From: an uncultured virus (IMG/VR IMGVR_UViG_3300047499_000023)
Lineage: Duplodnaviria > Heunggongvirae > Uroviricota > Caudoviricetes
Virus record (IMG/VR): IMGVR_UViG_3300047499_000023
Direction: 5' to 3' (one strand)
Length of the DNA stretch: 64,000 nt
In this document: positions 1-64,000 of the stretch, piece after piece
Numbering within the stretch: the stretch's first letter is position 1
How the letters are laid out: the number at the start of each line of letters is the position of its first letter
Made by a program: the position numbers and the translations under genes
The notes under the pieces: generated by a model
Database searches by the model: none
Told to the model about the DNA's origin: nothing
Seen by the model: only the letters and a program-made list of their open reading frames with translations

Positions 1-52
1 CAGCGCCTACCAATCCTTTGCGCCGCCCGGTAGGTCTCGTTTGTCGATCAAT

Positions 53-129
53 GCGCCCGTAGCTCAGTTGGATAGAGCGCCTGGCTACGAACCAGGAGGT
101 CGGGAGTTCGAATCTCTCCGGGCGCGCCA
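53..129 (+). tRNA. tRNA-Arg (anticodon ACG), prophage integration target
   Basis: GCGCCCG acceptor stem pairing with CGGGCGC, D-arm AGCTCAGTTGGATAGAGC, anticodon loop CT-ACG-AA, T-loop GTTCGAATC, encoded 3' CCA. Confidence 0.97.
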
Positions 130-131
130 TA

Positions 132-144
132 AATCAGTCACTTA
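132..144 (+). promoter_or_regulatory. IHF-like site in the att arm
   Basis: AATCAGTCACTTA matches WATCARNNNNTTR immediately after the tRNA CCA. Confidence 0.5.
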
Positions 145-419
145 CCGTCGGCCGGCAAGTCTGAGTTTGGAATATTCGCGTCGTTTTGGAATATCTCTGG
201 CTCCGGCGCGCGCCGTTTGTACCACTCGCCCTCGCTTTTCACGATGACGTATCGCTGGCCGCCGACGTAGAACCAGGCGATGTCGGCGTTGTGGCATTCC
301 AGCCGCGGCATGATCGGGATCGTGATGGTGTTGCCGCATCGGCATGTCACCGTCCGATCGAGATTGGGCAGATCGGGCAACGCCTCGAGCTCCGCCTGGG
401 TGAACGATTTGAAAGTCAC
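138..419 (-). CDS. hypothetical protein
   Basis: GTG start overlapping the stop of the upstream ORF (GTGA); CxC motif. Confidence 0.5.
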   Translation of the reverse strand: MTFKSFTQAELEALPDLPNLDRTVTCRCGNTITIPIMPRLECHNADIAWFYVGGQRYVIVKSEGEWYKRRAPEPEIFQNDANIPNSDLPADGK

Positions 420-595
420 TTCGGCGGCTCCGGCAGGGCGTCGCTGACAGGCCATCCCCGAAAATTTATCTCATTGCCGAGCTCGCGGCAGCGATCAATC
501 GTCTTGTCGCAGTACGTTTCTGGGCCGACATAGCCGCATTGTTTGTCCTTGAAACAACACCAGCATGGGAGATAGCGGCGCGCCGGCTCGTTCAT
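416..595 (-). CDS. small Cys-rich hypothetical protein
   Basis: ATGA-coupled start MNEPARRYLPCWCC; ends LPEPPK. Confidence 0.5.
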   Translation of the reverse strand: MNEPARRYLPCWCCFKDKQCGYVGPETYCDKTIDRCRELGNEINFRGWPVSDALPEPPK

Positions 596-1089
596 TTCGG
601 CGGCTCCGGCAGCGGCATCCAATGGGTGACGTGCTCGCCAGGCGACTCGCAAAATCCGTCCCCGTCCGAGAACACCGAGGAGTATCCCTGCACCCAGTAC
701 GTGCATAGCTTTAAATCGGTTCCCCACGCCCAAATCAACACGTCCTGTTGGTCTTTCGGCAGGCCATCCTCGACCCTGATCCAGCGCGGGATCAGAAGCA
801 GCGCCGCGTTGATTGATCGCTCCATCGCCGCGCAATGCGCCATCGCCATCGAATGTTGTTCAAGCAGCGTGGCGTTCGCAGATTCCAAATGCGCTATGCG
901 TTCGTCCTTGGGGTCTATGGTCTGAATCTCGATCACTGGGTACGAAGATTCGCCGTCAAACGCGCTGTCTACAGCGACTTCGAACCGGCACCCGCAATTC
1001 GGGCAGTTGTGCCTTGCGCGCGGCGTGCGCCAGCCCTCGTCGACGGCGAGCGTCGGCTTGCTGCAATTCGGGCAATCGATGTGCGCCAT
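592..1089 (-). CDS. Zn-ribbon plus DUF551-type protein
   Basis: Two CPNC motifs; C-terminal WIRVEDGLP...VTHWMPLPEPP signature. Confidence 0.8.
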   Translation of the reverse strand: MAHIDCPNCSKPTLAVDEGWRTPRARHNCPNCGCRFEVAVDSAFDGESSYPVIEIQTIDPKDERIAHLESANATLLEQHSMAMAHCAAMERSINAALLLIPRWIRVEDGLPKDQQDVLIWAWGTDLKLCTYWVQGYSSVFSDGDGFCESPGEHVTHWMPLPEPPK

Positions 1090-2075
1090 TAGGTTCTCGG
1101 TTTCGCGCGAGTCACCCCACGCAGATAGTGCCGCTTCGTCGTCTCGACGCTCGCATGACCCAGCCGATCGCGCGCTTCCTCCGCAGTCGCCGCGCCGTCG
1201 GCCGAGACGCTCCGAAGGTCATGGAAGCTGAATCGCACGCCGCCGGCGGCCGCATGCTTCGCCATCAGGCGCTGCCAAATCGCTGAGAACCCGTCCTCGC
1301 TGTACGGGCGGCCGTTGCGCTTGCGCAGCACGTATTCGTTCGGGATGTCGGGCTTCAAGGCCTTCGCCCGATCGGTGATCGCTTTCAAGTCCGCGCTCCA
1401 CTCGATCAAGACGCGCTTGCCGGTCTTCGATTGCGTGAACACGATGCCGGCGTCGGTGAGCTGCTCGCGCTTCAACGTCAGAAGATCCCCGCGGCGCTGG
1501 CCGGTGCTCACGGCGAGATCGATCGCCACCTGCATGCGTTCGTTGGCGATCGCGCGCACGGCGGCGACCTGGTCAATCGTCACCTGAGCGCGCTGCGCGG
1601 CGCGCGGCCCCAAGTCCAGGCCTCGAGCGGGATTCACGCTCGCCTTCCCCCAGCGGATCGCCTTGGCAAAGACGTGGCCCAACAATTGAACCTCGTGGCG
1701 CGCGGCCACCGGCACGGGCTTGCCGTCCGCGCCGCGCCGGCCGTCCTGGTACAGATAGCAGTGCCGCGCCGTGATGTTGTCGGGCAGCATCGCGCCGAAT
1801 GTGAGTTTGAGGCGATCGAGCGCTTTGGCCTGGTCGGCGCGCGTCGTCGCGGAGCGCTTGAGCGGCAGGACTTCGGCCCGGTACCGATCGATAATGTCGC
1901 CCATCGTGCGGCCCGCCCAGGAGCCGCCCACGAGCGCGCCATACTTCGCAAGCGCCTCGGCGAGATCGCGGCCGAGTTTCACCTTGGGCGCCCCCTTCGG
2001 GACGAACCAGTACGTGCCGCAGACCAGATACATGCGCTGCGGCAGATGCCGGTCAAGCCGTCTTTTGCGCCCCAT
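1089..2075 (-). CDS. int: tyrosine recombinase (phage integrase)
   Basis: TGQRRGDLL (Arg I), QSKTG, FHDLR (HxxR), LGH and terminal HYLR catalytic motifs; adjacent to tRNA. Confidence 0.95.
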   Translation of the reverse strand: MGRKRRLDRHLPQRMYLVCGTYWFVPKGAPKVKLGRDLAEALAKYGALVGGSWAGRTMGDIIDRYRAEVLPLKRSATTRADQAKALDRLKLTFGAMLPDNITARHCYLYQDGRRGADGKPVPVAARHEVQLLGHVFAKAIRWGKASVNPARGLDLGPRAAQRAQVTIDQVAAVRAIANERMQVAIDLAVSTGQRRGDLLTLKREQLTDAGIVFTQSKTGKRVLIEWSADLKAITDRAKALKPDIPNEYVLRKRNGRPYSEDGFSAIWQRLMAKHAAAGGVRFSFHDLRSVSADGAATAEEARDRLGHASVETTKRHYLRGVTRAKPRT

Positions 2076-2274
2076 TCAAAGCCTCCCAGTTAGGCTCTTG
2101 CGCGGCAGCCGCCTTGCCGCCGACATGATGCCGATTGAATTCCGCTACTGCAACCGTTGGTTGTCCCAGGGCGTTGACGGTAAACCTCCAGCCGTGATGG
2201 CGCAACCAGCGCACCTGAGCCGATGCCCGGGTGTAGCCCGTAAGTTGCTGAATTTCGGAGGCGGACAGCAGCAT
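2053..2274 (-). CDS. excisionase-like DUF4224 protein
   Basis: LS..EI..LTGY.R...Q.RWL...G pattern, ends EPNWEAL, overlaps the int start. Confidence 0.8.
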   Translation of the reverse strand: MLLSASEIQQLTGYTRASAQVRWLRHHGWRFTVNALGQPTVAVAEFNRHHVGGKAAAAQEPNWEALNGAQKTA

Positions 2275-2876
2275 CAGCGGTGCGGGAAATGGTGGAACAG
2301 GTTGATGGGCGCGGTCAGATCCGGCTCGTATTCGTACCCGTCCTCGAGCAGTTTGATCGCGAGCTCGATGTGTTCGATATTCTTGCCGACGCCCTGCACC
2401 TGCTGATTGATCGATTCAATCTGGAATCGAATCGATTCGCGGACCCTATCGATCCCCAACTTCTTGCTTTTCAGCCGCGCGAATTTCTCGGTGAGTTTCC
2501 GATAGATCCCCTCGCCCTTCGCCTTGTGCGCGAGCGCATTGGCGCGCTCCTCGCGGAGCTGCCACGCGAGCTCGACCACCATGTCATGGCTTTCGTTGCC
2601 CTCGGCCTGAAGCCACGAGATGATTCGGTCCGCGAGCATCGCCTCGGCGGCTTTGACCTCGTCGAGAATTTGCTTCTGGCCGGTCTTGTCGTAGTGCAGA
2701 CGCCGCGGCGGATCGGACAGCGTTTCGTATGCCACGTTGATCTCGGCCATCCTGGCTGCATCGCCGCCGCGGTCGGGATGCGCGCGCTTCGCCGACATTC
2801 GATACGCGCGCCGCAGTTCCTCATCGGTGGCGGTCGGCTCAACGCCGAGAATTTCGTACAGCGTTTGCTTTTTCAC
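2274..2876 (-). CDS. DnaJ (J-domain) protein
   Basis: LYEILGV...LRRAYR...AHPDRGG...INVAYETLSDP..R..YD with intact HPD, followed by coiled coil; GTG start at 2876. Confidence 0.88.
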   Translation of the reverse strand: MKKQTLYEILGVEPTATDEELRRAYRMSAKRAHPDRGGDAARMAEINVAYETLSDPPRRLHYDKTGQKQILDEVKAAEAMLADRIISWLQAEGNESHDMVVELAWQLREERANALAHKAKGEGIYRKLTEKFARLKSKKLGIDRVRESIRFQIESINQQVQGVGKNIEHIELAIKLLEDGYEYEPDLTAPINLFHHFPHR

Positions 2877-3073
2877 GGCATCCCCGGGAGCGGCATCCAG
2901 TGCGTCGCCTCGGCGGCGATCTCGGCGCCACCGTCTTCGCAATAGTGCTGGCCCTTCTTGTCGACGTAATCGCGAAAGCCGATACGCACCACCCACATGG
3001 GAGCGATGTTCCGGACGAGCAGCACGCGCTCGGCGAACGGGGGGAGCTCGTCGGCGCAGGCTCGCCAGTTCAT
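2873..3073 (-). CDS. DUF551-type protein
   Basis: MNW.ACADELP...ATHWMPLP. Confidence 0.75.
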   Translation of the reverse strand: MNWRACADELPPFAERVLLVRNIAPMWVVRIGFRDYVDKKGQHYCEDGGAEIAAEATHWMPLPGMP

Positions 3074-3750
3074 TTGCCCTCCGATTTCACATCGGCATCA
3101 GACTGTGAGCGTTGCGGACATGGTGAGCATCGGGTCTTCTCCGTCGAGTACCCGGCCGGCGGACAATCGCTGCACAGAGTAACGTCGCTCTGTACCTCAT
3201 TTCCCCAGACATCCCAATCCTCGCGCGGTGCCCGCGCAAACATCTCAAGATGCGGGCCTGGCGACATCGCCTTGACCATTGAGAAAAAGCTGGGAGGCTT
3301 GGCCGAGTGCTTCGGCTTTCCGCGCTCATCGTAGGGGCGCGGCCAGTCGAACCAATTTATCGGGATGCGGCCATTCGCCGCGAGCGTGCCGCGCCGGCAA
3401 AACAGCACGTACTCGGTTGCTAAGCCGTAACAGCCGCCGAGACCGCCGCCCATCGGAGCCTTGGCCCAAACCAGCGTGGTCGAATACTTGAACCCCCACG
3501 CCTTGACCACCTGAAATGCTTCTTCGAGATATGCGTTGATGGTCCACAGGTAAAGATGCGCGTTGTCGGCCGCAGGTACGTGCAGGGCCGAAATCTCCGC
3601 AACAGACATGGACGGGTAAGAGAGCTTGCGAGCTGCGTTATTGCGCACGCCGAAGGGCTGCGAGCCATCCTTGCCGCGCACATAATCGCCGATGGTGCGG
3701 CCTGCAGCGACCTTCCAAGGCGGGTCAGCGACGATGGTGGCGTATTTCAA
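3070..3750 (-). CDS. MT-A70 family adenine methyltransferase
   Basis: IVADPPW, YPSMS, HLYLW, WGFKY..TLVWAK, HSAKP, LEMFAR, WDVWGNE. Confidence 0.92.
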   Translation of the reverse strand: MKYATIVADPPWKVAAGRTIGDYVRGKDGSQPFGVRNNAARKLSYPSMSVAEISALHVPAADNAHLYLWTINAYLEEAFQVVKAWGFKYSTTLVWAKAPMGGGLGGCYGLATEYVLFCRRGTLAANGRIPINWFDWPRPYDERGKPKHSAKPPSFFSMVKAMSPGPHLEMFARAPREDWDVWGNEVQSDVTLCSDCPPAGYSTEKTRCSPCPQRSQSDADVKSEGK

Positions 3751-4226
3751 GACTCCACTCCTCCGCTGTTACCGAAGTCGTAGCCCAAATCCTTCCTGCA
3801 GCGATGGCACCAATAGGTGCCGTCGAGTCGCTGCCTGACAAATTGGCTGGGGTGCGTGCAAGGCTGGGAATATCCACCCTGGATCTCCGCAATAAGCCGC
3901 TGCAGCCCGCGGCGCTTCTGCTTGCTGTTCCGCTTCCGATAGAGCCCATTCGACGGCCAGAAGTCGTATCGGCCGTCATGCACGATCAGATGCGCGCCAT
4001 CGTTTTTCGACACGAACTGGATCCGCGCGGCCATCAGCGCCGTCACGGCCGCGTCGCGATTCGCCGCGCGTCGCTCCTGGTCGGCTTTGCGGATGGCGGC
4101 CCAGTCCTCGGTGTCGAGCGATGTTTCCTTCACTCTTCGCTCCAATTGGCTAGCCTTCGAATGGTCGGCCAGAAAATGAGCCGCAAAAATAACGGGAACA
4201 GCAACCAGCCGATCAAAAATCCCCAT
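3747..4226 (-). CDS. hypothetical phage protein
   Basis: Coupled ORF in the early operon; N.GAHLIV...YDFWPS.G motif, C-terminal CxxC. Confidence 0.65.
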   Translation of the reverse strand: MGIFDRLVAVPVIFAAHFLADHSKASQLERRVKETSLDTEDWAAIRKADQERRAANRDAAVTALMAARIQFVSKNDGAHLIVHDGRYDFWPSNGLYRKRNSKQKRRGLQRLIAEIQGGYSQPCTHPSQFVRQRLDGTYWCHRCRKDLGYDFGNSGGVES

Positions 4227-4239
4227 AAAAACGGATGTT

Positions 4240-5952
4240 TCACGGCATCACGTACCGGGTGAGCTGCACCATCCCGGGCTTGGGATAGTCGATCGCGCCG
4301 AGCGTGCGCAGCGCGCCGAGGTTGTTCGTGAACGAACTGCTCGAGGAAGACACGTCGATTTCATCAGCGAGAAAATCCTTGCTGATCGGCTGCGCGTGAT
4401 ACTTGACCAACGTCTCCAAGATCGCGCGCTGCGGTCGCGTCACGATGTCGAACCAATGCTCGTGGATCGGCTTGCCGTCGGCCGCCGGCGGCGCCGCGGC
4501 ACGCTCACCCTTCTCGGTGAGCGCCACCATACCGCCGCTCGGATACTCGACGTATCCGGCAGAGCGCAGCGCGCCGAGGTTGTTCGTGTACGAGCTCGAG
4601 GACGGGCTCACGTCGCACACCGCGGCGAGCGTCGCCTTGGGCGCCGGCCATATATTCCGATTCGCCAGAAATCGAAGCGAGTCGATGATCTTCTGTTGCG
4701 GGCGGGTGAGATCCGACGCGGGCGCGGCGGGCGTCGCTCGCTCCGTGACCGGCCCTGTGGCGCGCAGCCTGTCGACCGCGTCCTTGCTGAATTTGTCGCT
4801 GAAGATGCGCCCATCGGCCGGCGCATCTTGGGAACGCGGCGGCGGCTCGATCGAAAACACCGGCGGGCGCGGCATGTCCTTCGCCCAGTGCTCGAGGGAA
4901 CTGTAATAGACCTCAAGCTGGTCGACGACGTGCTGCTGGCCGCCCAGGAAGCCAGCGCTATACCCATCCCGCTGCGCCTGGTTGAGCGCTTCAGGGTTTT
5001 GCTGTGTGGGCTTCGCCGCGACCTGGCGCTCGAGCTCGGCGATCCGCTTCTTGAGGAGCGCCGGGTCATTGGCCTCCGCATCCTTGACCGCCGCGCCGAT
5101 GATCGATCGAAGTTTCTCCGCATCGACGGGCGCCGTCTTGACCTGATCCACCGCCTGATCGCCGGTCGGCGTCGCGGTGTTGTCGTAGGTCGTGATCCGC
5201 GGGAACTCGACGAGCTCAAACAGTTTGGCCTCACCGGACGCGAGCCACCCGCTTCCCGTCCGGATGTTGGAGAGCGTGTCGGCCACCTGGTTCGCCGCAT
5301 CCTTCCCGGCGTTCGCCCGCATCCATTTGATCACGGGCTCCTGGTCGGCCGGGGCGGTCATGCGATGGGCAATCACGGTGTCGCAACTGCCGATCATGGC
5401 GTTATGCAGCGCCTGCGTGCGCTGGGTCGCGACGATCAGGCGGATGCCTTTCGTGCGCGTGCCGGTCGCGAGTTTTTTTGCCCAGTGAATCGACATGTTC
5501 TCGGCGCCGATGCCGCTCCGCTCTTTCGGCGCGAATTCGTGCGCCTCCTCGATCACGAGATAGAGCACGCCCCGATTGCGCTTGAAGATCGTCTCGGCAA
5601 AGTCCACGAAGAACCGCTGCAGGCCTCCCGCTTCGAACTCCGCCATGTCGATGATCGAGAGCGGGAGCGATCCGCTCGCGACGACATCGCCGATCGCCTT
5701 GCCGGCGGACGAGTGCAGGGGCACATGTCCATGCGGTCCGCCGAGGATCACGAAGGGGAGGCCGGGCCGCTTGCCGTCCGCGCTCGAGATCAGGCCCCAC
5801 CAGTCGGACTTGATCGGATCGAGAATGCAGACGCGCGAGCCCGCGGCGACGACCTGTTCGATCATCAGCTTGGCGGTCGACGTCTTGCCAGACCCGGTCT
5901 TGCCGAGGACGGACGTGTGCTGCGCCAGCACGCCGGCGGGAAACTTAAACAC
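4240..5952 (-). CDS. HerA/FtsK-like (DUF87) ATPase with tandem C-terminal winged-helix-like repeats
   Basis: Walker A GKTGSGKT, CILDP, Walker B LVIEEAHEFAP, GIRLIVATQR; two copies of TRPQ..I...SSSS.TNNLGALR; GTG start 5952. Confidence 0.85.
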   Translation of the reverse strand: MFKFPAGVLAQHTSVLGKTGSGKTSTAKLMIEQVVAAGSRVCILDPIKSDWWGLISSADGKRPGLPFVILGGPHGHVPLHSSAGKAIGDVVASGSLPLSIIDMAEFEAGGLQRFFVDFAETIFKRNRGVLYLVIEEAHEFAPKERSGIGAENMSIHWAKKLATGTRTKGIRLIVATQRTQALHNAMIGSCDTVIAHRMTAPADQEPVIKWMRANAGKDAANQVADTLSNIRTGSGWLASGEAKLFELVEFPRITTYDNTATPTGDQAVDQVKTAPVDAEKLRSIIGAAVKDAEANDPALLKKRIAELERQVAAKPTQQNPEALNQAQRDGYSAGFLGGQQHVVDQLEVYYSSLEHWAKDMPRPPVFSIEPPPRSQDAPADGRIFSDKFSKDAVDRLRATGPVTERATPAAPASDLTRPQQKIIDSLRFLANRNIWPAPKATLAAVCDVSPSSSSYTNNLGALRSAGYVEYPSGGMVALTEKGERAAAPPAADGKPIHEHWFDIVTRPQRAILETLVKYHAQPISKDFLADEIDVSSSSSSFTNNLGALRTLGAIDYPKPGMVQLTRYVMP

Positions 5953-6220
5953 TGGACATCTCCTTGTTGATGTTATCGATCCGTGGAATCGCCTCGGCCA
6001 TGTACCGATTCGCCTGCACGAGCTTGAGAAGCGTCTCCTTTTCGCGCACCAGGCGCTGGCAGTGGTCGGTGAGCACGACGAGGATCTCCGTGCGCTTGAG
6101 CAGCCGGTCGATGTCCGCGCGCATCTCGATTTGATTCTGCGCAAGCTGCAATTGCTGCCGATAAAGCCGGTTGAACAGCATGACGGTCGTCGGCTTCCGA
6201 TGGCGATTCTTGCCGGGCAT
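5945..6220 (-). CDS. hypothetical coiled-coil protein
   Basis: Coupled ORF starting MPGKNRHRKP. Confidence 0.55.
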   Translation of the reverse strand: MPGKNRHRKPTTVMLFNRLYRQQLQLAQNQIEMRADIDRLLKRTEILVVLTDHCQRLVREKETLLKLVQANRYMAEAIPRIDNINKEMSSV

Positions 6221-6444
6221 CAACGCGGCTTCCGGTGCTGCGCGCTGTCTGGGCATGTCGCGAAATGGCTGACGTGCCGCGGCGGATCGTACTCGTCGTC
6301 TTCGGGCTCGGCCGTATCGGCATCAATGGGGATGTTCCGGCCGGCCTCGGTCTTGAACCAAATGATGCGGGCCCGACAGGTGCGGCAACGCGTGATCCGC
6401 CGTTCGTGAGCCTCGGTCGTGTCGTCGGGATCCTCGAAGCTCAC
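6220..6444 (-). CDS. small Zn-binding phage protein
   Basis: CRTC..IIWFKT..G..IPID...HFATC. Confidence 0.7.
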   Translation of the reverse strand: MSFEDPDDTTEAHERRITRCRTCRARIIWFKTEAGRNIPIDADTAEPEDDEYDPPRHVSHFATCPDSAQHRKPR

Positions 6445-6692
6445 GCGGCCTCCCGTTCTTTGATCTCCGGGGCATCGGTCGCATCCGCCGGCCGGCCGTC
6501 GATCTTTTTCAGATGCTGCCCGAGGAAGCATTTGCCGCCGTCGATGCGCACGGAGTAGACCGCGTTGCCGGTGAGCGCGATGTTGATCGCCGACGTGAAG
6601 CAGTCGCATGCCGATTCGACCGCGCCGACCTGGCCGAAATACCGGCTCTTCTCGTAGACCACCTGCACGATGTCGCCGCGCTGGAAGCTCAT
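6441..6692 (-). CDS. KOW/SH3-like hypothetical protein
   Basis: FQRGDIVQVV...YFGQVGAV. Confidence 0.6.
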   Translation of the reverse strand: MSFQRGDIVQVVYEKSRYFGQVGAVESACDCFTSAINIALTGNAVYSVRIDGGKCFLGQHLKKIDGRPADATDAPEIKEREAA

Positions 6693-6946
6693 TGGAACTG
6701 ACTCGGACGGCCGTCGCTGAAATGCACTAGATTTACGCGCGGCAAAATCTGGCCTTTTCGCACGGGTGGCAGCGATGGGTGTTGCACTCGCAGATACACA
6801 AGATCCGGCCGATACGGATCGACGTTGATCGATTCAATGACGGTGCCTGGCGGCATCTTGAGAAACTCCGCCATCAATTCGAGTGACACCGGCACGACCC
6901 CCATATGTTTCACATCCTCTTCCGGCTCGATATTTGGCTGGATCAA
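6689..6946 (-). CDS. hypothetical protein (start uncertain)
   Basis: Coupled ORF in the early operon. Confidence 0.5.
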   Translation of the reverse strand: MIQPNIEPEEDVKHMGVVPVSLELMAEFLKMPPGTVIESINVDPYRPDLVYLRVQHPSLPPVRKGQILPRVNLVHFSDGRPSQFQ

Positions 6947-7152
6947 TGGCAAGTCCCCTCTGTTGTGGTTTCCCTGATTTCCGTGGCGCCTAGCCATCCA
7001 ATCTCGGCATTGGCGTAGGCACCACCGCGCGCCCATTCGCTTCCCGTCGCGCCGGGCGGCCAGGGCGGATTGGCGCGCGGATGATGGATGGCGTGCAAAT
7101 ACCCCCGGCCCCAGGCCTCGTTGAGCGCATGCAGGCGTTTGTCATCGAACAT
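6943..7152 (-). CDS. hypothetical protein
   Basis: MFDDKRLH...AWGRGY...NPPW...EWARG; fills the operon. Confidence 0.5.
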   Translation of the reverse strand: MFDDKRLHALNEAWGRGYLHAIHHPRANPPWPPGATGSEWARGGAYANAEIGWLGATEIRETTTEGTCH

Positions 7153-7376
7153 CACAGCGGTTTTGATCCCACCGCATGCGGTCCAACGGGCATCTCCGCC
7201 CACGCGACGACCTGGCCTTCGTCGTACGTCACGGCGTTGTCCGCGACCCACGATTCGCCGTCATGAAAGCCAAGCCACACCGGATCGCTGCAGGAGGGCG
7301 CGTACACGAGTACGGTCAACTCCGAGTCCGGGAGCGAATCGTGCGCGGAATGCCAGGTGATGGTCTCGTTAATCAT
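7152..7376 (-). CDS. DUF551-like protein
   Basis: ITWH....LPD....VL...W.G..D...W...VVAWAEMP. Confidence 0.65.
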   Translation of the reverse strand: MINETITWHSAHDSLPDSELTVLVYAPSCSDPVWLGFHDGESWVADNAVTYDEGQVVAWAEMPVGPHAVGSKPL

Positions 7377-7798
7377 GGCGTGCCCGCCAATCCGCAGAAC
7401 CCCAGCCGTCGTTTCTCCCAGGCCGCGTCGGATTCGATCCATCTGGCATAAGTGCCCTCGGCTGTATCGTACGGCTGCCAAACCCAATCGATCGGCACGT
7501 CGGTTGGGCGGGCGGGCTCCTCGATTGCATGAGGCGAATTCGAGCAACGCCAGTAACCGCGGTTCGGCATCGCCTGGTAGTTCCAGCGCCAGGCCATGCA
7601 ACGCTGGCCGATGCACATCGTATCGTCGCGTTGCTCGGTGACGTACTGCAAATCTCGAACATCGCCGGTGCGAGTCGCTTCCGAATCCGCGAAGCGCAGC
7701 ATGGCGCTCGAGGGACGGTTGCCGACGTGGCTCCCGAGAAACGCAACCCGCGTAAACGGGCACCACTTCGCCTGCGCTTCTGATTCGGTGAGATTCAT
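7373..7798 (-). CDS. hypothetical phage protein
   Basis: TE.EA..KWCPF...CIG..CMAWRW...GFCGLAG motif. Confidence 0.7.
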   Translation of the reverse strand: MNLTESEAQAKWCPFTRVAFLGSHVGNRPSSAMLRFADSEATRTGDVRDLQYVTEQRDDTMCIGQRCMAWRWNYQAMPNRGYWRCSNSPHAIEEPARPTDVPIDWVWQPYDTAEGTYARWIESDAAWEKRRLGFCGLAGTP

Positions 7799-8490
7799 GC
7801 CCGGCCCGCTCCGATCTGCGTCTCCTGCCACACGCGCACGCCCTCGCCAATCACCGACGGTGCTTGCTCTCCCAGCGCGAGGACGGTCTTCCGGATCGCG
7901 ACCTCATTCGGCTCCATGAAGGGCGCGTTGATTTTCGATTTGTCGGTGACTTCGAAGCGCCAGACTTTCGATGTCGTGATGCCGGCGGCCTTCGGCGCCT
8001 CGCGCTGCACGATCGGCGCGACGACGGCCTGGGCGCGCTCGCGGAATTCGTCTGCTTTGTTCTCGCGGCCCTTCGTTTCATTGCGCTCCGCTGCTTGCAG
8101 GAGGCGCGTGCGCTCCGCCTCGGCCGCCTCGTCGAGACGCCGCTGCTCGGCGCGACGCTTCTCCTCCTCGGCGTCGATGTAGGCCCGCATGGCGGCCTTG
8201 ATGGCGCGCTCGCTCTCGACGAGCGGCTCCGCGGCGAGTTTCGCCTGGGCGTTGATCGCGCGGAGGCCTTCGTTGATCGGCTTCGTGATTTTCACGCGGG
8301 CCGCCTCGATGTTGTCCTGCTCGCGCTTGATCGCCTTGAGCGCGTTGGCCGCTTTTTCGTAGCCCTCCTTGCTCTTGATGGCGAGGCCGTTCGCGAACGT
8401 TCGAATGCGCTCGACGGTCGGCGCGATGGCGATAATCGCCGGGTCTTTGAGAAGATTCGGCGTGGCCGATTCAGGCTGCGTGGCTAACAC
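7795..8490 (-). CDS. coiled-coil phage protein next to the recombination genes
   Basis: R..ITKP...IN, long Glu/Arg/Ala helix, W.FEV.D, G+RV.QE C-terminus. Confidence 0.7.
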   Translation of the reverse strand: MLATQPESATPNLLKDPAIIAIAPTVERIRTFANGLAIKSKEGYEKAANALKAIKREQDNIEAARVKITKPINEGLRAINAQAKLAAEPLVESERAIKAAMRAYIDAEEEKRRAEQRRLDEAAEAERTRLLQAAERNETKGRENKADEFRERAQAVVAPIVQREAPKAAGITTSKVWRFEVTDKSKINAPFMEPNEVAIRKTVLALGEQAPSVIGEGVRVWQETQIGAGRA

Positions 8491-9064
8491 TCTGTACTCC
8501 CTTGGAGCGGCTCAGAAACCGCGTGATGTTTAGGCACGACAGGAAAATGCTCCAGTCGGCCGGGTTGGTCTGTTCGATAAAACGATAGTTGTTCGGCAGT
8601 AGCTGCAGCACCGCGCGATGCCGCGGCCGTTCATCCTTCGGGAGCGCCTCCCGATAGGCGGCGGTCTGCGGACCCGCAGAGCGGGGGACCGCCCCTGATT
8701 TCAGATCGAGGAGCCAGGCCGAGCGCTTCCAGAAAATGCGACGATCGAGCGTGCCGGCGTAGGCCAGTTCCGCGTGATAGACCTGTTGCTCGCTCGAGAT
8801 CACCGTGCATCGGGTCTCCTCGAGGAAGCGCTTCCAGCCATTGAGATACGGAACGAGCGCCGGGTCGAGCTCGGCCTCGTCCAACATGTCGCGATCGTAG
8901 AGATCGGTCGCGGTATGAACGTGCGTGCCGAAACGCCGCGCCGCCTCGAGCACGTCAGGCGGCACCCGATCGAAATTGTCGATCGGCCGCAGCGCCTGCG
9001 TGACCGAGGGGACGATCACGCCGGCGACGCGGTAGGTGTGAGTTTCGGCGTCGAAATCGATCAC
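8471..9064 (-). CDS. PD-(D/E)xK exonuclease
   Basis: FD.ETH.Y, PSVTQ, GT.VH, YAGTLD, LLDLKSG, QTAAY; near Bet. Confidence 0.85.
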   Translation of the reverse strand: MIDFDAETHTYRVAGVIVPSVTQALRPIDNFDRVPPDVLEAARRFGTHVHTATDLYDRDMLDEAELDPALVPYLNGWKRFLEETRCTVISSEQQVYHAELAYAGTLDRRIFWKRSAWLLDLKSGAVPRSAGPQTAAYREALPKDERPRHRAVLQLLPNNYRFIEQTNPADWSIFLSCLNITRFLSRSKGVQSVSHAA

Positions 9065-9945
9065 AGTTCGCCTCGGAGCCTACGAGTACGAATCGCCATC
9101 GCCGCGGCGATTTGCCGTCGATATTTTTCGCGAAATGGGTCGGTCTGATTGTCGCGACCACTCACCCGAACATGTGCGCCACTGCGAAATATCGCCGTGT
9201 CGAAATAGCAGCGACCCGCATGACTGTAGTAGGAACGCATGAGAAACTGCATCGCATCGAAATTGGCGAGCGCCGACTCCCGAATCGCAACCTCCCCACC
9301 TGCGGCGGCGATCAAAGCTTCCGGGGTTGCGCCTTCTTCAATAGCTTTTCGAAATCTGCAACTCATTGCAGCAATGCCGTGATCCAGAAATACTGAAAGC
9401 CCGCCGGCCTGCGCGAGACATTCCAAATGGAATAATTCCCATCTCAATAATTGGCCCCGATGAGTTTCCGACGAGGGATCGCGAAGATTTAAAGCATGAG
9501 TCATTCGCTCCCGCGCTTGGGCGGCGAACCGCCGCCGCCCGCGCTGAAAGTTGAAAGCGAATACACATTGAGAAAAAACTGGCTCGCGAATCATGTAGGC
9601 AATTCGCCCGGCATCGTCTTCCGATAAATCGCGACAAAGATCAACATGCAAAAAATGAATTGGCTTGCTGCTGGCGGCGGCTACCTCAAAAATATCTCCT
9701 TGAATCGCCGTGACACCTTTGCGGCGCAGTATTCTTATTTTCTCGAACGATCGGTCGACGGCGATCAGATTGGCGGGCTTGAATCCTTTGCGAACCGCCG
9801 TGGCACGATCGTGATCGGATTCCCCGGCGAGATATAGCACCAATGCATCGCGTGGTGGCACATAGAGACGGTCAATCACGGCGTTCCAAAGTGATTGACG
9901 CCAATTGTTTTTCTGCCCGTTTTTGTAATCAACTTCGTCGAGCAT
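9061..9945 (-). CDS. putative SAM-dependent methyltransferase-fold protein
   Basis: VLYLAG, LIAVD, IQGDI, FLHVDLC spaced like Rossmann MTase motifs I-IV; visibly more AT-rich than its flanks. Confidence 0.5.
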   Translation of the reverse strand: MLDEVDYKNGQKNNWRQSLWNAVIDRLYVPPRDALVLYLAGESDHDRATAVRKGFKPANLIAVDRSFEKIRILRRKGVTAIQGDIFEVAAASSKPIHFLHVDLCRDLSEDDAGRIAYMIREPVFSQCVFAFNFQRGRRRFAAQARERMTHALNLRDPSSETHRGQLLRWELFHLECLAQAGGLSVFLDHGIAAMSCRFRKAIEEGATPEALIAAAGGEVAIRESALANFDAMQFLMRSYYSHAGRCYFDTAIFRSGAHVRVSGRDNQTDPFREKYRRQIAAAMAIRTRRLRGEL

Positions 9946-9952
9946 TGTTGTT

Positions 9953-10894
9953 CTACTGGGCCCCGCCCGCCGCGATCCAATCCCGCGCAAGCTGATACGA
10001 GCTCGCCGGCAACTCCGACAAATCGAACGCACCGTGATTCGCGAGGAACGGATCGAGATTGACGCCCTCCTCGTGCGCCTGGTCCTTGAGGGCCACGACC
10101 TGGTCGACGGTGAGCCTCGCGATCGGCGGCGTCGAGCCGGCCGGCGGGGTCGGGTCGACGTCCGTCACGGGCGCCGTTTTCTTCGCCTGCGGCGGTCGCG
10201 TCGCGGGCTTGCCGGCGGGATCGCGCGGCGTGACATCCCTAGCGGCGGCGAAGATTCGCTCGGCCTCGTCGGGATCGTAGACGCCCGCAAATCCGAAGGC
10301 GACGCGGCCGCACTGGATGATCGCTTTGTGGCGATTCATGCGCTTCGGCATGGTGTTCCAGGGATCCGTGTCGCGATAGCACTCCTTCAGGTACTCGCGA
10401 ATGACGAACGGCTTTTCGTTGTCCTTCCGCTCGATGATCGCCTCGACCCAGTAATTATCGGGATCGATGGCGCCGTCCGACTCGTCCGGGTAACGGAGCT
10501 CGAGCGACTTGAATTGCGGATGCTCGTGAATCATCCGGATCCAGCCGTCGATGCCGATGATCGGCACGATGCCGCCGTCCTGCGCGAACGCGTAAATCTC
10601 GCGCGTGAACGGATTCAAGTGATACTCCTCGGCCACCACAAGCAGCATCAGCATCTGCTCGTTGGTCACGGGCTTCGCTTCCCCGCCGCCCTTCGGCGCG
10701 CGCTGCCGGAACGCCGTTTGCTTCAACGTCTCGAGCATCTTGTCGGGATCGATGCCGAAGCGCGCGGCGACGCGCTCGATCAGCTTGCCGCCCTTGCTCT
10801 GAATGAGCGCGGGGACGTTGTCGGTACCGGCGGCCGCGGCCGGCGCGTGAGAAGTCTGGGCCGGGGCGGATTGGGTCGTGGTCTTTGCTGCCAT
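9953..10894 (-). CDS. bet: Red-beta/Bet family single-strand annealing protein
   Basis: TLKQTAF, LNPFTREIYAF, IVPIIGIDGW, EYLKEC, PW.TMP.RM.RHKA.IQC.RVAFGFAGVYD.DEAERI. Confidence 0.93.
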   Translation of the reverse strand: MAAKTTTQSAPAQTSHAPAAAAGTDNVPALIQSKGGKLIERVAARFGIDPDKMLETLKQTAFRQRAPKGGGEAKPVTNEQMLMLLVVAEEYHLNPFTREIYAFAQDGGIVPIIGIDGWIRMIHEHPQFKSLELRYPDESDGAIDPDNYWVEAIIERKDNEKPFVIREYLKECYRDTDPWNTMPKRMNRHKAIIQCGRVAFGFAGVYDPDEAERIFAAARDVTPRDPAGKPATRPPQAKKTAPVTDVDPTPPAGSTPPIARLTVDQVVALKDQAHEEGVNLDPFLANHGAFDLSELPASSYQLARDWIAAGGAQ

Positions 10895-10923
10895 TTGCGT
10901 AAATCTCCAGTGATGGGTGAGGG

Positions 10924-11148
10924 TCAATCGGCCTGTCGACGCAGGAACGCCGGCAGCGGTTCAGGTGGGTTGGCGTACTCGATCTCGCGCTCGACTTCCT
11001 CGAGTTGCGCGCGTTTGAACTCTTCCGCGGCTTCGAGAGCGCGGGGATCGCTTCGCAGCTTCCCGACCTCCTCGAGCGCGGCGATCGCGGCGACGAACGA
11101 GCGCCAACTGACGCGGGCCGTGATCACGACGCGCGCGCCCAGAGGCAT
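10924..11148 (-). CDS. hypothetical protein
   Basis: Ends LPAFLRRQAD, resembling the FtsZ C-terminal peptide. Confidence 0.55.
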   Translation of the reverse strand: MPLGARVVITARVSWRSFVAAIAALEEVGKLRSDPRALEAAEEFKRAQLEEVEREIEYANPPEPLPAFLRRQAD

Positions 11149-11444
11149 TTCGGACTGCCGTTCGAACTCTTCGCGGGCGCGTAGCCGACGCGTTTGATCC
11201 AGCCGCGCCGGGCCGCAAACAGCGCGGCCGCGCCCCAGGCCTTGGGGTTCGTGGGCGCGCCCAACGTCGGTGGCGCCTTCTCGCGCGCATCCTCGAGCAT
11301 GAAGGGCTCGACCGATCGGGCGGCGTGCTCGCACAGAAAGCGCGCGGCGCGCTCCGTCCAGCCCGATCCCAATTCGCGCTCCGCCTTGCCTTGGGCGCGA
11401 TGGATGCCGAGATCGCGGCGCTCGATCCAGTCGGCCTGCATCAT
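11124..11444 (-). CDS. hypothetical phage protein
   Basis: RD.GI.RA...W...A...AWGA....AARRG.I motif. Confidence 0.65.
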   Translation of the reverse strand: MMQADWIERRDLGIHRAQGKAERELGSGWTERAARFLCEHAARSVEPFMLEDAREKAPPTLGAPTNPKAWGAAALFAARRGWIKRVGYAPAKSSNGSPKCLWARAS

Positions 11445-11779
11445 GACACGCGCTCCGAGGAGCACTGATGGACGACGGCCGCCGTAAGGCTGTCGAACGT
11501 CGCGCCGCATTCGGAACAGACGAGCGGCGTGTTCCGACGGAACGTCGGCGTCATGCCATAGCGCTCCGCGTCATCGGGCCTGCGCACGCGCGCGCGGCGC
11601 TCCGCGAGCTCGTCCAAGAAACGGGCATCGTCCCGCTGCCGGATGGCGACCTTCTCGCGCCAGATTTTGATTTTCGGCCAGATGGCGATCGCGACGGTAC
11701 CGACGATCGCCGAGAGGAGGATCAGCACAATGACCGCGATGACGTGCAACATGTGCACCGTGTAGGCGTCCTGGTTCAT
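11441..11779 (-). CDS. membrane protein with C-terminal C2HC-type zinc finger
   Basis: N-terminal hydrophobic helix; CSECGATF......HQC. Confidence 0.6.
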   Translation of the reverse strand: MNQDAYTVHMLHVIAVIVLILLSAIVGTVAIAIWPKIKIWREKVAIRQRDDARFLDELAERRARVRRPDDAERYGMTPTFRRNTPLVCSECGATFDSLTAAVVHQCSSERVS

Positions 11780-12042
11780 CGCGCGCCCCCCGCCGCGGTC
11801 GCGGCCGTAGACATGCCCGCGGTCACGCCCATCTCGAAAGCGAGCGACATCGCCAAGCGCTTCTCGGTCGCGCTCGAGTCGCGCGAGATGGCGATCAGCA
11901 CGAGCTCGTCCAGGCTGTAGGGCTTCGACCCGTCAGCGGCCGCGGGCACGGGCGGCGAGCGTTGCCACTTCACGTTCTTCGGGTGCATGGGGAAGCCGTG
12001 AGCGTCGACATCGAGCCGCTCGTCGTGCAAAGGCCCGCTCAT
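11776..12042 (-). CDS. hypothetical protein
   Basis: Coupled ORF in the PL operon. Confidence 0.55.
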   Translation of the reverse strand: MSGPLHDERLDVDAHGFPMHPKNVKWQRSPPVPAAADGSKPYSLDELVLIAISRDSSATEKRLAMSLAFEMGVTAGMSTAATAAGGAR

Positions 12043-12377
12043 GACACGGCCTCGAGCGCCAGCGATTTCTCGCGCAGCCGATCGAACAGCGCGAGCACCG
12101 CGCCGTGCCCCTTCTCGTCGTTCGTGTGCACGATCCCGGGCTCGCCGCGGAGAAGATCCAGGATGTCAGCCCGAAGACTCCCGTTGACGTAGGGCTCGCC
12201 GCCGCCGCTCCGGACGATGGCGCCCGACCCGCACCAGCAGCACGCGCGCTCGTTCTGCGCGCCGACCGGGTTCCCGTTCGCATCGCGCGCCGATGCGCCC
12301 TGAGTCCAGCGATCCCGATCGCGGATCAGCTCCTGCGCGTCGGTCAGGATTTGATAGGTGGATTTCGTTGTCGCCAT
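12039..12377 (-). CDS. DUF6197-like protein, first gene of the PL operon
   Basis: L.DA..LI....WTQG..AR...C..GAI...ND......V.ALFD; GGAGG RBS. Confidence 0.7.
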   Translation of the reverse strand: MATTKSTYQILTDAQELIRDRDRWTQGASARDANGNPVGAQNERACCWCGSGAIVRSGGGEPYVNGSLRADILDLLRGEPGIVHTNDEKGHGAVLALFDRLREKSLALEAVS

Positions 12378-12404
12378 GTCGCCCTCCGTTTTCGATGGGG
12401 AGCG

Positions 12405-12448
12405 ACATTACAACTGCCGGTTGTTATATGTCAACAACCGTCAGTTGT
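12405..12448 (-). promoter_or_regulatory. PL promoter with two operators
   Basis: Minus-strand TTGACA (12429-12434), 18 bp, TAATGT; operators ACAACTGCCGGTTGT (12410-12424) and ACAACCGTCAGTTGT (12434-12448). Confidence 0.8.
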
Positions 12449-12636
12449 TTTATGACAGTGGCGTCATATGGCAAATAGTGCAATCGTTGGCCCACAGTGA
12501 CACGCAAGTCAGGTGTCCAGCAAATCAAATCAACGGACGAAACGAACCGCGGGGGAACGCAGTGCTGCGACGTTTATTCGCCAGGAATCAGGTATTTACG
12601 AACGAGCGCGCGACCGGATGGAAATTCGAGACGCGC

Positions 12637-13059
12637 CTATTTTTTCTTGTCTTCGTTTGGAAGCACCGACCCCAGGTGAGCGCGCGCGAGGTCGACGAAG
12701 GCGTCCTTGAGGGACTCCGGAAGGTCGGGCCAGAAGGGAGCTAGTTCGACCGAAAAGCGATCGCGGGCAATCGTCACGGTGTCCGCCTCGCTTTCGCCTG
12801 TCAGGCCGGCGAGCCACGATGCGTCGACGTGCAGCGTGTCGGCGATCGCGCGCATTTTCGCCTGATCAGGCATCGACAAGCCGCCGAGCCATTTTTGCGC
12901 GGCGGTCGTGGACACGCTAAATTGCGTGGCGAGCCATTTTGCCCGGCCTTTTCTCGCGGGACAGCCCGGGAACTCATTCAACGCCTTCGTGAGACGCAGC
13001 GAAAACTCTGCGCGCGCCTTGGCGCGTTCTCGACCAGCAAGAATGGGTTTCGACGCCAT
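12637..13059 (-). CDS. cI: CI-like XRE helix-turn-helix repressor without a peptidase S24 domain
   Basis: FS.RL..AL...WLA..F.VSTTAAQKWL.G.SMP.......IA..L.V...WL; divergent from cro. Confidence 0.85.
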   Translation of the reverse strand: MASKPILAGRERAKARAEFSLRLTKALNEFPGCPARKGRAKWLATQFSVSTTAAQKWLGGLSMPDQAKMRAIADTLHVDASWLAGLTGESEADTVTIARDRFSVELAPFWPDLPESLKDAFVDLARAHLGSVLPNEDKKK

Positions 13060-13131
13060 GGGCAAAAAGTGTGCGGTGGGTCTCGGTTTTGAATTGATCT
13101 GCTTCAGCAGTTTTTTATACACGGGGCACCC

Positions 13132-13175
13132 AAAACTATCAGTTGTTGACATATAACAACCGCCAGTTGTAATTT
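13132..13175 (+). promoter_or_regulatory. PR promoter with two operators
   Basis: TTGACA (13146-13151), 18 bp, TAATTT; operators AAAACTATCAGTTGT (13132-13146) and ACAACCGCCAGTTGT (13156-13170). Confidence 0.8.
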
Positions 13176-13182
13176 GCGCGCC

Positions 13183-13428
13183 ATGGAATCACACACCCAC
13201 GGCGCCGATACCGTCCCACAATCGGAACACCCCACCGCCATCCAGCTCGCGATCGATGCGGCGGGCGGCGTCGCCCAGCTCGCGAAACTCTGCGAGGTCA
13301 GCTACGAGGCGGTCCGCAAATGGCGTGAAAAGGGCCTGCCGGCCGAGCGCGTGCTCGAGGTCGAACGACATACCCGTGTGTCGCGGCACGACCTTCGTCC
13401 CGACATCTACCCCCGCGAAACGGCATAG
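13183..13428 (+). CDS. cro: Cro/YdaS-like regulator
   Basis: AI..AGGVAQLA....VSYEAVRKW...G.PAER...VE....VSRHDLRPDIY. Confidence 0.9.
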   Translation: MESHTHGADTVPQSEHPTAIQLAIDAAGGVAQLAKLCEVSYEAVRKWREKGLPAERVLEVERHTRVSRHDLRPDIYPRETA

Positions 13429-13709
13429 CTCCGCTTTCGATGACATCGCGAGTCGACCTGATTCGTGCATGGGGAAAAGCCCTAACGGTTGTTCTACGGC
13501 CACATGTTGAACCATTGGTTGTAATCGCGCCAGCGTGTGCATTGCAAATCTTTGTGAATTTTCTACGACTGCGTGCCCGCGCGTCGCGATTTGCCACGCA
13601 AGGCGCTGTTTTTTCTGGACTCGCGCCCCGCGATCGACCCCTCAAAACAACGATAGATGCGCGACCCATTCCCGGTCTGTACGGCACCGCGCATGGAGCG
13701 CCGAATTAA

Positions 13710-14453
13710 ATGGCCCGCATACGTACGATCAAGCCCGAATTCTGGACCGACGAAAAGCTCAGTGAGTGCTCACTGAGCGCTCGCTTATTGTTCGTGGGGC
13801 TCATCAGCCACGCAGACGACGAGGGTCGCCTCGACTACTCGCCGACCCGCATCCGATTGCAGATATTCCCATGCGGCAAGGTGTCTCAGAACCAACTCAT
13901 TGAGTGGTTGGGAGAGCTCAATGAGCACTCACTGATACGAGCCTATCGCGTTGATTCTAAGGACTATCTCGACATACCGGGCTTCACCAAACACCAGCGA
14001 ATCAACCGCCCGACCCCTTCCAGGCTGCCCGCATTCCTCAAGGAGCACTCACTGAGCATTCACGGAGCGCTCATCTCTGGAATGGAAGGGAAGGGAATGG
14101 AAGGGAATGGAACGGAAGGTATCGGGGGGAGTGCAGAGGGGGTGGAGGTCGAGCAACAGCCTCGCGCTGCGCGCTCCGCCAGTCTCGCGACGAGGATCCC
14201 GCAAGACTTCGCTCTGACCGAACCCCGCTCGCAATACGCCAAGGATCAGGGCATCGATCCGATCCGCACGATGGAGGATTTCCGGGATTACTGGATCAGT
14301 GCGAGCGGAGCCAAGGCACGCAAACACGATTGGGACGCTACCTGGCGGATGTGGTGCCGCAATCAGGCGCAGCGCGCGAGAGCCTCGAGCGCTCCGAGAA
14401 AAACTCGATTCGATGAAATCATGGGGATGCGCGATGCAAGCAACGCGAAGTAG
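13710..14453 (+). CDS. phage replication initiator (O-like position)
   Basis: MARIRTIKPEFWTDEK...ARLLF.GL...ADDEG, F.KHQRINRP, FRDYW...WDATWR.W; internal iteron-like repeats. Confidence 0.85.
   Translation: MARIRTIKPEFWTDEKLSECSLSARLLFVGLISHADDEGRLDYSPTRIRLQIFPCGKVSQNQLIEWLGELNEHSLIRAYRVDSKDYLDIPGFTKHQRINRPTPSRLPAFLKEHSLSIHGALISGMEGKGMEGNGTEGIGGSAEGVEVEQQPRAARSASLATRIPQDFALTEPRSQYAKDQGIDPIRTMEDFRDYWISASGAKARKHDWDATWRMWCRNQAQRARASSAPRKTRFDEIMGMRDASNAK
13757..14120. repeat. Putative origin: iteron-like GAGCACTCACT repeats and a purine-rich tract
   Basis: Palindrome GCTCAGTGAG-TG-CTCACTGAGC at 13757-13778; TGAGCACTCACTGA at 13922; three 11-bp units from 14043; GGAA(T/G)G tract at about 14079-14120. 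Confidence 0.6.
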
Positions 14454-14991
14454 CCGGCGGGCCGATCGGGTCTGGGACCGGCTGATTCAGTCCTACGGGA
14501 CGAAGATGGCGGAAGCCTACGGTGTCGACATACCCAAGCCGTGGGTCGATGTGATCGAGGATTTGACCGACGAGCAGATTGCTCACGGGCTGAAAGCCGT
14601 CACGCGCATCGAGCCATCGTTCCCGCCGACGCTCGGGGTTTTCCAAAAGGCGTGCACCGACATGCCGCTCGCCCAGGCGCAACGCGGCGGGCCCACGCTG
14701 CAGGAGCAACTGCTCGAGTACGCGAAAGCAAAACTCAAGGGTCGCGTTCACGTCGGCACGCTCGACTACTCCGGCCCCTGGACGTACGTCTATCGCGAGT
14801 GGTTCGACGGCAAGCGTTGTGCCGAGTGTGTTGGCGTCGTGCTAGAGCTCCCGAACGATGTGCGCCTCGGATTCTCCACCGCGCAGATGCTCGCCGACAC
14901 CGAGGGCCATCAGCGCGCCATGCGGATGTTTCGGCCCGGGCCCGCACCCAATCGGGCGCAGCGTGATCTTTTGGCGCAGATCGCATCATGA
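14434..14991 (+). CDS. replication protein P-like (helicase loader position)
   Basis: W.RL...YG......YG......W...+.DLT..QI..GL.......FPPTL..F..AC. Confidence 0.65.
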   Translation: MQATRSSRRADRVWDRLIQSYGTKMAEAYGVDIPKPWVDVIEDLTDEQIAHGLKAVTRIEPSFPPTLGVFQKACTDMPLAQAQRGGPTLQEQLLEYAKAKLKGRVHVGTLDYSGPWTYVYREWFDGKRCAECVGVVLELPNDVRLGFSTAQMLADTEGHQRAMRMFRPGPAPNRAQRDLLAQIAS

Positions 14992-15248
14992 GCGGCAACG
15001 CGGAGAGTTTCTTTGCGAGGCGCGTGCGCGAGGAATGCGGCAAGAGCGTGTACGAGGTCGCCACCGATCCGGACGCGATGCGCCAGCGCATATGCGCGGC
15101 GATCATCTCCTCGGGTCTTGCGGAGATTACTTTCGGACGGCGTCACGATGGCTCGATCGAGACGTTTCGCCAAGCCTACGAGCGCTTCTATGGACTCCCA
15201 CTACAACCACCACCAGGGGACACGAATGGAACAAATCGCACTGGATAA
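14988..15248 (+). CDS. hypothetical protein
   Basis: ATGA-coupled ORF. Confidence 0.6.
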   Translation: MSGNAESFFARRVREECGKSVYEVATDPDAMRQRICAAIISSGLAEITFGRRHDGSIETFRQAYERFYGLPLQPPPGDTNGTNRTG

Positions 15249-15846
15249 ACGGCCCTGCATTTTGGGCGTGAGCTTGAACACGCCGACGCAGAAGCACGGC
15301 GATGAGCGGGTGCCGGCCAAGGGCATTCGGGTAAAAAATATTCTGCTCACCAAGGAGGAGCTCAACACGTTCTTCGACGACAAGCATGCCTGGGACATGC
15401 TGTACGTCGAGCACAAAGGCAAGCCGGCCGAGCCCTTCTGGACTGGGAAATTGGGATCGCTTCCGGTCCCCGGCAAATGGAAGGGATCGGTGGGCACCAT
15501 CCATTTCGGCGTGCACGACTACCACGTCACGTTCGTCGAAGCGGTGATTTCGAAGGTGCTGCTCGAGCCGCAGACGGGCGGCCTTACCGCCATGTCGATC
15601 ACGCTGCTCGCCTTGAAGGCGCGGATCAGCGGGGAGCTCGCGCGGCTCGATGAGTATCTCGGCAAAAACGTGTCGATCGCGCTCGAATTTGGCGATCCGG
15701 ACGAGGAGGACAGCGACGAGGAATCGGACGTCGACGAGGAGCAGGAGTCGCTCGATCTCACGCCGGGCGGCAAGGTCGATGCGACCGAGGACGAGAAGCC
15801 GGCACGCCGCCGGCGTCGGCCCTCCGACGGGGCCACGGTGAACTGA
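15226..15846 (+). CDS. hypothetical phage protein with acidic tail
   Basis: AGGGG RBS; N...QKHG.E.VPA motif; Asp/Glu-rich C-terminus. Confidence 0.7.
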   Translation: MEQIALDKRPCILGVSLNTPTQKHGDERVPAKGIRVKNILLTKEELNTFFDDKHAWDMLYVEHKGKPAEPFWTGKLGSLPVPGKWKGSVGTIHFGVHDYHVTFVEAVISKVLLEPQTGGLTAMSITLLALKARISGELARLDEYLGKNVSIALEFGDPDEEDSDEESDVDEEQESLDLTPGGKVDATEDEKPARRRRRPSDGATVN

Positions 15847-15884
15847 TAACGATCAATCTTCAAGCAGCCAACAGGAGAATTCGA

Positions 15885-16064
15885 ATGGAAGAAATTCAGC
15901 TAGGTCAAAAGGCAACCGACACGGCGACCGGCTATACGGGAACTGTCGTCGCGTGCGCCAAATACCTTCATGGCAGTGATCAATTGCTGATCGTCTCGAA
16001 AAACGAAACCAACAATTCAATCAGCGAGGAGTGGGTCGTTCGAGAGCGGTGCGTCAAGGCCTGA
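15885..16064 (+). CDS. small SH3-like hypothetical protein (59 aa, not in ORF track)
   Basis: AGGAG RBS; MEEIQLGQKATDTATGYTGTVVA. Confidence 0.65.
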   Translation: MEEIQLGQKATDTATGYTGTVVACAKYLHGSDQLLIVSKNETNNSISEEWVVRERCVKA

Positions 16065-16065
16065 G

Positions 16066-16620
16066 ATGGCGATCACCGTGCGCGTCGGCGATGAGTGGGC
16101 AGCCTTCGAGCCGCAAGGCACGCAGGGCAAGCTCATTGCCGATGCGCCGCCGGTGAAACCTGCGAAACCCAAGCGGCCGAGCCAGACCAAGGTGGCCGAG
16201 GAAAAATACGCGTTCCAATGCGAAGCGTATCGACTGCCGCGCGTCGAGCGCGGACTCATGTTTGCTCGAGGGATCGGAAGGCGGTGGCAATTCGATTTCG
16301 CTTTCGCCGAGTACATGCTGGCGGTGGAGATCGAGGGCTTGATGGTGCAGCGGTTCAACGGCCGGCTGCTTTGCACGGGGCGCCACACGACGCCCGGTGG
16401 GTTTGAAGGGGACTGCGAAAAATACGCGACCGCAGTGCTCTTGGGATGGACCGTGGTGCGCTTCATGACGAAACAGGTGCCGTCGAAATACGCCATCGAC
16501 ATGACGCAGCGGATCTTGATGTCTCGAGGATGGAAGGGAGCCAATCATGCAAGCGAATCTACCGCCGCGAGCCCCGCGGCTGCCCCGGGATCACTTCTAC
16601 CCAAAATCGACCGCGGCTGA
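16066..16620 (+). CDS. PD-(D/E)xK (Vsr/DUF559-like) endonuclease, putative resolvase
   Basis: RRWQFDFAF....LAVEIEG...GRH....GF.GDCEKY..A...GW.V.RF. Confidence 0.8.
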   Translation: MAITVRVGDEWAAFEPQGTQGKLIADAPPVKPAKPKRPSQTKVAEEKYAFQCEAYRLPRVERGLMFARGIGRRWQFDFAFAEYMLAVEIEGLMVQRFNGRLLCTGRHTTPGGFEGDCEKYATAVLLGWTVVRFMTKQVPSKYAIDMTQRILMSRGWKGANHASESTAASPAAAPGSLLPKIDRG

Positions 16621-16689
16621 GGCGTTACGAGCGCTGATCTACGTGGCGCTTATCGCCGCGCTCATCGCGTGGACCGTGCTGCTCCACCG

Positions 16690-16863
16690 ATGAACGGCAA
16701 GCGGCAGTTCGAAGTCGTGCAAGTGTTCTACGACGGCAGCCAACAGCGATACACCGTCTGGGCCCGCACCTACGAAAGCGCCTGGCGTAATCGACTGGCG
16801 CATGCCGAGCATTTGCTGCACACCCGCTCGTTCACGATTCACGAGATCGGCTGCTTTGGATAA
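16690..16863 (+). CDS. hypothetical protein
   Basis: Coupled ORF; F.V.Q.F.DG pattern. Confidence 0.5.
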   Translation: MNGKRQFEVVQVFYDGSQQRYTVWARTYESAWRNRLAHAEHLLHTRSFTIHEIGCFG

Positions 16864-17063
16864 TCGATTCGACCAGCGCGGGTATCTGGTCCGCCAAATC
16901 TTCGGCCGCCGCCGGCGCCAGGTGTTTGTCATTCCGGGTGCCGTCCGCACCCGTAGCTGGAAATTCAAAAACGGCGCCGCCGTTCAAACGCAATCACTGA
17001 CCGATGCCCACGAGTGGCTCGACCGCCTCGTTCAAAAACATCAGCACCGCGAAAAGGAAAACC

Positions 17064-17381
17064 ATGGAGAGATCGCCTCGCACATCGCCGCCGCCAGCCA
17101 ATGGCGCCGAAACGCCCGCCCCGATGCCGCCTTTCAGCTTGAAGGATCCGGCCACGGGTCAGATTCGCGCTTTTCGCGAGATGACCGACGCCGAGATCGA
17201 TCGGCATTTGCAGGAGTCCGAGAAGGAGGCAAAGTTCCATCGACATAACGGCGAGATCGCCGAGCAGAATCGATTGATGTCGCAATCGGCGCTGAACAAT
17301 CTGACCGCGCTCATGGCGATCTTGCAGTACGAGCGGCATCGCCGCTCCGTCGTCGGCCTCACACTCCCACCCGGCGTTTAG
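17064..17381 (+). CDS. hypothetical protein
   Basis: AAGGA RBS, ORF in the delayed-early operon. Confidence 0.55.
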   Translation: MERSPRTSPPPANGAETPAPMPPFSLKDPATGQIRAFREMTDAEIDRHLQESEKEAKFHRHNGEIAEQNRLMSQSALNNLTALMAILQYERHRRSVVGLTLPPGV

Positions 17382-17394
17382 GATTGCCCCGCTG

Positions 17395-17784
17395 ATGCGC
17401 GCCGCACCCCGGCTCACCGACCTCGACAATGAGAAATTTGTCGATCTCGTGATCTACGCCTGGGCGTGTTGGACGGGCCGATCGGCTTTGAACTTGAACC
17501 CGACCAGCGCCGGGAATCTCATGGGCGTCGTCTCCGCGCCGGAGGAGGCGCGCTACGAGCTCCCGCTCTCCGACGATCAGTTCCTCCTGGTCGATCGGCG
17601 TTACAGCGAGCTCGCCAAGCAACACCGGCGCGTGATCGAGGTCGAGTATTTCAAAGGCGGCTTCACCGATCGGGACTTAAAGCGCCACCGGATCACTCGC
17701 TACGAATGGCGACTACGCACGCGTACCGCAAAATTGGCGATGTATGATTCGCTCCTCCCAGAAATCGAGGATTGGCGCCCATGA
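17395..17784 (+). CDS. antitermination Q-like / late regulator
   Basis: L...WA.W at N-terminus, VD......L....R.VI..EY, HTH-like C-terminus; position before late genes. Confidence 0.6.
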   Translation: MRAAPRLTDLDNEKFVDLVIYAWACWTGRSALNLNPTSAGNLMGVVSAPEEARYELPLSDDQFLLVDRRYSELAKQHRRVIEVEYFKGGFTDRDLKRHRITRYEWRLRTRTAKLAMYDSLLPEIEDWRP

Positions 17785-18263
17785 CGGTTTATTCGATGAA
17801 CGAATTCACCGCTGACGGCCGCCTTCGAGGAACCTACGTTTACATGCTGCTCTGCCAAATGGAGTTTGGCCCCATCCATATCGGCGTCGGCCGAGCCAAG
17901 GAGCCGCTGCAGCGCCTCGCTAAATTGAGATCCGCCTGCCCGGTCATCCCGCGAATCATCGCGCTCGCCGAGCTCGCCAACGAACGGAAGGCCAGCGCCG
18001 TCGAACGCGATCTCCACGTCGAACTGAATCGCTGGCATACGCACCTATCCTGGTTCCGGGTGGATCCGATGCAACGCACGGAATTCAACGCCGCCTGGAA
18101 GGCCGCCGTCGCCAAGCACTCGACGCCAAGCCGCCCCATCGAATTCCGCCAGTACGACGTAGAAACCCTCATTGAGCAGCGCAAGAAAAAACAGCAAATG
18201 CACCGCCTGAACTTCGCCCGACGCGGCGCCGTGTTTCAGGATTTTGTGAAGCAAGGCTCATAG
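17781..18263 (+). CDS. GIY-YIG / T5orf172-like protein
   Basis: YVYM...IGVG.A..P..RL..L....P...ER.LH......SWF. Confidence 0.7.
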   Translation: MTVYSMNEFTADGRLRGTYVYMLLCQMEFGPIHIGVGRAKEPLQRLAKLRSACPVIPRIIALAELANERKASAVERDLHVELNRWHTHLSWFRVDPMQRTEFNAAWKAAVAKHSTPSRPIEFRQYDVETLIEQRKKKQQMHRLNFARRGAVFQDFVKQGS

Positions 18264-18420
18264 CGCTGCTTGCTTTTTTCGACGGTTTCGTGGATAAACA
18301 CGCACATCTTGGGAATCTCACCCCCCAAGACCCCCCGTGGTTGGAGTTGGAGTCGGAACTGGAGCTGGCAGAAGCCCCGTCCGGAGTTTCTGCCGGCTCA
18401 TTTTTCCTGGAGTTTTCAGC

Positions 18421-19116
18421 ATGGCATTCGTCAATGTCCGTGCCGATATCTCGGGAGCCCTGAGCTGCCTGGAAAGAGTCGCCTCGGAACAGGTCCCCTT
18501 CGCTCTGGCTCTCGCTCTGACGAAAACCGCTCAAGACGTGAAGGCGGATCTTCGGACGGCGATGCAATCGACGTTCGACAATCCCCGCAAGTACACGTTG
18601 AACTCGCTCTCGGTGAAGCGGGCCACCAAAGACAACCTCACTGCCACGGTGTTCGTCCGGAGCCCGAGCGTTGCCAATTCGCTGAAAGCGGAAATCGCGG
18701 GCGGCCTTCGCGATCGAGCCGTCGAGAAGGTGCTGGCCCCTGTGCTGCCACCGGGCCTCTTTGCGGTACCAGGTGACAAAGCCAAGCGCGGCGCAGATGG
18801 CAAGGTGAGTATCTCCTGGGTCTCAGGTCTCCTTGCCAAGCTGGGTGTCACGGGTCGGGTATCTGCCAAAGGCACGCGCCGTCGGAGCATGGCTGCATCG
18901 GGCACCTACTTCCTGCTGACTCAACGGGATGGCCGGCTCCCACCCGGCATCTACCAACGCACCGCACGCAATGTCTGGCCGCTGATCGTCTTCACTCGAC
19001 AGCCTTCCTATCATGCGAAGTTTGACTGGTACGGCATAGGCGCAGCGTCAGCGCATCAGCACTTCCCGCAACGCTTCAAGGAGGCGGCGGAGCGGGCGAT
19101 CTCCACGGCACGGTAG
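18421..19116 (+). CDS. conserved late protein (tail-completion gpZ-like) preceding cos
   Basis: Q+PFA.A.AL.KTA...FD.P..YT.NS...L.PGIYQR...Y..KFD; GGAG RBS. Confidence 0.7.
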   Translation: MAFVNVRADISGALSCLERVASEQVPFALALALTKTAQDVKADLRTAMQSTFDNPRKYTLNSLSVKRATKDNLTATVFVRSPSVANSLKAEIAGGLRDRAVEKVLAPVLPPGLFAVPGDKAKRGADGKVSISWVSGLLAKLGVTGRVSAKGTRRRSMAASGTYFLLTQRDGRLPPGIYQRTARNVWPLIVFTRQPSYHAKFDWYGIGAASAHQHFPQRFKEAAERAISTAR

Positions 19117-19145
19117 GGTCTAGCCGGCTCGAGGGAAAAAACGGG

Positions 19146-19190
19146 GGGTCCTTCCCCGACATCGGCGGATGCGGGTAGCTCGCGCGCGTT
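19146..19190 (+). other. putative cos region (cosQ-like GGGTCCT followed by a cosN-like segment)
   Basis: GGGTCCTTCC...GCGGGTAGCTCGCG parallels lambda GGGTCCTTTCC...GGGCGGCGACCTCGCG; intergenic; GpA-type terminase present. Confidence 0.65.
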
Positions 19191-19241
19191 CTAGCCTTAG
19201 ATGGCACAACCAAACGTCGTATTTTACTTCATCAGGATCCC

Positions 19242-20588
19242 ATGACTTATACCGGCGTGACGAACGGGGTGGCAGACGCCCAAACCGTCACCGATACGAC
19301 GCAATCCTGGGTGCCCGGGGCTCTCGTCGGGTATACCGTTCTGACCGCTCGAGGGAGCGCCACGGTCGTCGCGAACAGCGCGAGCCAGTTGACCTTGAAC
19401 GCCGCGTTCTCGGCACCCCTTCCGATCGGGTCGGCCTACACGCTGACCTCGCCCATGGCGGCAAACAGCCTGCAGTATCTGTCCCCGTCGGCGTATCGGA
19501 ACTGGAAAGCCGCGGTCGCCGGAGCTCGAGCCAACGCGGGCGACGCCCTGGTGCTGATGTTGGGCGATTCGACCATGGCCGGCTACAACGGTACCGTCGC
19601 CGGGGCCAAGGCCATTGCGCCGCCCGCTCAGACGGCGAAGCTCCTGACGGCCTACGGGCTGTCGTCGTCGGACTCCACGTCGAACTACAATTACTATTCG
19701 GGCGGGGTCTCGTTCAATTGGGACCCCAAGAACACCGCCAACACCAATTGGGGTGCCGTGCCAGGCGGGCAGGTGAACGCCTTGGGGTTCCCCGTCCAGT
19801 CGACGACGAACGCCGCGACCCTGTCCTACGCGCCGGGCCGCAGCTTCGATTCCGTCGATGTGTACTTCTACGACACCACGGGATCCGTCACCGTCGCGTT
19901 CAACGGGACCTCCACCCTGGCGACGATCACCGGGGCCGGCAGCGGCTACGTGCCCCGCAAAGTCACCGTGTCGGGCACGCTCGGTACCGCGTACACGAGC
20001 TGGACGATCACGCAGAGCGGGACCACCGGGCTCCCGATCATGGCCGTCGTGCCGCACTTCTCGACGACCTCGGCGATCAACGTCGTGAACGGTGGGCAGC
20101 CGGGCTACTCGCTCACCGACTACGCCTCGGCAGCCAATTCGTTCGATCCGCGGAACAGCGCGTTCTGGTCGGTGTTTCGGCCCAACCTCCTGTTCATCGA
20201 GTCGACGATCAACGATGCGAACAAGATCAACGGCTCGACGTACACGCAGGCGCTGTATCAGTCGAATCTGCAAGCAATCATCGCGTGCGCGCAGGCGGTC
20301 AATTGCGATGTGGTGCTCTCGACCGGACACCCGATCAACGGATCGGCGAACCCGACCTGGGCGGCGAACATCGCCTCGATCCTATCGGTGCTGTACAGCG
20401 TCTCGGCGGGGTCGAACAGCCTGATTGCGCTGTTCGATACGCTGCAGTATCACTACGTCAGCTACGGGGCCACCAACCCGACGCTCCCGTACTACGACGG
20501 GATCCATCTCTCGACCGCGGGCTATCTCGACAAGTCGGAGTTGAACGCGAGGGCCATCATGGGGCTCCTCCGCGGCAGCGTCGCCTAG
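19242..20588 (+). CDS. SGNH/GDSL hydrolase with an N-terminal virion-type module
   Basis: MLGDSTM (block I), NGGQPG (II), STIND (III), DGIH (V). Confidence 0.85.
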   Translation: MTYTGVTNGVADAQTVTDTTQSWVPGALVGYTVLTARGSATVVANSASQLTLNAAFSAPLPIGSAYTLTSPMAANSLQYLSPSAYRNWKAAVAGARANAGDALVLMLGDSTMAGYNGTVAGAKAIAPPAQTAKLLTAYGLSSSDSTSNYNYYSGGVSFNWDPKNTANTNWGAVPGGQVNALGFPVQSTTNAATLSYAPGRSFDSVDVYFYDTTGSVTVAFNGTSTLATITGAGSGYVPRKVTVSGTLGTAYTSWTITQSGTTGLPIMAVVPHFSTTSAINVVNGGQPGYSLTDYASAANSFDPRNSAFWSVFRPNLLFIESTINDANKINGSTYTQALYQSNLQAIIACAQAVNCDVVLSTGHPINGSANPTWAANIASILSVLYSVSAGSNSLIALFDTLQYHYVSYGATNPTLPYYDGIHLSTAGYLDKSELNARAIMGLLRGSVA

Positions 20589-20896
20589 GGAGTTCCGGGG
20601 TCATCGCCTAGCACGATCTGAAACGAGATCACCCGGGCGTCGATGGGGGCGTCAGGGTAGACGGATCGCGCCTCTGTCGCGTCGATAGGCTGCACCTTGA
20701 CATCGGTGATGACGCCGTAGAGTCGACGACCCGAGTACCCCCGGGAGAGCGTGACGCGCCTCCCGACCACGCAGTTGGTTTCGTTCCAGCCGCGATGGAG
20801 GAGCCGGTGCTCCCAAGTCTTCGTCCCCGCCTCGAAGGCGTCGAACCACTCGCCTCGAAGGGGGACGAAGAGATCGCCCGGGTTGTGCGGGCTCAC
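20585..20896 (-). CDS. ASCH/PUA-like domain protein
   Basis: L..EWFDAF.AG.K..EHR matches GxKxxExR; LSRGY. Confidence 0.75.
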   Translation of the reverse strand: MSPHNPGDLFVPLRGEWFDAFEAGTKTWEHRLLHRGWNETNCVVGRRVTLSRGYSGRRLYGVITDVKVQPIDATEARSVYPDAPIDARVISFQIVLGDDPGTP

Positions 20897-21054
20897 TGGC
20901 TCGTCCAGAGGGCCCATGCCACGTTGTTGATGACGGTCTCCAATTCATCGGGCAATTCGCGACGGACCGCGGCCAGGGCGTCGTCGAAGCACCGAATGGC
21001 AGGAAGTCTAGCTAACCGCGCAAGGGATGCGGCAACCTCTTCGCATTCGGTCAT
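20893..21054 (-). CDS. small hypothetical protein
   Basis: Coupled start/stop overlaps in the inverted cluster. Confidence 0.45.
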   Translation of the reverse strand: MTECEEVAASLARLARLPAIRCFDDALAAVRRELPDELETVINNVAWALWTSQ

Positions 21055-21272
21055 GTCGGCGCGCCTCCCTGCAAGTCCTGCGGCTGGATCAGATCGGGCT
21101 TGCCGTCCGAATCGTCCTTGTGGCAGTCGTTGCAGATCCACTGATCGTCGTCCCAGTCCTCGAGCACGTCGCAGTCGAAGATGCGCCCATCGGCGTCGAC
21201 GCTGAACCAGACGGAGCCCAGGATCTTGACGTTCTCGGAATTGCAATGCGGGCATCGGTAGCGGGCGCTCAT
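21051..21272 (-). CDS. small acidic Zn-ribbon protein
   Basis: CPHC.S.NV...W.....C.DC. Confidence 0.65.
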   Translation of the reverse strand: MSARYRCPHCNSENVKILGSVWFSVDADGRIFDCDVLEDWDDDQWICNDCHKDDSDGKPDLIQPQDLQGGAPT

Positions 21273-21517
21273 GATCCGGTCCCCCAGTTGTTCGCGAAGG
21301 CAAGGGCGCCGGCGTCCGTGAGCTCGATCTCGACGGACTGAACCACGTCCACGTCGCCGTAAGAGCCGTCGCATACGCCGGTGCTGGCAGCGTCGCCCAG
21401 ATCAGCGATGCGCGTTTCTCGGTCCTCTGCGGCGGCGGCTTCGGTGGCGAACCATTCGCGCGACCAGAGGCCGTGGTTGTTGTCGCAGAATTCGTAATAC
21501 CAAAGGCGGGTGTTCAT
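21269..21517 (-). CDS. small acidic hypothetical protein
   Basis: ATGA-coupled ORF MNTRLWYY. Confidence 0.6.
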   Translation of the reverse strand: MNTRLWYYEFCDNNHGLWSREWFATEAAAAEDRETRIADLGDAASTGVCDGSYGDVDVVQSVEIELTDAGALAFANNWGTGS

Positions 21518-21717
21518 GATTGCGCTCCCGGCAATTTGAATCGAACGAGCCAAGACGGCCCAAGATTGTTTCGGACCTGACGGAGCGGCGCGGTCCATTC
21601 GCCGTGGGTATCGCCCTGTTCCCAGGAGCGTTGCAATTTCTCCTTCCAGGTGCGCCCGTTGGATGAGGCGAAAGCGACGAGGGCGGCAAGCTGTTCGGCG
21701 GTGGGTTGCGGCGTCAT
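21514..21717 (-). CDS. small hypothetical protein
   Basis: EQL.AL..FA...GR.WK..L...W..G......LRQVRN.LGPSWL motif. Confidence 0.7.
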   Translation of the reverse strand: MTPQPTAEQLAALVAFASSNGRTWKEKLQRSWEQGDTHGEWTAPLRQVRNNLGPSWLVRFKLPGAQS

Positions 21718-22031
21718 GGTTGCACCCCCGCCTCGGCCAAGGCTTCGCGGACCTCGAAGATCAGCGCGCAGCGATCGATCGGACCGATCCCGACCTTGCC
21801 AGGGTTCTCGCCGTTGCCGATGAAGTCTCCCAGCCGTATAAGGGCTGGGAGGGTGGATTGCAGGGCCTCTGCCAAGCGGGGCGCGGCCGCCATGAGGCGC
21901 GCGTCCTTACGCTCCGCCTCGCTGTCGTCCTCGGGACCCCAGACGGTGGCAATGACCAGGCCGTTCTCGTCCACGATGACGTGATTGCCGTCGCCGTCTG
22001 GCGTGGCCTCCCAGCGTTCTTGGGCGCTCAT
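21714..22031 (-). CDS. hypothetical protein with ARL.AAAP motif
   Basis: W......I.....IA.V...DARLMAAAPRL.EAL. Confidence 0.7.
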   Translation of the reverse strand: MSAQERWEATPDGDGNHVIVDENGLVIATVWGPEDDSEAERKDARLMAAAPRLAEALQSTLPALIRLGDFIGNGENPGKVGIGPIDRCALIFEVREALAEAGVQP

Positions 22032-22777
22032 GCGGCCGCCTTGTCGCCCTGCATCTCTTGCAGTGAGGCGCCGGCGCGCAGCAGCGCCACTCGTGCGTTA
22101 TCGAGGACCGCATCCTCGGGGGCGGGGCGAACGCCCGCGGCGATGCAGGCGTTCAGATCGAGCAACGCGTTGAACAGATCCGCGGCCGATTCCTTCTTGA
22201 CATCGGGCGCGATCGTCGTCTTGACCCACGAGGGCAGTTCCTCGTCGTTGCGCCGCATGGGCATCAGGATCCCGGCAAAGTCGTCGCGGATCTTGAAGAC
22301 GGAGGGTGAGTCAGCGCCGTTCTGAAATACGACGCCGCCGTATCTCATGTCGAGAAGTTTCGCGGCCTTGGCGAGCCGACCGATGTATTCGTTATTGATG
22401 TGGGTCGCCTCGAGATTGACACTCCGCGGCCATACGCGATCGACATCGGGGAACTTGGCGTCGATCAGTTTGCCGCCGCGCTCGCCATCGTTGATGACGT
22501 AGGTCCCGATCGACGTGACGGTCACGGCCACCGAACCTTTCATGGCTTTGAACGCATCGCGCGGGATGATCCCTTCGCGCGGGAACGGGCCGTCCATGTC
22601 GGTCTCGGTCTTGATGCGATGCTCGGCAAGGGTCGAGCCGTCCGTCGCTATGAGCCGCACCGTTCGCGGGTCGATTGCCTTCGCGCAGATGCCGTTGAGG
22701 TAGTACCTCACGTCCTTGTCGCCGGCGAAGAGCTCGAGCGCCTTGATGGCGTTCGTGTCAACGTGAAATGTGAACAT
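22028..22777 (-). CDS. truncated DNA polymerase III beta-clamp (DnaN)-like protein
   Basis: DVRYYLNGI, LIATDG..L, IDAKFPD..RV.P, GILMPMR resemble DnaN domains II-III; GGAG RBS. Confidence 0.75.
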   Translation of the reverse strand: MFTFHVDTNAIKALELFAGDKDVRYYLNGICAKAIDPRTVRLIATDGSTLAEHRIKTETDMDGPFPREGIIPRDAFKAMKGSVAVTVTSIGTYVINDGERGGKLIDAKFPDVDRVWPRSVNLEATHINNEYIGRLAKAAKLLDMRYGGVVFQNGADSPSVFKIRDDFAGILMPMRRNDEELPSWVKTTIAPDVKKESAADLFNALLDLNACIAAGVRPAPEDAVLDNARVALLRAGASLQEMQGDKAAA

Positions 22778-22880
22778 CGTTCAGTCTCCTTGGTTGGTGG
22801 GAATCAATCGGTGAACAGGGAGGCGAGGGCGATTAGGCCCGCCCCGCAGATGAAGGCCACGGGTAACAGGTCGAACCAGC

Positions 22881-23048
22881 TCATGGCTGCCGCTCCCGGT
22901 GGACGTGCGAGCAGCTCGCGATCGCCGCCGCGTGCGCCTGGTCGTAGAAGGCGCCGTGCTCGGGGCACATGTTCTCCCGCGGCAGGGTTTCGGTGCCGCG
23001 TCTGTCAGTGACGACGACGCAGCCGCAATCGAGCTTTTGGGACTTCAT
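22881..23048 (-). CDS. small Cys/His-rich protein
   Basis: MKSQKLDCGC...CPEH; coupled overlaps. Confidence 0.5.
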   Translation of the reverse strand: MKSQKLDCGCVVVTDRRGTETLPRENMCPEHGAFYDQAHAAAIASCSHVHRERQP

Positions 23049-23272
23049 GACGCACCCGCCTTCGCGAGCGCGGGGCGCTTCGCAGCGGCCGTCCCGTATC
23101 GGGCGGCGCAGCGCAGCGTGCAGAAGTACCCGTCAAGGTCGATGTAGTGGATTGAGACCGAACGCGCGGGCACGTCCCGGGCTCCGGTCGTTGTCCTCGG
23201 GCGGCGCATGAACATGCGAAACTCGCGACCGCACTGGCTGCAATGGCGGCTATTGTTCGCTGGCTCGCTCAC
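23045..23272 (-). CDS. small zinc-finger protein
   Basis: CSQCG...GYFCTLRCA..YG. Confidence 0.65.
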   Translation of the reverse strand: MSEPANNSRHCSQCGREFRMFMRRPRTTTGARDVPARSVSIHYIDLDGYFCTLRCAARYGTAAAKRPALAKAGAS

Positions 23273-23297
23273 GTCGCACCCGCCTTCGCGAGCGCGG
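23051..23297. repeat. 23-bp exact direct repeat at gene junctions
   Basis: CGCACCCGCCTTCGCGAGCGCGG at 23051-23073 and 23275-23297. Confidence 0.9.
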
Positions 23298-23544
23298 CGC
23301 AGACGCGCGTCTGCAAGCGGAGGATATCGTCGGGGTGCATGCGGCCGGCGGCGGGCAGCAGGGCGGCCACGTCGCGCAGCACGTCGAACATCTCGGGCGC
23401 GGCCGCGAATTTCTTGGCGAGCTTGGCTGCCTCGGTTTCGTCGAAGGCGCAATTGACGTGCGCCAAAACGGCGCCGTTGTGACTGATCGAGATGACGCGG
23501 GCTAGATGGAACTTGCCCGTATCGAACGGCTGGCCCGCGTTCAT
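23269..23544 (-). CDS. hypothetical protein with AAAP motif
   Basis: AKKFAAAPEMFDVL...AALAKA. Confidence 0.65.
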   Translation of the reverse strand: MNAGQPFDTGKFHLARVISISHNGAVLAHVNCAFDETEAAKLAKKFAAAPEMFDVLRDVAALLPAAGRMHPDDILRLQTRVCAALAKAGAT

Positions 23545-23957
23545 GATTGCACCAGATCGAACAGCCGCGCGGCCCCGGTGGGCGCGAGGGGCTTCGGGTC
23601 AGGGACGCACTCGACCTTGAGCCCGCCCTCGGTCTCGCCGTCGTCGCCGCGGTCGGCCCCGAACGTCTCGCCTAGCGCGATTGCCGCGGCGAGGTAGCGG
23701 ACCAGGTCCGCGTTCTCGTCGGTGCCCGGGTACGAGACGGCGATCGCCTCAAGGGCTGCGGGCTCCCAGCAGGGGATCGCATAGTCGCATTCGAAGCCGA
23801 ACGCGAATCGGTACGCGGCGACGCGCGCGGCCTCACTGTCGCGCTTCGATGCGACGCGCAGCCGATCGTTGAGTGACTGCATCCCGATTTGATCGATGAC
23901 GTGCACCTGGGGCGGCGCCGTCTTTGAGATGCAGAGAAATTGTCCTTTGAGTGCCAT
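23541..23957 (-). CDS. hypothetical protein
   Basis: AGGAG RBS, clean ORF. Confidence 0.6.
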   Translation of the reverse strand: MALKGQFLCISKTAPPQVHVIDQIGMQSLNDRLRVASKRDSEAARVAAYRFAFGFECDYAIPCWEPAALEAIAVSYPGTDENADLVRYLAAAIALGETFGADRGDDGETEGGLKVECVPDPKPLAPTGAARLFDLVQS

Positions 23958-24038
23958 GGTGGTCGGTCTCCTGTCGTTTGTTGTCGAGCCTTGTTCCCCA
24001 ATGCGCCCTCGGTCAGAAGGCGCATCAGGGACGAGGCT

Positions 24039-25094
24039 CTAGGCCGCGACCTTCATCAGCGCGGGATCACCCGTGAGGGCGAGGGCGAGCCGCTGGGCTT
24101 TCGCCTTCACCTTCGCGCCAGACCCGAACCACGCGGACGAGAGACGTGCCGCGTACTTGCCCTCGCCCGACATGTCGAGGGCGGTGGCTTCGTGGTCGAC
24201 GTAGTACGTCGCTGCGTTGAGTAACCCGAACGCCGTGTCCTTCGCGGACTTCATGTCGGCCCCGGGGCCTTTCTTGTACGCGACGAGGAGCGATCGCAGA
24301 TTGTTCTCGGTGCGCGTCGCGATCAGCTTCTTGCCCTTCGCGTCGACCTTGCCGAAGTCAGCCTGGTCGATGTCGAGGAGATCGCAGAAGAATTGCGCCG
24401 CCTCTTCGTCGCTGACCTTGCGATCAGACAGGGCGTTCCAAATCTGAGCGGAGACCTTGTGCTGTTCTCCCAGGAGCCCGAAGGCACGCTGCAGGGCCGC
24501 GGCATCGAACTGCGCGGAATGCGACGTGCGATAGCCCGCGCGATCGGCGTCGCCGTTCACGAGCGCCATCGTGTTTGCGCAGACTTGACGCGTGACAGTC
24601 CCGACGAGATCGGTGGCGCGCGTCCCGTCAAACGAAGTCTGGAGCCGCACATAGGCGTCCATCTTGTCTTTGCCGGGCATGATGAACCCATAGTCGGGGC
24701 CGAGTTTCGCGAGACACCAGACGATGCGCCCCCCGCGCACAGCGCCGGCGGTCGAGATCGACAGGCCGTTCGTGGTCAGGAAGTCTTTGAAAAACTCCAT
24801 GATCTCGGTCGGCTGGACGATGTTGTAGCGATTGTCAGAGACAGTCCCCAACGCCGCGCCCGTGTCGTCGCGATAGATGACGGACTGATTGTCGAAGGTC
24901 TTCACTTCGCCCTTCGCCGTCGTGTAGGTGACGGGCGCCTTGCGGGCGGCGAAGTTCAATCCCGCCTTTTGCATGATCGTATTGAGATCATCGGTCGGGA
25001 GGATTTCTTGACCGAGCCCGTGCCAGATGGACGAGCGGTCGCCGGTGAACGCGAAAGCCGCGAGGCCTTTGCTGAAGTCTAGTTCGTGAGCCAT
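24039..25094 (-). CDS. DUF932 (LGT_TIGR03299-like) phage/plasmid protein
   Basis: MAHEL...WHGLG, YR.D....LG.VS...Y..VQ, TAG...GG...W.LA, SFDG, R.VC.NT, T.FGLLNA.T.Y.DH. Confidence 0.9.
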   Translation of the reverse strand: MAHELDFSKGLAAFAFTGDRSSIWHGLGQEILPTDDLNTIMQKAGLNFAARKAPVTYTTAKGEVKTFDNQSVIYRDDTGAALGTVSDNRYNIVQPTEIMEFFKDFLTTNGLSISTAGAVRGGRIVWCLAKLGPDYGFIMPGKDKMDAYVRLQTSFDGTRATDLVGTVTRQVCANTMALVNGDADRAGYRTSHSAQFDAAALQRAFGLLGEQHKVSAQIWNALSDRKVSDEEAAQFFCDLLDIDQADFGKVDAKGKKLIATRTENNLRSLLVAYKKGPGADMKSAKDTAFGLLNAATYYVDHEATALDMSGEGKYAARLSSAWFGSGAKVKAKAQRLALALTGDPALMKVAA

Positions 25095-25156
25095 TTGCAG
25101 AATCTCCTGTGCTGTTAAGTGGGCGTTTCAAAATCATCTATCGAGGCTAAATAGTA

Positions 25157-25394
25157 GGATGGCCCGCCGCGCCGGTGCCGATTTCCGCCGGGTTTAATCC
25201 GCGCAGGATCAATTACTTAGCCGGTCGCGCGGGCTAGGATGGGAGCCGCGCGGAGTCAATGGGCCCGCGATATTTTTCTTCCGTTGAGGATCAACGGATT
25301 AGCCGGTCGCGTTGTTGCGGATGGCCCGCATCTGCGGCGCTGATGCGGATGGCCCGCATCTCGCGCGCAACGATTGTTGCGGACGATTCGCATC
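25157..25394. repeat. cluster of repeated boxes in the DUF932/ParB divergent region
   Basis: TGCGGATGGCCCGCATCT at 25316 and 25344, variants at 25157 and 25378; AGGATCAA-N4-TTAGCCGGTCGCG at 25205 and 25287. Confidence 0.8.
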
Positions 25395-25488
25395 GGGTCG
25401 CATGGCACAAGGCAAACTCAACCTCCCTCGATCCTGATGCAGTCGGGTGCATGAACGTGCACAGGATCAACAAGAATTTAGGGGCGAA

Positions 25489-26082
25489 ATGGCGAAGGCA
25501 AAGACAGTGAAGGCGGCGAAGAGCCCGACGCGTCAGATTGAAATGCGCGATATCGCGGCGCTCATTCCGTACGCGCGAAACTCGCGCACGCATTCGCCCG
25601 AGCAGCTCGCGCAGATCGCCGCATCGATCAAGGAATGGGGCTTCACGTCGCCGGTGTTGATCGACGAATCGAACACCATCCTGGCGGGTCACGGCCGCAC
25701 GATGGCCGCGAAGAAACTTGGGCTGAAGGAAGTGCCGGTGATCGTCGCGCGTGGCTGGACGGACGCGCAGAAGCGCGCGTATGTCATCGCGGACAATAAA
25801 CTCGCGCTCAACGCCGGCTGGGACTCCGAGATGCTCGCCGTCGAGCTCCAGGACCTGACCGCCGGCGGCGACTTCGATGTGCTGCTCACCGGCTTCGAAG
25901 GCGACGAGCTCGCCGCGCTCCTGGGCGACATCAAAGCGAAAGATGTGGGCGGCGACAACGACCCGCCCGATGCGCTCGAGACGAAGTATCTCCTGCTGAT
26001 CGAACTGCCCGATGAGGGCGAGCAAGGGAAGCTCTTCGCCGAGATGCAGGCGCGCGGCTTGAAGGTCAAGGTGATGGATTGA
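25489..26082 (+). CDS. ParB/Srx N-terminal domain protein
   Basis: L.PY.RN.R.H..EQ..QIA.SI.E.GF..P+LID....ILAGHGR..AA..LG...ADNKL..NA.WD. Confidence 0.92.
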   Translation: MAKAKTVKAAKSPTRQIEMRDIAALIPYARNSRTHSPEQLAQIAASIKEWGFTSPVLIDESNTILAGHGRTMAAKKLGLKEVPVIVARGWTDAQKRAYVIADNKLALNAGWDSEMLAVELQDLTAGGDFDVLLTGFEGDELAALLGDIKAKDVGGDNDPPDALETKYLLLIELPDEGEQGKLFAEMQARGLKVKVMD

Positions 26083-27218
26083 TGCGTTACGAGCTCACGC
26101 TCAAGTCGGACGTGGCGACGAGCTTTCGCTGCGTCAAGGCGGCGAACTCGCTCGACATCGATTCGGAAAAGAAAAGCGTTCACCACTTCGAGATCGATGC
26201 CGACCTCGAGCAGCCGTACTCGATCGGGCTGATCGTCGGCGCCTCGGGCTCCGGCAAGACGACCCTCGCGCAGCATGTGTTCGGCGCCGAGTGCTTCAAG
26301 ACGTTGCTCGACCTGTCGCGCCCGGTCATCGATCAGTTCGACGAGCATTACAGCTACGACGAATGCGCCGGCATGCTCGCGGGCGTGGGCCTGACCGCGG
26401 TGCCTTGCTGGATCCGCCCGGCCTACACGTTGTCGAACGGTCAGCGGGCGCGCGCCGAATGCGCGCTGCAGATGGCGGCCGCCGCCGGCGGCGTCACGGT
26501 CATCGACGAGTGGACCTCGGTCGTCGATCGCACCGTCGCCAAGGTCATGTCGCATTGCATTCAGAAGCACGCGCGCAAGACCGGCAAACGGATCGTGCTC
26601 CTGTCGTGCCACTACGACGTCATAGATTGGCTGAATCCCGATTGGGTCATCGACTGCAACAAGCAGGCGTTCACCGATCGGAGGGCGCTTTGTCGAGACT
26701 TCAAACGAACCGAGCGCCTCGAGTTCGGCATCCGGGAAGTCGACCGCAGTACGTGGAAATACTTTAGCCGTTATCACTATCTGAGTGAGACGGTACCGGG
26801 CGGGCTCACTCGCTTCTACGGTGTATTCCACGGCGATGAGCAGATTGGGTTCCAGTGTTTCGCGAACTATGTCCCGATGAAAGCGGGGATGGCGAAACAG
26901 ATGCACTCGAATCGCACGGTGATCCACCCCGACTACGCCGGGTTCGGTCTCGGCATTCGAGTCATCAACGCGACAAGCGTGCTCATGGCGCGGAAGGGCT
27001 ACGCGGTGCGAGCGAAGTTCTCCTCGACGCCGGTGTATCTCGCGATGAAGCGCCAGGCCGCGTGGGAGTTGACCGCCGTGCAGCGTGAGACGCCGAAGCC
27101 GGGCGGCAACATGGACCGCAAGACCGGCTTTCGGCAGCACGTCAAGACGTATTCGTTCAAGTTCGTGCCGTCGCTCTACGACCCGGCCTCCGACGCGGTG
27201 ACGTTCTGCCATGGCTGA
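26082..27218 (+). CDS. ABC-type ATPase fused to a GNAT-like acetyltransferase domain
   Basis: GASGSGKT, LSNGQ..R, VIDEWTS..DR, SCH.D; C-terminal W..F..YHYL and R.VIHPDY.G.GLG acetyl-CoA motif. Confidence 0.85.
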   Translation: MRYELTLKSDVATSFRCVKAANSLDIDSEKKSVHHFEIDADLEQPYSIGLIVGASGSGKTTLAQHVFGAECFKTLLDLSRPVIDQFDEHYSYDECAGMLAGVGLTAVPCWIRPAYTLSNGQRARAECALQMAAAAGGVTVIDEWTSVVDRTVAKVMSHCIQKHARKTGKRIVLLSCHYDVIDWLNPDWVIDCNKQAFTDRRALCRDFKRTERLEFGIREVDRSTWKYFSRYHYLSETVPGGLTRFYGVFHGDEQIGFQCFANYVPMKAGMAKQMHSNRTVIHPDYAGFGLGIRVINATSVLMARKGYAVRAKFSSTPVYLAMKRQAAWELTAVQRETPKPGGNMDRKTGFRQHVKTYSFKFVPSLYDPASDAVTFCHG

Positions 27219-27717
27219 TGTGCACGCGATCGCGAAGGCGTGCAACCTGACCGTTCAGCGCGTGCATCAGCTCGTGAAGCTGGGCATGCCCAAGCAGGCG
27301 CGCGGCGAGTATCAGATCGGGCCGTGTATGGCCTGGTACATCAAGTACCTGCAAAAAGAGCTCGAGCGCCGCGGCCCGGCTGGCACGGCGGCGAGCGCGG
27401 GCCTTCAAGTCGAGCGCGAAGGACTCACCGCCGCGCAACGCCAACGGGTCGAGCTCGATGTCGCGCTCCGGCGCGGGGAGTTGGCGGATCGCGAGGACGT
27501 TCGCAGGCAATGGTCGACGCTCGTGTCCAATGCGCAGAAACGGCTGCGCGCCATCCCCGCATCGGTCGGGCCGCAATTGACCAACATGGCGGACCCCGCG
27601 GCGATCGTTGCGCGAATGAAGCATGAAATCGACACCGCGCTCCAAGAATTGGCAGGGGATACCGAGCACGGCCGATCTCCGGATCTTGGTCGAGAAACTG
27701 TGGGCGCCACCGCCTGA
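27211..27717 (+). CDS. terminase small subunit (Nu1-like)
   Basis: N-terminal wHTH (IA....LT..RV.QL...GMP....G.Y.....+.WY), coiled coil, RGEL. Confidence 0.85.
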   Translation: MADVHAIAKACNLTVQRVHQLVKLGMPKQARGEYQIGPCMAWYIKYLQKELERRGPAGTAASAGLQVEREGLTAAQRQRVELDVALRRGELADREDVRRQWSTLVSNAQKRLRAIPASVGPQLTNMADPAAIVARMKHEIDTALQELAGDTEHGRSPDLGRETVGATA

Positions 27718-29614
27718 TTACACCGTCAGCGAATGGGCGGACGCGCATCGCCGGCTGACGACTGAATCGTCGGCCGAGCCCGGGCAGTGGCGCACCGCTC
27801 GAGCCGAGTATCAACGCGGGATCATGGACGCGTTCACCGATCCCACGGTGAGCGATATCGTTCTCATGACCTCGGCCCAGGTCGGCAAGTCCGAGATGCT
27901 GATCAACGTGGTCGGCTACATCGCATCGCTCGACCCGGGCCCGATTTTGTTTCTGCAACCGACGCTCGAGATGGCCGAGGCCTTCTCGAAAGATCGGGTG
28001 GCGCCTGTCATCAGAGACACGCCAATCCTTGAACAAGCGTTTTCGGACATCGCCTCGAGAGACTCAGGCAACACGCTGCTCCACAAGCAATTCGCCGGCG
28101 GGCAACTGACTCTCTCTGGCGCAAATTCGCCGGCGAGCTTGGCGTCGCGTCCCATTCGGGTGCTGCTCGCGGATGAAATCGATCGCTTCCCGGTGAGCGC
28201 CGGCGCAGAAGGCGACCCGCTTTCCCTCGCCGAGAAGCGCACGAACAATTTCTGGAATCGGAAGCGCGTGAAAGTTTCGACTCCGACGATTAAGGGCGCG
28301 AGCCGCATCGACGCGGCTTATCAGGAATCGGATCGTCGGCGGTTTTTTGTGCCCTGCCCCCACTGCAACGAAATGCAGACGCTCACCTGGGAGCATGTGA
28401 AATGGCCGGCGGACGAGCCGACCAAGGCGCAGTTTTGTTGCCCGCACTGCGGCAGCCTGTGGACTGAAGGGCAGAAGTGCGAGGCGATCACGCAGGGCGA
28501 ATGGCGCGGCTCCGCACCGTTTACGGGCATTGCAGGCTTTCACATCAACGAGCTCTATTCGCCCTGGCGCACGCTCGGGCAGATCGCAACGGACTTCGTC
28601 GCGGCCAAAGACAACCCGGAGCGGCTCAAAGTCTGGGTCAACACGAGCCTGGGCGAGACCTGGGATCTCGACAACGACAAAGACGGTATCGACCCCGGTT
28701 CGCTGCGGGCCCGCGCCGAGGAGTACGCGCTTGGGACGGTGCCGGCCGGCGCGCTTATGGTGACGATGGCGGTCGACGTGCAGGGCGATCGACTCGAGGC
28801 GTACACCTGGGGATATGGCCCCGGGGAAGAAGCATGGGTCTGCGATTTTCGGGAGTTTTACGGCGACCCGACCCGCGCGGTGGTCTGGGAAATGCTCGAC
28901 GAGCATCTCCTTCGCCCGCTGCGGCACGAACTTGGGCCGTTCGTCGTCGCCCGTACGGTCGCGATCGACTCGGGTGGACATCACACGCAAGAGGTATACG
29001 CGTTCTGTCGCTCACACGCGGCCCGCGAGACTCAATACGGCAATCAGCAAGTGATCGCCGTCAAAGGTCAATCGCAATTCACTAAGCCGATTTTGGGCAA
29101 GGCCACACCGCAGGACATCGATCTTCGCGGCGACAAAATCCCGCGGGGCATCAAGCTGTGGCCGGTTGGGTCGAGCAAGGCTAAGGAAACTTTGTACGGG
29201 CGTCTTGCGATCGATGTGCCTGGGCCCGGGTACATCCACACGACCAAGGCGCTGCCGGAAGAATTCTTCCAGCAGATCGTCTCGGAGCGGTTGATAACCC
29301 GCTACGTGAAAGGTTTCCCGACTCCGGAATGGCATCTGCCCGGCGCGCGACGGAACGAGGCCTTGGACTGCGCGGTATACGCCTACGCGGCGGCCGTGCA
29401 GCTCGGCCTGCCACGCATGCTCACCGCTGACTGGGATCGAATCCGCGAGCGACTGAAACGCGCCGGCGTCGCGCCCGATGCCGCCGTCGATGTCGAGCGC
29501 CCGCCAGCGGCGCCCGCGCCGGTGCAGACCGTGACGCCATCGCCTCGATCACCGTTCGCTCCCGGGCCCGCGCCGCGGCCGCGCGGCGCTAATTGGATGA
29601 CTGGTTGGAAATAA
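27623..29614 (+). CDS. terminase large subunit, lambda GpA family
   Basis: SEWAD..R, SAQVGKSE, ADEID, STPT, PCPHC, VDVQ, IDSGG, RNEALDC.VYA. Confidence 0.96.
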   Translation: MKSTPRSKNWQGIPSTADLRILVEKLWAPPPDYTVSEWADAHRRLTTESSAEPGQWRTARAEYQRGIMDAFTDPTVSDIVLMTSAQVGKSEMLINVVGYIASLDPGPILFLQPTLEMAEAFSKDRVAPVIRDTPILEQAFSDIASRDSGNTLLHKQFAGGQLTLSGANSPASLASRPIRVLLADEIDRFPVSAGAEGDPLSLAEKRTNNFWNRKRVKVSTPTIKGASRIDAAYQESDRRRFFVPCPHCNEMQTLTWEHVKWPADEPTKAQFCCPHCGSLWTEGQKCEAITQGEWRGSAPFTGIAGFHINELYSPWRTLGQIATDFVAAKDNPERLKVWVNTSLGETWDLDNDKDGIDPGSLRARAEEYALGTVPAGALMVTMAVDVQGDRLEAYTWGYGPGEEAWVCDFREFYGDPTRAVVWEMLDEHLLRPLRHELGPFVVARTVAIDSGGHHTQEVYAFCRSHAARETQYGNQQVIAVKGQSQFTKPILGKATPQDIDLRGDKIPRGIKLWPVGSSKAKETLYGRLAIDVPGPGYIHTTKALPEEFFQQIVSERLITRYVKGFPTPEWHLPGARRNEALDCAVYAYAAAVQLGLPRMLTADWDRIRERLKRAGVAPDAAVDVERPPAAPAPVQTVTPSPRSPFAPGPAPRPRGANWMTGWK

Positions 29615-29632
29615 CTTTTGGAGGGCTGATTC

Positions 29633-29878
29633 ATGGCTGACGATACGACTGCCTCGACGACTGCAACGGCCGGCAAGACGCCCGCCAAGACCGCATCGGC
29701 CCCGGCTGCCACCCCCGCGCCGAGTGCTCCCGCGCCGTCGCCGCTCCGCGCCGGGTTCGCCATTCAGGCGCTCGCCGGGATCCTGGCCCATCAGGGCATG
29801 CACACCAATCTGCCGACGGCGGTGGATAAGGCACTCGAGGCTGCCGATCTTCTGATCGCCGGCCTCGAGCCGTCGTGA
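29633..29878 (+). CDS. small hypothetical protein
   Basis: GGAGG RBS; Ala/Pro/Thr-rich N-terminus, R..FA..AL.G.L...A...AD.L. Confidence 0.6.
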   Translation: MADDTTASTTATAGKTPAKTASAPAATPAPSAPAPSPLRAGFAIQALAGILAHQGMHTNLPTAVDKALEAADLLIAGLEPS

Positions 29879-30126
29879 GAGCCGGGGGCTACGTCGTGGC
29901 GGAAGAGAACAACCCGGACGGCAATGACGGCTCTTCTGTCACCGACCCCGGCAAGAGCTACGCGCCGGTGGACGATCAGGTGCCGGGCGGCGAGCCCGGC
30001 GCGTCTGAGTACGACCCGATCGGCATGGTGCGTTGTCGCTCGTGCGGCATGATGACGCCGGCCGACGGCACGCGTTGCGACCGCTGCAATACCCCGGTGC
30101 GCGCGAAACAGTACAACGGCCAGTAG
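29875..30126 (+). CDS. small Zn-ribbon protein
   Basis: CRSCG...CDRC. Confidence 0.5.
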   Translation: MRAGGYVVAEENNPDGNDGSSVTDPGKSYAPVDDQVPGGEPGASEYDPIGMVRCRSCGMMTPADGTRCDRCNTPVRAKQYNGQ

Positions 30127-30132
30127 CGCGCC

Positions 30133-30786
30133 ATGGATTGGCAGACACCGTTCTACTACCGGGATCCGGATGAGCTGCCGACGCCGCTCAACATCCCGAC
30201 GACGTTTCGCCAGAACGAAACGCCGAGTTGGAACGACGATGAGTACGAGGACGTAAACGGGAACATCTACCCATCGACGACCTACACGCTCACCTACTAC
30301 CTGGCCGGGCCGTCGGCGCAGCCGGTCTCGATCGTGGGCGTGCCCTCGACGACGGGCACCGCCGGCTGGACGACATCGATCACGCCGACGCAGGCGGCGC
30401 TCCTTCTGCCGGGGAAGTATTGGTGGCAGGGCGTGCTCACGGCGCCGGCCAACCCGCCCACGATCCCGACCGCCTTTCGAATGGTGGCGGGCGAGGGCGA
30501 ACTCACCGTCCAGGTCGACTATGGCGCGGTCACTGGCGTCTACGACGGACGCACAACGGCGGAGAAAGCGCTCGCAGCTTGGGAGGCGTGCTTCCTTGCG
30601 CTCGCGGGCAGCGGCGGATCGCCGGTCAAATCTTACGAAATCGCGGGCCGCAAAATGACATACAGCGATCTGGCCGAGGTCAAGAACGCGGTCGATTATT
30701 GGCGCGCGCGCGTCTCGAGCGAGAACGACCAGGCCGACGGCGGCCGCTCGCGGAAACTCCTGGTGCGGTTCTCGCATGAGCACTGA
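30133..30786 (+). CDS. head completion protein (gpW-like C-terminus with extra N-terminal domain)
   Basis: VKSYEIAGR..TY.DL.E......W at C-terminus; precedes portal. Confidence 0.75.
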   Translation: MDWQTPFYYRDPDELPTPLNIPTTFRQNETPSWNDDEYEDVNGNIYPSTTYTLTYYLAGPSAQPVSIVGVPSTTGTAGWTTSITPTQAALLLPGKYWWQGVLTAPANPPTIPTAFRMVAGEGELTVQVDYGAVTGVYDGRTTAEKALAAWEACFLALAGSGGSPVKSYEIAGRKMTYSDLAEVKNAVDYWRARVSSENDQADGGRSRKLLVRFSHEH

Positions 30787-32563
30787 GGGCTTTCATTTCG
30801 ATTCGCCGCTCTGGAAGGCGATGAGCACGACGGCCGAGCCCGCGCCGTCTGCGCCCACGCCCGCGCAACGCGTGGCGATGCCGCAAGTCGCCGGGCGCAT
30901 GTACGCCTCAGCGATTCCGAATCGCTTCAACCAGGGGTTCCCGAGCTACAACCTCTCCGCCGATGCGGAGATGGTCACGAGCCTTCGGAATCTCCGGTCG
31001 CGTTCGCGCCAGCTTATTCGCGACGCCCCGTACGCGAAGGCGGCCAAGCGCTGCATCGTAAACAACGTCATCGGCACGGGCGTCAAAATTCAGCCGGCGG
31101 TGATGACGACCCGCGACACGGCGAACGTGCGGGTGAACCGGGCGATCCGCGATGCGTTCGACATGTGGTCGCACGAGCACCGCTGCCACACGGGCGGCGA
31201 GCTCCACTTTCACGATCTCGAACGCCAGCTCATGGGGCAGGTATTCGAGGCGGGCGAAATCTTCGTCCGCATCTGGCGTCAGCCGTTCGGCGATTCGACC
31301 GTGCCCTTGGGGCTGGAGATCGTCGAGCCCGAGCGCATCGCGGACGGCTACGCGCAGCCCGCCGGCGCGCATTGGGAAAACCTGATCCGGATGGGCATCG
31401 AGGTCGATGCGTTCAAGCGCCCGGTCGCGTATTGGATCCGCGATCTGCACCCCGGCGACATCCGGCTGAACGTCGATCGCACGGACCATTTCACGCGGGT
31501 ACCGGCCTCCGACATCATCCACTTGAAGATCGTGGATCGCTGGCCGCAGACGCGCGGCGAGCCCTGGTTGCACGCGGTCGCGCAGAAGCTGGCCGACATC
31601 AACGGCTATTCGGAGGCGGAGATCATCGGCGCGCGCGGCCGCGCCTCCTACATGGGGACCATCGAGACGCCGGAATCGCCCGACGTATTCGGCCAGCGCG
31701 CCGCCGATCAGACGCTGCAGTTTGCCTTGGAGCCCGGCACCGTTCAGAAGCTGGCGCCCGGCGAGAAGTTCAACCTGCAGGCGCCCAACGCCTCGAGCCA
31801 AGGCGTCGAGCCCTTCATGCGGCTGATGCTCCGCGAAGTCGCCGCCGGCTTAGGCACGAGCTACATGGCGATCAGCGAGGACTACTCGCAGTCGAACTAC
31901 TCGAGCTCGCGCCTCGCGCTCCTGAACGAACGCGATACGTGGAAGGCGCTGCAACTCTGGTTCATCCGGAAGTTTCGCTATCGCGTGCATCGCGAGTTCA
32001 TGCAGCAGGCGGTGCTGTCGAAATCGATCCCCGAGATTTCGGTGGCCGACTACGCGGTCGACCCCGAGAAATTCGCCAAGGTCTTTTTCCGGCCGCGCGG
32101 CTGGCAGTGGATTGACCCGACCAAGGAGGTCGGCGCCTTCAAGGATGCGGAGAAGGCGGGCTACATGACCAAGGGTCAGATCATCGCGCAGACCGCCGGC
32201 GGCGATGACATCGAAGACATCCTGATGACGCGCGCGCACGAGCTCGAGTTCATGGAGGACTTAAAGCTCGTGTTCGACACGAACCCGGACGTCTACGTGC
32301 CGGCCGAATCGCGCGGCCAGGTGCTGCTCGACTCCGAAGGCGTGCCCGCTCCCGCGAGCGTGGTGGCAGCGCAAGGGCTGGCGGACGCCGGCTTGCCGCC
32401 GGCGGGCGCAGCCGGGCAGGCGCCCACCCCCGCGCAGTCTTCGGCGATGGAGAAGCCGACGAAGAAGCCCGATCTCGACGCGGATCACACCGCGGTCGAC
32501 GAAGACGAAGCCGACCGTTCGCGCATTCGATTGCGCCTGATCAACTCAATGAGAGGTAACTAG
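30776..32563 (+). CDS. portal protein, lambda family
   Basis: LR.RSR.L.R, GIE.D...RP.AYW, RG.PW, DYS..NYSSSR, W.WIDP.KE. Confidence 0.95.
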   Translation: MSTEGFHFDSPLWKAMSTTAEPAPSAPTPAQRVAMPQVAGRMYASAIPNRFNQGFPSYNLSADAEMVTSLRNLRSRSRQLIRDAPYAKAAKRCIVNNVIGTGVKIQPAVMTTRDTANVRVNRAIRDAFDMWSHEHRCHTGGELHFHDLERQLMGQVFEAGEIFVRIWRQPFGDSTVPLGLEIVEPERIADGYAQPAGAHWENLIRMGIEVDAFKRPVAYWIRDLHPGDIRLNVDRTDHFTRVPASDIIHLKIVDRWPQTRGEPWLHAVAQKLADINGYSEAEIIGARGRASYMGTIETPESPDVFGQRAADQTLQFALEPGTVQKLAPGEKFNLQAPNASSQGVEPFMRLMLREVAAGLGTSYMAISEDYSQSNYSSSRLALLNERDTWKALQLWFIRKFRYRVHREFMQQAVLSKSIPEISVADYAVDPEKFAKVFFRPRGWQWIDPTKEVGAFKDAEKAGYMTKGQIIAQTAGGDDIEDILMTRAHELEFMEDLKLVFDTNPDVYVPAESRGQVLLDSEGVPAPASVVAAQGLADAGLPPAGAAGQAPTPAQSSAMEKPTKKPDLDADHTAVDEDEADRSRIRLRLINSMRGN

Positions 32564-32565
32564 CG

Positions 32566-32958
32566 ATGGCATCCAAACTCAGTTCTCCGGCCCCGAGCAG
32601 CTTGCGCGCGTTCACGGGGGCATTGCAGAGCTCGCGGCTCGTCCCGGGACAGCAGGAGCCGCCCGTGCCGCAGGCGGCCAAGCCGACGCAACCCGCACCG
32701 CCCGCGGCCGACGTGCCGGCGCCCGCGCCGACGTTCTTCGACAAGCCGATCGCCAAGGTCGCCTTCCCCGCCCAGAAGACGGCGGTGAATCTGCAGTCGG
32801 TGTCCGAGGCCATTTCCTCGGCCAAGGTGCAGATGGGCATGGCGGAGCCGCCCATGTCGGAGCCGCGCCCGGATCGCTTCGAGGGCAAAGACCTGAAATC
32901 CGTTTCCGAGTCCATCAACGACTCGATGGAAGAGGGCGACTCGAGCGGCGAGGATTGA
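32566..32958 (+). CDS. low-complexity Pro/Ala/Ser-rich hypothetical protein
   Basis: GAGG RBS, between portal and protease. Confidence 0.55.
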   Translation: MASKLSSPAPSSLRAFTGALQSSRLVPGQQEPPVPQAAKPTQPAPPAADVPAPAPTFFDKPIAKVAFPAQKTAVNLQSVSEAISSAKVQMGMAEPPMSEPRPDRFEGKDLKSVSESINDSMEEGDSSGED

Positions 32959-33180
32959 ATGGCGCTCGCAGACGCCGAGCCGGTGCGGCTGCGCGCACTC
33001 GGCGTCTTTGCGACGCCGGATGAGGTCAACGCGATCTTGTCCTTGAGCGAAACCAACCCGTCGCAGGTGGCCGCGGCGATGAACAGCGCCGCGCGGCTCC
33101 ACGGGCTTCCCGATACGCCCGAAGGCTACGGCCTCAACGTGCAATCACGCGAGTTCATCGGCCTCGCGCACCAGGAGTAA
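32959..33180 (+). CDS. hypothetical protein
   Basis: GAGG RBS, in operon. Confidence 0.55.
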   Translation: MALADAEPVRLRALGVFATPDEVNAILSLSETNPSQVAAAMNSAARLHGLPDTPEGYGLNVQSREFIGLAHQE

Positions 33181-33190
33181 CCCCTTGAAA

Positions 33191-33382
33191 ATGGACTACG
33201 ACCCGAAAACGCGCACCGCCGTTTTCACCTACAAGAGCGGCCGCACGACGACCGTGAAGGAGATCACCGAGGCCAAGGCCAAGGAGATGCTCGAGCGCGT
33301 CATGCCGGAGTTCGAACGCCGGGACGGCTGCCTCACTTCGGTCGGCGGTGAGTTCACGCGAGACGACGGTCATGGCGGATAA
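33191..33382 (+). CDS. hypothetical protein, possibly the frameshifted N-terminus of the protease
   Basis: AGGAG RBS upstream; overlaps the protease start. Confidence 0.5.
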   Translation: MDYDPKTRTAVFTYKSGRTTTVKEITEAKAKEMLERVMPEFERRDGCLTSVGGEFTRDDGHGG

Positions 33383-35312
33383 ATCCGACAACCGTACCCG
33401 GAGCGTGTCGTTCTCCTCGGAGACGGACAAGGTCGAGCGCTGGTTCGGGACCGAGATCCTCGACCACTCGCCCAAGTCGATCCGCTCCGAGTTCATCAAG
33501 TCCGGGCGCGCGCCGTTGCTCTTGAATCACGACACCAAGTCGCAAGTGGGCGTGATCGACAAGGCGAGCTTCGACAAGCGGCAGGGCCGGGGCGATGTGC
33601 GATTCGGTCGCACGGGCGCCGCAAGCGATGCCCTGCAGAACGTCGATGACGGGATCCTCGTCAACACGTCAGTCGGCTATCGCGTCTACGAAATGGTGCT
33701 CGAGAAGCAAAGCGACGATGGCGACACCTTTCGAATCACCGACTGGGAGCCCTACGAGGTTTCCCTAGTCGCGGTGCCGGCGGATTCCACCGTCGGCGTC
33801 GGTCGCGCAAGCCGCGACGAACCTGTTCCCAGTAACGCCGGCGCCGCCGGTTCAACGTCCCAGGAGGACACAATGTCAGACGGAAACGCGGCCACGGCAG
33901 ACAGTGGCAATCAGTCTCGTGATGCCAACGGTGGCGAACAGCAGTCGCGCGCATCGGGTGGTGAGCCCAACGCGACCGCCGCCGGCGGTGCCGCAGCGGC
34001 CGCCGCGCGCCGCGGCGTGGAGATGGATGCGATCGCGATCGAGAATTCGCGCATCAAGGGCATTCAGAACCTCTGCCAGATCAATCGGATCGAGGAGCGT
34101 CTGCAGCGCCAGTGGATCACGTCGGGTCTCTCGATCGAGGGCGTGACCGAAGAGCTGCTCAAGATCATCGAGCACCGTGGCAAGGTCTCCCCGCGCCCCG
34201 TGTCGCATCTCGATTTGACGCAGAACGAAACGCAGCGCTTCTCGGTTTGCAAGGCGATCTTGGCCGCGCACACCGGCGACTGGAGCAAGGCGGGCTTTGA
34301 GGGCGAGTGCTCACGCGCGATCGCCAACAAGCTGCAGACGCATCCGGACCCGAAGAAGTTCTACGTCCCCTACGACGTGCAACAGCGCGGCATCTCCCGG
34401 GCCGATATCGCGAAACGCGACTGGGCCATGGGCGCGCGCAACGGCATGGGTGCCATGACCCGCGCCGATACGGTCGGAGCCGGCAACGCGGGCGGCTACC
34501 TGGTCGCCACCGAGCTCGTCTCGTTCATCGATCTCCTCCGCAATCGCACGGTCGCCTTCCGCATGGGTGCCCGTTCGCTCGCGGGCTTGGTCGGTAACGT
34601 GACGATCCCGAAACTCACCGGCGCTGCGACGGCGTACTGGCTGGGTTCGGAGACGACCCAGATCACCGAGGCCAACCAGGTGTTCAGCCAGTTGGCGCTC
34701 TCGCCGAAGAATGTCGGTGGCTACACCGAAATCTCCCGGCAGTTGCTCGTGCAGTCCACCCCGGACATCGAGGGCATCGTCAATTCGGATCTCGCGATCA
34801 TCACCGCCCTCGCGGTGGACCTGGGCGCGCTCTCCGGATCCGGCACGTCGGGCCAGCCGGTCGGCATCACCAACACCACCGGCATCGGTGTTGCGACCGC
34901 CGGCGACATGGCGACCATCGGGTACCAGGGCTGTCTCGACTTCCAGTATCAGGTGTGGAACGCGAACGTGATTCCGGTGCGCGGCGGTTACGCCACGAAC
35001 GGCAACGTCGCCGAGCTCCTGATGACCCGCACCAAGTTCGCGAACACCTATTCGCCCCTCTGGGACGGAACGATGTGGGACGCGGATTGCTGCGGCTTCC
35101 CCGGCATGAGCTCGAAGCAGATCGCGGCGAGCACCATGATCTTCGGCGACTGGGATCAACTCCTGATCGCAGAGTGGGGCGTGCTCGAGCTCGAGGTCAA
35201 CCCGTACGCCAACTTCCAGGCCGGGATCATCGGCGTGCGCTCGTTCATGACGTGCGATGTCGGTCTCCGGTACCCGGGAGCGTTCTGCCAGAACGGCGCC
35301 ACGATCACCTAA
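33372..35312 (+). CDS. prohead protease (U35-like) fused to HK97-fold major capsid protein
   Basis: SFSSE...EILDH, PLL.NHD, SVGYRV, WEPYEVSLV.VPAD; then GGYLV, A.W..E, FGDW..L capsid motifs. Confidence 0.92.
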   Translation: MADKSDNRTRSVSFSSETDKVERWFGTEILDHSPKSIRSEFIKSGRAPLLLNHDTKSQVGVIDKASFDKRQGRGDVRFGRTGAASDALQNVDDGILVNTSVGYRVYEMVLEKQSDDGDTFRITDWEPYEVSLVAVPADSTVGVGRASRDEPVPSNAGAAGSTSQEDTMSDGNAATADSGNQSRDANGGEQQSRASGGEPNATAAGGAAAAAARRGVEMDAIAIENSRIKGIQNLCQINRIEERLQRQWITSGLSIEGVTEELLKIIEHRGKVSPRPVSHLDLTQNETQRFSVCKAILAAHTGDWSKAGFEGECSRAIANKLQTHPDPKKFYVPYDVQQRGISRADIAKRDWAMGARNGMGAMTRADTVGAGNAGGYLVATELVSFIDLLRNRTVAFRMGARSLAGLVGNVTIPKLTGAATAYWLGSETTQITEANQVFSQLALSPKNVGGYTEISRQLLVQSTPDIEGIVNSDLAIITALAVDLGALSGSGTSGQPVGITNTTGIGVATAGDMATIGYQGCLDFQYQVWNANVIPVRGGYATNGNVAELLMTRTKFANTYSPLWDGTMWDADCCGFPGMSSKQIAASTMIFGDWDQLLIAEWGVLELEVNPYANFQAGIIGVRSFMTCDVGLRYPGAFCQNGATIT

Positions 35313-35371
35313 CAAGGGCGAATCGCGGTCGACGGTCACTGGTTCAAATCATTTTCAGAGGAATTGGAACA

Positions 35372-35725
35372 ATGGAAAGCACGTATTTCATCAAGGCGAC
35401 GGAAGGGTTTTTCGTTCGTGGTCGGGGGCCCGCAGGGGCCTCCGGCATCGTGAACCCCGGCGAAACCGTCTCGGTGTCCAAGAGCGAAGCGATGGACATC
35501 ACGGCGGCCAATCGCGGCGTCAAGATCGAGCAGCGCGAATTCGAGGCGGGTCCCAAAGCGGACTTCATCCCGAAGGATGCCGAGGGCAAGCCGATCCCGG
35601 CCGTCACCATGACCCGCGCGCAGATGCACGCGGCCGCCCGCGCGCAGATGGCTCGATTGAACGAAGCCAACACCGCGGCCTTGGCGCCTCCGCAGCGTTC
35701 GGGCAAGGAGTCGCGCGCCGCTTAA
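35372..35725 (+). CDS. hypothetical head-associated protein
   Basis: GAGG RBS; PGE.V.V...EA motif; follows the capsid gene. Confidence 0.6.
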   Translation: MESTYFIKATEGFFVRGRGPAGASGIVNPGETVSVSKSEAMDITAANRGVKIEQREFEAGPKADFIPKDAEGKPIPAVTMTRAQMHAAARAQMARLNEANTAALAPPQRSGKESRAA

Positions 35726-35782
35726 GGCGCGCCTTTCCGCACCGCAACGCCCACCCCACTCTTCACAGAAGGAACTTCTCCC

Positions 35783-36217
35783 ATGTTAGATGCAGCACAG
35801 GGTTCATCCATCCTCTCTGCCTTGGTCGGGGGCCCCTCGGGGACCCTGCAGTTCGGCAACCTGCTCGATGCGCAGACGATCACGGCCACCGCCGCGACGC
35901 CCAGCGGCAACTGGCTCGATACGGCCCAGTACGAGGGCTATCTCCTGTTTCTGGTCGCGCTCGGTGTGCTCACCGGCTCGGCCACGGTGCAGGTGCAACT
36001 CCAATCGTCCGCGGCGAAGACGGGTGCGAGCCCGGTCTCCGGCGGCGCGAGCGCGCAGTTCCCGCAGGTATCGTTCGGCAACACCGCGGGCCCGCAGGCG
36101 CTCCTGTTGCCCACCACGTTCTTCGCGAATCGATACGTCGGCGCCTCCGCGGTCGTATCGGGCACCGGCAACGTGCCGATCGCGATCTACGCGCTGGGCG
36201 GTCTGCGCAGCCCGTAA
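35783..36217 (+). CDS. putative capsid decoration protein
   Basis: Beta-rich, DT..Y.G..F....G...V.LQ.S...RYV pattern. Confidence 0.6.
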   Translation: MLDAAQGSSILSALVGGPSGTLQFGNLLDAQTITATAATPSGNWLDTAQYEGYLLFLVALGVLTGSATVQVQLQSSAAKTGASPVSGGASAQFPQVSFGNTAGPQALLLPTTFFANRYVGASAVVSGTGNVPIAIYALGGLRSP

Positions 36218-36230
36218 GAGTCCATTCGCT

Positions 36231-36575
36231 TTGTTCGTCGAAAATACGGCGGCGTTCCTCGCGGACTTTCCCGTGCCCGCGAGTTACGCCGCCGCCGGCG
36301 GCTGGTCGCTCGATGGACTGGCGACGCTCGATTCATCGAACACACTCGATGGCGGCGGCCGCGTCATTACGGGCGTCGTTTTTTTCGATGAGCCCGATCG
36401 GGAGATTTTGAACAATCGGGCGATATCGTCCGACTACACGATCACGTATCGCACGCTCGACTTCCCGGGTCTGGTGTCGGGCGATGAGATCACTGTCAAC
36501 GGCACGCTGTACGTCGTGCTCCACGCCATGAAGATCGAAGACGGCGTGTTCTCTCGCGCCATCCTGGAGCTCTAA
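36231..36575 (+). CDS. head-tail joining protein (FII-like)
   Basis: TTG start MFVE...FL.DF; FDEP...L..GD.I.V.G..Y.V.....DG.F....L. Confidence 0.7.
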   Translation: MFVENTAAFLADFPVPASYAAAGGWSLDGLATLDSSNTLDGGGRVITGVVFFDEPDREILNNRAISSDYTITYRTLDFPGLVSGDEITVNGTLYVVLHAMKIEDGVFSRAILEL

Positions 36576-37016
36576 ATGCCCACCGCCAGCGTCAGCGAAC
36601 AGATCATGGCGTATCTGGCGACGCAGCTTTCGAGCGCCGCAGGCTTCACGTTCTATCGCGAACGCGAAACGCCGGTGGCCCGGCAGGAGGGCCTCACGGG
36701 CATCCTGGACGAAGACGAGGAGGAGACCGCCTATCAAGCCACGGGGCTGATTCTCCGGACGTTCTATGCGCGCGTCACCATCATCGCTCGCGCGAGCGAG
36801 GCGGCGCCGATCGCCGCCACCCTGGCCGATGCAGCGCGGGTCACGGTCTATGCCGCGATCATGAAGGATCAAACCTTGGGAGGCCTCGCCGGCGTCGTCA
36901 CGGATGAGGGAACCAAATGGCTCAAGGAGGAGGCGGACCGCAATGCCGTCAGCCTCGAGATGCGCTTTCGCATCCGCTACGCCACGAAGATCAACGATTT
37001 GACCCAGGTGGTTTAA
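36576..37016 (+). CDS. tail terminator (gpU-like)
   Basis: EQI...L...L, YR.R, AIM.D.TLGGL, F.IRY.T...DL. Confidence 0.7.
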   Translation: MPTASVSEQIMAYLATQLSSAAGFTFYRERETPVARQEGLTGILDEDEEETAYQATGLILRTFYARVTIIARASEAAPIAATLADAARVTVYAAIMKDQTLGGLAGVVTDEGTKWLKEEADRNAVSLEMRFRIRYATKINDLTQVV

Positions 37017-37577
37017 GTGTCGCAAATCCCCCTCGACAACCCGACGCGCGGCACGACCACGCTCCTCGCGCAATGCGTGAACTCGAGCGGCACGGTGGTC
37101 GGCACCACGAGCTCCCAGCTCGCCGACGGCACCACGTTGGGCGACGGCACCGGGGATCTTGCCTTCAACCTCGGCCGGAAGTTGAAGCAATGGGGCGCCG
37201 ACGTGAACACCATGACCAGCTTGATGCTGGGCAACTATCTCGCGGTGGCACCGGCGGCGAGTCAGAACAATTGGGACCCCACCGGCGGATCACCGGGAAA
37301 CCTCGCGGCGATCTCGCGCCTCGATTTGAATCCGTCGCAGTCGATCGACATCACGGGCCTGATCGCCACCGACATCGCCGACGAAAAGCGGATCACCGTG
37401 CGCAACGTGAGCCAGCTTTATACGGTGACGTTGCAACACCAGAACGTCGCGTCCGCGGCCGCGAATCAGTTTTACGGCCCGGGCTTGGACGACTTCATTC
37501 TCAACCCGGGCATGGCCGTCGACATCATCTATTACCTGATCCCGAGCGGCCCGACCTACTGGGTCATCAAGCCTTGA
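37017..37577 (+). CDS. fibre/decoration-like protein with DGTGD motif
   Basis: GDGTGDLAF..G.KL; C-terminal domain shared with the next gene. Confidence 0.65.
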   Translation: MSQIPLDNPTRGTTTLLAQCVNSSGTVVGTTSSQLADGTTLGDGTGDLAFNLGRKLKQWGADVNTMTSLMLGNYLAVAPAASQNNWDPTGGSPGNLAAISRLDLNPSQSIDITGLIATDIADEKRITVRNVSQLYTVTLQHQNVASAAANQFYGPGLDDFILNPGMAVDIIYYLIPSGPTYWVIKP

Positions 37578-37634
37578 AACCCCGAGTGACCTAAGAACGT
37601 GCTGCTCATATTCAGCGCTCATGGAGCCTCCGCA

Positions 37635-38600
37635 ATGACAACGACAGCCTTTAATCCGATCGCCATCGGATCTACGGTCAACGATGGCACGGGCGATGAG
37701 CCGCGGGCTGGCTTCACGAAGATCAAATCGGATCACTCGAATCTCTTGGCGTCCGTCGCGCGTCGGCAGACGTTGCCGGGCACGTTCGGCGTGACCTCGA
37801 GCGCGGGGTCGACCACCGTGCTCAACGACACGACGCAGGCCTGGGCGACCAATCAATTCGCCGGCCAGACGTTGACGATTCTGACGGGCACGCTCGCGGG
37901 CGTCTCCGAGCCGATCGCGAGCAACACGGCGAACTCGATCACGGTATCGAGCGCGTTCGGAAGCGCGATCGGGTCGGGCGTCGGGTATCAGGTATCGCCG
38001 GCGATCCTGACCGCGGGCTCCGATGGGTTTGCGACGACCGCCGGCGGCACGGGCCCGTCGACGCTGGTCGATGCCAACCAGGCCTGGACCACGAACGAAT
38101 GGGCGGGCCAGGGCGTGACGCTCCTCGCCGGCGCGTTCGCAGGCCAGACGAGCCCCATCGTGTCGAACACCGCCACCGCGTTGACGCTGTCGATCAACTT
38201 CGCGTCGGCGATCGCCGCCGGGACTCCCTACGCGATCGGGCCGTTGCCGGTCATCAATAACTTTTCGAGCACGGTCTCCGCATCGCTCGCGGCGGCGCAG
38301 AACAATTACTCCCCGACCGGCTGGGGCCCGGGCATTGATCGGCTGAAGATCACCCCGACGGCCGCGGGCGTGCAGCTCTCCGGATTGCTCGCCACCGGGA
38401 TCGCCGACGGCGCGCAGGTGCTCCTGCGGAACACCGACGCGACGAACACCTACAACCTCACGCTGCTGCATGAGTCTGGGAGCTCGAGCGCGGCGAATCA
38501 GTTTCAACTTCCGGGCGCAGCATCCTTTGTGCTGCCGCCTTTCGCGGGCTGCATGCTCGTCTACGACTTGGCTTCCACTGCATGGACGGTACTGTCATGA
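37635..38600 (+). CDS. fibre-like protein with T4 gp9/gp10-type N-terminal motif and two internal repeats
   Basis: IAIGSTVNDGTGDEPRAGFTKIK; two D..QAW.TN..AG....L.G..AG....I.SNTA..L repeats. Confidence 0.75.
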   Translation: MTTTAFNPIAIGSTVNDGTGDEPRAGFTKIKSDHSNLLASVARRQTLPGTFGVTSSAGSTTVLNDTTQAWATNQFAGQTLTILTGTLAGVSEPIASNTANSITVSSAFGSAIGSGVGYQVSPAILTAGSDGFATTAGGTGPSTLVDANQAWTTNEWAGQGVTLLAGAFAGQTSPIVSNTATALTLSINFASAIAAGTPYAIGPLPVINNFSSTVSASLAAAQNNYSPTGWGPGIDRLKITPTAAGVQLSGLLATGIADGAQVLLRNTDATNTYNLTLLHESGSSSAANQFQLPGAASFVLPPFAGCMLVYDLASTAWTVLS

Positions 38601-39688
38601 AGAAACTTCTCGCTGCCCTCGTAGGGTTTCTGCCGGCGCTCGCCTTCGCGCAGAGCTTCGGTGTGTTCCAACCCGGAGGCGATCTCGCCGGCGCGGGCTC
38701 GACTTGGAACAATCAGGTCATCGCCCCGGGAGCCGTGACCCTTGCCAAGCAAGCGACCGTCGTCGGCAACGTGTCGGGCACGCCGACGCCGGCGATCATC
38801 GGGAACAACACGTCGACCGCCGCGACGCCCGCGGCGCTCGCGCCTTTGCAGGTTGCGAACGTCCTGTCGGCGGTTCTTAGCGTCAACAATGTCTGCATCG
38901 GCACCTGCCTCACCGCCTTCTCGGGCGTGACCATCACTGGCACGACGCTCCCGAGCGGACTGACGACCGCCGTCGATGGCACCACCTTGAGCGCGGGTCA
39001 GACGGTGTTGATCACCGGCTATACGACCAATGCCTATCTCAACGGCATTTACATCGCGGGTACCGGAACCTGGACTCGCGCTGTGAACTTCATCGGATCG
39101 ATTGCGGCCAATTGCGACGTGGCGGTCATCGTCCGCAACGGAACGACCTATCAGGGTCACATGTTCAAATTGGGCACGGGCAGCGCGATCACGATCGGCA
39201 CGACGGCGCAGGTTTGGTCGGATGCCCCGATTGCGTCGGCCACCAACACGACGTTTGGAACGGTGAAGGTATCGGCCACCGGCAATACCACGGTCGCTTC
39301 GACCGGAGGCGTGGCCGCGGTCAATGACTGTGTTTCGTTCGGAGACACGAACGGCTCCATTACCGACTACGGCGACGCCTTGGACACCACGGGCCCTTGC
39401 ATCGTCGGCGATGCGCACGGGCATGTCGTATTCGATGTGGGGCCGCCGAGCGTTTCGGGCAGCGGCTGCTCGCTCACAAGCGGTGGCCGGGACTCAACCG
39501 GCTCCGTCGTCGCGACGGGCGCCGACACCTGCACCGTCACGTTCTCGGGCGCCTTCGCCATCGCGCCCAACTGCACGGCCACCGGCGTCGGCGCGACCGT
39601 CATCCCCTATTTGAACGCGCTGCCGACCACCACCGCAGCCGTGTTCAAAACGACCGCTGCCGGCACGTTCACTTACCACTGCCTCTAA
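38597..39688 (+). CDS. signal-peptide-bearing tail-fibre-like protein
   Basis: MKKLLAALVGFLPALAFA-Q; VDG.TL..G..VL......NGIY.....WTRA fibre motif; several Cys. Confidence 0.75.
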   Translation: MKKLLAALVGFLPALAFAQSFGVFQPGGDLAGAGSTWNNQVIAPGAVTLAKQATVVGNVSGTPTPAIIGNNTSTAATPAALAPLQVANVLSAVLSVNNVCIGTCLTAFSGVTITGTTLPSGLTTAVDGTTLSAGQTVLITGYTTNAYLNGIYIAGTGTWTRAVNFIGSIAANCDVAVIVRNGTTYQGHMFKLGTGSAITIGTTAQVWSDAPIASATNTTFGTVKVSATGNTTVASTGGVAAVNDCVSFGDTNGSITDYGDALDTTGPCIVGDAHGHVVFDVGPPSVSGSGCSLTSGGRDSTGSVVATGADTCTVTFSGAFAIAPNCTATGVGATVIPYLNALPTTTAAVFKTTAAGTFTYHCL

Positions 39689-39692
39689 CATC

Positions 39693-40985
39693 ATGCGAAA
39701 GATCGGGCTCTTACTCGCGCTGCTGGGCGCGAGCGTCGCCGCGTGGGCGACCAATCCGCCGAGCATTCTTAACAACACCGACCACATTTCGAATCCAGCT
39801 TCCTCCTCGAGCGTCACGGCTGCGCTGACGGCGCTGGGGATCACCTGGACCGGAACGCCGAGCTCGAGCGTGCTGACGGTCAGTCAGACATGCCCGACAG
39901 GCACGACCGCCGGCGTGAGTTGTTTTGCCCCGGGCGGCCCCACCTTTCTGCCGCCGGCGACGATCATCGCCAACGCGCAAAATCTGTCGACCAGCGAATA
40001 TGCGCCGGGCAGCGCGACCTCGGTCACTCCGCTCACGCCGTACTACCTGATCAATCAGTCCTCGACCGGGTATCAGGCGAGCTACGACCAGGCGAACTAC
40101 CCCGCGCTGGTCGCCGGGTCCATGGCCTACTCGATGGCCTACTGCGGCTTTCCCCTGGCCGGCGATCAGCCGCCTGTCGCGTTCGTGACCGCACTCCCCA
40201 ACCAGGGCGTGGGCCCGACGCCCATCCCGAGCAACGTGGGCGGCGTTCTCGGAAGCAATTGCGGCTATGCGCAGGGGATCGAGTTCAGCGTCCCGACAAC
40301 CTGCAGCGCGACCGACTGCCAATTCGCCTTCAATTCGAGCATCGAAGCGGGCTCCCCGTCCGCCACCGAAGAAGGCGTCACGGCGATCCTCGCGGCGTTG
40401 AAGTCCGCAAACCCGACTTGGACCTGGGGAGACATCAAGGGCGCGCTGCGGCAGACGGCGAGCAATTGGGCAACCGGATATGCCGTCACAACCGGCAGCG
40501 GCTCGTCCGTCGCGTTCGGCTACGGCAACATCAGCTACTCGAGCGCCGCGGCGATCTCCGGCACGAGCTCGATCTACCTCCAGCCGCCGAGCGTGCATCT
40601 GGCGAATGCGGGCGCCTTCGCGCAGATCATCGTCTACCCGTTCCTGCAGACGAGGCGCACGTCCGAAGTCATCTACGCGTTCACATCGGCGCCGACCTGG
40701 CCGTCGTACACGACGGGTTGCAGCAGCGGCCCTTGCAACGAGTACACGTACTCGCAGCTCGCGGCGATCGCGAGCAGCTACGGCGGCACGCGCATCGCGC
40801 AGACCTCGGGCGGCGTGACCCCGACGTTTATCTATTACCCGCCCTCGAGCGGCACCTATTACTTCGTCGTCTTCACGACCGATGCCACGGGCGCGCTGGG
40901 CGGCTCTGAGCACTACTCGCGCGGCGAACTGTTCTCCGCGCAATCGGCGGCGCTGACCGTTTCGACATCTTGCGTTAGGCAATAA
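39693..40985 (+). CDS. secreted Cys-rich protein with a degenerate subtilase (S8)-like segment
   Basis: MRKIGLLLALLGASVAAWA signal; AILAALKSANPTWTWGDIKGALRQTA...FGYGNI. Confidence 0.65.
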   Translation: MRKIGLLLALLGASVAAWATNPPSILNNTDHISNPASSSSVTAALTALGITWTGTPSSSVLTVSQTCPTGTTAGVSCFAPGGPTFLPPATIIANAQNLSTSEYAPGSATSVTPLTPYYLINQSSTGYQASYDQANYPALVAGSMAYSMAYCGFPLAGDQPPVAFVTALPNQGVGPTPIPSNVGGVLGSNCGYAQGIEFSVPTTCSATDCQFAFNSSIEAGSPSATEEGVTAILAALKSANPTWTWGDIKGALRQTASNWATGYAVTTGSGSSVAFGYGNISYSSAAAISGTSSIYLQPPSVHLANAGAFAQIIVYPFLQTRRTSEVIYAFTSAPTWPSYTTGCSSGPCNEYTYSQLAAIASSYGGTRIAQTSGGVTPTFIYYPPSSGTYYFVVFTTDATGALGGSEHYSRGELFSAQSAALTVSTSCVRQ

Positions 40986-40994
40986 GGGGCGGCC

Positions 40995-42446
40995 ATGGGA
41001 TGGACTTTCGACGGCTCACTGCCGACGTTCGATCACGGCGCGGGCTACACCTTCGACGGCTCCTCGAGCTCCGGCGCGCCCGTCATCACCGCGAACCCAT
41101 CGAATGCGAGCGTGACGGCGCCCGCCACCGCGACGTTCACGGCGAACGCCACGGGCTACACGTCCGTCCAGTGGCAGACCGATTCGGGATCTAGCGGCAC
41201 GACCTGGTCGAACATCTCCGGGGCCACGTCGACGAGCTACACGACGGGCGCGACCAGCGCGCTCACGAACGGCTGGCAGTATCGCGCCGTCTTCACGAAC
41301 GGATCGGGATCCACCGATACGCTCGATGCGACGCTGACCGTTACGTCGGTGCCGATCGTCATCGTCAACCCGCTGAGTCAAGTCATTCAGACGGGCTCGA
41401 CGGCAACGCTCTCGTCGGTGGCCGACGGCTACCCGGTGCCCACCGTGCAATGGCAAACCGACTCAGGCACGGGCGGCGTGACCTGGTCGAACATCTCGGG
41501 CGCTACCTCGAGCACCTACGTCACCGGCGTCCTCACCAGCGCAGAAAACGGCTGGGAGTATCGCGCCGTTTTCACCAATACCCAGGGCAGCGCCACGTCC
41601 GCGGCGGCGACGCTCGCGGTTGTCTCGATCATTTCCACAGGAGTAAAACCCATGCAGTTCGTATTTGGTCCGGGCAACCTGATCGTCACCCCGCTCACGG
41701 ATGCCTACGGAAACACCATCAGCCCGACCACGCCCCGGAAGCTAGGAGCGTTCCAGGAGGCGTCGTTCGATACCTCCTCCGAGAACAAAATGCTCTACGG
41801 GCCCAACCAGTTCCCGCTCGCGGTCGGCCGCGGCAAGGCGAAGGTGGGCTTGAAGGTCAAGGCCGCGCAGTTCTCGATCGATCAGTGGAACGCGATCTAT
41901 ATCGGCCAGCCAGTCAATCAGACCGCCGGCATCATCGCGGCCTACGTCGATGCCGTCGGCAGCACGATCCCGGCGACCCCGTACCAGATCACGCCGGTCA
42001 CGACCTACGCGTCCTACCTCACCGGCACGTCGCCCGCGTTCGACTACGACCTCGGCGTCGCTGACGGCTCCGGCAACGCCTACAAGGCCGTCACGGGCAC
42101 GCCCACCACGGGCCAGTATGCGGTGGCAGGCGGCGTCTATACGTTCGCGGCCGCCGATACCGGCAAGACGGTGTTCATCTCGTTTGCGTACACCGCGACC
42201 AACGCGGCCGGCGCGAAGAACGCGTACGTGAACATCAACAACTTGCCCATGGGCCAGGCGCCGTTCCTGCAGGTCGATCTCTCCTGCGTGTACGGCGGCA
42301 ACCAGCTCTTCGTGACGCTGTTCCAGGCGATCGCGAGCAAGCTGTCCTTCGCGACCAAGCTCGACGACTTCGCGATCCCCGATCTCGAGTTCGACGGCTT
42401 CGCCAACTCGGCCAACGTCGCCTATCGCATCGCCGCGGGACAGTAA
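40995..42446 (+). CDS. major tail (tube) protein with two N-terminal Ig-like domains; nested start at 41652
   Basis: Two P.I..NP...WQTDSG..W.NISGAT..Y...NGW.YRAVFTN Ig repeats; then MQFVFG.G...FPLAVGRGK...K.DDF.IP tube domain; precedes chaperone and tape measure. Confidence 0.85.
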   Translation: MGWTFDGSLPTFDHGAGYTFDGSSSSGAPVITANPSNASVTAPATATFTANATGYTSVQWQTDSGSSGTTWSNISGATSTSYTTGATSALTNGWQYRAVFTNGSGSTDTLDATLTVTSVPIVIVNPLSQVIQTGSTATLSSVADGYPVPTVQWQTDSGTGGVTWSNISGATSSTYVTGVLTSAENGWEYRAVFTNTQGSATSAAATLAVVSIISTGVKPMQFVFGPGNLIVTPLTDAYGNTISPTTPRKLGAFQEASFDTSSENKMLYGPNQFPLAVGRGKAKVGLKVKAAQFSIDQWNAIYIGQPVNQTAGIIAAYVDAVGSTIPATPYQITPVTTYASYLTGTSPAFDYDLGVADGSGNAYKAVTGTPTTGQYAVAGGVYTFAAADTGKTVFISFAYTATNAAGAKNAYVNINNLPMGQAPFLQVDLSCVYGGNQLFVTLFQAIASKLSFATKLDDFAIPDLEFDGFANSANVAYRIAAGQ

Positions 42447-42452
42447 AACGCC

Positions 42453-42797
42453 ATGATCGAAGCCAACGAAGAATTGTGGGAAGGGGAAGAGATCACGCTG
42501 CGCGGGCGGAAGTACATCCTGCCGCCGCTCAACTTTGCAGGCCTTGCGAAGTTCCGAAAGCGCTTGAACAGCGTGGCCGAGCTCGACGCCGACGCGCAGG
42601 CCGAGCTCTTTTTCGAAATCGTGCTCTGGTGTTTCCATCGTAACTATCCGTCCATGACGATGGCTGATTTGAAGGAGATGGCGGACCTTAAAAACTTCGG
42701 ACGCATGCGCGACATCGCGCTGCAGACCTCGCGATTCTCGAAGGTCGGGGGATCGACAGTCCCGGGAAAAGAGGCGGCGGATCTCCCACAGATTTAA
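42453..42797 (+). CDS. tail assembly chaperone (gpG-like)
   Basis: Between tube and tape measure; Y.LPPL.F, RNYP motifs; slippery site near the 3' end. Confidence 0.8.
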   Translation: MIEANEELWEGEEITLRGRKYILPPLNFAGLAKFRKRLNSVAELDADAQAELFFEIVLWCFHRNYPSMTMADLKEMADLKNFGRMRDIALQTSRFSKVGGSTVPGKEAADLPQI

Positions 42798-43042
42798 ACG
42801 ACTTGCTGTTTTTCCTGGTGCTATCGACCGGGCACACGTTAAGCCAGATCAAAATCGAGTGGGACTTTCCGCGTCTGGAACGATGGATTGAATACTGCGA
42901 AAAGCACCCGCCGCTGCAGGCCATGATCGCCGCCTATCTCGGCGTGGGCGACGCCAGGAAGGCGGGCCAGATGCGTCTCACGGAAGAGAATTTCGAGAGC
43001 TTTATTTCGATGTTGAATGCCGAATCCAAGCTGACCGGCTGA
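42764..43042 (+). CDS. -1 frameshift extension (gpT-like) of the chaperone
   Basis: G GGA AAA heptamer at 42764-42770 in the correct phase; -1 frame is open to 43042. Confidence 0.85.
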   Translation, partial: GKRGGGSPTDLNDLLFFLVLSTGHTLSQIKIEWDFPRLERWIEYCEKHPPLQAMIAAYLGVGDARKAGQMRLTEENFESFISMLNAESKLTG

Positions 43043-43064
43043 CGGGTAGGGAGCGCGCGCGATC

Positions 43065-45398
43065 ATGGCGAACGATGTAAAGCTAGACATCACCGGCGAT
43101 CCGTCGGGTCTAGCGGCCGCGCTCGAGGAGGCGAAGACCAAGGTGGTCGAAGCCTCGAGCGAGATGCGCGAATCGCTCGAGACCATCAACGAGTCGTTCA
43201 ACAAGATCAACGAGACTATCGTTGCGTTCACCGCGGTCCTCGCGGGCGCCGGCGCCTTTGGCGAGATCATCGCCTCGACGACCAATCTCAACTTCCAGTC
43301 GATGGAGTTGGGCAAGCAATTCGGCATCTCGGCGACGCAGGCCTCCGTTCTGAAAGAGGCGCTCAACCAGACCTTTCTCACGCAGGATCAATTCTCGGCC
43401 GCCGGCGCGCGCCTGACGCGCACGCTCTCGACCAACGAAGTGGCCGTGCGGGACTTGGGCGTTGAGACGCGCGAGGCCTCCGGCGGCTTCCGGCCGCTCG
43501 TCGACATCATGACCGATGTCAACGAGAAGCTCCTCGAGATGAAAGAGGGCGCCGATCGTAACGTCGAGGGCACCAAGGTCTACGGCCGCGGCTGGTCGCA
43601 GGTGATCGACATCCTGCGGCTCACCAAGGAGTCGATGGCGGAGGCCGATCAGGGCGCCACCGAACTGAATCTCAAGGTGTCGCAGGAGAGCCTCGCCGCC
43701 ACGCTCAAGTACAAGTCCGCCGTCGTCGAGATGAACGAGACGCTCGAGGCGGTCCGGAACACGATTGGCCTTGCGCTCCTGCCGGCGCTCACGGATGCGG
43801 CCAACTGGTTTAGGTCCACGGGCCCGGCGGCGATCGCCAACACCCGCGAGGCGATCCGCGGCATCGTCACCGTCTTCGCCGTCCTCCGGAACGAGCTCAA
43901 GGACGAGGTCGATTTCATCGTCGGCGAGTTCGTCTCGCTCGTGACCGAGATCGAGGGCGACGCCAAGGCGATCAACAAGGCGCTGCATTTCGATTGGGCG
44001 GGCGTCACCGCCGAGCTCAAGGAAAAGACCGACGAGCAAAAGGCGATCTACGCGCAGTACCAGGACGACCTGGTCGCCAACAAGAAGCAGGCGAACGACC
44101 TGATCGCCTCGCTCGATGCGAACTTCTCGAACCAGAACACGCCCACCGCGGCGCCCGGGGGTGGCGAGGGCGCCGACCCGGCCAAGGGGAAGGACGACAG
44201 CCGGAAGCTCCTGGACGAACGACTCGCGCTGCTCGAGAAGGAATTCCGGGCCGACGCCGAGTACGTCGACAAGATGCGCGAGGCCCAGGAGCAGGCCTAC
44301 AAGGCGGAGGAGGCCGCGTTCTCCAAAGCGGCGAGCCAGCGCATCGCGATCGCAGAGCAGGAGGTCGCGCTCGAGGCGGCCGCCTACGGCAAAGGATCGC
44401 CCCAGTACGAGGCCGCCCAAAAGCATCTCGTCGAGGTTCAGCAGCAGGCGCAGGAGCAGCTCCGTCAGATGGCGGACGCCTTTGCGAAGGTCGAGGACGA
44501 GCGTCAGCAGCAATCGCTCGCCGAAGACGAGAAGATCCTGCAGGAGAAATTCCAGCGGCACGAGATCAGCAACGCGCAGCTCCTCGCGGGCGAGATCGCG
44601 CTCGAGGACAAGCGGGCAGCGCTCGCGCTCAAGGCGGCCGAAGAACAGAAGGCGTTGATCGACCCGCTGCACGACCCGGTCGCGTACGCCAAGATCCTCG
44701 CGGACATCGAATCGCTGGAACTGCAGCACGACAACCGCATTTCGCAGATCCGGAAGGAAGCTGCGCAGCGCGATCGACAGGTGTGGGACTCCTTGAACAA
44801 GGAGATCCAGAGCGGCTTCGCATCGAACATCACGAAGCTGGTTGAGGGCACCGAGACGTTCAGCCAGGCGATGCGAAACCTGCTGAAAGACGTGCTCAAT
44901 TCCATCATCCAATTCCTTGCGCAGTGGGTGGTGCAACACGCGGCGACGATGCTCGCGAACCTGGTGCAGACCAAGGTCACGGCCCTCGGGCAAATTCAGG
45001 CGAATGCCGGTGTCGCCGGCGCCGCCGGCGTCGCATCGTTCGCGGGCGCGCCCTGGCCCCTGGACGTGGGCGCCCCGGCGTTCGGCGCCGAGGCCGCGTC
45101 CGCTGCCGCGAGTTTCTCGACCCTGTCCGCCGAAGGCGGGTACGACATCCCGCGCGGCATCAATCCTCGAGTGCAATTGCACGAAGAGGAAATGGTGTTG
45201 CCGTCGCCCATCTCCAAGGGGCTCCGCAACCTCATTGCCGCGAACGATGGGGGCGGCCGGGGAAGCCGCGGCGGCGCGGGCGATACCAACATCAGCGTCA
45301 GCGCCATGGACTCGAAGTCCGTCGAACGTGCGCTCAGGGGCAACAATGGCCCGCTGCACAAGGCGATGCGGGACCTCAATCGGCGTAAGGCGAGATGA
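43065..45398 (+). CDS. tape measure protein
   Basis: 777 aa Ala/Glu-rich helical protein; C-terminal SAEGGYDIP...LH..EMVLP. Confidence 0.9.
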   Translation: MANDVKLDITGDPSGLAAALEEAKTKVVEASSEMRESLETINESFNKINETIVAFTAVLAGAGAFGEIIASTTNLNFQSMELGKQFGISATQASVLKEALNQTFLTQDQFSAAGARLTRTLSTNEVAVRDLGVETREASGGFRPLVDIMTDVNEKLLEMKEGADRNVEGTKVYGRGWSQVIDILRLTKESMAEADQGATELNLKVSQESLAATLKYKSAVVEMNETLEAVRNTIGLALLPALTDAANWFRSTGPAAIANTREAIRGIVTVFAVLRNELKDEVDFIVGEFVSLVTEIEGDAKAINKALHFDWAGVTAELKEKTDEQKAIYAQYQDDLVANKKQANDLIASLDANFSNQNTPTAAPGGGEGADPAKGKDDSRKLLDERLALLEKEFRADAEYVDKMREAQEQAYKAEEAAFSKAASQRIAIAEQEVALEAAAYGKGSPQYEAAQKHLVEVQQQAQEQLRQMADAFAKVEDERQQQSLAEDEKILQEKFQRHEISNAQLLAGEIALEDKRAALALKAAEEQKALIDPLHDPVAYAKILADIESLELQHDNRISQIRKEAAQRDRQVWDSLNKEIQSGFASNITKLVEGTETFSQAMRNLLKDVLNSIIQFLAQWVVQHAATMLANLVQTKVTALGQIQANAGVAGAAGVASFAGAPWPLDVGAPAFGAEAASAAASFSTLSAEGGYDIPRGINPRVQLHEEEMVLPSPISKGLRNLIAANDGGGRGSRGGAGDTNISVSAMDSKSVERALRGNNGPLHKAMRDLNRRKAR

Positions 45399-46045
45399 GC
45401 AACAACATCTACCCGACGCTGCCCGGCCTTACCTTCGATTCCGTCCGGAGCCCGAGTTTCAACACCGGGATCCAGCAGGCGCTCACGGGCAAGGAATCGC
45501 GCATCGCCTATCAGATGTACCCGCTCTATAAGTGGGAACTGATCTACGAGATCCTCCGCGGGTATTTGACGCCCAGCGAAGAGCGGGCGCTCCGCGGGAT
45601 CTATATCGCCGCGCAGGGGAGTTTTGGGAGCTTCCTGTACTCGGACCCGCAGTTCAATTCCGTCACCGCGATGCAATTCGCCGTGGCCGACGGGACGGCG
45701 GGGCCGTTCCAGATCACGGCGACCGATCAAAACACCGGCGGTTCCGGGTCGTTCTATTACGGTGGGCCCGAGATCATCCAGGATTTCAACGGCGTGCCGC
45801 TGATCTATTCGAACGGCGTGCTGCAGACGCCGACGGCGTACTACACGCTCGGCCCGACGACGACGCTCGCCTCCGGAGCGATTCAGTTCACCGCCGGCCA
45901 CATCCCCGCCGCGGGCGCCGTGCTGACCTGGACGGGCTCGTTTTACTACCGCGTGCGATTCGACGATGACCAGCTCGACGTGAGCCAGTTCATGGAGAAC
46001 TTCTACGAAGTGAAGAAGGTTCGATTGCGGCAGGTGAGACTTTGA
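45395..46045 (+). CDS. distal tail protein (DUF2460-like)
   Basis: P.LPGL, G.E.R, G.F.SFL..DP, LTW.G.FY..VRFD.D. Confidence 0.85.
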   Translation: MSNNIYPTLPGLTFDSVRSPSFNTGIQQALTGKESRIAYQMYPLYKWELIYEILRGYLTPSEERALRGIYIAAQGSFGSFLYSDPQFNSVTAMQFAVADGTAGPFQITATDQNTGGSGSFYYGGPEIIQDFNGVPLIYSNGVLQTPTAYYTLGPTTTLASGAIQFTAGHIPAAGAVLTWTGSFYYRVRFDDDQLDVSQFMENFYEVKKVRLRQVRL

Positions 46046-47124
46046 AGAACGCAAGTCCCGCCACGCTCGCGATCTTAGCCTCGGGCGCGTACATCAAGTT
46101 CGAATGCTGGCAGATCACGATCCCGCCGTCGTACGCCGGCGCGGCCGCCCAGAATTATTACTTCGTCTCGAGCGACACGGGCCCACTCGTGGTGGGCGGC
46201 ATCACCTACGCCGGCGGCCTGATCTTCGAGCGCGACGACATCCGCGTCCGAAACGGTACCGAGGTCGGGTCGCTCGACGTGAACGTGTCGCCGCAGTTCG
46301 ATTACCCGCAAGGGCAGCCGCTGATCGCCGGCGGCACGTTCCTCTCGCAACTGCGGGCGGGTGTCTTCGACAACGCGACTTGGCTCCTGTCGAAAGGATT
46401 CTTCCTGCCTTCCGGGTCGAACGCCGTCACCGCCAACGGCTACACCTACACGCCGCCGCCGGCGGGCACCCAGCTCGACACATCGCCCGGGCTCGTGCCC
46501 TGGTGGGCCGGCGTCACGAGCGAAGTGCAGGCCGGGCGCCAGATGGCGTATCTCACGCTCGATGAGGCGACCTCGATCCTCGCCAATCAGCAGATGCCGC
46601 GGAACATGATCCAGGCGGGATGCGTGCACCGCCTGTTTGATGCCGGCTGCACCTTGAACGCCGCGCAGAACACCTACACGGGGACGCTCTCCGCGGTCTC
46701 GCCGCCCAACGTCGTGACGACATCGCTCGCGTCGTCTGGCTTTGCCAACGGCTATTTCAATCTCGGCATCGTGACGTTCAAATCGGGCGTGCTCAACGGC
46801 TCGAGCTTCACGGTGGCGCAGTCGGTGGGCTCGGCCGGGTCGGTGGTGCTCACGACCATCCAGCCGCTGCCCTCGACCCCGTCCGATGGCGATTCGTTCT
46901 CGATCGTGCCGGGATGCGACAAGACATTCCCGACGTGCTCGAGCGGCAAGTTCAAGCTGCCCACGGGCTCCTTCGGTTCTAATGCCGCGCACTATCGCGG
47001 TTGCCCGTTCGTGCCGCAGCCGGAGACGCTCTACGACGGCGGCACGGGCTCGCAGACGCTGCCCTCGATCGGCACGCAAGGCAAGCCCGGCTTGGGCTCC
47101 CCATTCAGCGGGAAGCGCTACTGA
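46042..47124 (+). CDS. baseplate hub protein (DUF2163/BR0599-like)
   Basis: G.FD.A, PR...Q..C...L.D..C, PGCDK...TC, Y.G.PFVP.PE. Confidence 0.88.
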   Translation: MKNASPATLAILASGAYIKFECWQITIPPSYAGAAAQNYYFVSSDTGPLVVGGITYAGGLIFERDDIRVRNGTEVGSLDVNVSPQFDYPQGQPLIAGGTFLSQLRAGVFDNATWLLSKGFFLPSGSNAVTANGYTYTPPPAGTQLDTSPGLVPWWAGVTSEVQAGRQMAYLTLDEATSILANQQMPRNMIQAGCVHRLFDAGCTLNAAQNTYTGTLSAVSPPNVVTTSLASSGFANGYFNLGIVTFKSGVLNGSSFTVAQSVGSAGSVVLTTIQPLPSTPSDGDSFSIVPGCDKTFPTCSSGKFKLPTGSFGSNAAHYRGCPFVPQPETLYDGGTGSQTLPSIGTQGKPGLGSPFSGKRY

Positions 47125-47558
47125 TGGATCGTCGCCGGCGGCAGGTGTTGAACGAAGCGCGTTCGTGGATCGGCACGCCCTACCATCACGGTCAGTGCCT
47201 GAAAGGCATAGGCGTCGACTGCGTCTGGATCATGATCGCGGTCTATCGAACCATCGGCGTCGTGCCGAGGAACTACTCGCCGGGCAGCTACACCCGCGAC
47301 TGGTACATGCATCGCCACGAGGAGCTCTATCTCGAGGGCGTCAAGCAGTACGCTCGACCGCTGCCGATCGGCGTCCCGCCGCTGCCCGGCGATGTGGCGC
47401 TCTACAAGATCGGCCGCTGCGTCTCGCACGGCGCGATCATCGTGGACGATGAGCACGTCATTCACGCCTACCGGAAGGACAAGAAAGTCACGATGGGGCT
47501 TCGTCGCGAGCCCAATCTCGCGAACTACTTCCACAGTTATTGGAGCCCGTTTCGATGA
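47124..47558 (+). CDS. NlpC/P60 tail-associated peptidase
   Basis: A.SWIGTPY.H, GVDC, SHGAI, IHA. Confidence 0.9.
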   Translation: MDRRRRQVLNEARSWIGTPYHHGQCLKGIGVDCVWIMIAVYRTIGVVPRNYSPGSYTRDWYMHRHEELYLEGVKQYARPLPIGVPPLPGDVALYKIGRCVSHGAIIVDDEHVIHAYRKDKKVTMGLRREPNLANYFHSYWSPFR

Positions 47559-50500
47559 GCGGTCTTTTCGGCAAACCGCCCGCCGCGGTCGTTCCGACGC
47601 AATTGAATTCGATCAACGTCGACCAGTCGCGCTACGGGGATCCGGTGCCGCTCGTCTACGGAGTCCAGCGCATCAAGATGACGCTGCTTTGGTATGGCGA
47701 TTTCACGTCGACGGCGCAGTACAACAATTCGGGCAAAGGCGGCCACGGTCCGCCGTCGAACTATTCGTACGCCGCGAGCTGCGTGATGGGTCTTTGCGAA
47801 GGGCCGATCGCCGGCATCCTGCAGGTATGGAAGGATAAGGACCTCACGTCGCTCTCGACGGAGAACCTGACGGCGTTCTACGGTGCCGCCGGCCAAGCGC
47901 CGTGGGCGTATCTCACGGAAAACTTCCCGCTGCAGGCGGTACCGTACGACCACACCGCCTACGTGGCGGAGGCCAATCTCGCCCTGGGCGGCTCTGCGGC
48001 GCTCCCCAATTACACTTTCGAGGTACAGGGGTTCCTGGCGCAGCCGGGCACGGCGTTCAGCTTCGTGAGCGGCCTGGCCGCGAACTCTTATCAGGGGCAG
48101 GTGGCCGGGACATCGCCGGTCCCCGACGGCATCTGGGACGTGACGTTCTCGGATCACGAATCGCGAACCTGCACGTTCGCGACGTCCGCGGGCGTGACCA
48201 TCTGTTCGTGGGATTCGACGTTGGGGCTGGTCAACGCGGTCACGTCCGCGGCGATCGCCGGCGGCTACGATGCGGAGCCCTCCGCGATCCTGATCGACTA
48301 TTGCACCGACGTAAATCACGGCGCCGGGTTTGGCAATCTCAATATCTCGCAGATCACCGCTCACTCGTGGAGCAATGGCGGCCCGACCTACTACGACAGC
48401 TTTAAAACGTACTGCACGGCGTACGGGCTTTTCATCTCGCCGTGGGAAGACACACAGCGCGCGGCCACCGACTTCATCAAAGACCTCCTCGAGATCGGCA
48501 ACTCCAACTGCGTGATGTCGGCCGGCGTGATGAACATCGTGCCGTACGGCGATGTGCCGATCACCGGCAATGGCGTCACCTACACGCCAAACCTCGAGCC
48601 GCTGTTCTCCTTCACGGACAGCGACTACATGAAGAACAATCAGGGGAACAACGATGACCCGGTCGTGGTCATCCGCAAGCCCCTGACGGAGACGTATAAC
48701 GTCGTCCGCGTCGAATTTCTGGATCGCGGGAATTCCTACAACACCGCGCTCGCCGAATGGACCGACCCGCTCGATATCGCGGTCAACGGGATTCGCGTCA
48801 TGGCGAACAAGTCCTTCCACCAGATTTGCGATGCGCGAGTCGCCGGCCAGGTCGCGGCGCTCATCGGGCAGCGGCAACTGTACGTCCGGAACACCTATCA
48901 ATTCACGGTGCGCGCGGACTACTCGATCCTCGAGCCCATGGATCTCGTCTCGATCACCGACTCGAATCTCGGGATAAATGACCTCCTGGTCCGGATCACC
49001 GAGACGCAGGACGACAAGGACGACGTTTTCACGATCACGGCCGAGGACGTGCTCGTCGGGACGGCGAGCGCGCCCAAATACAATTTCCAGTTTGCGCAAG
49101 GGTACGCCGCGAACTTCGCAACGCTCCCGTTCCTCGCGGCCGCGCCGGTGGTCTTCTCGGTCCCGGCCCCGCTGGTCGGCGCCGGCGGCGGCTACGAGCT
49201 CGCCATCGCCGTCGGCCCCGGCACCACGGTCTACGGCGGCGGCACGAACGGTGACTGGGGCGGATGCGACGCCTATGGGTCGCTCGATGGGGTGACGTAT
49301 CGCTACATCGGCCGCGTATCGGGTGCCGCCCGCTACGGGACGATCATGTCGGCGATCACCGCGACGGCGCTCTCGGTCAACCTCGAGCTCACGGCTGGCG
49401 CCATCGAGCTCGGCCTGCAAATGGAGAACGCCACCACGGCGGACTTCGCCGCCAACCGGGCGCTCCTGTATTTGGACGGGGAGATCGTCGGTTTCGAGTA
49501 CGTGACCTCGATCGGCTCCGGCCAGTATGAAGTGGCGATCTCGAGGGGCCTATTCGGCACCACCGCGGTCGCGCACGCCGCCGGCGCATCCTGGGCGCGT
49601 CTCGATCAATCGATCCTGTACTTCACCTTCGATCCGGGCATGGTGGGCTCGACGCTGTACATGGAGTTTACGGCGTTCAATTCGGTCGGCCGAAACGAAC
49701 AGCCGCAGAGTGAGTCGACCGTCTTCACCCATCTGATCGAGGTTCAGAACGGCAGCCAGCTTCTGGGCGGTCCGCTGACGCTTCAAGGCACAGGCGTCGG
49801 CATCGTCGGCAATTCGGTGTTCAAGACGACGAACACTGCGGCCTGGGATTCGGGCGCCTGGTCGTTGCAGGGGTATTCCGGCGGCGCATTCGTCACGTTC
49901 ACCGCGACCGACACGGTGTCGGACGTGATGATGGGGCTGAATGCCGCGAACGGATATCAGGCGTATACGACGCTCGCCTACGCGATCTATTGCAACACCA
50001 GCGGCGAGCTCTACTGCTGGGAATCGGGCGTGCAGCACGATCTCGGCTCGACCTTCCAAGCCGGGGACGTGCTGTCGATCATCTACAACGGCGTGAATGT
50101 CGTTTACACGCAGAACGGCAATCAGCTTCGCAAGGTGAACGCGCCCGCCGGATTGACGCTTTATCTCAATTCGGACTTCTACACCTATCAGGCGAAACTC
50201 TCCGCCATTACGTTTGGGCCGTACGGCGCATCGACGCCGGTGCTTTGGGCAACTCGTGGCCTTGCGCTCGCAAGTGATTCGTACGCGTTCAAAGGCGGCG
50301 GCTCTGCTACGTGGAATAGCGACGATGCGTACAGCATCCAGTCGTACTCCACATGCAACATAGTTTTCAAAGCCAACAATATTGCGAGTCAATTGTTGGT
50401 GGGGTTTGTCGTGGCCGTGCCGGCGTCGCCCGGCTACACGACGATGTACGGCTTCGATTTAAATTCGAACGCGATCGATGGGCAGTGGACGATATACGAA

Positions 50501-51193
50501 CTGGGTGCCTCCACCGGGGTCACAGGGGTATACGGCACCGCCACTCGATTCTCGATCACCTACGACGGCACGAATCTCGTTTACGCGGTCGACGGCAACA
50601 CCGTGCGGACAAAGGCGCTTTCCGCGAGCGCGTTGTTTGCCTACCTCGATTTTTATTCGGTTGGCGCCGGCGTCAACTCGCTCGACTTCGGCCCGGGGAC
50701 CACGGTCCCGTTGATCGACTCGACCGGCATCGGCGCACAGGCGGCGACCGAGATCATCAGCTTGGCCGTCCAGGGCCCGGTCAACGTCCCGAACGGCGCT
50801 CCCTACAGCGGCGTGTTTGCCGGTAATTCGACGGCGGTGACTTTCGTCCCGGGGTGCGAGATCGCGGTACCGGCACAGACCCAGCCGTGTCTTGCGACCC
50901 TGATCGTTTCGTTCACCGCCGAATGCGCCACGGCGCCCTCGAGCTCGGTAGACCCCTATCAGGCCTACACCACCGGCGGGTGTGATCAGGCGGGAAACGT
51001 GCAGGGCGGCGAAACGTACACCTACTTCGGCGTCTTCTCGGAGAACCCGACGCAATTCACGGTCACGCGCACGTTCTCGCTTCTCGAAAATGTCGCCTGC
51101 AATATCGGCTTGCTCGCGGCATTCGTGGCGTCGGTCGGCGTCGAGGTCACATTCAGCAATGTCAATTCGCGCGTCGAAATCATCAAGAAATGA
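47555..51193 (+). CDS. tail tip / central fibre protein
   Basis: S.YG.PVP.VYG, GKGG, LCEGPI, LPNY.FEV, LEPMD, RG.FGT....H..G; C-terminal tandem beta-sandwich repeats. Confidence 0.9.
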   Translation: MSGLFGKPPAAVVPTQLNSINVDQSRYGDPVPLVYGVQRIKMTLLWYGDFTSTAQYNNSGKGGHGPPSNYSYAASCVMGLCEGPIAGILQVWKDKDLTSLSTENLTAFYGAAGQAPWAYLTENFPLQAVPYDHTAYVAEANLALGGSAALPNYTFEVQGFLAQPGTAFSFVSGLAANSYQGQVAGTSPVPDGIWDVTFSDHESRTCTFATSAGVTICSWDSTLGLVNAVTSAAIAGGYDAEPSAILIDYCTDVNHGAGFGNLNISQITAHSWSNGGPTYYDSFKTYCTAYGLFISPWEDTQRAATDFIKDLLEIGNSNCVMSAGVMNIVPYGDVPITGNGVTYTPNLEPLFSFTDSDYMKNNQGNNDDPVVVIRKPLTETYNVVRVEFLDRGNSYNTALAEWTDPLDIAVNGIRVMANKSFHQICDARVAGQVAALIGQRQLYVRNTYQFTVRADYSILEPMDLVSITDSNLGINDLLVRITETQDDKDDVFTITAEDVLVGTASAPKYNFQFAQGYAANFATLPFLAAAPVVFSVPAPLVGAGGGYELAIAVGPGTTVYGGGTNGDWGGCDAYGSLDGVTYRYIGRVSGAARYGTIMSAITATALSVNLELTAGAIELGLQMENATTADFAANRALLYLDGEIVGFEYVTSIGSGQYEVAISRGLFGTTAVAHAAGASWARLDQSILYFTFDPGMVGSTLYMEFTAFNSVGRNEQPQSESTVFTHLIEVQNGSQLLGGPLTLQGTGVGIVGNSVFKTTNTAAWDSGAWSLQGYSGGAFVTFTATDTVSDVMMGLNAANGYQAYTTLAYAIYCNTSGELYCWESGVQHDLGSTFQAGDVLSIIYNGVNVVYTQNGNQLRKVNAPAGLTLYLNSDFYTYQAKLSAITFGPYGASTPVLWATRGLALASDSYAFKGGGSATWNSDDAYSIQSYSTCNIVFKANNIASQLLVGFVVAVPASPGYTTMYGFDLNSNAIDGQWTIYELGASTGVTGVYGTATRFSITYDGTNLVYAVDGNTVRTKALSASALFAYLDFYSVGAGVNSLDFGPGTTVPLIDSTGIGAQAATEIISLAVQGPVNVPNGAPYSGVFAGNSTAVTFVPGCEIAVPAQTQPCLATLIVSFTAECATAPSSSVDPYQAYTTGGCDQAGNVQGGETYTYFGVFSENPTQFTVTRTFSLLENVACNIGLLAAFVASVGVEVTFSNVNSRVEIIKK

Positions 51194-51534
51194 AACAGTA
51201 TTCGACCTATCGATTGACCGACGGCGTGATCGTCGCGCATCTCGAGGCGCAGAGCGATGCGGCCATCAAAGCCAACACGCCGGCCGGGCATGCCCTGGTC
51301 GAAGGGCATCATGATCCCAAATCGGTGCGCATCGACACGACGACCGGCAAGCCCGTGCCGTACGCGTCGCCGGCGGACCCGCTCGCGATCAAGCGTGAGG
51401 CGCGCGCCGCGATCGCGAGGCTGGAGGCCTCGCAGCATCGTGCGGTGCGTGAGGCGCTGATCGGTATCGCCGGCGCCGCGGATCGCTTAAAGGCGATCGA
51501 CGAACAGATTGCCGCCCATCGCAAAGACCTATGA
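51190..51534 (+). CDS. tail fibre assembly-like protein
   Basis: I..LE..Q.R.+REA.......L..I...I...R C-terminus; coupled to tail tip. Confidence 0.65.
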   Translation: MKQYSTYRLTDGVIVAHLEAQSDAAIKANTPAGHALVEGHHDPKSVRIDTTTGKPVPYASPADPLAIKREARAAIARLEASQHRAVREALIGIAGAADRLKAIDEQIAAHRKDL

Positions 51535-51869
51535 AGATCGCGGCGGTTGGCATCGTGCTCGCGTTGTCGGGATGCGTCCTCGCGCCTGACTCGGTGCGGC
51601 CGGAGCTCGAGCACCTGTCGCACCTGACACAGCACGAGCCGTTCACGGATCACCCGACCGACTACGGGGCGAACACGGTGAATCTGATCGCCCACTGGGA
51701 TCTCCCGGCGCGCGCCTATCTCGAGGTCGGCGAGGGGTATGACCTGAGCCGCCACTATCCGCAGACGCGCACCGCCGGCGCGAGCGATGGCGAGATCATC
51801 GGTCCGCGCGAGGAATTTACCGCCCGTTTTGGAATTGTGATTGGCATCCCGCACAGGAGTACGAAATGA
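51531..51869 (+). CDS. lipoprotein
   Basis: MKIAAVGIVLALSG-C lipobox. Confidence 0.75.
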   Translation: MKIAAVGIVLALSGCVLAPDSVRPELEHLSHLTQHEPFTDHPTDYGANTVNLIAHWDLPARAYLEVGEGYDLSRHYPQTRTAGASDGEIIGPREEFTARFGIVIGIPHRSTK

Positions 51870-52282
51870 CCAATGCCGTCGATATCGCCGTGCCGCGCCT
51901 CGCGCGAGAGGAAGCGTTCAAGCCGTTCAAGTACAAAGATCCGCGCGGGCACGAGACGATCGCGTATGGGTTCAACATCGACGCGGGCATTTCGCAGTAC
52001 GCGGCGCTCGCGCTCCTGCAGGCGCAGTCCGAGGAGCGGCATATCGCGCTCGGCAAATTCCCCTGGTACGCGACCCTCGATCCGCCGCGCCAGTCCGTGT
52101 TCGTCGACCTGTCGTTCAATGATGGGATCGAGGGGCTCCTGCACTTTCACAAGACGATCACGGCGACGGCGGCCGCCAACTGGCAGACCGCGCACGACGA
52201 GCTCTTAGACTCGGACGCCGCGCGCGAACTGCCCAGCCGCTACAAGCCGCTTGCGCAAATTATGCTGACGGGGGCCGTGTGA
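51866..52282 (+). CDS. endolysin, T4-lysozyme-like GH24
   Basis: E-x8-D-x5-T triad (EAFKPFKYKDPRGHETIAYG), FN.G, ELLDS. Confidence 0.88.
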   Translation: MTNAVDIAVPRLAREEAFKPFKYKDPRGHETIAYGFNIDAGISQYAALALLQAQSEERHIALGKFPWYATLDPPRQSVFVDLSFNDGIEGLLHFHKTITATAAANWQTAHDELLDSDAARELPSRYKPLAQIMLTGAV

Positions 52283-52659
52283 AGACGCCTCCCGCGCGGC
52301 GCCGTTGGGTGTCGTCTGTGCCTGGTTTTCAACCGAGCATCTCGCAGAAGGTGCGCACCGCGTTGATCGAGTCAGGCAACGAAGACCTGGTCAACGAAAT
52401 CTATACCGATGCGCTGTCCCAGTTTGAGGAACGTATCTACGTCCTCGAGCGGGACGTGCGCCTATTGCAACAAGCCGAGCAGGATCGAATTACGCGATCC
52501 GGCGTCTGGACCATCGTCAAAGGCAAACTCGATTCCGAGGCCGTCGATTGGATGCGATGGGCAGCCCGCATTACCGCGGGCGCCATCATCGGCGCCGTCG
52601 TCACCGGAATCTTTTGGTTTGCGAAGTATCTCTGGTCGTCGTCGCACGGGTCTGGATAG
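52279..52659 (+). CDS. membrane protein in the lysis region
   Basis: Short coiled coil then a C-terminal TM helix. Confidence 0.6.
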   Translation: MKTPPARRRWVSSVPGFQPSISQKVRTALIESGNEDLVNEIYTDALSQFEERIYVLERDVRLLQQAEQDRITRSGVWTIVKGKLDSEAVDWMRWAARITAGAIIGAVVTGIFWFAKYLWSSSHGSG

Positions 52660-52692
52660 AGAACGGTCAAATCATGGAGCAGAAGTCCCGAG

Positions 52693-53109
52693 ATGAACGC
52701 GCATCAGATCATCATTGCACTCGAATGCCTGGGGCTGCTCCTCTCCGGAGCAATCCTCGCGATCATTCTGTGGTACCGCCCGAAGATCGATCGACATTTG
52801 CAGCAGAAACTGCCGCTGCAATCAGGGCATGAGGAACTGCGAAACGCCATCGAAGACGCGGCGATCGAGACGGCCGCGATTGTCCGTGAGGAGGGCGAGT
52901 CGGTGCGCGTTGCGATCGACGGAGTGACTGAGGCCAACCGGCTCGATCATCGCGAGATGAGCACGCAGCTCAGAACCGTATCCGGCCGTGCGCAATGGCT
53001 CGTTGCCAATTCGCTCTCGGAAAAACTCGACGAGATCAAAAAGGAAAAAGGGGACGTTCCTAACACGCCTTCTCAACCGCAACCCACGGAGGATTCTGAT
53101 CATGGCTGA
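52693..53109 (+). CDS. N-anchored membrane protein in the lysis region
   Basis: N-terminal TM helix, helical remainder. Confidence 0.6.
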   Translation: MNAHQIIIALECLGLLLSGAILAIILWYRPKIDRHLQQKLPLQSGHEELRNAIEDAAIETAAIVREEGESVRVAIDGVTEANRLDHREMSTQLRTVSGRAQWLVANSLSEKLDEIKKEKGDVPNTPSQPQPTEDSDHG

Positions 53110-53440
53110 TGATTCAATGACGTCGACGCCGGCCGCCTCGAGCACGCCGGCGCAACTGCCGGCGACGCCCTGGTACAACTCGAAGGTGCAGATCGCGCAG
53201 GTGGTCGCGCTCGTCTCGGCGCTCACCGCCATCTCGCCGAAGATCGCGAGCACGCTGGGGCTCACGAGCCTCGCCGCGATCCAAACGACCGTCGAGGCGG
53301 TGTTCGGCACCATCGCGTTCATCGCGCCCGTCGTCGGGACCTGGTTCCGCGCCAAGTCCACCGTGCAGCCGCTGACGCTGACCCAGGCGGCCGCGGATGC
53401 GCACCCGGCAACCCTCGTTGCCAATTCTCAAACCAAGTAA
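53102..53440 (+). CDS. putative holin
   Basis: PWY.SK followed by two hydrophobic helices; GGAGG RBS. Confidence 0.6.
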   Translation: MADDSMTSTPAASSTPAQLPATPWYNSKVQIAQVVALVSALTAISPKIASTLGLTSLAAIQTTVEAVFGTIAFIAPVVGTWFRAKSTVQPLTLTQAAADAHPATLVANSQTK

Positions 53441-53452
53441 AGGAAGTTCCCC

Positions 53453-53902
53453 ATGAAGAAACTGTTTGCTGCCTCCGCGGCGGCCTGCCTCGTCGCGCTC
53501 TCCGGATGCGCGGTCCTGTCGAAACTCACGACGCCGGCGGCCGCGCCGTTCGTCCAGGTGGCGGTCGATGCAGCCGTCGCCGGCGCCGTCGGCACGAACC
53601 CGGCGATCGCCAAGACCAAGGCCGTGAAGATCAAGGCGATCGCGCAGCAGGCGCTCGCGGCCGATTCCGGTACCACGGCGACCTTGGCGGCCGTCGAGGG
53701 CGTCGTCAACGCGCAGATCCTGAAGCTGAATCTCCCGCCGGCGGACGTGGCGGCCGCGCAGCTCCTGACGGCGACGCTGACGGTGGTCATCCAGAACCAG
53801 CTCTCGAGCCCGTCAGCCAGCGGCGTTACGGCGTCGACGCAAGTGGCGATCGCCCAGGTGCTGCAGGACGTGATCCTCGCCACGAGCGCCTACGGGGCAT
53901 AA
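53453..53902 (+). CDS. lipoprotein (lysis region)
   Basis: MKKLF...VALSG-C lipobox; Ala-rich helical body. Confidence 0.75.
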   Translation: MKKLFAASAAACLVALSGCAVLSKLTTPAAAPFVQVAVDAAVAGAVGTNPAIAKTKAVKIKAIAQQALAADSGTTATLAAVEGVVNAQILKLNLPPADVAAAQLLTATLTVVIQNQLSSPSASGVTASTQVAIAQVLQDVILATSAYGA

Positions 53903-54196
53903 ATGCGCCTCTGCGACCTATCGCCAAAATGGTACGTGCTGCATGAGGGCGGCCCGCGCGTGGGCTTCACGTTCCTCTGCCCTCATTGCCGCGCGCATCG
54001 GATGGGAATCGCCGTCCACGATCAGGGTCATCGCATCATCACCGAAGCCGAGGAGGACACCCATGCTCCGCGGGCCGGCTTCGTCTGGCAGATCACCGGC
54101 GGCACGGATTTCCACGATATCAGCGTGACGCCGAGCGTGGACGGTAGCAGTTTCGGGTGTTGGCACGGCTTCATCACGAACGGTGAATGCAAATGA
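53903..54196 (+). CDS. DUF6527-like Cys/His protein
   Basis: F.CPHC...W.......S+TPS+.....C.HGFI.NG. Confidence 0.65.
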   Translation: MRLCDLSPKWYVLHEGGPRVGFTFLCPHCRAHRMGIAVHDQGHRIITEAEEDTHAPRAGFVWQITGGTDFHDISVTPSVDGSSFGCWHGFITNGECK

Positions 54197-54597
54197 CCGA
54201 CGAGCCGCGCAAGAAAGCCGTTTACGTTGGAGCGCCGGCGATCTTCCGGCTCGAGCTCGCCTGTCAACATCTTGAAGAGGCATTTTGCGAGAAAGGATTG
54301 GGCGGGGTCTATCTGGTTGGGTCGGCTTTGCAGCGACCCGATTGGCGTGACGTTGATCTGCGACTGATCCTACCCGACGAGCAATTCGCCAAGCTGTTCC
54401 CTGACGCGGGTCAGTTTTGGGAATTCGATCCGCGATGGCTCGTGCTTACCTGCGCAATATCCGCATGGCTCAAAGAACAGAGCGGACTGCCGATCGACTT
54501 CCAATTCCAGCCGCAGACTCACGCCAACGAGCGTCACAAGGGCGGGCGCAATGCAATGGGAATGCGGATCTCCAAACCGAAAGGAGAGCACCCATGA
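54193..54597 (+). CDS. minimal nucleotidyltransferase (pol-beta fold)
   Basis: VYLVGSAL....WRDVDLR matches hGS-x-DhD; later PIDFQ third Asp. Confidence 0.75.
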   Translation: MTDEPRKKAVYVGAPAIFRLELACQHLEEAFCEKGLGGVYLVGSALQRPDWRDVDLRLILPDEQFAKLFPDAGQFWEFDPRWLVLTCAISAWLKEQSGLPIDFQFQPQTHANERHKGGRNAMGMRISKPKGEHP

Positions 54598-54818
54598 CAC
54601 TTGAACTTCTGATCCAACTCCTCCCGCTGATCGAAAACGGCATCACCGTCATCGGCGCCGTCATCAAGGATCTGCAGGCCTCCGGCCACGATCCGAAAGC
54701 CCCACTCCCCCTCGAGCACCAGGCGAAGATCACGGCGGCGCTCGCGCCGATCGCGCAGCCTCTCTTCGATGCGGGGAGTGGCGGCCTGGACGACCCCGAC
54801 GGGCCCGAGGGCGGCTGA
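54594..54818 (+). CDS. hypothetical protein
   Basis: AAGGAG RBS, coupled. Confidence 0.55.
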   Translation: MTLELLIQLLPLIENGITVIGAVIKDLQASGHDPKAPLPLEHQAKITAALAPIAQPLFDAGSGGLDDPDGPEGG

Positions 54819-54819
54819 G

Positions 54820-55305
54820 ATGTTCGCGACCAGCCTTTGCCTGACCGCGCTTACGCCCGATCTTTGGTCCATCGATCAGCCGCTCACCTGGATTGGCGAT
54901 GAAGGCCCGATCGTGGTGCCGAAGGGCTTCATAACGGACCTGGCTTCGATCCCGCGCGTCCTGCGGAATCTCCCGCTGCTCGACGTGGACGGCCTTTCGC
55001 GGCGGCCGGCGGCGCTCCACGACTGGCTCTACGCCGGGTATCGGCACAAGGGCAAGGCGTTCGCCGATCAGACGCTGCGCGCCGCGCTGATCGCCGAGGG
55101 CATGACCCACGCGGGCGCCTCGATCTATTACTACGGGGTGCATTGGTTCGGCGCCGGCGGCTGGAATTTCGATGCGATGCGCCACCCGTACGTGAATGTC
55201 AATCAGGCGAATCCGACGCCGTCGAACCTTGAGAGTTTCGATTTCGTCACCGAGGCGGACTGGCAAGCCTGGCTTGCGACAAGCCCCGAGCCCAACGAGC
55301 GATGA
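54820..55305 (+). CDS. DUF1353 protein
   Basis: VP.GF.TDLASIPR, AALHDWLY, AD..L, Y.GV..FG. Confidence 0.88.
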   Translation: MFATSLCLTALTPDLWSIDQPLTWIGDEGPIVVPKGFITDLASIPRVLRNLPLLDVDGLSRRPAALHDWLYAGYRHKGKAFADQTLRAALIAEGMTHAGASIYYYGVHWFGAGGWNFDAMRHPYVNVNQANPTPSNLESFDFVTEADWQAWLATSPEPNER

Positions 55306-55496
55306 GCCTCTTCGGCTGGCTGTTCCGCCGGCGCGCGAAACGACCCGACATCCCCCCGTATCAACCGCCGCCCGTGATCGTCCGCGAACAGGCGGCGCCG
55401 AAGGACGAGGGATTGATCGTTGAAGAACATGACACGTCGGCCATGACCCAGACGGGGGTCCATCGAGCGTGGCGGAAACTCACAGGAAGGGAATAG
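55302..55496 (+). CDS. small hypothetical protein
   Basis: Coupled ORF. Confidence 0.45.
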   Translation: MSLFGWLFRRRAKRPDIPPYQPPPVIVREQAAPKDEGLIVEEHDTSAMTQTGVHRAWRKLTGRE

Positions 55497-55499
55497 CCC

Positions 55500-56498
55500 A
55501 TGGCTAATTCAGAAGTCCCCATTACACCGGGGACTGGCTCAGAGATCGCGGTCTACACCGATACGGGCAGCGTCAACCATCAACGCGTCGTCATCGAGAC
55601 GCAGAGTGGCACGGCAGATCCGGTCTCGGTCGGCGCCAGCAACCCGCTCCCCGTCACCGGCACGGTCGGCGTCTCCGGCGTCGTCTCGGTTGCGGAGAAC
55701 GTGGAGGACGGCGAGGCGTTCACTCGAGGCGTTAACGCCGCGCTGCCCGTCATGGGCGTCGCCGAAACATCCAATCCCACGCTCACCGCCAACAAAGCGG
55801 CGACGCTGTCGATGGACCTTTCCGGGAATCTCCGCACGAAGGATGCGAACGGCGGCAACGCGGCGACCGGCGTCACCATACCCACCGGAGGCCTCGGTAT
55901 CCTGGGATGGCTTTCGGGGATCTACAACAGCCTTTTCGGCGGCATCCTGGGCGTGCACAACACGACGGCGCCCACGCTCACCAACGGCCAGGTGGGTCCC
56001 ATTCAGTTGGACGCCTCCGGCAACCTGATGACGAATCTGTCCGCCGGCGGCGCCGCGGCGGGCACGGCCGGCAACCCCTCGGCCGACGTGATGACCATTC
56101 AGGGTGGTCCTGGCATGACGCCGGTCCAGGTCTCGCAGCCGCTCACGACGACGGGCGGGGCGAGCTACTCAAATGAGATCGCGCCGGCGACGCCGGCGGC
56201 GGTGGCCGTCAAGACCTCGGCCGGCAACATCTACGGCGTGACCGCGATGAACCTCGGCACGACGCCGGTCTACATCAAATTCTGGGACACCACCACGGCG
56301 CCCACGTTGGGATCGACCGCGGCCAACTATCAATTCATGGTCCCGGGCAACACGGGCGGCGCCGGCGTCGTGATTCAGTTCAACTTCCCGCGCTCGCATG
56401 CGAATCGCATTTACTACGCGGTCACGGGCGCCATCTCGCTCACCGATGACACGTCGATCACCGGCAGCTCCGTCGTCGTGGACGTGGCCTACAACTAG
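55500..56498 (+). CDS. decoration/fibre-like protein, paralog of 60507-61034
   Basis: EVPITPGTG..IA...SNPLP N-terminus; VK..AG...N....Y.KF.D...APT.G.T C-domain. Confidence 0.75.
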   Translation: MANSEVPITPGTGSEIAVYTDTGSVNHQRVVIETQSGTADPVSVGASNPLPVTGTVGVSGVVSVAENVEDGEAFTRGVNAALPVMGVAETSNPTLTANKAATLSMDLSGNLRTKDANGGNAATGVTIPTGGLGILGWLSGIYNSLFGGILGVHNTTAPTLTNGQVGPIQLDASGNLMTNLSAGGAAAGTAGNPSADVMTIQGGPGMTPVQVSQPLTTTGGASYSNEIAPATPAAVAVKTSAGNIYGVTAMNLGTTPVYIKFWDTTTAPTLGSTAANYQFMVPGNTGGAGVVIQFNFPRSHANRIYYAVTGAISLTDDTSITGSSVVVDVAYN

Positions 56499-56501
56499 CC
56501 C

Positions 56502-57200
56502 ATGGCGTATGCACCGATCAACGTCGGGCCCGTCGCCTCGGCGTACAACGCTGCGCTCTCGATCACCATGCCGACGGGCTTTGCCGCGGGCAATCTTCTC
56601 CTGCTCCAGAGCCAAATTTACCAGGGGAGTGCCGCCACGCCCACGGTGAGCGGATGGACGCGCTTGTCACCCGGCGTCAATGCCAAGCAGATCGCCCTCT
56701 GGGGCAAGATCGCTGTGGGGTCGGATGCGGCGCCATCGATCAATTGGGGGAGCTCGGTCAACGTGTTCTCCTCTGCATGGGTCGCCGCCTATTCGGGCAA
56801 CCCGTCGACGCTCACCGGCATCGTTCATGCGAGCGCCGATGAGCTCAACAACAACAAGCAGGACATCGATTACCCGGCGCTTGCGATCACGCAACCGGAC
56901 TGCCTTGTCATCGCCGGCGGCGCGCGCGACAAGACCTCGGCGACCGATTCCGCGACCTTCGGCACGTTGGGCGACTTCGTCATCCGCCAGTCGAGTGTGT
57001 TGCCCGCCTCGAGCGGCAATCTCGCGGCGGTGATGAACGAGCTGATCCAAACAAGCCCGACGAGCCTCGCGGCCGTCTATCAGTCGATGTCCACCGAGGA
57101 TGCGACCACGCAGCAGTTCGAATCTTTCGTGATTGCGCTCTTGCCGGCCGTGACCGCCTCGAGCAGAACGCCGTCGCTCATGACCATGGGGGCGGGATGA
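56502..57200 (+). CDS. beta-rich decoration-like protein
   Basis: P.G..AG.LLL, P..SGWT, W.KIA.G.D; ends LMTMGAG. Confidence 0.7.
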   Translation: MAYAPINVGPVASAYNAALSITMPTGFAAGNLLLLQSQIYQGSAATPTVSGWTRLSPGVNAKQIALWGKIAVGSDAAPSINWGSSVNVFSSAWVAAYSGNPSTLTGIVHASADELNNNKQDIDYPALAITQPDCLVIAGGARDKTSATDSATFGTLGDFVIRQSSVLPASSGNLAAVMNELIQTSPTSLAAVYQSMSTEDATTQQFESFVIALLPAVTASSRTPSLMTMGAG

Positions 57201-57487
57201 CGCATCGATTCGGATTCCTGCGGCGGACGATCACCGCGCTCATCCTCGAGCAGAACGTCACGTTGCCCACGGCGACGCTCGGTCAGCCGTATTCGCAGAG
57301 CATCGCGTCCTACGTGACGGGCGGCCAACCGACGCTCACGTTCCGCGAGCTCATCGACGCGGGCAACGGCGGTTTCGCCATGAGCTCCGCGGGCCTCATT
57401 ACCGGATCGCCTGCCGTGCCGGCGCTGCTCACGGATCCCAACGGGGATTATTTCGTGGATCAATCAGGGGATGTCTACACCACATGA
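57197..57487 (+). CDS. single putative-Ig (He_PIG-like) domain protein
   Basis: LP.AT.GQPYS...GG...SSAGLITGSP. Confidence 0.7.
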   Translation: MTHRFGFLRRTITALILEQNVTLPTATLGQPYSQSIASYVTGGQPTLTFRELIDAGNGGFAMSSAGLITGSPAVPALLTDPNGDYFVDQSGDVYTT

Positions 57488-58659
57488 CCGTCAAGAGACT
57501 CGTTGTTTCAGGCGTGCAAACGAGCGCCTACATCCTCGCGAATTACCCGCCGGCGTCGAACGCGGGACTGCAGGCGAGCACGAGCGACATGGACCTGATG
57601 TCGTGCGACGGCATCCGATGGAACGTCATCGGCCGCCCGCCAATTCCGCCCGGCGCGGCAATGATCGGCGCCTGCAAGAATCTCTACACCTGTTTCCCGA
57701 CGGTGAATGACATCGGCAATTGGAACGGGAGTTCCAACGCAGCCGGCGCGTTCCGGCTCTACAACGGCTTCGCCCCTTATGGGTACGCGCCCGATTCGAC
57801 GGCCTATACGACCGCGTCCAACGGTCAATTGCAGTTGCTCTATCAGGGCAACGGCAGCACCGGAAATGGCCTTCTGACGTGCTGGCCTTACGCGACCGGC
57901 AAGGTTTACGCGAACTACGGCATGCTGCCTTCGCCGCAAGCGGGCCGCAGTTTCCACGCGCAATGCAACGTGACCATGAGCGGCAATCCGACCGACATGT
58001 TCAACGCGATGTTCCTGCTGCCGCAGGAGAAGAACAACGAACAGGACGACACCGACCCGGCGCAGGGCGTGTCGCAATACGAGAAGTGGGCCGAATTCGA
58101 TCTCAACGAGTCGGGACTCGGGACGAATCTTAGCGGCACGTATCGCGGCGCGTATTTGCAGTGGTCGGGCAAATACAATTGGGCGCTCACCATGGCGGCC
58201 GCCTACGCGTCGGGCACCACCAGCGTTTCGTTGTCGAGCCCATGGCAAGGCGAGACGGGCGCGTGGAACACGGTGTTCCAATCGGGTGATCAGCGCACGC
58301 TGAATCTGGTGAACGGATCGGCGGGACCGTATACCTGCACGGCGCTCTCGACGACCAACACCACGACCGCGGTCACTATCGGCTACACGCGCCTGCTCGC
58401 CGAATCGACCATCAGCACCACGGCGATCGACATGACGCAGGAGCACACGCTCGCTGCAACCTACGATGCGACGAACGAGCTCTACACGACCTGGGTCGAC
58501 AACTTGATGCTCGGGCAGGTGAGCACCTACAACGCGAATTCATCGAACACCTTCCGCGACGCGCTGCATTACAACTGGATCTTCCAGATGGCATCGCACG
58601 GCTCCCCGTACACGCCGACGACGATGAATCTCAAGTGCTTTGGTATGTGGGTGCCGTGA
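57484..58659 (+). CDS. GH16-like (ConA fold) glycoside hydrolase
   Basis: AMFLLP...EFDLNE matches ExDxxE; later H.+...YD and WVDN. Confidence 0.6.
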   Translation: MTVKRLVVSGVQTSAYILANYPPASNAGLQASTSDMDLMSCDGIRWNVIGRPPIPPGAAMIGACKNLYTCFPTVNDIGNWNGSSNAAGAFRLYNGFAPYGYAPDSTAYTTASNGQLQLLYQGNGSTGNGLLTCWPYATGKVYANYGMLPSPQAGRSFHAQCNVTMSGNPTDMFNAMFLLPQEKNNEQDDTDPAQGVSQYEKWAEFDLNESGLGTNLSGTYRGAYLQWSGKYNWALTMAAAYASGTTSVSLSSPWQGETGAWNTVFQSGDQRTLNLVNGSAGPYTCTALSTTNTTTAVTIGYTRLLAESTISTTAIDMTQEHTLAATYDATNELYTTWVDNLMLGQVSTYNANSSNTFRDALHYNWIFQMASHGSPYTPTTMNLKCFGMWVP

Positions 58660-60479
58660 GCGATCTGCTGACCGTCCAAGTCGAGGATGCGCGCGCATCG
58701 ATCGTTCACGGACAGTTTACGATCCCGATTTCGAATCCTTTGTCGATCTCGCCGGCGCCGCTCCCGAATGCCCAGGTGGGTGTCGCTTACTCGGCGCCGC
58801 TGACGTATCTCGGCGGCACCGCGCCCTATATCGAAACGATCATCGATCAGTCGGCCGGCAATACCTGGAGCATTTCCGGCGGCAATGTCGTCGGCACGCC
58901 GACCACGGCCGGCACGTTCTACATCAACGTCCTGATCGTCGATGCGAACGAGGTGCCGCAGAATCAGGTGCTCACGATCATCGTGGCGCCCGCCTCGAGC
59001 GGCGGCGGCGCGGCCGTGGTTCAAAAGTTCGTTCCCGGTTATTACGTGCAGACCTCCGGGCAGACCGGGCTCAACACGGCGGAACTGTCCGTTCTCGCGC
59101 CCTACATGCCCGGCACGATCAAGGGCTACGGCATCTCGTATCCGTGGAGCCTCTTTCACACGGGGCTCAACACCTTCAATTTTTCGAAATACGATTCCGA
59201 TTTTGCGGCGCTCCAGGCGTCGGCGCCGGGCGCGTACTTCGTGCCGATGATTCGCTGGTTCAAGATCACGGGCAGCATCAACGCCACGGACGTTTCGACC
59301 TATAACCCAAATGGCGATTGCGTCCCCGCTTTCATTCTGAGCAACCCAAGCACCTACGGATCGGGACCGCCGGGGAGCGAGTGGGGCGGTTGGAACGCCA
59401 ACGGCTATGGCGGGTCAGCGTTCGGCTACGACGAAGCCAACATGTGGACGCCGGCGATCTACCAGCAGTATCTCGCGTTCCACGCCGCATTCATGGCGCA
59501 TGTGCGTCCGGGTCAAAGTTATACGGTCGATGAAGATCCGCTCGTGCCGATCATCTTCGATTGGACGCCGACGGATCTCAATCTGCAGGGCAACCCTTCC
59601 GGCACTACGCCCTCGAGCTTCTCGGTCACGGCCTGGAAGAATGCGTGGCTCGCGCTGACGGATCCGATGACCGGCGTGGCGGCGCAATACGACTACACCC
59701 CGGTTGCGCAGATGCCGATGTTCGGCGGCAACGGCAACGGTGGATCCGAGTCGCCATCGGACCAGGGCCTGATCGTCACGAACATGTCGGAGGGCCCGAC
59801 TTCAGCGATGTCCTGCACGGACATCACCGGCCAGATTGTCGGCACGCCGAGCGATGCGTCCTACGGCCAGTGGGCCTTCATGGGCAATACCTACTCGGGA
59901 TCGACGCCGGTCACGGGTGGTGGCACCGATCGACGCAAGCAGATGCTCTCGGCGCCCACGATCCAAGGCGATGACATCAACGGGCCGAGCGGTCCCTACG
60001 AGCCGGGCAGCTATCCCTCGAGCACCACCGCGCAGCTCGTCACGCTCGCGACCGCGCTCGCCAACTTTGCGACGTCCTCTTCGGGGCTGAACGCGAGCAT
60101 TGTCATGATGCCGTACGCGACGGCGAAGTTTTTGAGCACCGATTTTTCGAACATCATTTTGCCGGCGATCGAAGCGGCGAACGCGGTCAATACACTGCTC
60201 CCGCTCAATTACATGAATGCGCCGGGCGGCCTTACGGTGACGGGCACGACCTCGAGCACGGTGTCGCTCTCCTGGACGCTGCAATCCCAGTACACCGGGA
60301 CCGGGCTCACTTACACGATCTATCGGAACGGCACCGCTGTCGGCACCGGGCTCACGAGCGGGACGTACACCGATACCGGGCTCGCGGCCTCGACGACCTA
60401 CGTCTACAAGGTCGCGGTCGCGAATTCAAATGGCACGGGCCCGCAGAGCGCGGGCGTGTCCGGAACTACCACATCCTGA
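58656..60479 (+). CDS. Ig + glycoside-hydrolase-like TIM barrel + FN3 protein
   Basis: LP.A.VG.AYS Ig; Y.WS.F..G...FNFS..D GH35/42-like start; C-terminal P.GL......V.LSW...Y.IYRNG...DTGL...TTY.Y.V.A FN3. Confidence 0.7.
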   Translation: MSDLLTVQVEDARASIVHGQFTIPISNPLSISPAPLPNAQVGVAYSAPLTYLGGTAPYIETIIDQSAGNTWSISGGNVVGTPTTAGTFYINVLIVDANEVPQNQVLTIIVAPASSGGGAAVVQKFVPGYYVQTSGQTGLNTAELSVLAPYMPGTIKGYGISYPWSLFHTGLNTFNFSKYDSDFAALQASAPGAYFVPMIRWFKITGSINATDVSTYNPNGDCVPAFILSNPSTYGSGPPGSEWGGWNANGYGGSAFGYDEANMWTPAIYQQYLAFHAAFMAHVRPGQSYTVDEDPLVPIIFDWTPTDLNLQGNPSGTTPSSFSVTAWKNAWLALTDPMTGVAAQYDYTPVAQMPMFGGNGNGGSESPSDQGLIVTNMSEGPTSAMSCTDITGQIVGTPSDASYGQWAFMGNTYSGSTPVTGGGTDRRKQMLSAPTIQGDDINGPSGPYEPGSYPSSTTAQLVTLATALANFATSSSGLNASIVMMPYATAKFLSTDFSNIILPAIEAANAVNTLLPLNYMNAPGGLTVTGTTSSTVSLSWTLQSQYTGTGLTYTIYRNGTAVGTGLTSGTYTDTGLAASTTYVYKVAVANSNGTGPQSAGVSGTTTS

Positions 60480-60506
60480 TTTTTACCCTGAGAGGAGATT
60501 GCGACC

Positions 60507-61034
60507 ATGGCCGGTGATACAGAAGTCCCCATTACGCCCGGAACAGGCGCCGATATTGCCGGCTATCTGGATACGGCTGGCAATGTGCATCAGAAATTCA
60601 TTCTTGAGATGCAGGGCCCGACCGATCCGCAGGACCCGGTCAAGATCAACTCATCCAATCCGCTGCCGATCACGTTGGTTCCTGGCTCCGTCGGTACGAC
60701 GCGATCGCGGATCAACTCCGCGGCGACCACCAACGCGACCAACGTCAAAGCCGCGGCTGGCGATCTCTTGGCCTTCGAGCTGTCCAACCAGTCGACCGGC
60801 TATCGATACGTCAAGTTCTACGATGCTGCGACGGCGCCCACGGTCGGCACGACCGCGGTGGCGTTCGTGATCACAATCCCGCCCGGCGGCATGGTGAGCC
60901 CGGACTATACGGCCGCCGGCGGCATTCCGTTCACCACCGGAATCTCGTATGCCATCACGGCCGGCACGGGGTTGGATGCCGACACGACGGCGGTCGCGGC
61001 TGCCGATGTGTCGGGATTCCTGCTCACCAAATGA
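60507..61034 (+). CDS. decoration-like protein, paralog of 55500-56498
   Basis: GAGGAG RBS; same N-motif and C-domain. Confidence 0.75.
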   Translation: MAGDTEVPITPGTGADIAGYLDTAGNVHQKFILEMQGPTDPQDPVKINSSNPLPITLVPGSVGTTRSRINSAATTNATNVKAAAGDLLAFELSNQSTGYRYVKFYDAATAPTVGTTAVAFVITIPPGGMVSPDYTAAGGIPFTTGISYAITAGTGLDADTTAVAAADVSGFLLTK

Positions 61035-61282
61035 GCAGCTCCTGTTTCTACGTTCTGCCGCTGCAGCCGCTATGGCCGGATCCGCTGCCGACGTTCCCCG
61101 AGAACGTCGCAGTCTCGTACCAGCTCACGGCGGTCGGCGGCGTATTGCCCTACACATTCGGCCAGAGTTCGGGCAGCCTCCCGACGGGCTTAAGCTTGAG
61201 TTCATCGGGCCTCATCACCGGAACGCCGACCGTCGCCGTCACCCTGTCTCCCGAAACCTTCACTGTCACGGATAGCTCATGA
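61031..61282 (+). CDS. single putative-Ig (He_PIG-like) domain protein
   Basis: YQLTA.GG..PYTF...GSLP.GLSLSSSGLITGTPT...FTVTDS. Confidence 0.75.
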   Translation: MSSSCFYVLPLQPLWPDPLPTFPENVAVSYQLTAVGGVLPYTFGQSSGSLPTGLSLSSSGLITGTPTVAVTLSPETFTVTDSS

Positions 61283-63756
61283 TCAAGAAATATCTCATTG
61301 CCGCGACGGCCATCGTTGTCGCCACCCTCTGCGGGATTCATGCCTGGTCGCAAGTCACGGCTTCGAAGGGCACGCACATCACCGTCAGCGGTGCATCGCT
61401 CGTGTTCAATTACACGACGTTCACCGGCTCGACGCCTGTCACGTCGATCGTGAATGGCGGCACGGGCAACGGTGTGAGCGGCGGCGTCGTCTATATAGCC
61501 CAAGGCAACGGGCACCACCAGGGCGGCTCCGTTTGGAACAATGCCCAGGTAAACATCCAGTCGTTCACGATGAACGCGACGTTCACGCTGCCGACGTACA
61601 ACGTGACGCTCACCGCGGGCAGCCCCAATATCACGCTGCCGTCGAATAATGGATTCACGTCCACACAGACAGCGACCTTCACCGCGTCGTCCGCATCGAT
61701 CGCCGCTTCGAATAATTTCGTGGCGGGCCTCCGAGTCACCTTCTCGAATTCTGGCGGCGCGCTTCCCACGGGCATCTCGGCGGGGACGCAATACTACGTT
61801 CTCTCAACCGGGCTCACCGGCTCGACGTTTGAAATATCGCTGACGAATGGCGGATCGGCCGTCGTCCCATCGAGCGCGGGAACCGGTACGCAGACCGTCA
61901 CCTACTCCGTTGACGGCATCAAATTTGGTGGAAATTTCTCCAACGTCACGGGGCTGACGCAGTACGGCTATTACTACATCGTGCAGATTTCCACGACGGG
62001 TGGAACGACCACGATTCAGGTGAGCTCGACCGCCGGCGGCACCCCAATCACCCTGGGCGGGACGGGCACGGCGTCGGCGTCCATCGTTCCGATCGTGGGC
62101 GCAGGGTTCAGCGTACAAACCAGCACCAACACGACGCAAGGCGGATCCGGATATTACGGGCTTCAATTTACTGGGGACGCAAATCTATCTGGCATCGGAG
62201 GGTATGCGACTTCCGGCGGCACTCAGTACCCGCTCGGCAACAGCATCAACATTAAGCTGGACATGGGCGCGTGCAACCAAACCGCCAACAGCTACGGGCC
62301 CGGCCAGACCTCAAACACCATTTCGCTGACGATCAACGGTGGACCGTTCAACTGCATCCAGCCGGTATTCGATCTAAACCCCTACGGCCTCGATCTTCAT
62401 TCCGGCGACCTCATGTCGATCAACGTCGTTTACGACGGCAGCAATCTCGATGTCACGATCGCCGACACGGTGACAAGCGCCCAGGCGCGTTTCATCTGGC
62501 CCATGTCGAACCTAACCAGCATTGTCGGCGGCAACACGGCCTACGTGGGATTCACGTCGGGCATGATCCCGGCCGCGCAGGCCTGGGTGAGCACCTGGTC
62601 CTACTCGACGGGATACAACCCGCGTCTGTCGGCACCCTCTTTTGGGAGCGTGACGCCCGGCCTCTATTCGTCATCGCAGACCGTGACGCTGACGGCCGCC
62701 GCCGGCGCCACGATCTATTACTCGACGAACGGACTCCCGCCGACGAGCTCGTCGACGCAGTACACCGGGCCTTTCACGGTGAGTTCGACCCAAAACATCC
62801 AGGCGATCGCCGTCAAGTCGGGCTACACGACAAGCTATCCGAGCGGCGGCGTCTTTGAGATCGCATCCGGCAGCCCGCCCAACATCAATTTCCCCTCGGG
62901 ATTCGCGTCGGCGGTTTCGTCCGGACAGATGGTGTTGAACGGCTACCCGTTCATCAGCGGGTCAAACCTGCAGCTCTCTCAAGCGCCTGGCGCGCAGGTG
63001 TTCAACATGGGGTCGGCCTGGTATGCCGTACCTCAGACTATCTCAACGTTCACGAGCAATTTCACTTTCTCCGCCTCGAGCCTGTTCAACAACGGCGGCG
63101 GCAGCCAGGTCGGGTTTCTTTACTGCCTGCAAAACTACTACCAGAGTCCCACGACCTACAACACGCCCCAGGATGGCGGATGGGTCACGGGCGGCCCTTC
63201 GTGGATGTTTGCGAACGCGGTCTCGCCGACCTCGTCGAGCCTGGTGAGCGGCATGGGATACGCGGCTGTCACGAACCAGGGGAGTTTGGTCGCGAATCAA
63301 ACGCCGGGCCTCGGCAACAGCGTCTGCGTTGCATTCGATCTCACGGCCGGCAGCTACGGCGGCGTCGGCGAGTACAGCGGCGGCGCACCGCCCACCGGCA
63401 ACACGGTCAACATGGCCTCGACGATGAACCTGTCGAACGGCGATCCGTACTCGGTGGCCTTGAGTTACGACGGCACGACGCTCTCGCTTCTGATGACGGA
63501 CACGCTCCATACCTCGAACACGTACTCGACCAGTTGGACGGTCAATATCCCGTCGCTGGTCGGCGGCTCGACGACGGCCTATGCGGGGTTCGTGACCGGG
63601 GAGGGGTACTCGATCGCCAACATCGCCTTGTCGAACTGGACGATGTACATGCTGCCGGTGTTTTGCATCCCGCGCGGCCGCGGCTATCGGCGCCGGAGGC
63701 GGTCAAAACGTCGTGGGGTACAAGACGCCAGTATCCGCGGGTTCGCCCAAGGCTAA
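61279..63756 (+). CDS. secreted tandem L-type lectin protein with a chitobiase/FN3-like linker domain
   Basis: Signal peptide ending AWS-Q; two GS.W.....I..F...F.F...Y DG..L...VGG.TAY.GF lectin units; P.F...PG.Y...Q.VTL...ATIYY.T.G..P...S..Y.GP. Confidence 0.8.
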   Translation: MIKKYLIAATAIVVATLCGIHAWSQVTASKGTHITVSGASLVFNYTTFTGSTPVTSIVNGGTGNGVSGGVVYIAQGNGHHQGGSVWNNAQVNIQSFTMNATFTLPTYNVTLTAGSPNITLPSNNGFTSTQTATFTASSASIAASNNFVAGLRVTFSNSGGALPTGISAGTQYYVLSTGLTGSTFEISLTNGGSAVVPSSAGTGTQTVTYSVDGIKFGGNFSNVTGLTQYGYYYIVQISTTGGTTTIQVSSTAGGTPITLGGTGTASASIVPIVGAGFSVQTSTNTTQGGSGYYGLQFTGDANLSGIGGYATSGGTQYPLGNSINIKLDMGACNQTANSYGPGQTSNTISLTINGGPFNCIQPVFDLNPYGLDLHSGDLMSINVVYDGSNLDVTIADTVTSAQARFIWPMSNLTSIVGGNTAYVGFTSGMIPAAQAWVSTWSYSTGYNPRLSAPSFGSVTPGLYSSSQTVTLTAAAGATIYYSTNGLPPTSSSTQYTGPFTVSSTQNIQAIAVKSGYTTSYPSGGVFEIASGSPPNINFPSGFASAVSSGQMVLNGYPFISGSNLQLSQAPGAQVFNMGSAWYAVPQTISTFTSNFTFSASSLFNNGGGSQVGFLYCLQNYYQSPTTYNTPQDGGWVTGGPSWMFANAVSPTSSSLVSGMGYAAVTNQGSLVANQTPGLGNSVCVAFDLTAGSYGGVGEYSGGAPPTGNTVNMASTMNLSNGDPYSVALSYDGTTLSLLMTDTLHTSNTYSTSWTVNIPSLVGGSTTAYAGFVTGEGYSIANIALSNWTMYMLPVFCIPRGRGYRRRRRSKRRGVQDASIRGFAQG

Positions 63757-63800
63757 AGGTGGCTCCCCCGTCCCGCGCTGGCGTACCGCGGGAGGATGTC

Positions 63801-64000
63801 TCATTGCTGGTTCGCGATCCCAGTATGCATGTCGACGTGGGTCGCGTTGGAGCTCGTCGACTTGAGCACGCCATTCTTGTCGAACAGCAGCACCGCCGTC
63901 TCGTTCGTCCCCTTGGCGCCGCCGGCAAAGAGCCCGACCACCGGCACATAGCTCGCCGCGGTCGCGTGCGCCGCCGTGTGCATGTACACGTCCGACTTGG
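63801..64000 (-). CDS. SmpA/BamE-like lipoprotein, partial (5' end outside the window)
   Basis: Y.H.......SY.PVVGLFAGG......L.FDKNG+L; convergent on the late operon. Confidence 0.6.
   Translation of the reverse strand, partial: KSDVYMHTAAHATAASYVPVVGLFAGGAKGTNETAVLLFDKNGVLKSTSSNATHVDMHTGIANQQ

Follow-up and report, generated by a model that had tools for sequence, protein, structure and literature searches.

The assembly of tailed virions is considered to take place entirely in the cytoplasm. Among the tailed-phage proteins that use host Sec are lom of lambda and cor of phi80 and N15, morons that act as envelope proteins or receptor decoys, and leader-bearing morons are known in tail regions. 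Lom and cor are outer-membrane proteins with no fibre or decoration domain. Phage endolysins are also exported by host Sec (PMC6116005) and, in the available part of that source, are lysis enzymes with no such domain. Bdellovibrio has MAT fibres (PMC10769870), which resemble phage fibres, bear signal peptides and in some cases include a protease or chaperone domain; the available part of the source describes them as adhesins of the cell surface whose in-chain domain is S74 and not S8, and not as virion parts. In Cellulophaga phage phi18:3 (KC821620), the proteins gp085, gp086 and gp087 carry Sec-type leaders by the rule used in this study and are structural by MS/MS proteomics according to the available GenBank notes; they could have co-purified with the virions. 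Decoration proteins are able to bind mature capsids in vitro (PMC7602432).

Here, a window of 64,000 nucleotides (the whole stretch analysed, from the uncultured virus IMGVR_UViG_3300047499_000023) was studied for two adjacent tail-operon genes, SP1 and SP2. Their predicted products are an exported short fibre or decoration protein (363 aa, nine cysteines) and an exported compact subtilase-fold protein with a C-terminal beta-sandwich (430 aa, nine cysteines). Like the phi18:3 proteins, both bear Sec-type leaders, but gp085 to gp087 have 0-3 cysteines and no subtilase partner was seen for them. A tblastn search of phi18:3 with SP1 and SP2 gave no match. SP1 differs from lom, cor and the endolysins by its fibre/decoration domain, and the MAT fibres differ from both proteins in the properties given above. 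A sequence-only reading of this DNA had proposed export and disulfide folding in the periplasm, followed by attachment to virions or release as soluble helpers. Export and oxidative folding are strongly supported here; the subtilase fold of SP2 and the unpaired cysteines had been overlooked.

Organization of the locus

The phage is a moss-associated prophage in which two adjacent virus-particle genes carry ordinary bacterial export signals. Its tRNA-Arg, a gene too conserved for host assignment, is 96-97% identical to those of two Steroidobacteraceae genomes. Contigs from four DNA runs span the stretch without single-letter differences.

All features described lie on the plus strand. The left landmark is the tail terminator (36576..37016; PHROG 4204, E 1.8e-17) and the right one an Ig-Ig-tail tube ORF (40995..42446; Pfam Ig matches; PHROG 8234 and 3995) that probably has another start at 41652; an RBS-led internal Met is also present in the related loci L002 and L003. 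SP1 (38597..39688) and SP2 (39693..40985) are located between these landmarks, as previously noted, but two leaderless genes separate the terminator from SP1. The first (37017..37577, no leader by our rule) has an equivalent position in L002 and L003. The second, fibre-like gene (37635..38600) has a 4-base stop/start overlap with SP1, adjoins it upstream in L002 and L003 too, and gives weak matches to the N-terminus of T4 gp9/10 (E 0.015) and to PHROG 958 (E 0.023). The two products have a common C-terminal domain (39% over 108 aa), and both are candidates for a virion-side dock.

The suggested synteny in tail operons was found in L002 and L003, where the order terminator, accessory genes, SP1, SP2 and tube is kept. 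SP1 and SP2 are 3-6 bases apart in this arrangement; in the window the gap is 4 bases, followed by 9 bases between SP2 and the tube ORF, and these distances together with the overlap leave no space for a promoter or terminator. A consensus scan of the plus strand between 26000 and 45000, which may miss non-sigma-70 promoters, gave no promoter-like sites. Composition is core-like, with GC3 values of 0.82 (SP1) and 0.85 (SP2) and codon indices of 0.63 and 0.64 within the late-gene range of 0.59-0.74. The dN/dS ratios (0.13 for SP1 against L002, 0.18 for SP2) indicate purifying selection as in the neighbouring genes. SP1 and SP2 are tightly coupled late genes, and the own promoter and terminator, foreign composition and sporadic position that mark morons were not found for either.

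Export signals

Leaders were called with a home-made n/h/c-region rule and not with SignalP; the rule called 2 of 1092 internal windows falsely and one of 14 core virion genes (the hub, at threshold). Sec-type signal peptides were called for SP1 (residues 1-18, 38597..38650) and SP2 (residues 1-19, 39693..39749), each with the basic n-region, hydrophobic h-region and A-x-A site of Sec (SPase I) substrates. The rule places the cuts after residues 18 and 19 and reproduces the mature N-termini QSFGVF and TNPPSI given before. The leaders, on whose conservation the earlier proposal depended, are kept by 24 of 27 homologs of SP1 and by 33 of 48 of SP2; among the 15 exceptions in the SP2 set, seven begin within the mature part and eight have a hydrophobic leader by eye. 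Export of SP1 and SP2 by host Sec is almost certain on these grounds.

The reported richness in cysteine was also confirmed: the mature proteins together contain 18 cysteines in 756 residues (2.4%) versus 50 in 5674 (0.9%) for the core genes (p=2e-4), and the leaderless accessory genes contain 14 in 2911. Since the leaders are conserved and gain of cysteine tracks gain of the leader within the same domain, export with oxidative folding is strongly supported.

SP1 as a putative fibre protein

The N-terminal repeat region of SP1 (38651..38851) is DUF5907-like in relatives, with PF19264 matches at E<=0.1 in 6 of 23 family members and none in SP1 itself; it is probably a fibre shaft. It is followed by a decoration/fibre domain (38858..39241) common to leaderless virion proteins of cultured phages. 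The tail-fibre motif seen earlier in SP1 is real, with matches to PHROG 2647 (E 1.3e-11), 24595 and 11518 and, in a profile search, to PDB 9NX3_A (E 7e-14); a single-sequence PDB search with SP1 gave no match. The domain, of about 125 residues, is shared with the 'Capsid decoration protein' of 9NX3, a stretch of which has nearly the same sequence as the end of gp231 of Bixzunavirus HyRo, and with PHROG 2647 (head decoration / P2-type tail fibre H, Ralstonia phage RsoM1USA). Via the homolog P0009 it was found in 91 phage records. In cultured phages it occurs in leaderless virion proteins, with no domain cysteine in 7 of 7 examined. The 9NX3 and PHROG 2647 proteins, unlike SP1, are leaderless, have a cysteine-free domain and 0-2 cysteines overall, and lack a disulfide-rich tip. 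The SP1 clade therefore departs from the leaderless cytoplasmic synthesis of decoration and fibre proteins.

The C-terminal tip (39314..39685) contains six cysteines that probably form three intrachain pairs, C245-C268, C291-C312 and C326-C362, conserved in 23/23, 23/23, 19/23, 19/23, 22/23 and 22/23 members in this order. No virion-attachment module was recognised in SP1 with Pfam and PHROG, and the decoration/fibre domain may not be the docking part, because it sits inside longer fibres in cultured phages.

SP2 as a compact subtilase-like protein

The subtilase-like domain of SP2 (39750..40568) was linked with an HH probability of 99.8% to a sister family, A4, which in turn matches subtilisin BPN' (E 4e-9); by this profile chain the fold and motif order are subtilisin-like. 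As in subtilases (PF00082, subtilisin BPN', cucumisin), the fold extends from the His helix as far as the C-terminus, and Ser and His occupy the catalytic positions. The Asp, His and Ser positions correspond to Asn28 (39774), His31 (39783) and Ser223 (40359), with the His and Asp mapping routed through A4, since direct alignment (hhalign) of the profile A3 with two full subtilases is reliable for the C-terminal half only. Ser is present in 90 of 90 family members and His in 79 (with four gaps), whereas the Asp position is Asn in 64 and Asp in 7; Asp30, present in 36 of the 90 by alignment, might substitute. SP2 further differs from subtilases in the spacing between the Asp position and His (about 3 versus about 32 residues), in the loss of the oxyanion-hole Asn (Cys or Gly at the aligned site), in the lack of an I9 propeptide, the mature chain beginning 8 residues before Asn28, and in a lone C-terminal cysteine. 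Its PF00082 score of 15.8 bits is under the gathering cut-off of 21.8, and 19 of 90 members match at E<=0.1. A low-confidence Atlas model of SP2 gave TM values of 0.40-0.53 against S8. On balance, SP2 is probably a catalytically active serine hydrolase of an atypical kind, with Asn-His-Ser as its site and no propeptide. It represents a family of minimal subtilases that has not been catalogued and that comprises at least 86 clusters at 50% identity.

The C-terminal domain (40578..40973) matches CHB_HEX_C_1 at E<=0.1 in 9 of 90 members, and the Atlas feature neighbours of SP2 are S8+fn3/Big proteins with scores <0.9, weak evidence that this domain is probably Ig/Fn3-like. A C-terminal membrane-anchored sorting tag was ruled out, as no membrane helix follows C427.

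Unpaired cysteines and distribution of homologs

The close cysteine pairs emphasised in the sequence-only reading (CIGTC, CSATDC, CSSGPC) are present but lineage-specific, with C100 and C104 of SP1 found in 4/23 and 2/23 members and C204, C209, C343 and C348 of SP2 in 4/40, 17/40, 6/40 and 6/40. The conserved signal is rather one unpaired cysteine per protein, and both proteins have an odd total. In SP1 this is C173 (39113..39115; 22/23 family members), which is found in 32 of the 34 relatives that bear a leader and in 6 of the 108 that do not; all 32 carriers of C173 and a leader have an odd count. In SP2 it is the lone C-terminal C427 (40971..40973): family members with this cysteine have an odd count in 53 of 56 cases and those without it an even count in 22 of 34, figures that include related sequences, so that p-values from such parity statistics overstate the support. 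The lone cysteine is present in 6 of 6 distinct phage or phage-like SP2 loci, and distinct complete cellular copies have an even count in 4 of 5. Nine SP2 homologs lie on a contig equal in length to that of an SP1 homolog, a proxy for co-location that was confirmed directly for L002 and L003 only; all nine have the C-terminal cysteine, and none of the 21 homologs that lack it has such a match. A naturally occurring fusion protein, made up of a leader, the SP1 domain and SP2, has both lone cysteines and an even mature count. From the co-occurrence and the fusion a disulfide between SP1 C173 and SP2 C427, made in the periplasm, is predicted and is considered fairly likely.

Genome contigs gave no match to profile A1 and two Steroidobacteraceae loci with the wider profile A3. 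Viral searches with P0009 and P0054 gave no further loci, and the cultured phage records no match to SP2 or its leaderless relative P0170. Cellular EPS/exosortase loci contain SP2 homologs as well, which implies that the protein works without a virion.

Proposed assembly route and alternative explanations

In the favoured reading, host Sec would export SP1 and SP2 as late-operon products during lytic growth, their paired cysteines would form intrachain disulfides in the periplasm, and the leftover C173 and C427 would join SP1, a short fibre based on a decoration/fibre domain of virions, to SP2, a propeptide-less compact subtilase. The complex would reach finished particles at lysis and dock, most likely via the leaderless upstream genes, and the virion would then bear an enzyme directed at a host protein or EPS surface layer. 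Attachment to virions at or after lysis is made plausible by the domain homology and the one cultured precedent, phi18:3, and is itself rather probable, whereas the route as a whole is tentative, just short of an even call. More doubtful still, if possible, is the full picture of a covalent fibre and enzyme appendage prebuilt in a second, oxidising compartment, its virion-borne S8 enzyme an active propeptide-free minimal Asn-His-Ser subtilase, which hosts would repeatedly capture into EPS loci with loss of the tether cysteine. The literature covered, mostly outside subscription journals, contained no description of such an export-then-docking route for tailed phages and nothing relevant on a virion subtilase, 9NX3, a Bxz1 structure or lom/cor. 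If exported, disulfide-bonded parts do join at lysis, fragile or toxic host-attacking enzymes could be carried without cytoplasmic exposure, and many proteins of uncultured soil phages now classed as morons would be virion parts. With C173 and C427, the locus allows a precise test on two residues that does not depend on a phage in culture.

SP1 and SP2 could instead be exported and disulfide-linked but leave the cell at lysis in soluble form, unbound to particles, and help by clearing matrix or surface proteins. This would fit the lack of a recognised attachment module in SP1, the cellular copies in EPS/exosortase loci and the leader-bearing lyase-domain proteins of some flavophages (PMC8776804); it is unlikely given the virion domain of SP1, its place among neck and tail genes, and the leaderless sister subtilases in virion gene regions of 4 of 5 contigs.

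Homodimers would yield an identical cysteine parity, so parity alone also fits exported, virion-bound proteins whose lone cysteines pair in homodimers or with other partners and not with each other. In L019 (record 76% complete), an SP2 homolog with the lone cysteine has no SP1 match and adjoins a different leader-bearing fibre with one cysteine, and the upstream fibre piece in L018 has an even count. The fusion and the 9/9 co-occurrence favour the hetero pair, and three equal cysteines could not all pair within a trimer, if a trimer is assumed; this reading, with both proteins on the virion and no SP1-SP2 link, is quite unlikely.

SP2 might also be a periplasmic maturation enzyme or chaperone that binds or trims SP1 and other exported fibres and stays behind. 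Its Ser is invariant and its His nearly so, a leader-bearing fibre-like gene precedes SP2 in the window, L002, L003, L018 and L019, and fibre-linked proteases and chaperones (S74) are known from the available part of PMC10769870. This role is very improbable: the SP2 homolog in L015 is next to head genes, no fibre gene neighbours the cellular copies, and the frequent fusion of leaderless relatives to long tails is consistent with a displayed module.

That SP1 and SP2 are ordinary morons, lysogen-expressed envelope proteins or receptor decoys of the lom/cor kind lodged in the tail operon, a possibility already raised in the sequence-only reading, is very unlikely even though leader-bearing morons occur in tail regions and some Steroidobacteraceae carry SP2 homologs as cellular genes, because the genes are coupled, keep their position, have core-like GC3 and codon use and no plus-strand promoter-like site, and cellular copies of SP2 are uncommon (found in 1 of the 301 genomes searched in the family) and fall within phage-type sequences at three or more points of a tentative tree.

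Signal peptides and cysteine content of SP1 and SP2

SP1, a short fibre or decoration protein (38597-39688, 363 aa), and SP2, a compact subtilase-fold protein (39693-40985, 430 aa), were both called as carrying a Sec-type signal peptide (leader) by a home-made rule, not SignalP, with cuts after residues 18 and 19, respectively. The same rule was positive in 2 of 1092 internal windows and in one of 14 core genes, namely the hub, at threshold. Leaders by this rule are kept in 24 of 27 SP1 homologs and 33 of 48 SP2 homologs; more remote relatives of SP2 have one in 53 of 72 cases. Cysteine is enriched in the two proteins (18/756 residues vs 50/5674 in core genes). Both the leaders and the many cysteines proposed in the sequence-only reading were recovered; the close cysteine pairs that it had pointed out lie in lineage-specific loops, and its placement of the genes between tail terminator and tail tube holds with two leaderless genes intervening between the terminator and SP1. 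Export and disulfide formation of SP1 and SP2 are predicted with near certainty.

SP1 domain and its unpaired cysteine

Residues about 88-215 of SP1 match PHROG 2647 (head decoration, E 1e-11) as well as PHROG 24595 and 11518 (tail fibre). The SP1 family profile matched the PDB entry 9NX3, named capsid decoration protein (E 7e-14), which was not found by the single-sequence search of PDB with SP1. The domain is present in 91 phage records, reached via the homolog P0009; unlike in SP1, it is Cys-free in the seven phage proteins examined, which have 0-2 Cys overall and are leaderless in all six cases with a readable start.

For position 173, 142 domain-bearing proteins were aligned, one search contributing 120 of 137 matches. 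Among the matches listed, a cysteine at or beside this position was found in 32/34 leader-bearing vs 6/108 leaderless proteins, three of the latter six being SP1-family members whose leader was missed by the rule. C173 is assigned as the unpaired residue of SP1, because the mature cysteine count is odd in all 32 leader-bearing proteins with this cysteine among the matches listed, and even in the single close homolog with Ser at 173. The six C-terminal cysteines of SP1 are conserved in apparent pairs. In an unrelated phage (L010:5654-7675), a leader stands ahead of a tail-fibre adapter-type domain (PHROG 1640, 6518, 5662).

Proposed cysteine link between SP1 and SP2

Within the SP2 family (n=90, with kinship inflating the counts), the cysteine count is odd in 53/56 members with a Cys among their final 8 residues and even in 22/34 of the others; in five members the terminal cysteine is the sole one. 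It occurs in 6/6 distinct phage or phage-like loci (the window, L002, L003, L015, L018 and L019), of which L018, with 3 kb, is phage-like only. Among the distinct complete cellular copies (L012, L013, L017, L021, L022) the count is even in four of five, the exception being L017. Cellular copies are rare (1/301 family genomes searched); in a FastTree tree without root test they branch at three or more points among phage-type sequences. Those of L012, L017 and L021 adjoin exosortase or XrtA/PEP-CTERM-type EPS export genes and are possibly a captured phage enzyme.

Same-contig assignment of SP1 and SP2 homologs was by exact size match, a proxy, with adjacency confirmed directly for two of the nine matched pairs (L002, L003). 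An SP1 homolog was matched to 9/27 SP2 homologs with terminal Cys vs 0/21 without, and on contigs of 2.5 kb or more to 9/18 vs 0/18. Moreover, a natural fusion, seen in two cluster members of separate origin, combines a leader and an SP1 domain with the C173 equivalent with a whole SP2 unit with terminal cysteine, and its mature cysteine count is even. Counting against a link, the SP2 homolog of L019 has no SP1 match, though a leader-bearing fibre-like gene with a single cysteine lies upstream. A disulfide between the lone cysteines of SP1 and SP2 is the moderately favoured prediction. Alternatively, the lone cysteines may form homodimers.

SP2 as a probable minimal subtilase

SP2 matches Pfam S8 weakly (E 0.009), and its family profiles reach PDB subtilases at E 0.001-1.8. 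An Atlas structure search returned S8 clusters in 10/10 rows, the model being of low confidence. A representative search with the family yielded 130 proteins, 86 at E<=1e-30, including a mostly leaderless sister group, A4, which is linked to the SP2 family by an alignment of 99.8% HH probability and matches subtilisin BPN' at E 4e-9. Through this chain, Ser223 (90/90) is assigned as the predicted catalytic serine and His31 (79/90) as the histidine. Where the aspartate is expected, SP2 has Asn28 (family Asn 64, Asp 7; n=90); the oxyanion Asn is lost, a few residues remain of the Asp-His segment, which is long in subtilases, and a propeptide is missing. SP2 thus departs from the subtilases in Asp, oxyanion hole and Pfam score, and would work like a minimal subtilase. 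Since the serine is invariant at about 30% identity, retained chemistry is argued for, and an active enzyme is predicted by a narrow preference.

Leaderless minimal subtilases, with Asp, His and Ser mostly kept, are also encoded among the virion genes of other phages (L020:9635-10444, L023:7971-8993, L024:8001-9353, L027:7611-10067), with no match among cultured phage records. In P0121, P0122, P0129, P0131, P0134 and P0142-P0149 the unit is N-terminal in large exported proteins whose other domains are NHL, beta-helix, Fn3 or peptidoglycan-binding, the Asp often being kept.

Late-operon membership

The start of SP1 overlaps the stop of the upstream gene; the gaps from SP1 to SP2 and from SP2 to the tube ORF are 4 and 9 bases, respectively. 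A scan of 26000-45000 gave a single promoter-like site, located on the minus strand; terminator-like sites, one of them within SP1, are as frequent as expected by chance (13 vs 13.7). GC3 and codon index resemble late genes. The order terminator, accessory genes, SP1, SP2, tube, for which a synteny check had been suggested, recurs in L002 (78% identity) and L003 (44-55%), L001 being the same phage as the window. Against L002, dN/dS is 0.13 for SP1 and 0.18 for SP2 (neighbours 0.09-0.25). Lambda lom and cor are the moron comparison. That SP1 and SP2 are ordinary morons, the alternative named in the earlier reading, is disfavoured by the tight spacing, the lack of a plus-strand promoter-like site in 26000-45000, the late-type composition and the conserved order; late expression is very probable.

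Directly after SP2, at the same position in L002:4876-5382 and L003:11270-11674, lies a PHROG 3758 virion structural protein, with a leader in the L002 copy; the L003 copy is leaderless and begins at the equivalent mature position. The tail tube ORF of the window (40995-42446) carries two Ig domains at its N-terminus and contains an internal Met, at 41652, that is preceded by a strong RBS; L002 and L003 share this layout, which probably gives a tube form that includes the Ig domains and another that lacks them.

Probable virion attachment

Attachment of SP1 and SP2 to the virion is judged the likelier outcome because of the SP1 domain, the operon position and the A4 subtilases, whose leaderless members lie in virion gene regions in 4/5 contigs. 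Counting against attachment, no docking module was recognised in SP1, and cellular SP2 copies work without a particle. In the Cellulophaga phage phi18:3 (KC821620), gp085-087 are structural by MS/MS annotation and have leaders by the home-made rule, by which nine other MS-annotated proteins in the regions examined have none. Mature capsids can be bound by decoration proteins in vitro, according to a review (PMC7602432) in whose text signal, disulfide and periplasm do not occur. Export, SP1-SP2 link and attachment taken together have slightly less than an even chance, and if the particle is also to carry an active enzyme the model becomes rather doubtful.

The SP1/SP2 locus is a real feature, and its parts are variations on known kinds. 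Sec-exported endolysins (PMC6116005), MAT fibres (PMC10769870) and flavophage lyase proteins with leaders (PMC8776804) have been described; the portion of PMC3556154 seen has no relevant content. A literature search at the level of listings turned up no account of exported parts in tailed virions, nor of a subtilase belonging to a virion. Should attachment be borne out, the export-then-attach route would be new.

Prophage setting

The window, which spans bases 1-64000 of a virus record 64,648 bases long, is a complete-looking temperate prophage with an integrase-like ORF (1089-2075, read from sequence). A tRNA-Arg(ACG) lies at the left end (about 53-130), and its 3' end is repeated exactly over 46 bases at the right end (contig 64522-64567); the two are the predicted attL/attR of an integrated prophage. 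In the late operon, genes for a lambda-type terminase, portal and capsid come first, followed by tail terminator, tube, tape measure and Dit/hub/NlpC/tip genes, with a lysozyme at the end. Moss metagenome runs contain window DNA, and among named cellular organisms with SP2 homologs Steroidobacteraceae are the nearest.

By eye, a ParB-like gene and then an ATPase/acetyltransferase-like ORF (25447-27218) directly precede the small terminase. A GDSL esterase-like gene outside the late operon (19242-20588) resembles in its N-terminal 65 residues a repeat of the fibre-like gene 37635 (E 2e-4). On either side of the lysozyme are two small lipoprotein-like genes with leaders (51531-51869, 53453-53902), probably with lysis or exclusion roles, the latter matching Cor weakly at its N-terminus (E 0.013). 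Leaderless fibre- or Fn3-like genes, poor in Lys/Arg, are clustered downstream of the lysis cassette (55500-61034); a homolog of gene 60507 is contained in the terminator-SP1 interval of L003. A third large leader-bearing protein (61279-63756, 825 aa, 6 Cys), with a CHB_HEX_C/Fn3-associated domain, is encoded 3' of the lysis genes.

Follow-up and report, generated by a model that had tools for sequence, protein, structure and literature searches.

A phage tail tube gene with nested start sites and an N-terminal triple TFD peptide: sequence signature and a proposed role in anchoring side appendages

The Tube Gene and Its Surroundings

The DNA analyzed here, referred to as the window, is a stretch of 64,000 nucleotides from an uncultured virus of the Caudoviricetes (IMG/VR IMGVR_UViG_3300047499_000023). 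It carries a siphophage module in the order portal (30776), protease-capsid (33348), terminator (36576), four inserted genes (37017-40985), tail tube, chaperone pair and tape measure (43065-45398). The tube gene is located between the phrog_4204 terminator and the chaperone pair, in the canonical tube-chaperone-tape measure order and in a module without a sheath gene. The features of this region are:

40984..40989, plus strand: AAGGGG, Shine-Dalgarno-like site of the upstream start; it overlaps the preceding ORF's stop (40983-40985); duplex of -7.6 kcal/mol with a generic anti-SD
40995..41060, plus strand: residues 1-22, comprising the upstream ATG and the triple TFD peptide; kept in extended relatives, co-occurring with gp9/gp10-N-like genes, proposed docking site
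41076..41348, plus strand: Ig-like repeat 1, putative optional spacer or adhesin (Pfam, self-comparison)
41349..41627, plus strand: Ig-like repeat 2, putative optional spacer or adhesin (Pfam, self-comparison)
41639..41643, plus strand: AGGAG ribosome-binding site of the internal start, within the coding linker; 8-nt spacer, -6.9 kcal/mol
41652..42446, plus strand: tail tube core of 264 amino acids from the internal ATG (phrog_8234); siphophage tube fold with an inserted domain, as modelled on a relative
42453..43042, plus strand: pair of tail assembly chaperone genes; slippery G-GGA-AAA at 42764-42770, -1 frame open to 43042

On its sequence, the chaperone slippery site reads as an ordinary frameshift site of the G/GT type. 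Neither promoters nor terminators beyond chance were found between 36000 and 43200, and there was no indication of an internal transcript. A single ORF (33348-35312) fuses the prohead protease to the major capsid protein, and two genes of the tail module (38582-39688 and 39693-40985) have, by eye, signal-peptide-like hydrophobic N-termini, which is odd for virion genes; both are conserved in the related phages L003 and L065. The former matches a head-decoration PHROG and the latter weakly matches a subtilase (Peptidase_S8, E 0.009). L003 also carries what by eye is a TnpB/IS605-like ORF (7342-8523), inserted between its chaperone and tape measure genes.

The tube gene (40995-42446) is a single uninterrupted frame of 483 codons. 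Residues 3-22 form a triple W/T-T-F-D repeat, which the preliminary description of this locus overlooked, and residues 28-211 comprise two Ig-like repeats that are 53% identical to each other; Pfam Ig_3 matches two stretches of the frame (E 2.3e-9). The ATG at 41652 encodes Met220 and leaves 264 amino acids. Residues 220-479 align with positions 2-251 of the 255 of phrog_8234 (E 6.6e-60), and since the alignment begins at position 2, the tube family starts at the internal Met. The preliminary description had reported an ORF running from two Ig-like repeats into a tube domain, with an internal ATG preceded at 8 nt by its own AGGAG; both profiles bear out the former, the re-read coordinates of the latter are identical, and its question as to whether homologs begin at MQFVFG is answered by the start of the phrog_8234 alignment. 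An extension of the SPP1 frameshift type is not what is found here, as the extension is N-terminal and in frame, and the tube frame ends at 42446, ahead of the chaperone start at 42453.

The tube fold was modelled on a relative that is 76% identical (P0010; mean pLDDT 76). The best matches of this model, both by Foldseek (8xkn_B, E 3.7e-10) and by VIA (6xgr_A, Z 11.2, rmsd 9.2, 227 residues aligned), are tail tubes, and its extension (residues 1-38) has a pLDDT below 50 and is disordered in the monomer model. As in the tubes of YSD1/Chi, JBD30 and SPR, the modelled fold contains an inserted second domain; identity to these tubes is 11-13%. Portal-tail adaptor chains of GP4, KHP30 and crAss001 give weak alignments (Z 7.0-7.3) to the inserted domain (model residues ~126-224). 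In the distant tube relatives P0127, P0129, L025 and L028, which are 489-508 amino acids long, this domain is expanded internally instead of an N-terminal extension being present.

Integrity of the Junction

A fusion of this kind could be an assembly artefact, in which a separate Ig gene had been deprived of its stop. A TAA in another frame does lie just past the Shine-Dalgarno sequence (41644-41646), and the comparison that can be made rests on contigs. The stretch is present in nine runs (two of them possible sources), and contigs of four others (X3, X5, X7, X9), from a single habitat and year, were compared. One independent X3 contig of 941 nt spans 41320-42260 and crosses the junction with 0 differing letters and 0 gaps. 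Indels near the junction are not listed in any of the four runs, of which the listed X5, X7 and X9 pieces stop short of bridging it. The preliminary description had named a stop between the Ig part and 41652 as the observation that would speak against the fusion; at contig level, the X3 sequence contains none. The same open fusion is found in seven other phage clusters, among them L002 and L003 (tube identity 76 and 80%), whose extensions measure 33 and 172 amino acids. On the strength of the bridging contig and the open fusion in relatives we reject the artefact, the probability of which we regard as negligible; the fused frame with an internal start is real and conserved.

Extensions Across the Tube Family

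Among 130 proteins examined, including that of the window, 18 have a real N-terminal extension of 33-674 amino acids. Overall, extension lengths range from 29 to 674 amino acids, and the number of Ig or FN3 domains from none to two. All 18 keep a Met at the tube start. Eight consist of a peptide of ~33 residues without Ig or FN3, and in the other ten Ig and/or FN3 domains are added; the suggestion of the preliminary description that Ig arms are the purpose of the long form is thus not supported. A triple [WF]-T-F-D-like repeat is located within the first 45 residues of 17 of the 18, and a variant lies internally in P0124. Judged by sequence, the constant part of the extension is this N-terminal peptide rather than the Ig domains.

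At the DNA level, 188 loci with a complete tube start collapse into 107 clusters at 90% identity. A fused frame with internal ATG and ribosome-binding site recurs in 8 of these, which fall into two lineages; seven were found by profile and one (L092) by eye. The preliminary description had asked whether related phages have a stop ahead of the tube start, and the upstream frame is open in all eight extended loci; as a stand-alone ORF upstream of the tube, the peptide was found in none of the clusters. In a tree built from 118 cores, with two long clusters skipped and the 12 unextended database proteins left out, the extension state changes 6 times vs 19.6 in shuffles, again with two lineages. 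A scan with P0045 returned no locus. No cultured phage with an extension was seen among seven records at 36-38% identity, the upstream DNA of which lay outside the comparison. Of the full-length relatives in the database that reach 68% identity, 18 in all, 12 are recorded from the internal Met only, at the level of protein records.

Two Start Sites

For the internal ATG of the extended loci, pairing energies with a generic anti-SD lie between -6.9 and -12.1 kcal/mol in 8/8 cases, comparable to those of the genuine starts of 99 unextended tubes (median -6.9 kcal/mol). Shine-Dalgarno strength (-6.5) is reached at the internal tube ATG in all eight, whereas among 413 ordinary internal ATGs in these loci it is reached by 12. 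The argument for nested starts rests on this site and not on the Met itself, because a second Met column within the tube core is likewise invariant (21/21). The upstream starts range from -2.7 to -10.8 kcal/mol and are GTG in three of the eight, and predicted folding is stronger around the upstream than the internal start in 8/8, one being a tie. For the window itself, the upstream site is slightly stronger than the internal one (-7.6 vs -6.9 kcal/mol).

These data give good support to a sequence signature of nested starts in a tail tube gene, and conservation of site and open frame upholds that part of the preliminary description; the two products themselves we infer. Both starts probably fire. 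That the long form is the minority product, as had also been proposed, is fairly likely: the weaker folding around the internal start and the upstream GTG codons agree with it, and the stronger upstream Shine-Dalgarno sequence of the window does not.

The TFD Peptide and Its Candidate Partners

Three further genes of the window are relevant to the peptide:

36231..36575, plus strand: head-tail joining gene, with a variant triple peptide inserted at 36303-36353 (sequence comparison)
37017..37577, plus strand: gene with a T4 gp9/gp10-N-like 'DGTG' motif (at 37140), candidate trimeric partner; Atlas neighbor cluster 97% PF07880, score 0.93, 172 features shared
37635..38600, plus strand: second gene with a gp9/gp10-N-like motif (~37668), candidate trimeric partner; PF07880 E 0.016 and 0.0072, below the curated cut-off

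At their N-termini the products of 37017 and 37635 have the motif G-x-D-G-T-G-D and then a helix, and both score below the curated cut-off of PF07880. Among the PDB matches of the motif at E<=10, four of six are gp9/gp10 (best E 0.11). The monomer model of the 37017 protein is poor (pLDDT 55, helix 48-70) and matches no fold at Z >=5. When three copies of the 37650-37790 domain were predicted together with the peptide as a complex, the score was 0.04 (mark 0.32), a result counted neither for nor against binding.

The peptide also occurs outside the tube. The insertion in the head-tail joining gene recurs in L003, L092 and L122 and is absent from L002, L072 and L148; the L122 protein (P0138) corresponds to Pfam Phage_attach. 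Copies were likewise found at the N-terminus of small proteins. Against 1.84 billion representatives, the peptide profile gave 13 matches, two of which are unrelated repeat proteins (P0136, P0140). At 8 bits neither the variant of L092 nor the copies in head-tail joining genes were picked up by the profile, so that other weak copies may be missed. No PHROG, no meaningful PDB sequence and, by tblastn, no GenBank phage matched the peptide.

A profile of the partner was built from nine segments out of six positive records, and 98 of the 107 clusters were submitted to it. Genes with the gp9/10-N-like motif were found in six of eight extended records and in none of the 90 without an extension; completeness reaches 90% or more in 21 of the latter. 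Because the six positive records supplied the model, only the negatives and the 79-locus test described below are independent. Partner matches are absent from L072, a 6-kb fragment, and from L092/L130 (record G003). The latter phage is complete, and a variant of the peptide is found on its tube as well as on its head-tail joining protein; two other large genes lie between its terminator and tube, which may represent a different type of partner.

A scan of DNA with the peptide alone yielded four stretches, three of them known and one from a new phage (L226), in which the gene immediately upstream of the peptide carrier has the gp9/gp10-N-like motif and the carrier weakly matches a fiber adaptor (Gp77); PF07880 itself matched nothing in the L226 and L130 records. 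A scan for TFDxxxxTFDxxxxTFD gave at least 120 stretches, of which 80 loci were taken and, after removal of one duplicate, 79 retained. Of these 79 viral loci, 52 have a partner gene within 4 kb; none of the 99 unextended tube loci does, these controls being siphophage tail modules and not matched T4-like ones, and many of the carriers being kin. In 47 of the 52 the partner is the next gene and starts within 120 nt of the stop of the carrier, and the link is present in 17 of 31 carrier families. Both of the two neighbors scanned pass the PF07880 cut-off; the profile that found them came from window-type genes below it.

A precedent for such a peptide exists in T4, where the gp9 trimer binds a docking loop of gp7, residues 258-292 (10.64898/2026.03.06.709160), through the gp9 N-terminal domain (PMC3004832). 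This loop has three aromatic residues seven apart, which are kept in all nine T4-family segments aligned, one of which ends in LTFD. Exact heptad spacing is found in 19 of 36 peptides and also in the T4-family loops, the spacings in the window peptide being 7 and 8. In both systems a short three-aromatic heptad peptide goes with a protein that has a gp9/gp10-N-type motif, a trimer in T4 and a candidate one here. In T4, however, the peptide belongs to a baseplate protein of fixed copy number, inside which it forms a loop, whereas here it is N-terminal, on a tube isoform. The peptide profile did not single out the gp7 loop among T4 ORFs, and by heptad score the loop comes fourth in gp7 and does not reach the best 12 of 14,762 T4 windows. 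A different aromatic heptad stretch of gp7, residues 94-111 (L127), ranks second of these 14,762 when compared with the peptide set. The likeness is one of pattern only; the peptide may work like the gp7 loop, and membership in one family is unsupported.

With these observations in mind, we consider it somewhat probable that the peptide binds gp9/gp10-N-like trimers encoded by 37017 and/or 37635, bearing in mind that gene adjacency is not binding. We put forward more tentatively, at a little under even chances, that the triple TFD is a general portable docking peptide for trimers of this type that has moved between tube, head-tail joining, adaptor and baseplate proteins of unrelated tailed phages, and that the second start places it on a fraction of tube subunits, making the number of appendages tunable.

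Proposed Mechanism and Alternatives

In the model that we propose, the internal start would give rise to a plain tube subunit of 264 amino acids, probably the bulk of the tube, and the upstream start to a form of 483 with an identical core and an outward N-terminal arm. This long form would enter the tube facing outward. In its arm, two Ig domains would tether the triple TFD peptide, whose three repeats would bind the three chains of a gp9/gp10-N-like trimer made of the products of 37017 and/or 37635. The density of side appendages along the tail would follow from the ratio of the two starts; the Ig and FN3 domains may be exchangeable spacers or weak adhesins that set the reach, and the peptide copy on the head-tail joining protein would supply a fixed set of appendages at the neck. 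The analysis itself establishes the sequence anatomy, its conservation, the co-occurrence of peptide and partner-type genes and the tube fold; the rest of the model is inferred. We give the whole explanation, in which a second start provides tube subunits for the attachment of trimeric side appendages, an even chance.

Some alternatives concern which products are made. If only the long form were produced, every subunit would carry an arm, and the internal ATG and its GGAG would be relics of the ancestral start, retained by descent. The upstream start indeed has its own Shine-Dalgarno sequence and adjoins the previous stop, and the tube Ig domains of lambda, T5 and YSD1 are carried, at the C-terminus, by every subunit (PMC8718954, PMC7385642). 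A site of Shine-Dalgarno strength has, however, been kept in 8/8 loci across tube identities of ~47-80%, it employs GGA for Gly even though this accounts for 9% of Gly codons, and the internal start is the less folded one; arms of up to 674 amino acids on all subunits would, moreover, presumably crowd the tube. We consider this reading improbable, and marginally more so a further one, according to which the long form is confined to the first or last ring or stays outside the tube, or the short form alone is made. At least 29 open upstream codons do occur by chance in 14 of 99 unextended clusters, but four of the eight loci have extensions of 117-273 codons with intact domains and starts of their own, and the extension was never found split from the tube.

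Other alternatives accept two isoforms and question the role of the peptide. The long form could display Ig domains for weak binding to surfaces or mucus, with the peptide incidental, as suggested by the two Ig repeats of the window, by the Ig or FN3 domains in 10 of 18 extended proteins and by the minority Ig-bearing subunit gp17.1* of SPP1, present at 3:1 (PMC8718954). Eight of the 18 nevertheless bear the peptide alone, and it is the peptide, not the Ig, that is common to all lineages and tracks the partner gene. The peptide could also be an adhesive or metal-binding repeat, or another kind of dock, with the gp9/10-N link reflecting a shared cassette. Homology to the gp7 loop was not demonstrated when tested, the complete phage L092/L130 combines a variant peptide with no partner match, and 27 of the 79 TFDx3 loci lack a partner in the DNA examined. 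A single cassette does not, however, explain L148, in which the partner genes are ~10 kb from the peptide, past the tail tip genes, nor does it sit easily with a link that appears in 17 of 31 unrelated carrier families. Both of these readings appear to us unlikely, one as much as the other.

Relation to Known Systems and Significance

The anchoring model draws on elements that are known separately. Published accounts describe a 3:1 mix of gp17.1 and gp17.1* in the SPP1 tube through frameshifting (PMC8718954), Ig extensions added by frameshift on phage proteins (PMC5009743), and accessory adaptors that add fiber sites in the podophages GP4 and DEV (PMC13730344). Like SPP1, the window has a siphophage tube for which one gene would provide two subunits, the longer one with Ig-fold domains; unlike in SPP1, where the extension is C-terminal and made by frameshift, it is N-terminal, attributed to nested starts, and has the peptide rather than the Ig as its constant part. 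It likewise differs from YSD1, whose Ig domain is C-terminal and on every subunit (PMC7385642). The annotation of T4 contains the in-frame internal starts gp17', gp21' and gp26'. Nested in-frame initiation also gives two products in lambda, namely S105/S107 and C/Nu3. None of these genes codes for a tail tube, and none determines how many appendage sites there are. Mixed tubes by C-terminal frameshift and nested starts in phage genes are therefore known, and the new element would be an N-terminal tube isoform from nested starts: in the literature searched, mostly outside subscription journals, we found no description of an N-terminally extended or dual-start tail tube, nor, in the same literature, of a general docking peptide of this kind.

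If our reading of the peptide is true, a very common and so far unnamed phage motif would gain a function, and side appendages could be located on the virion from sequence alone. It would also mean that gene callers, which pick one start, hide such isoforms. For phage structural biology, this would provide an attachment tag of 20 residues together with a device that sets the ratio at which it is displayed.
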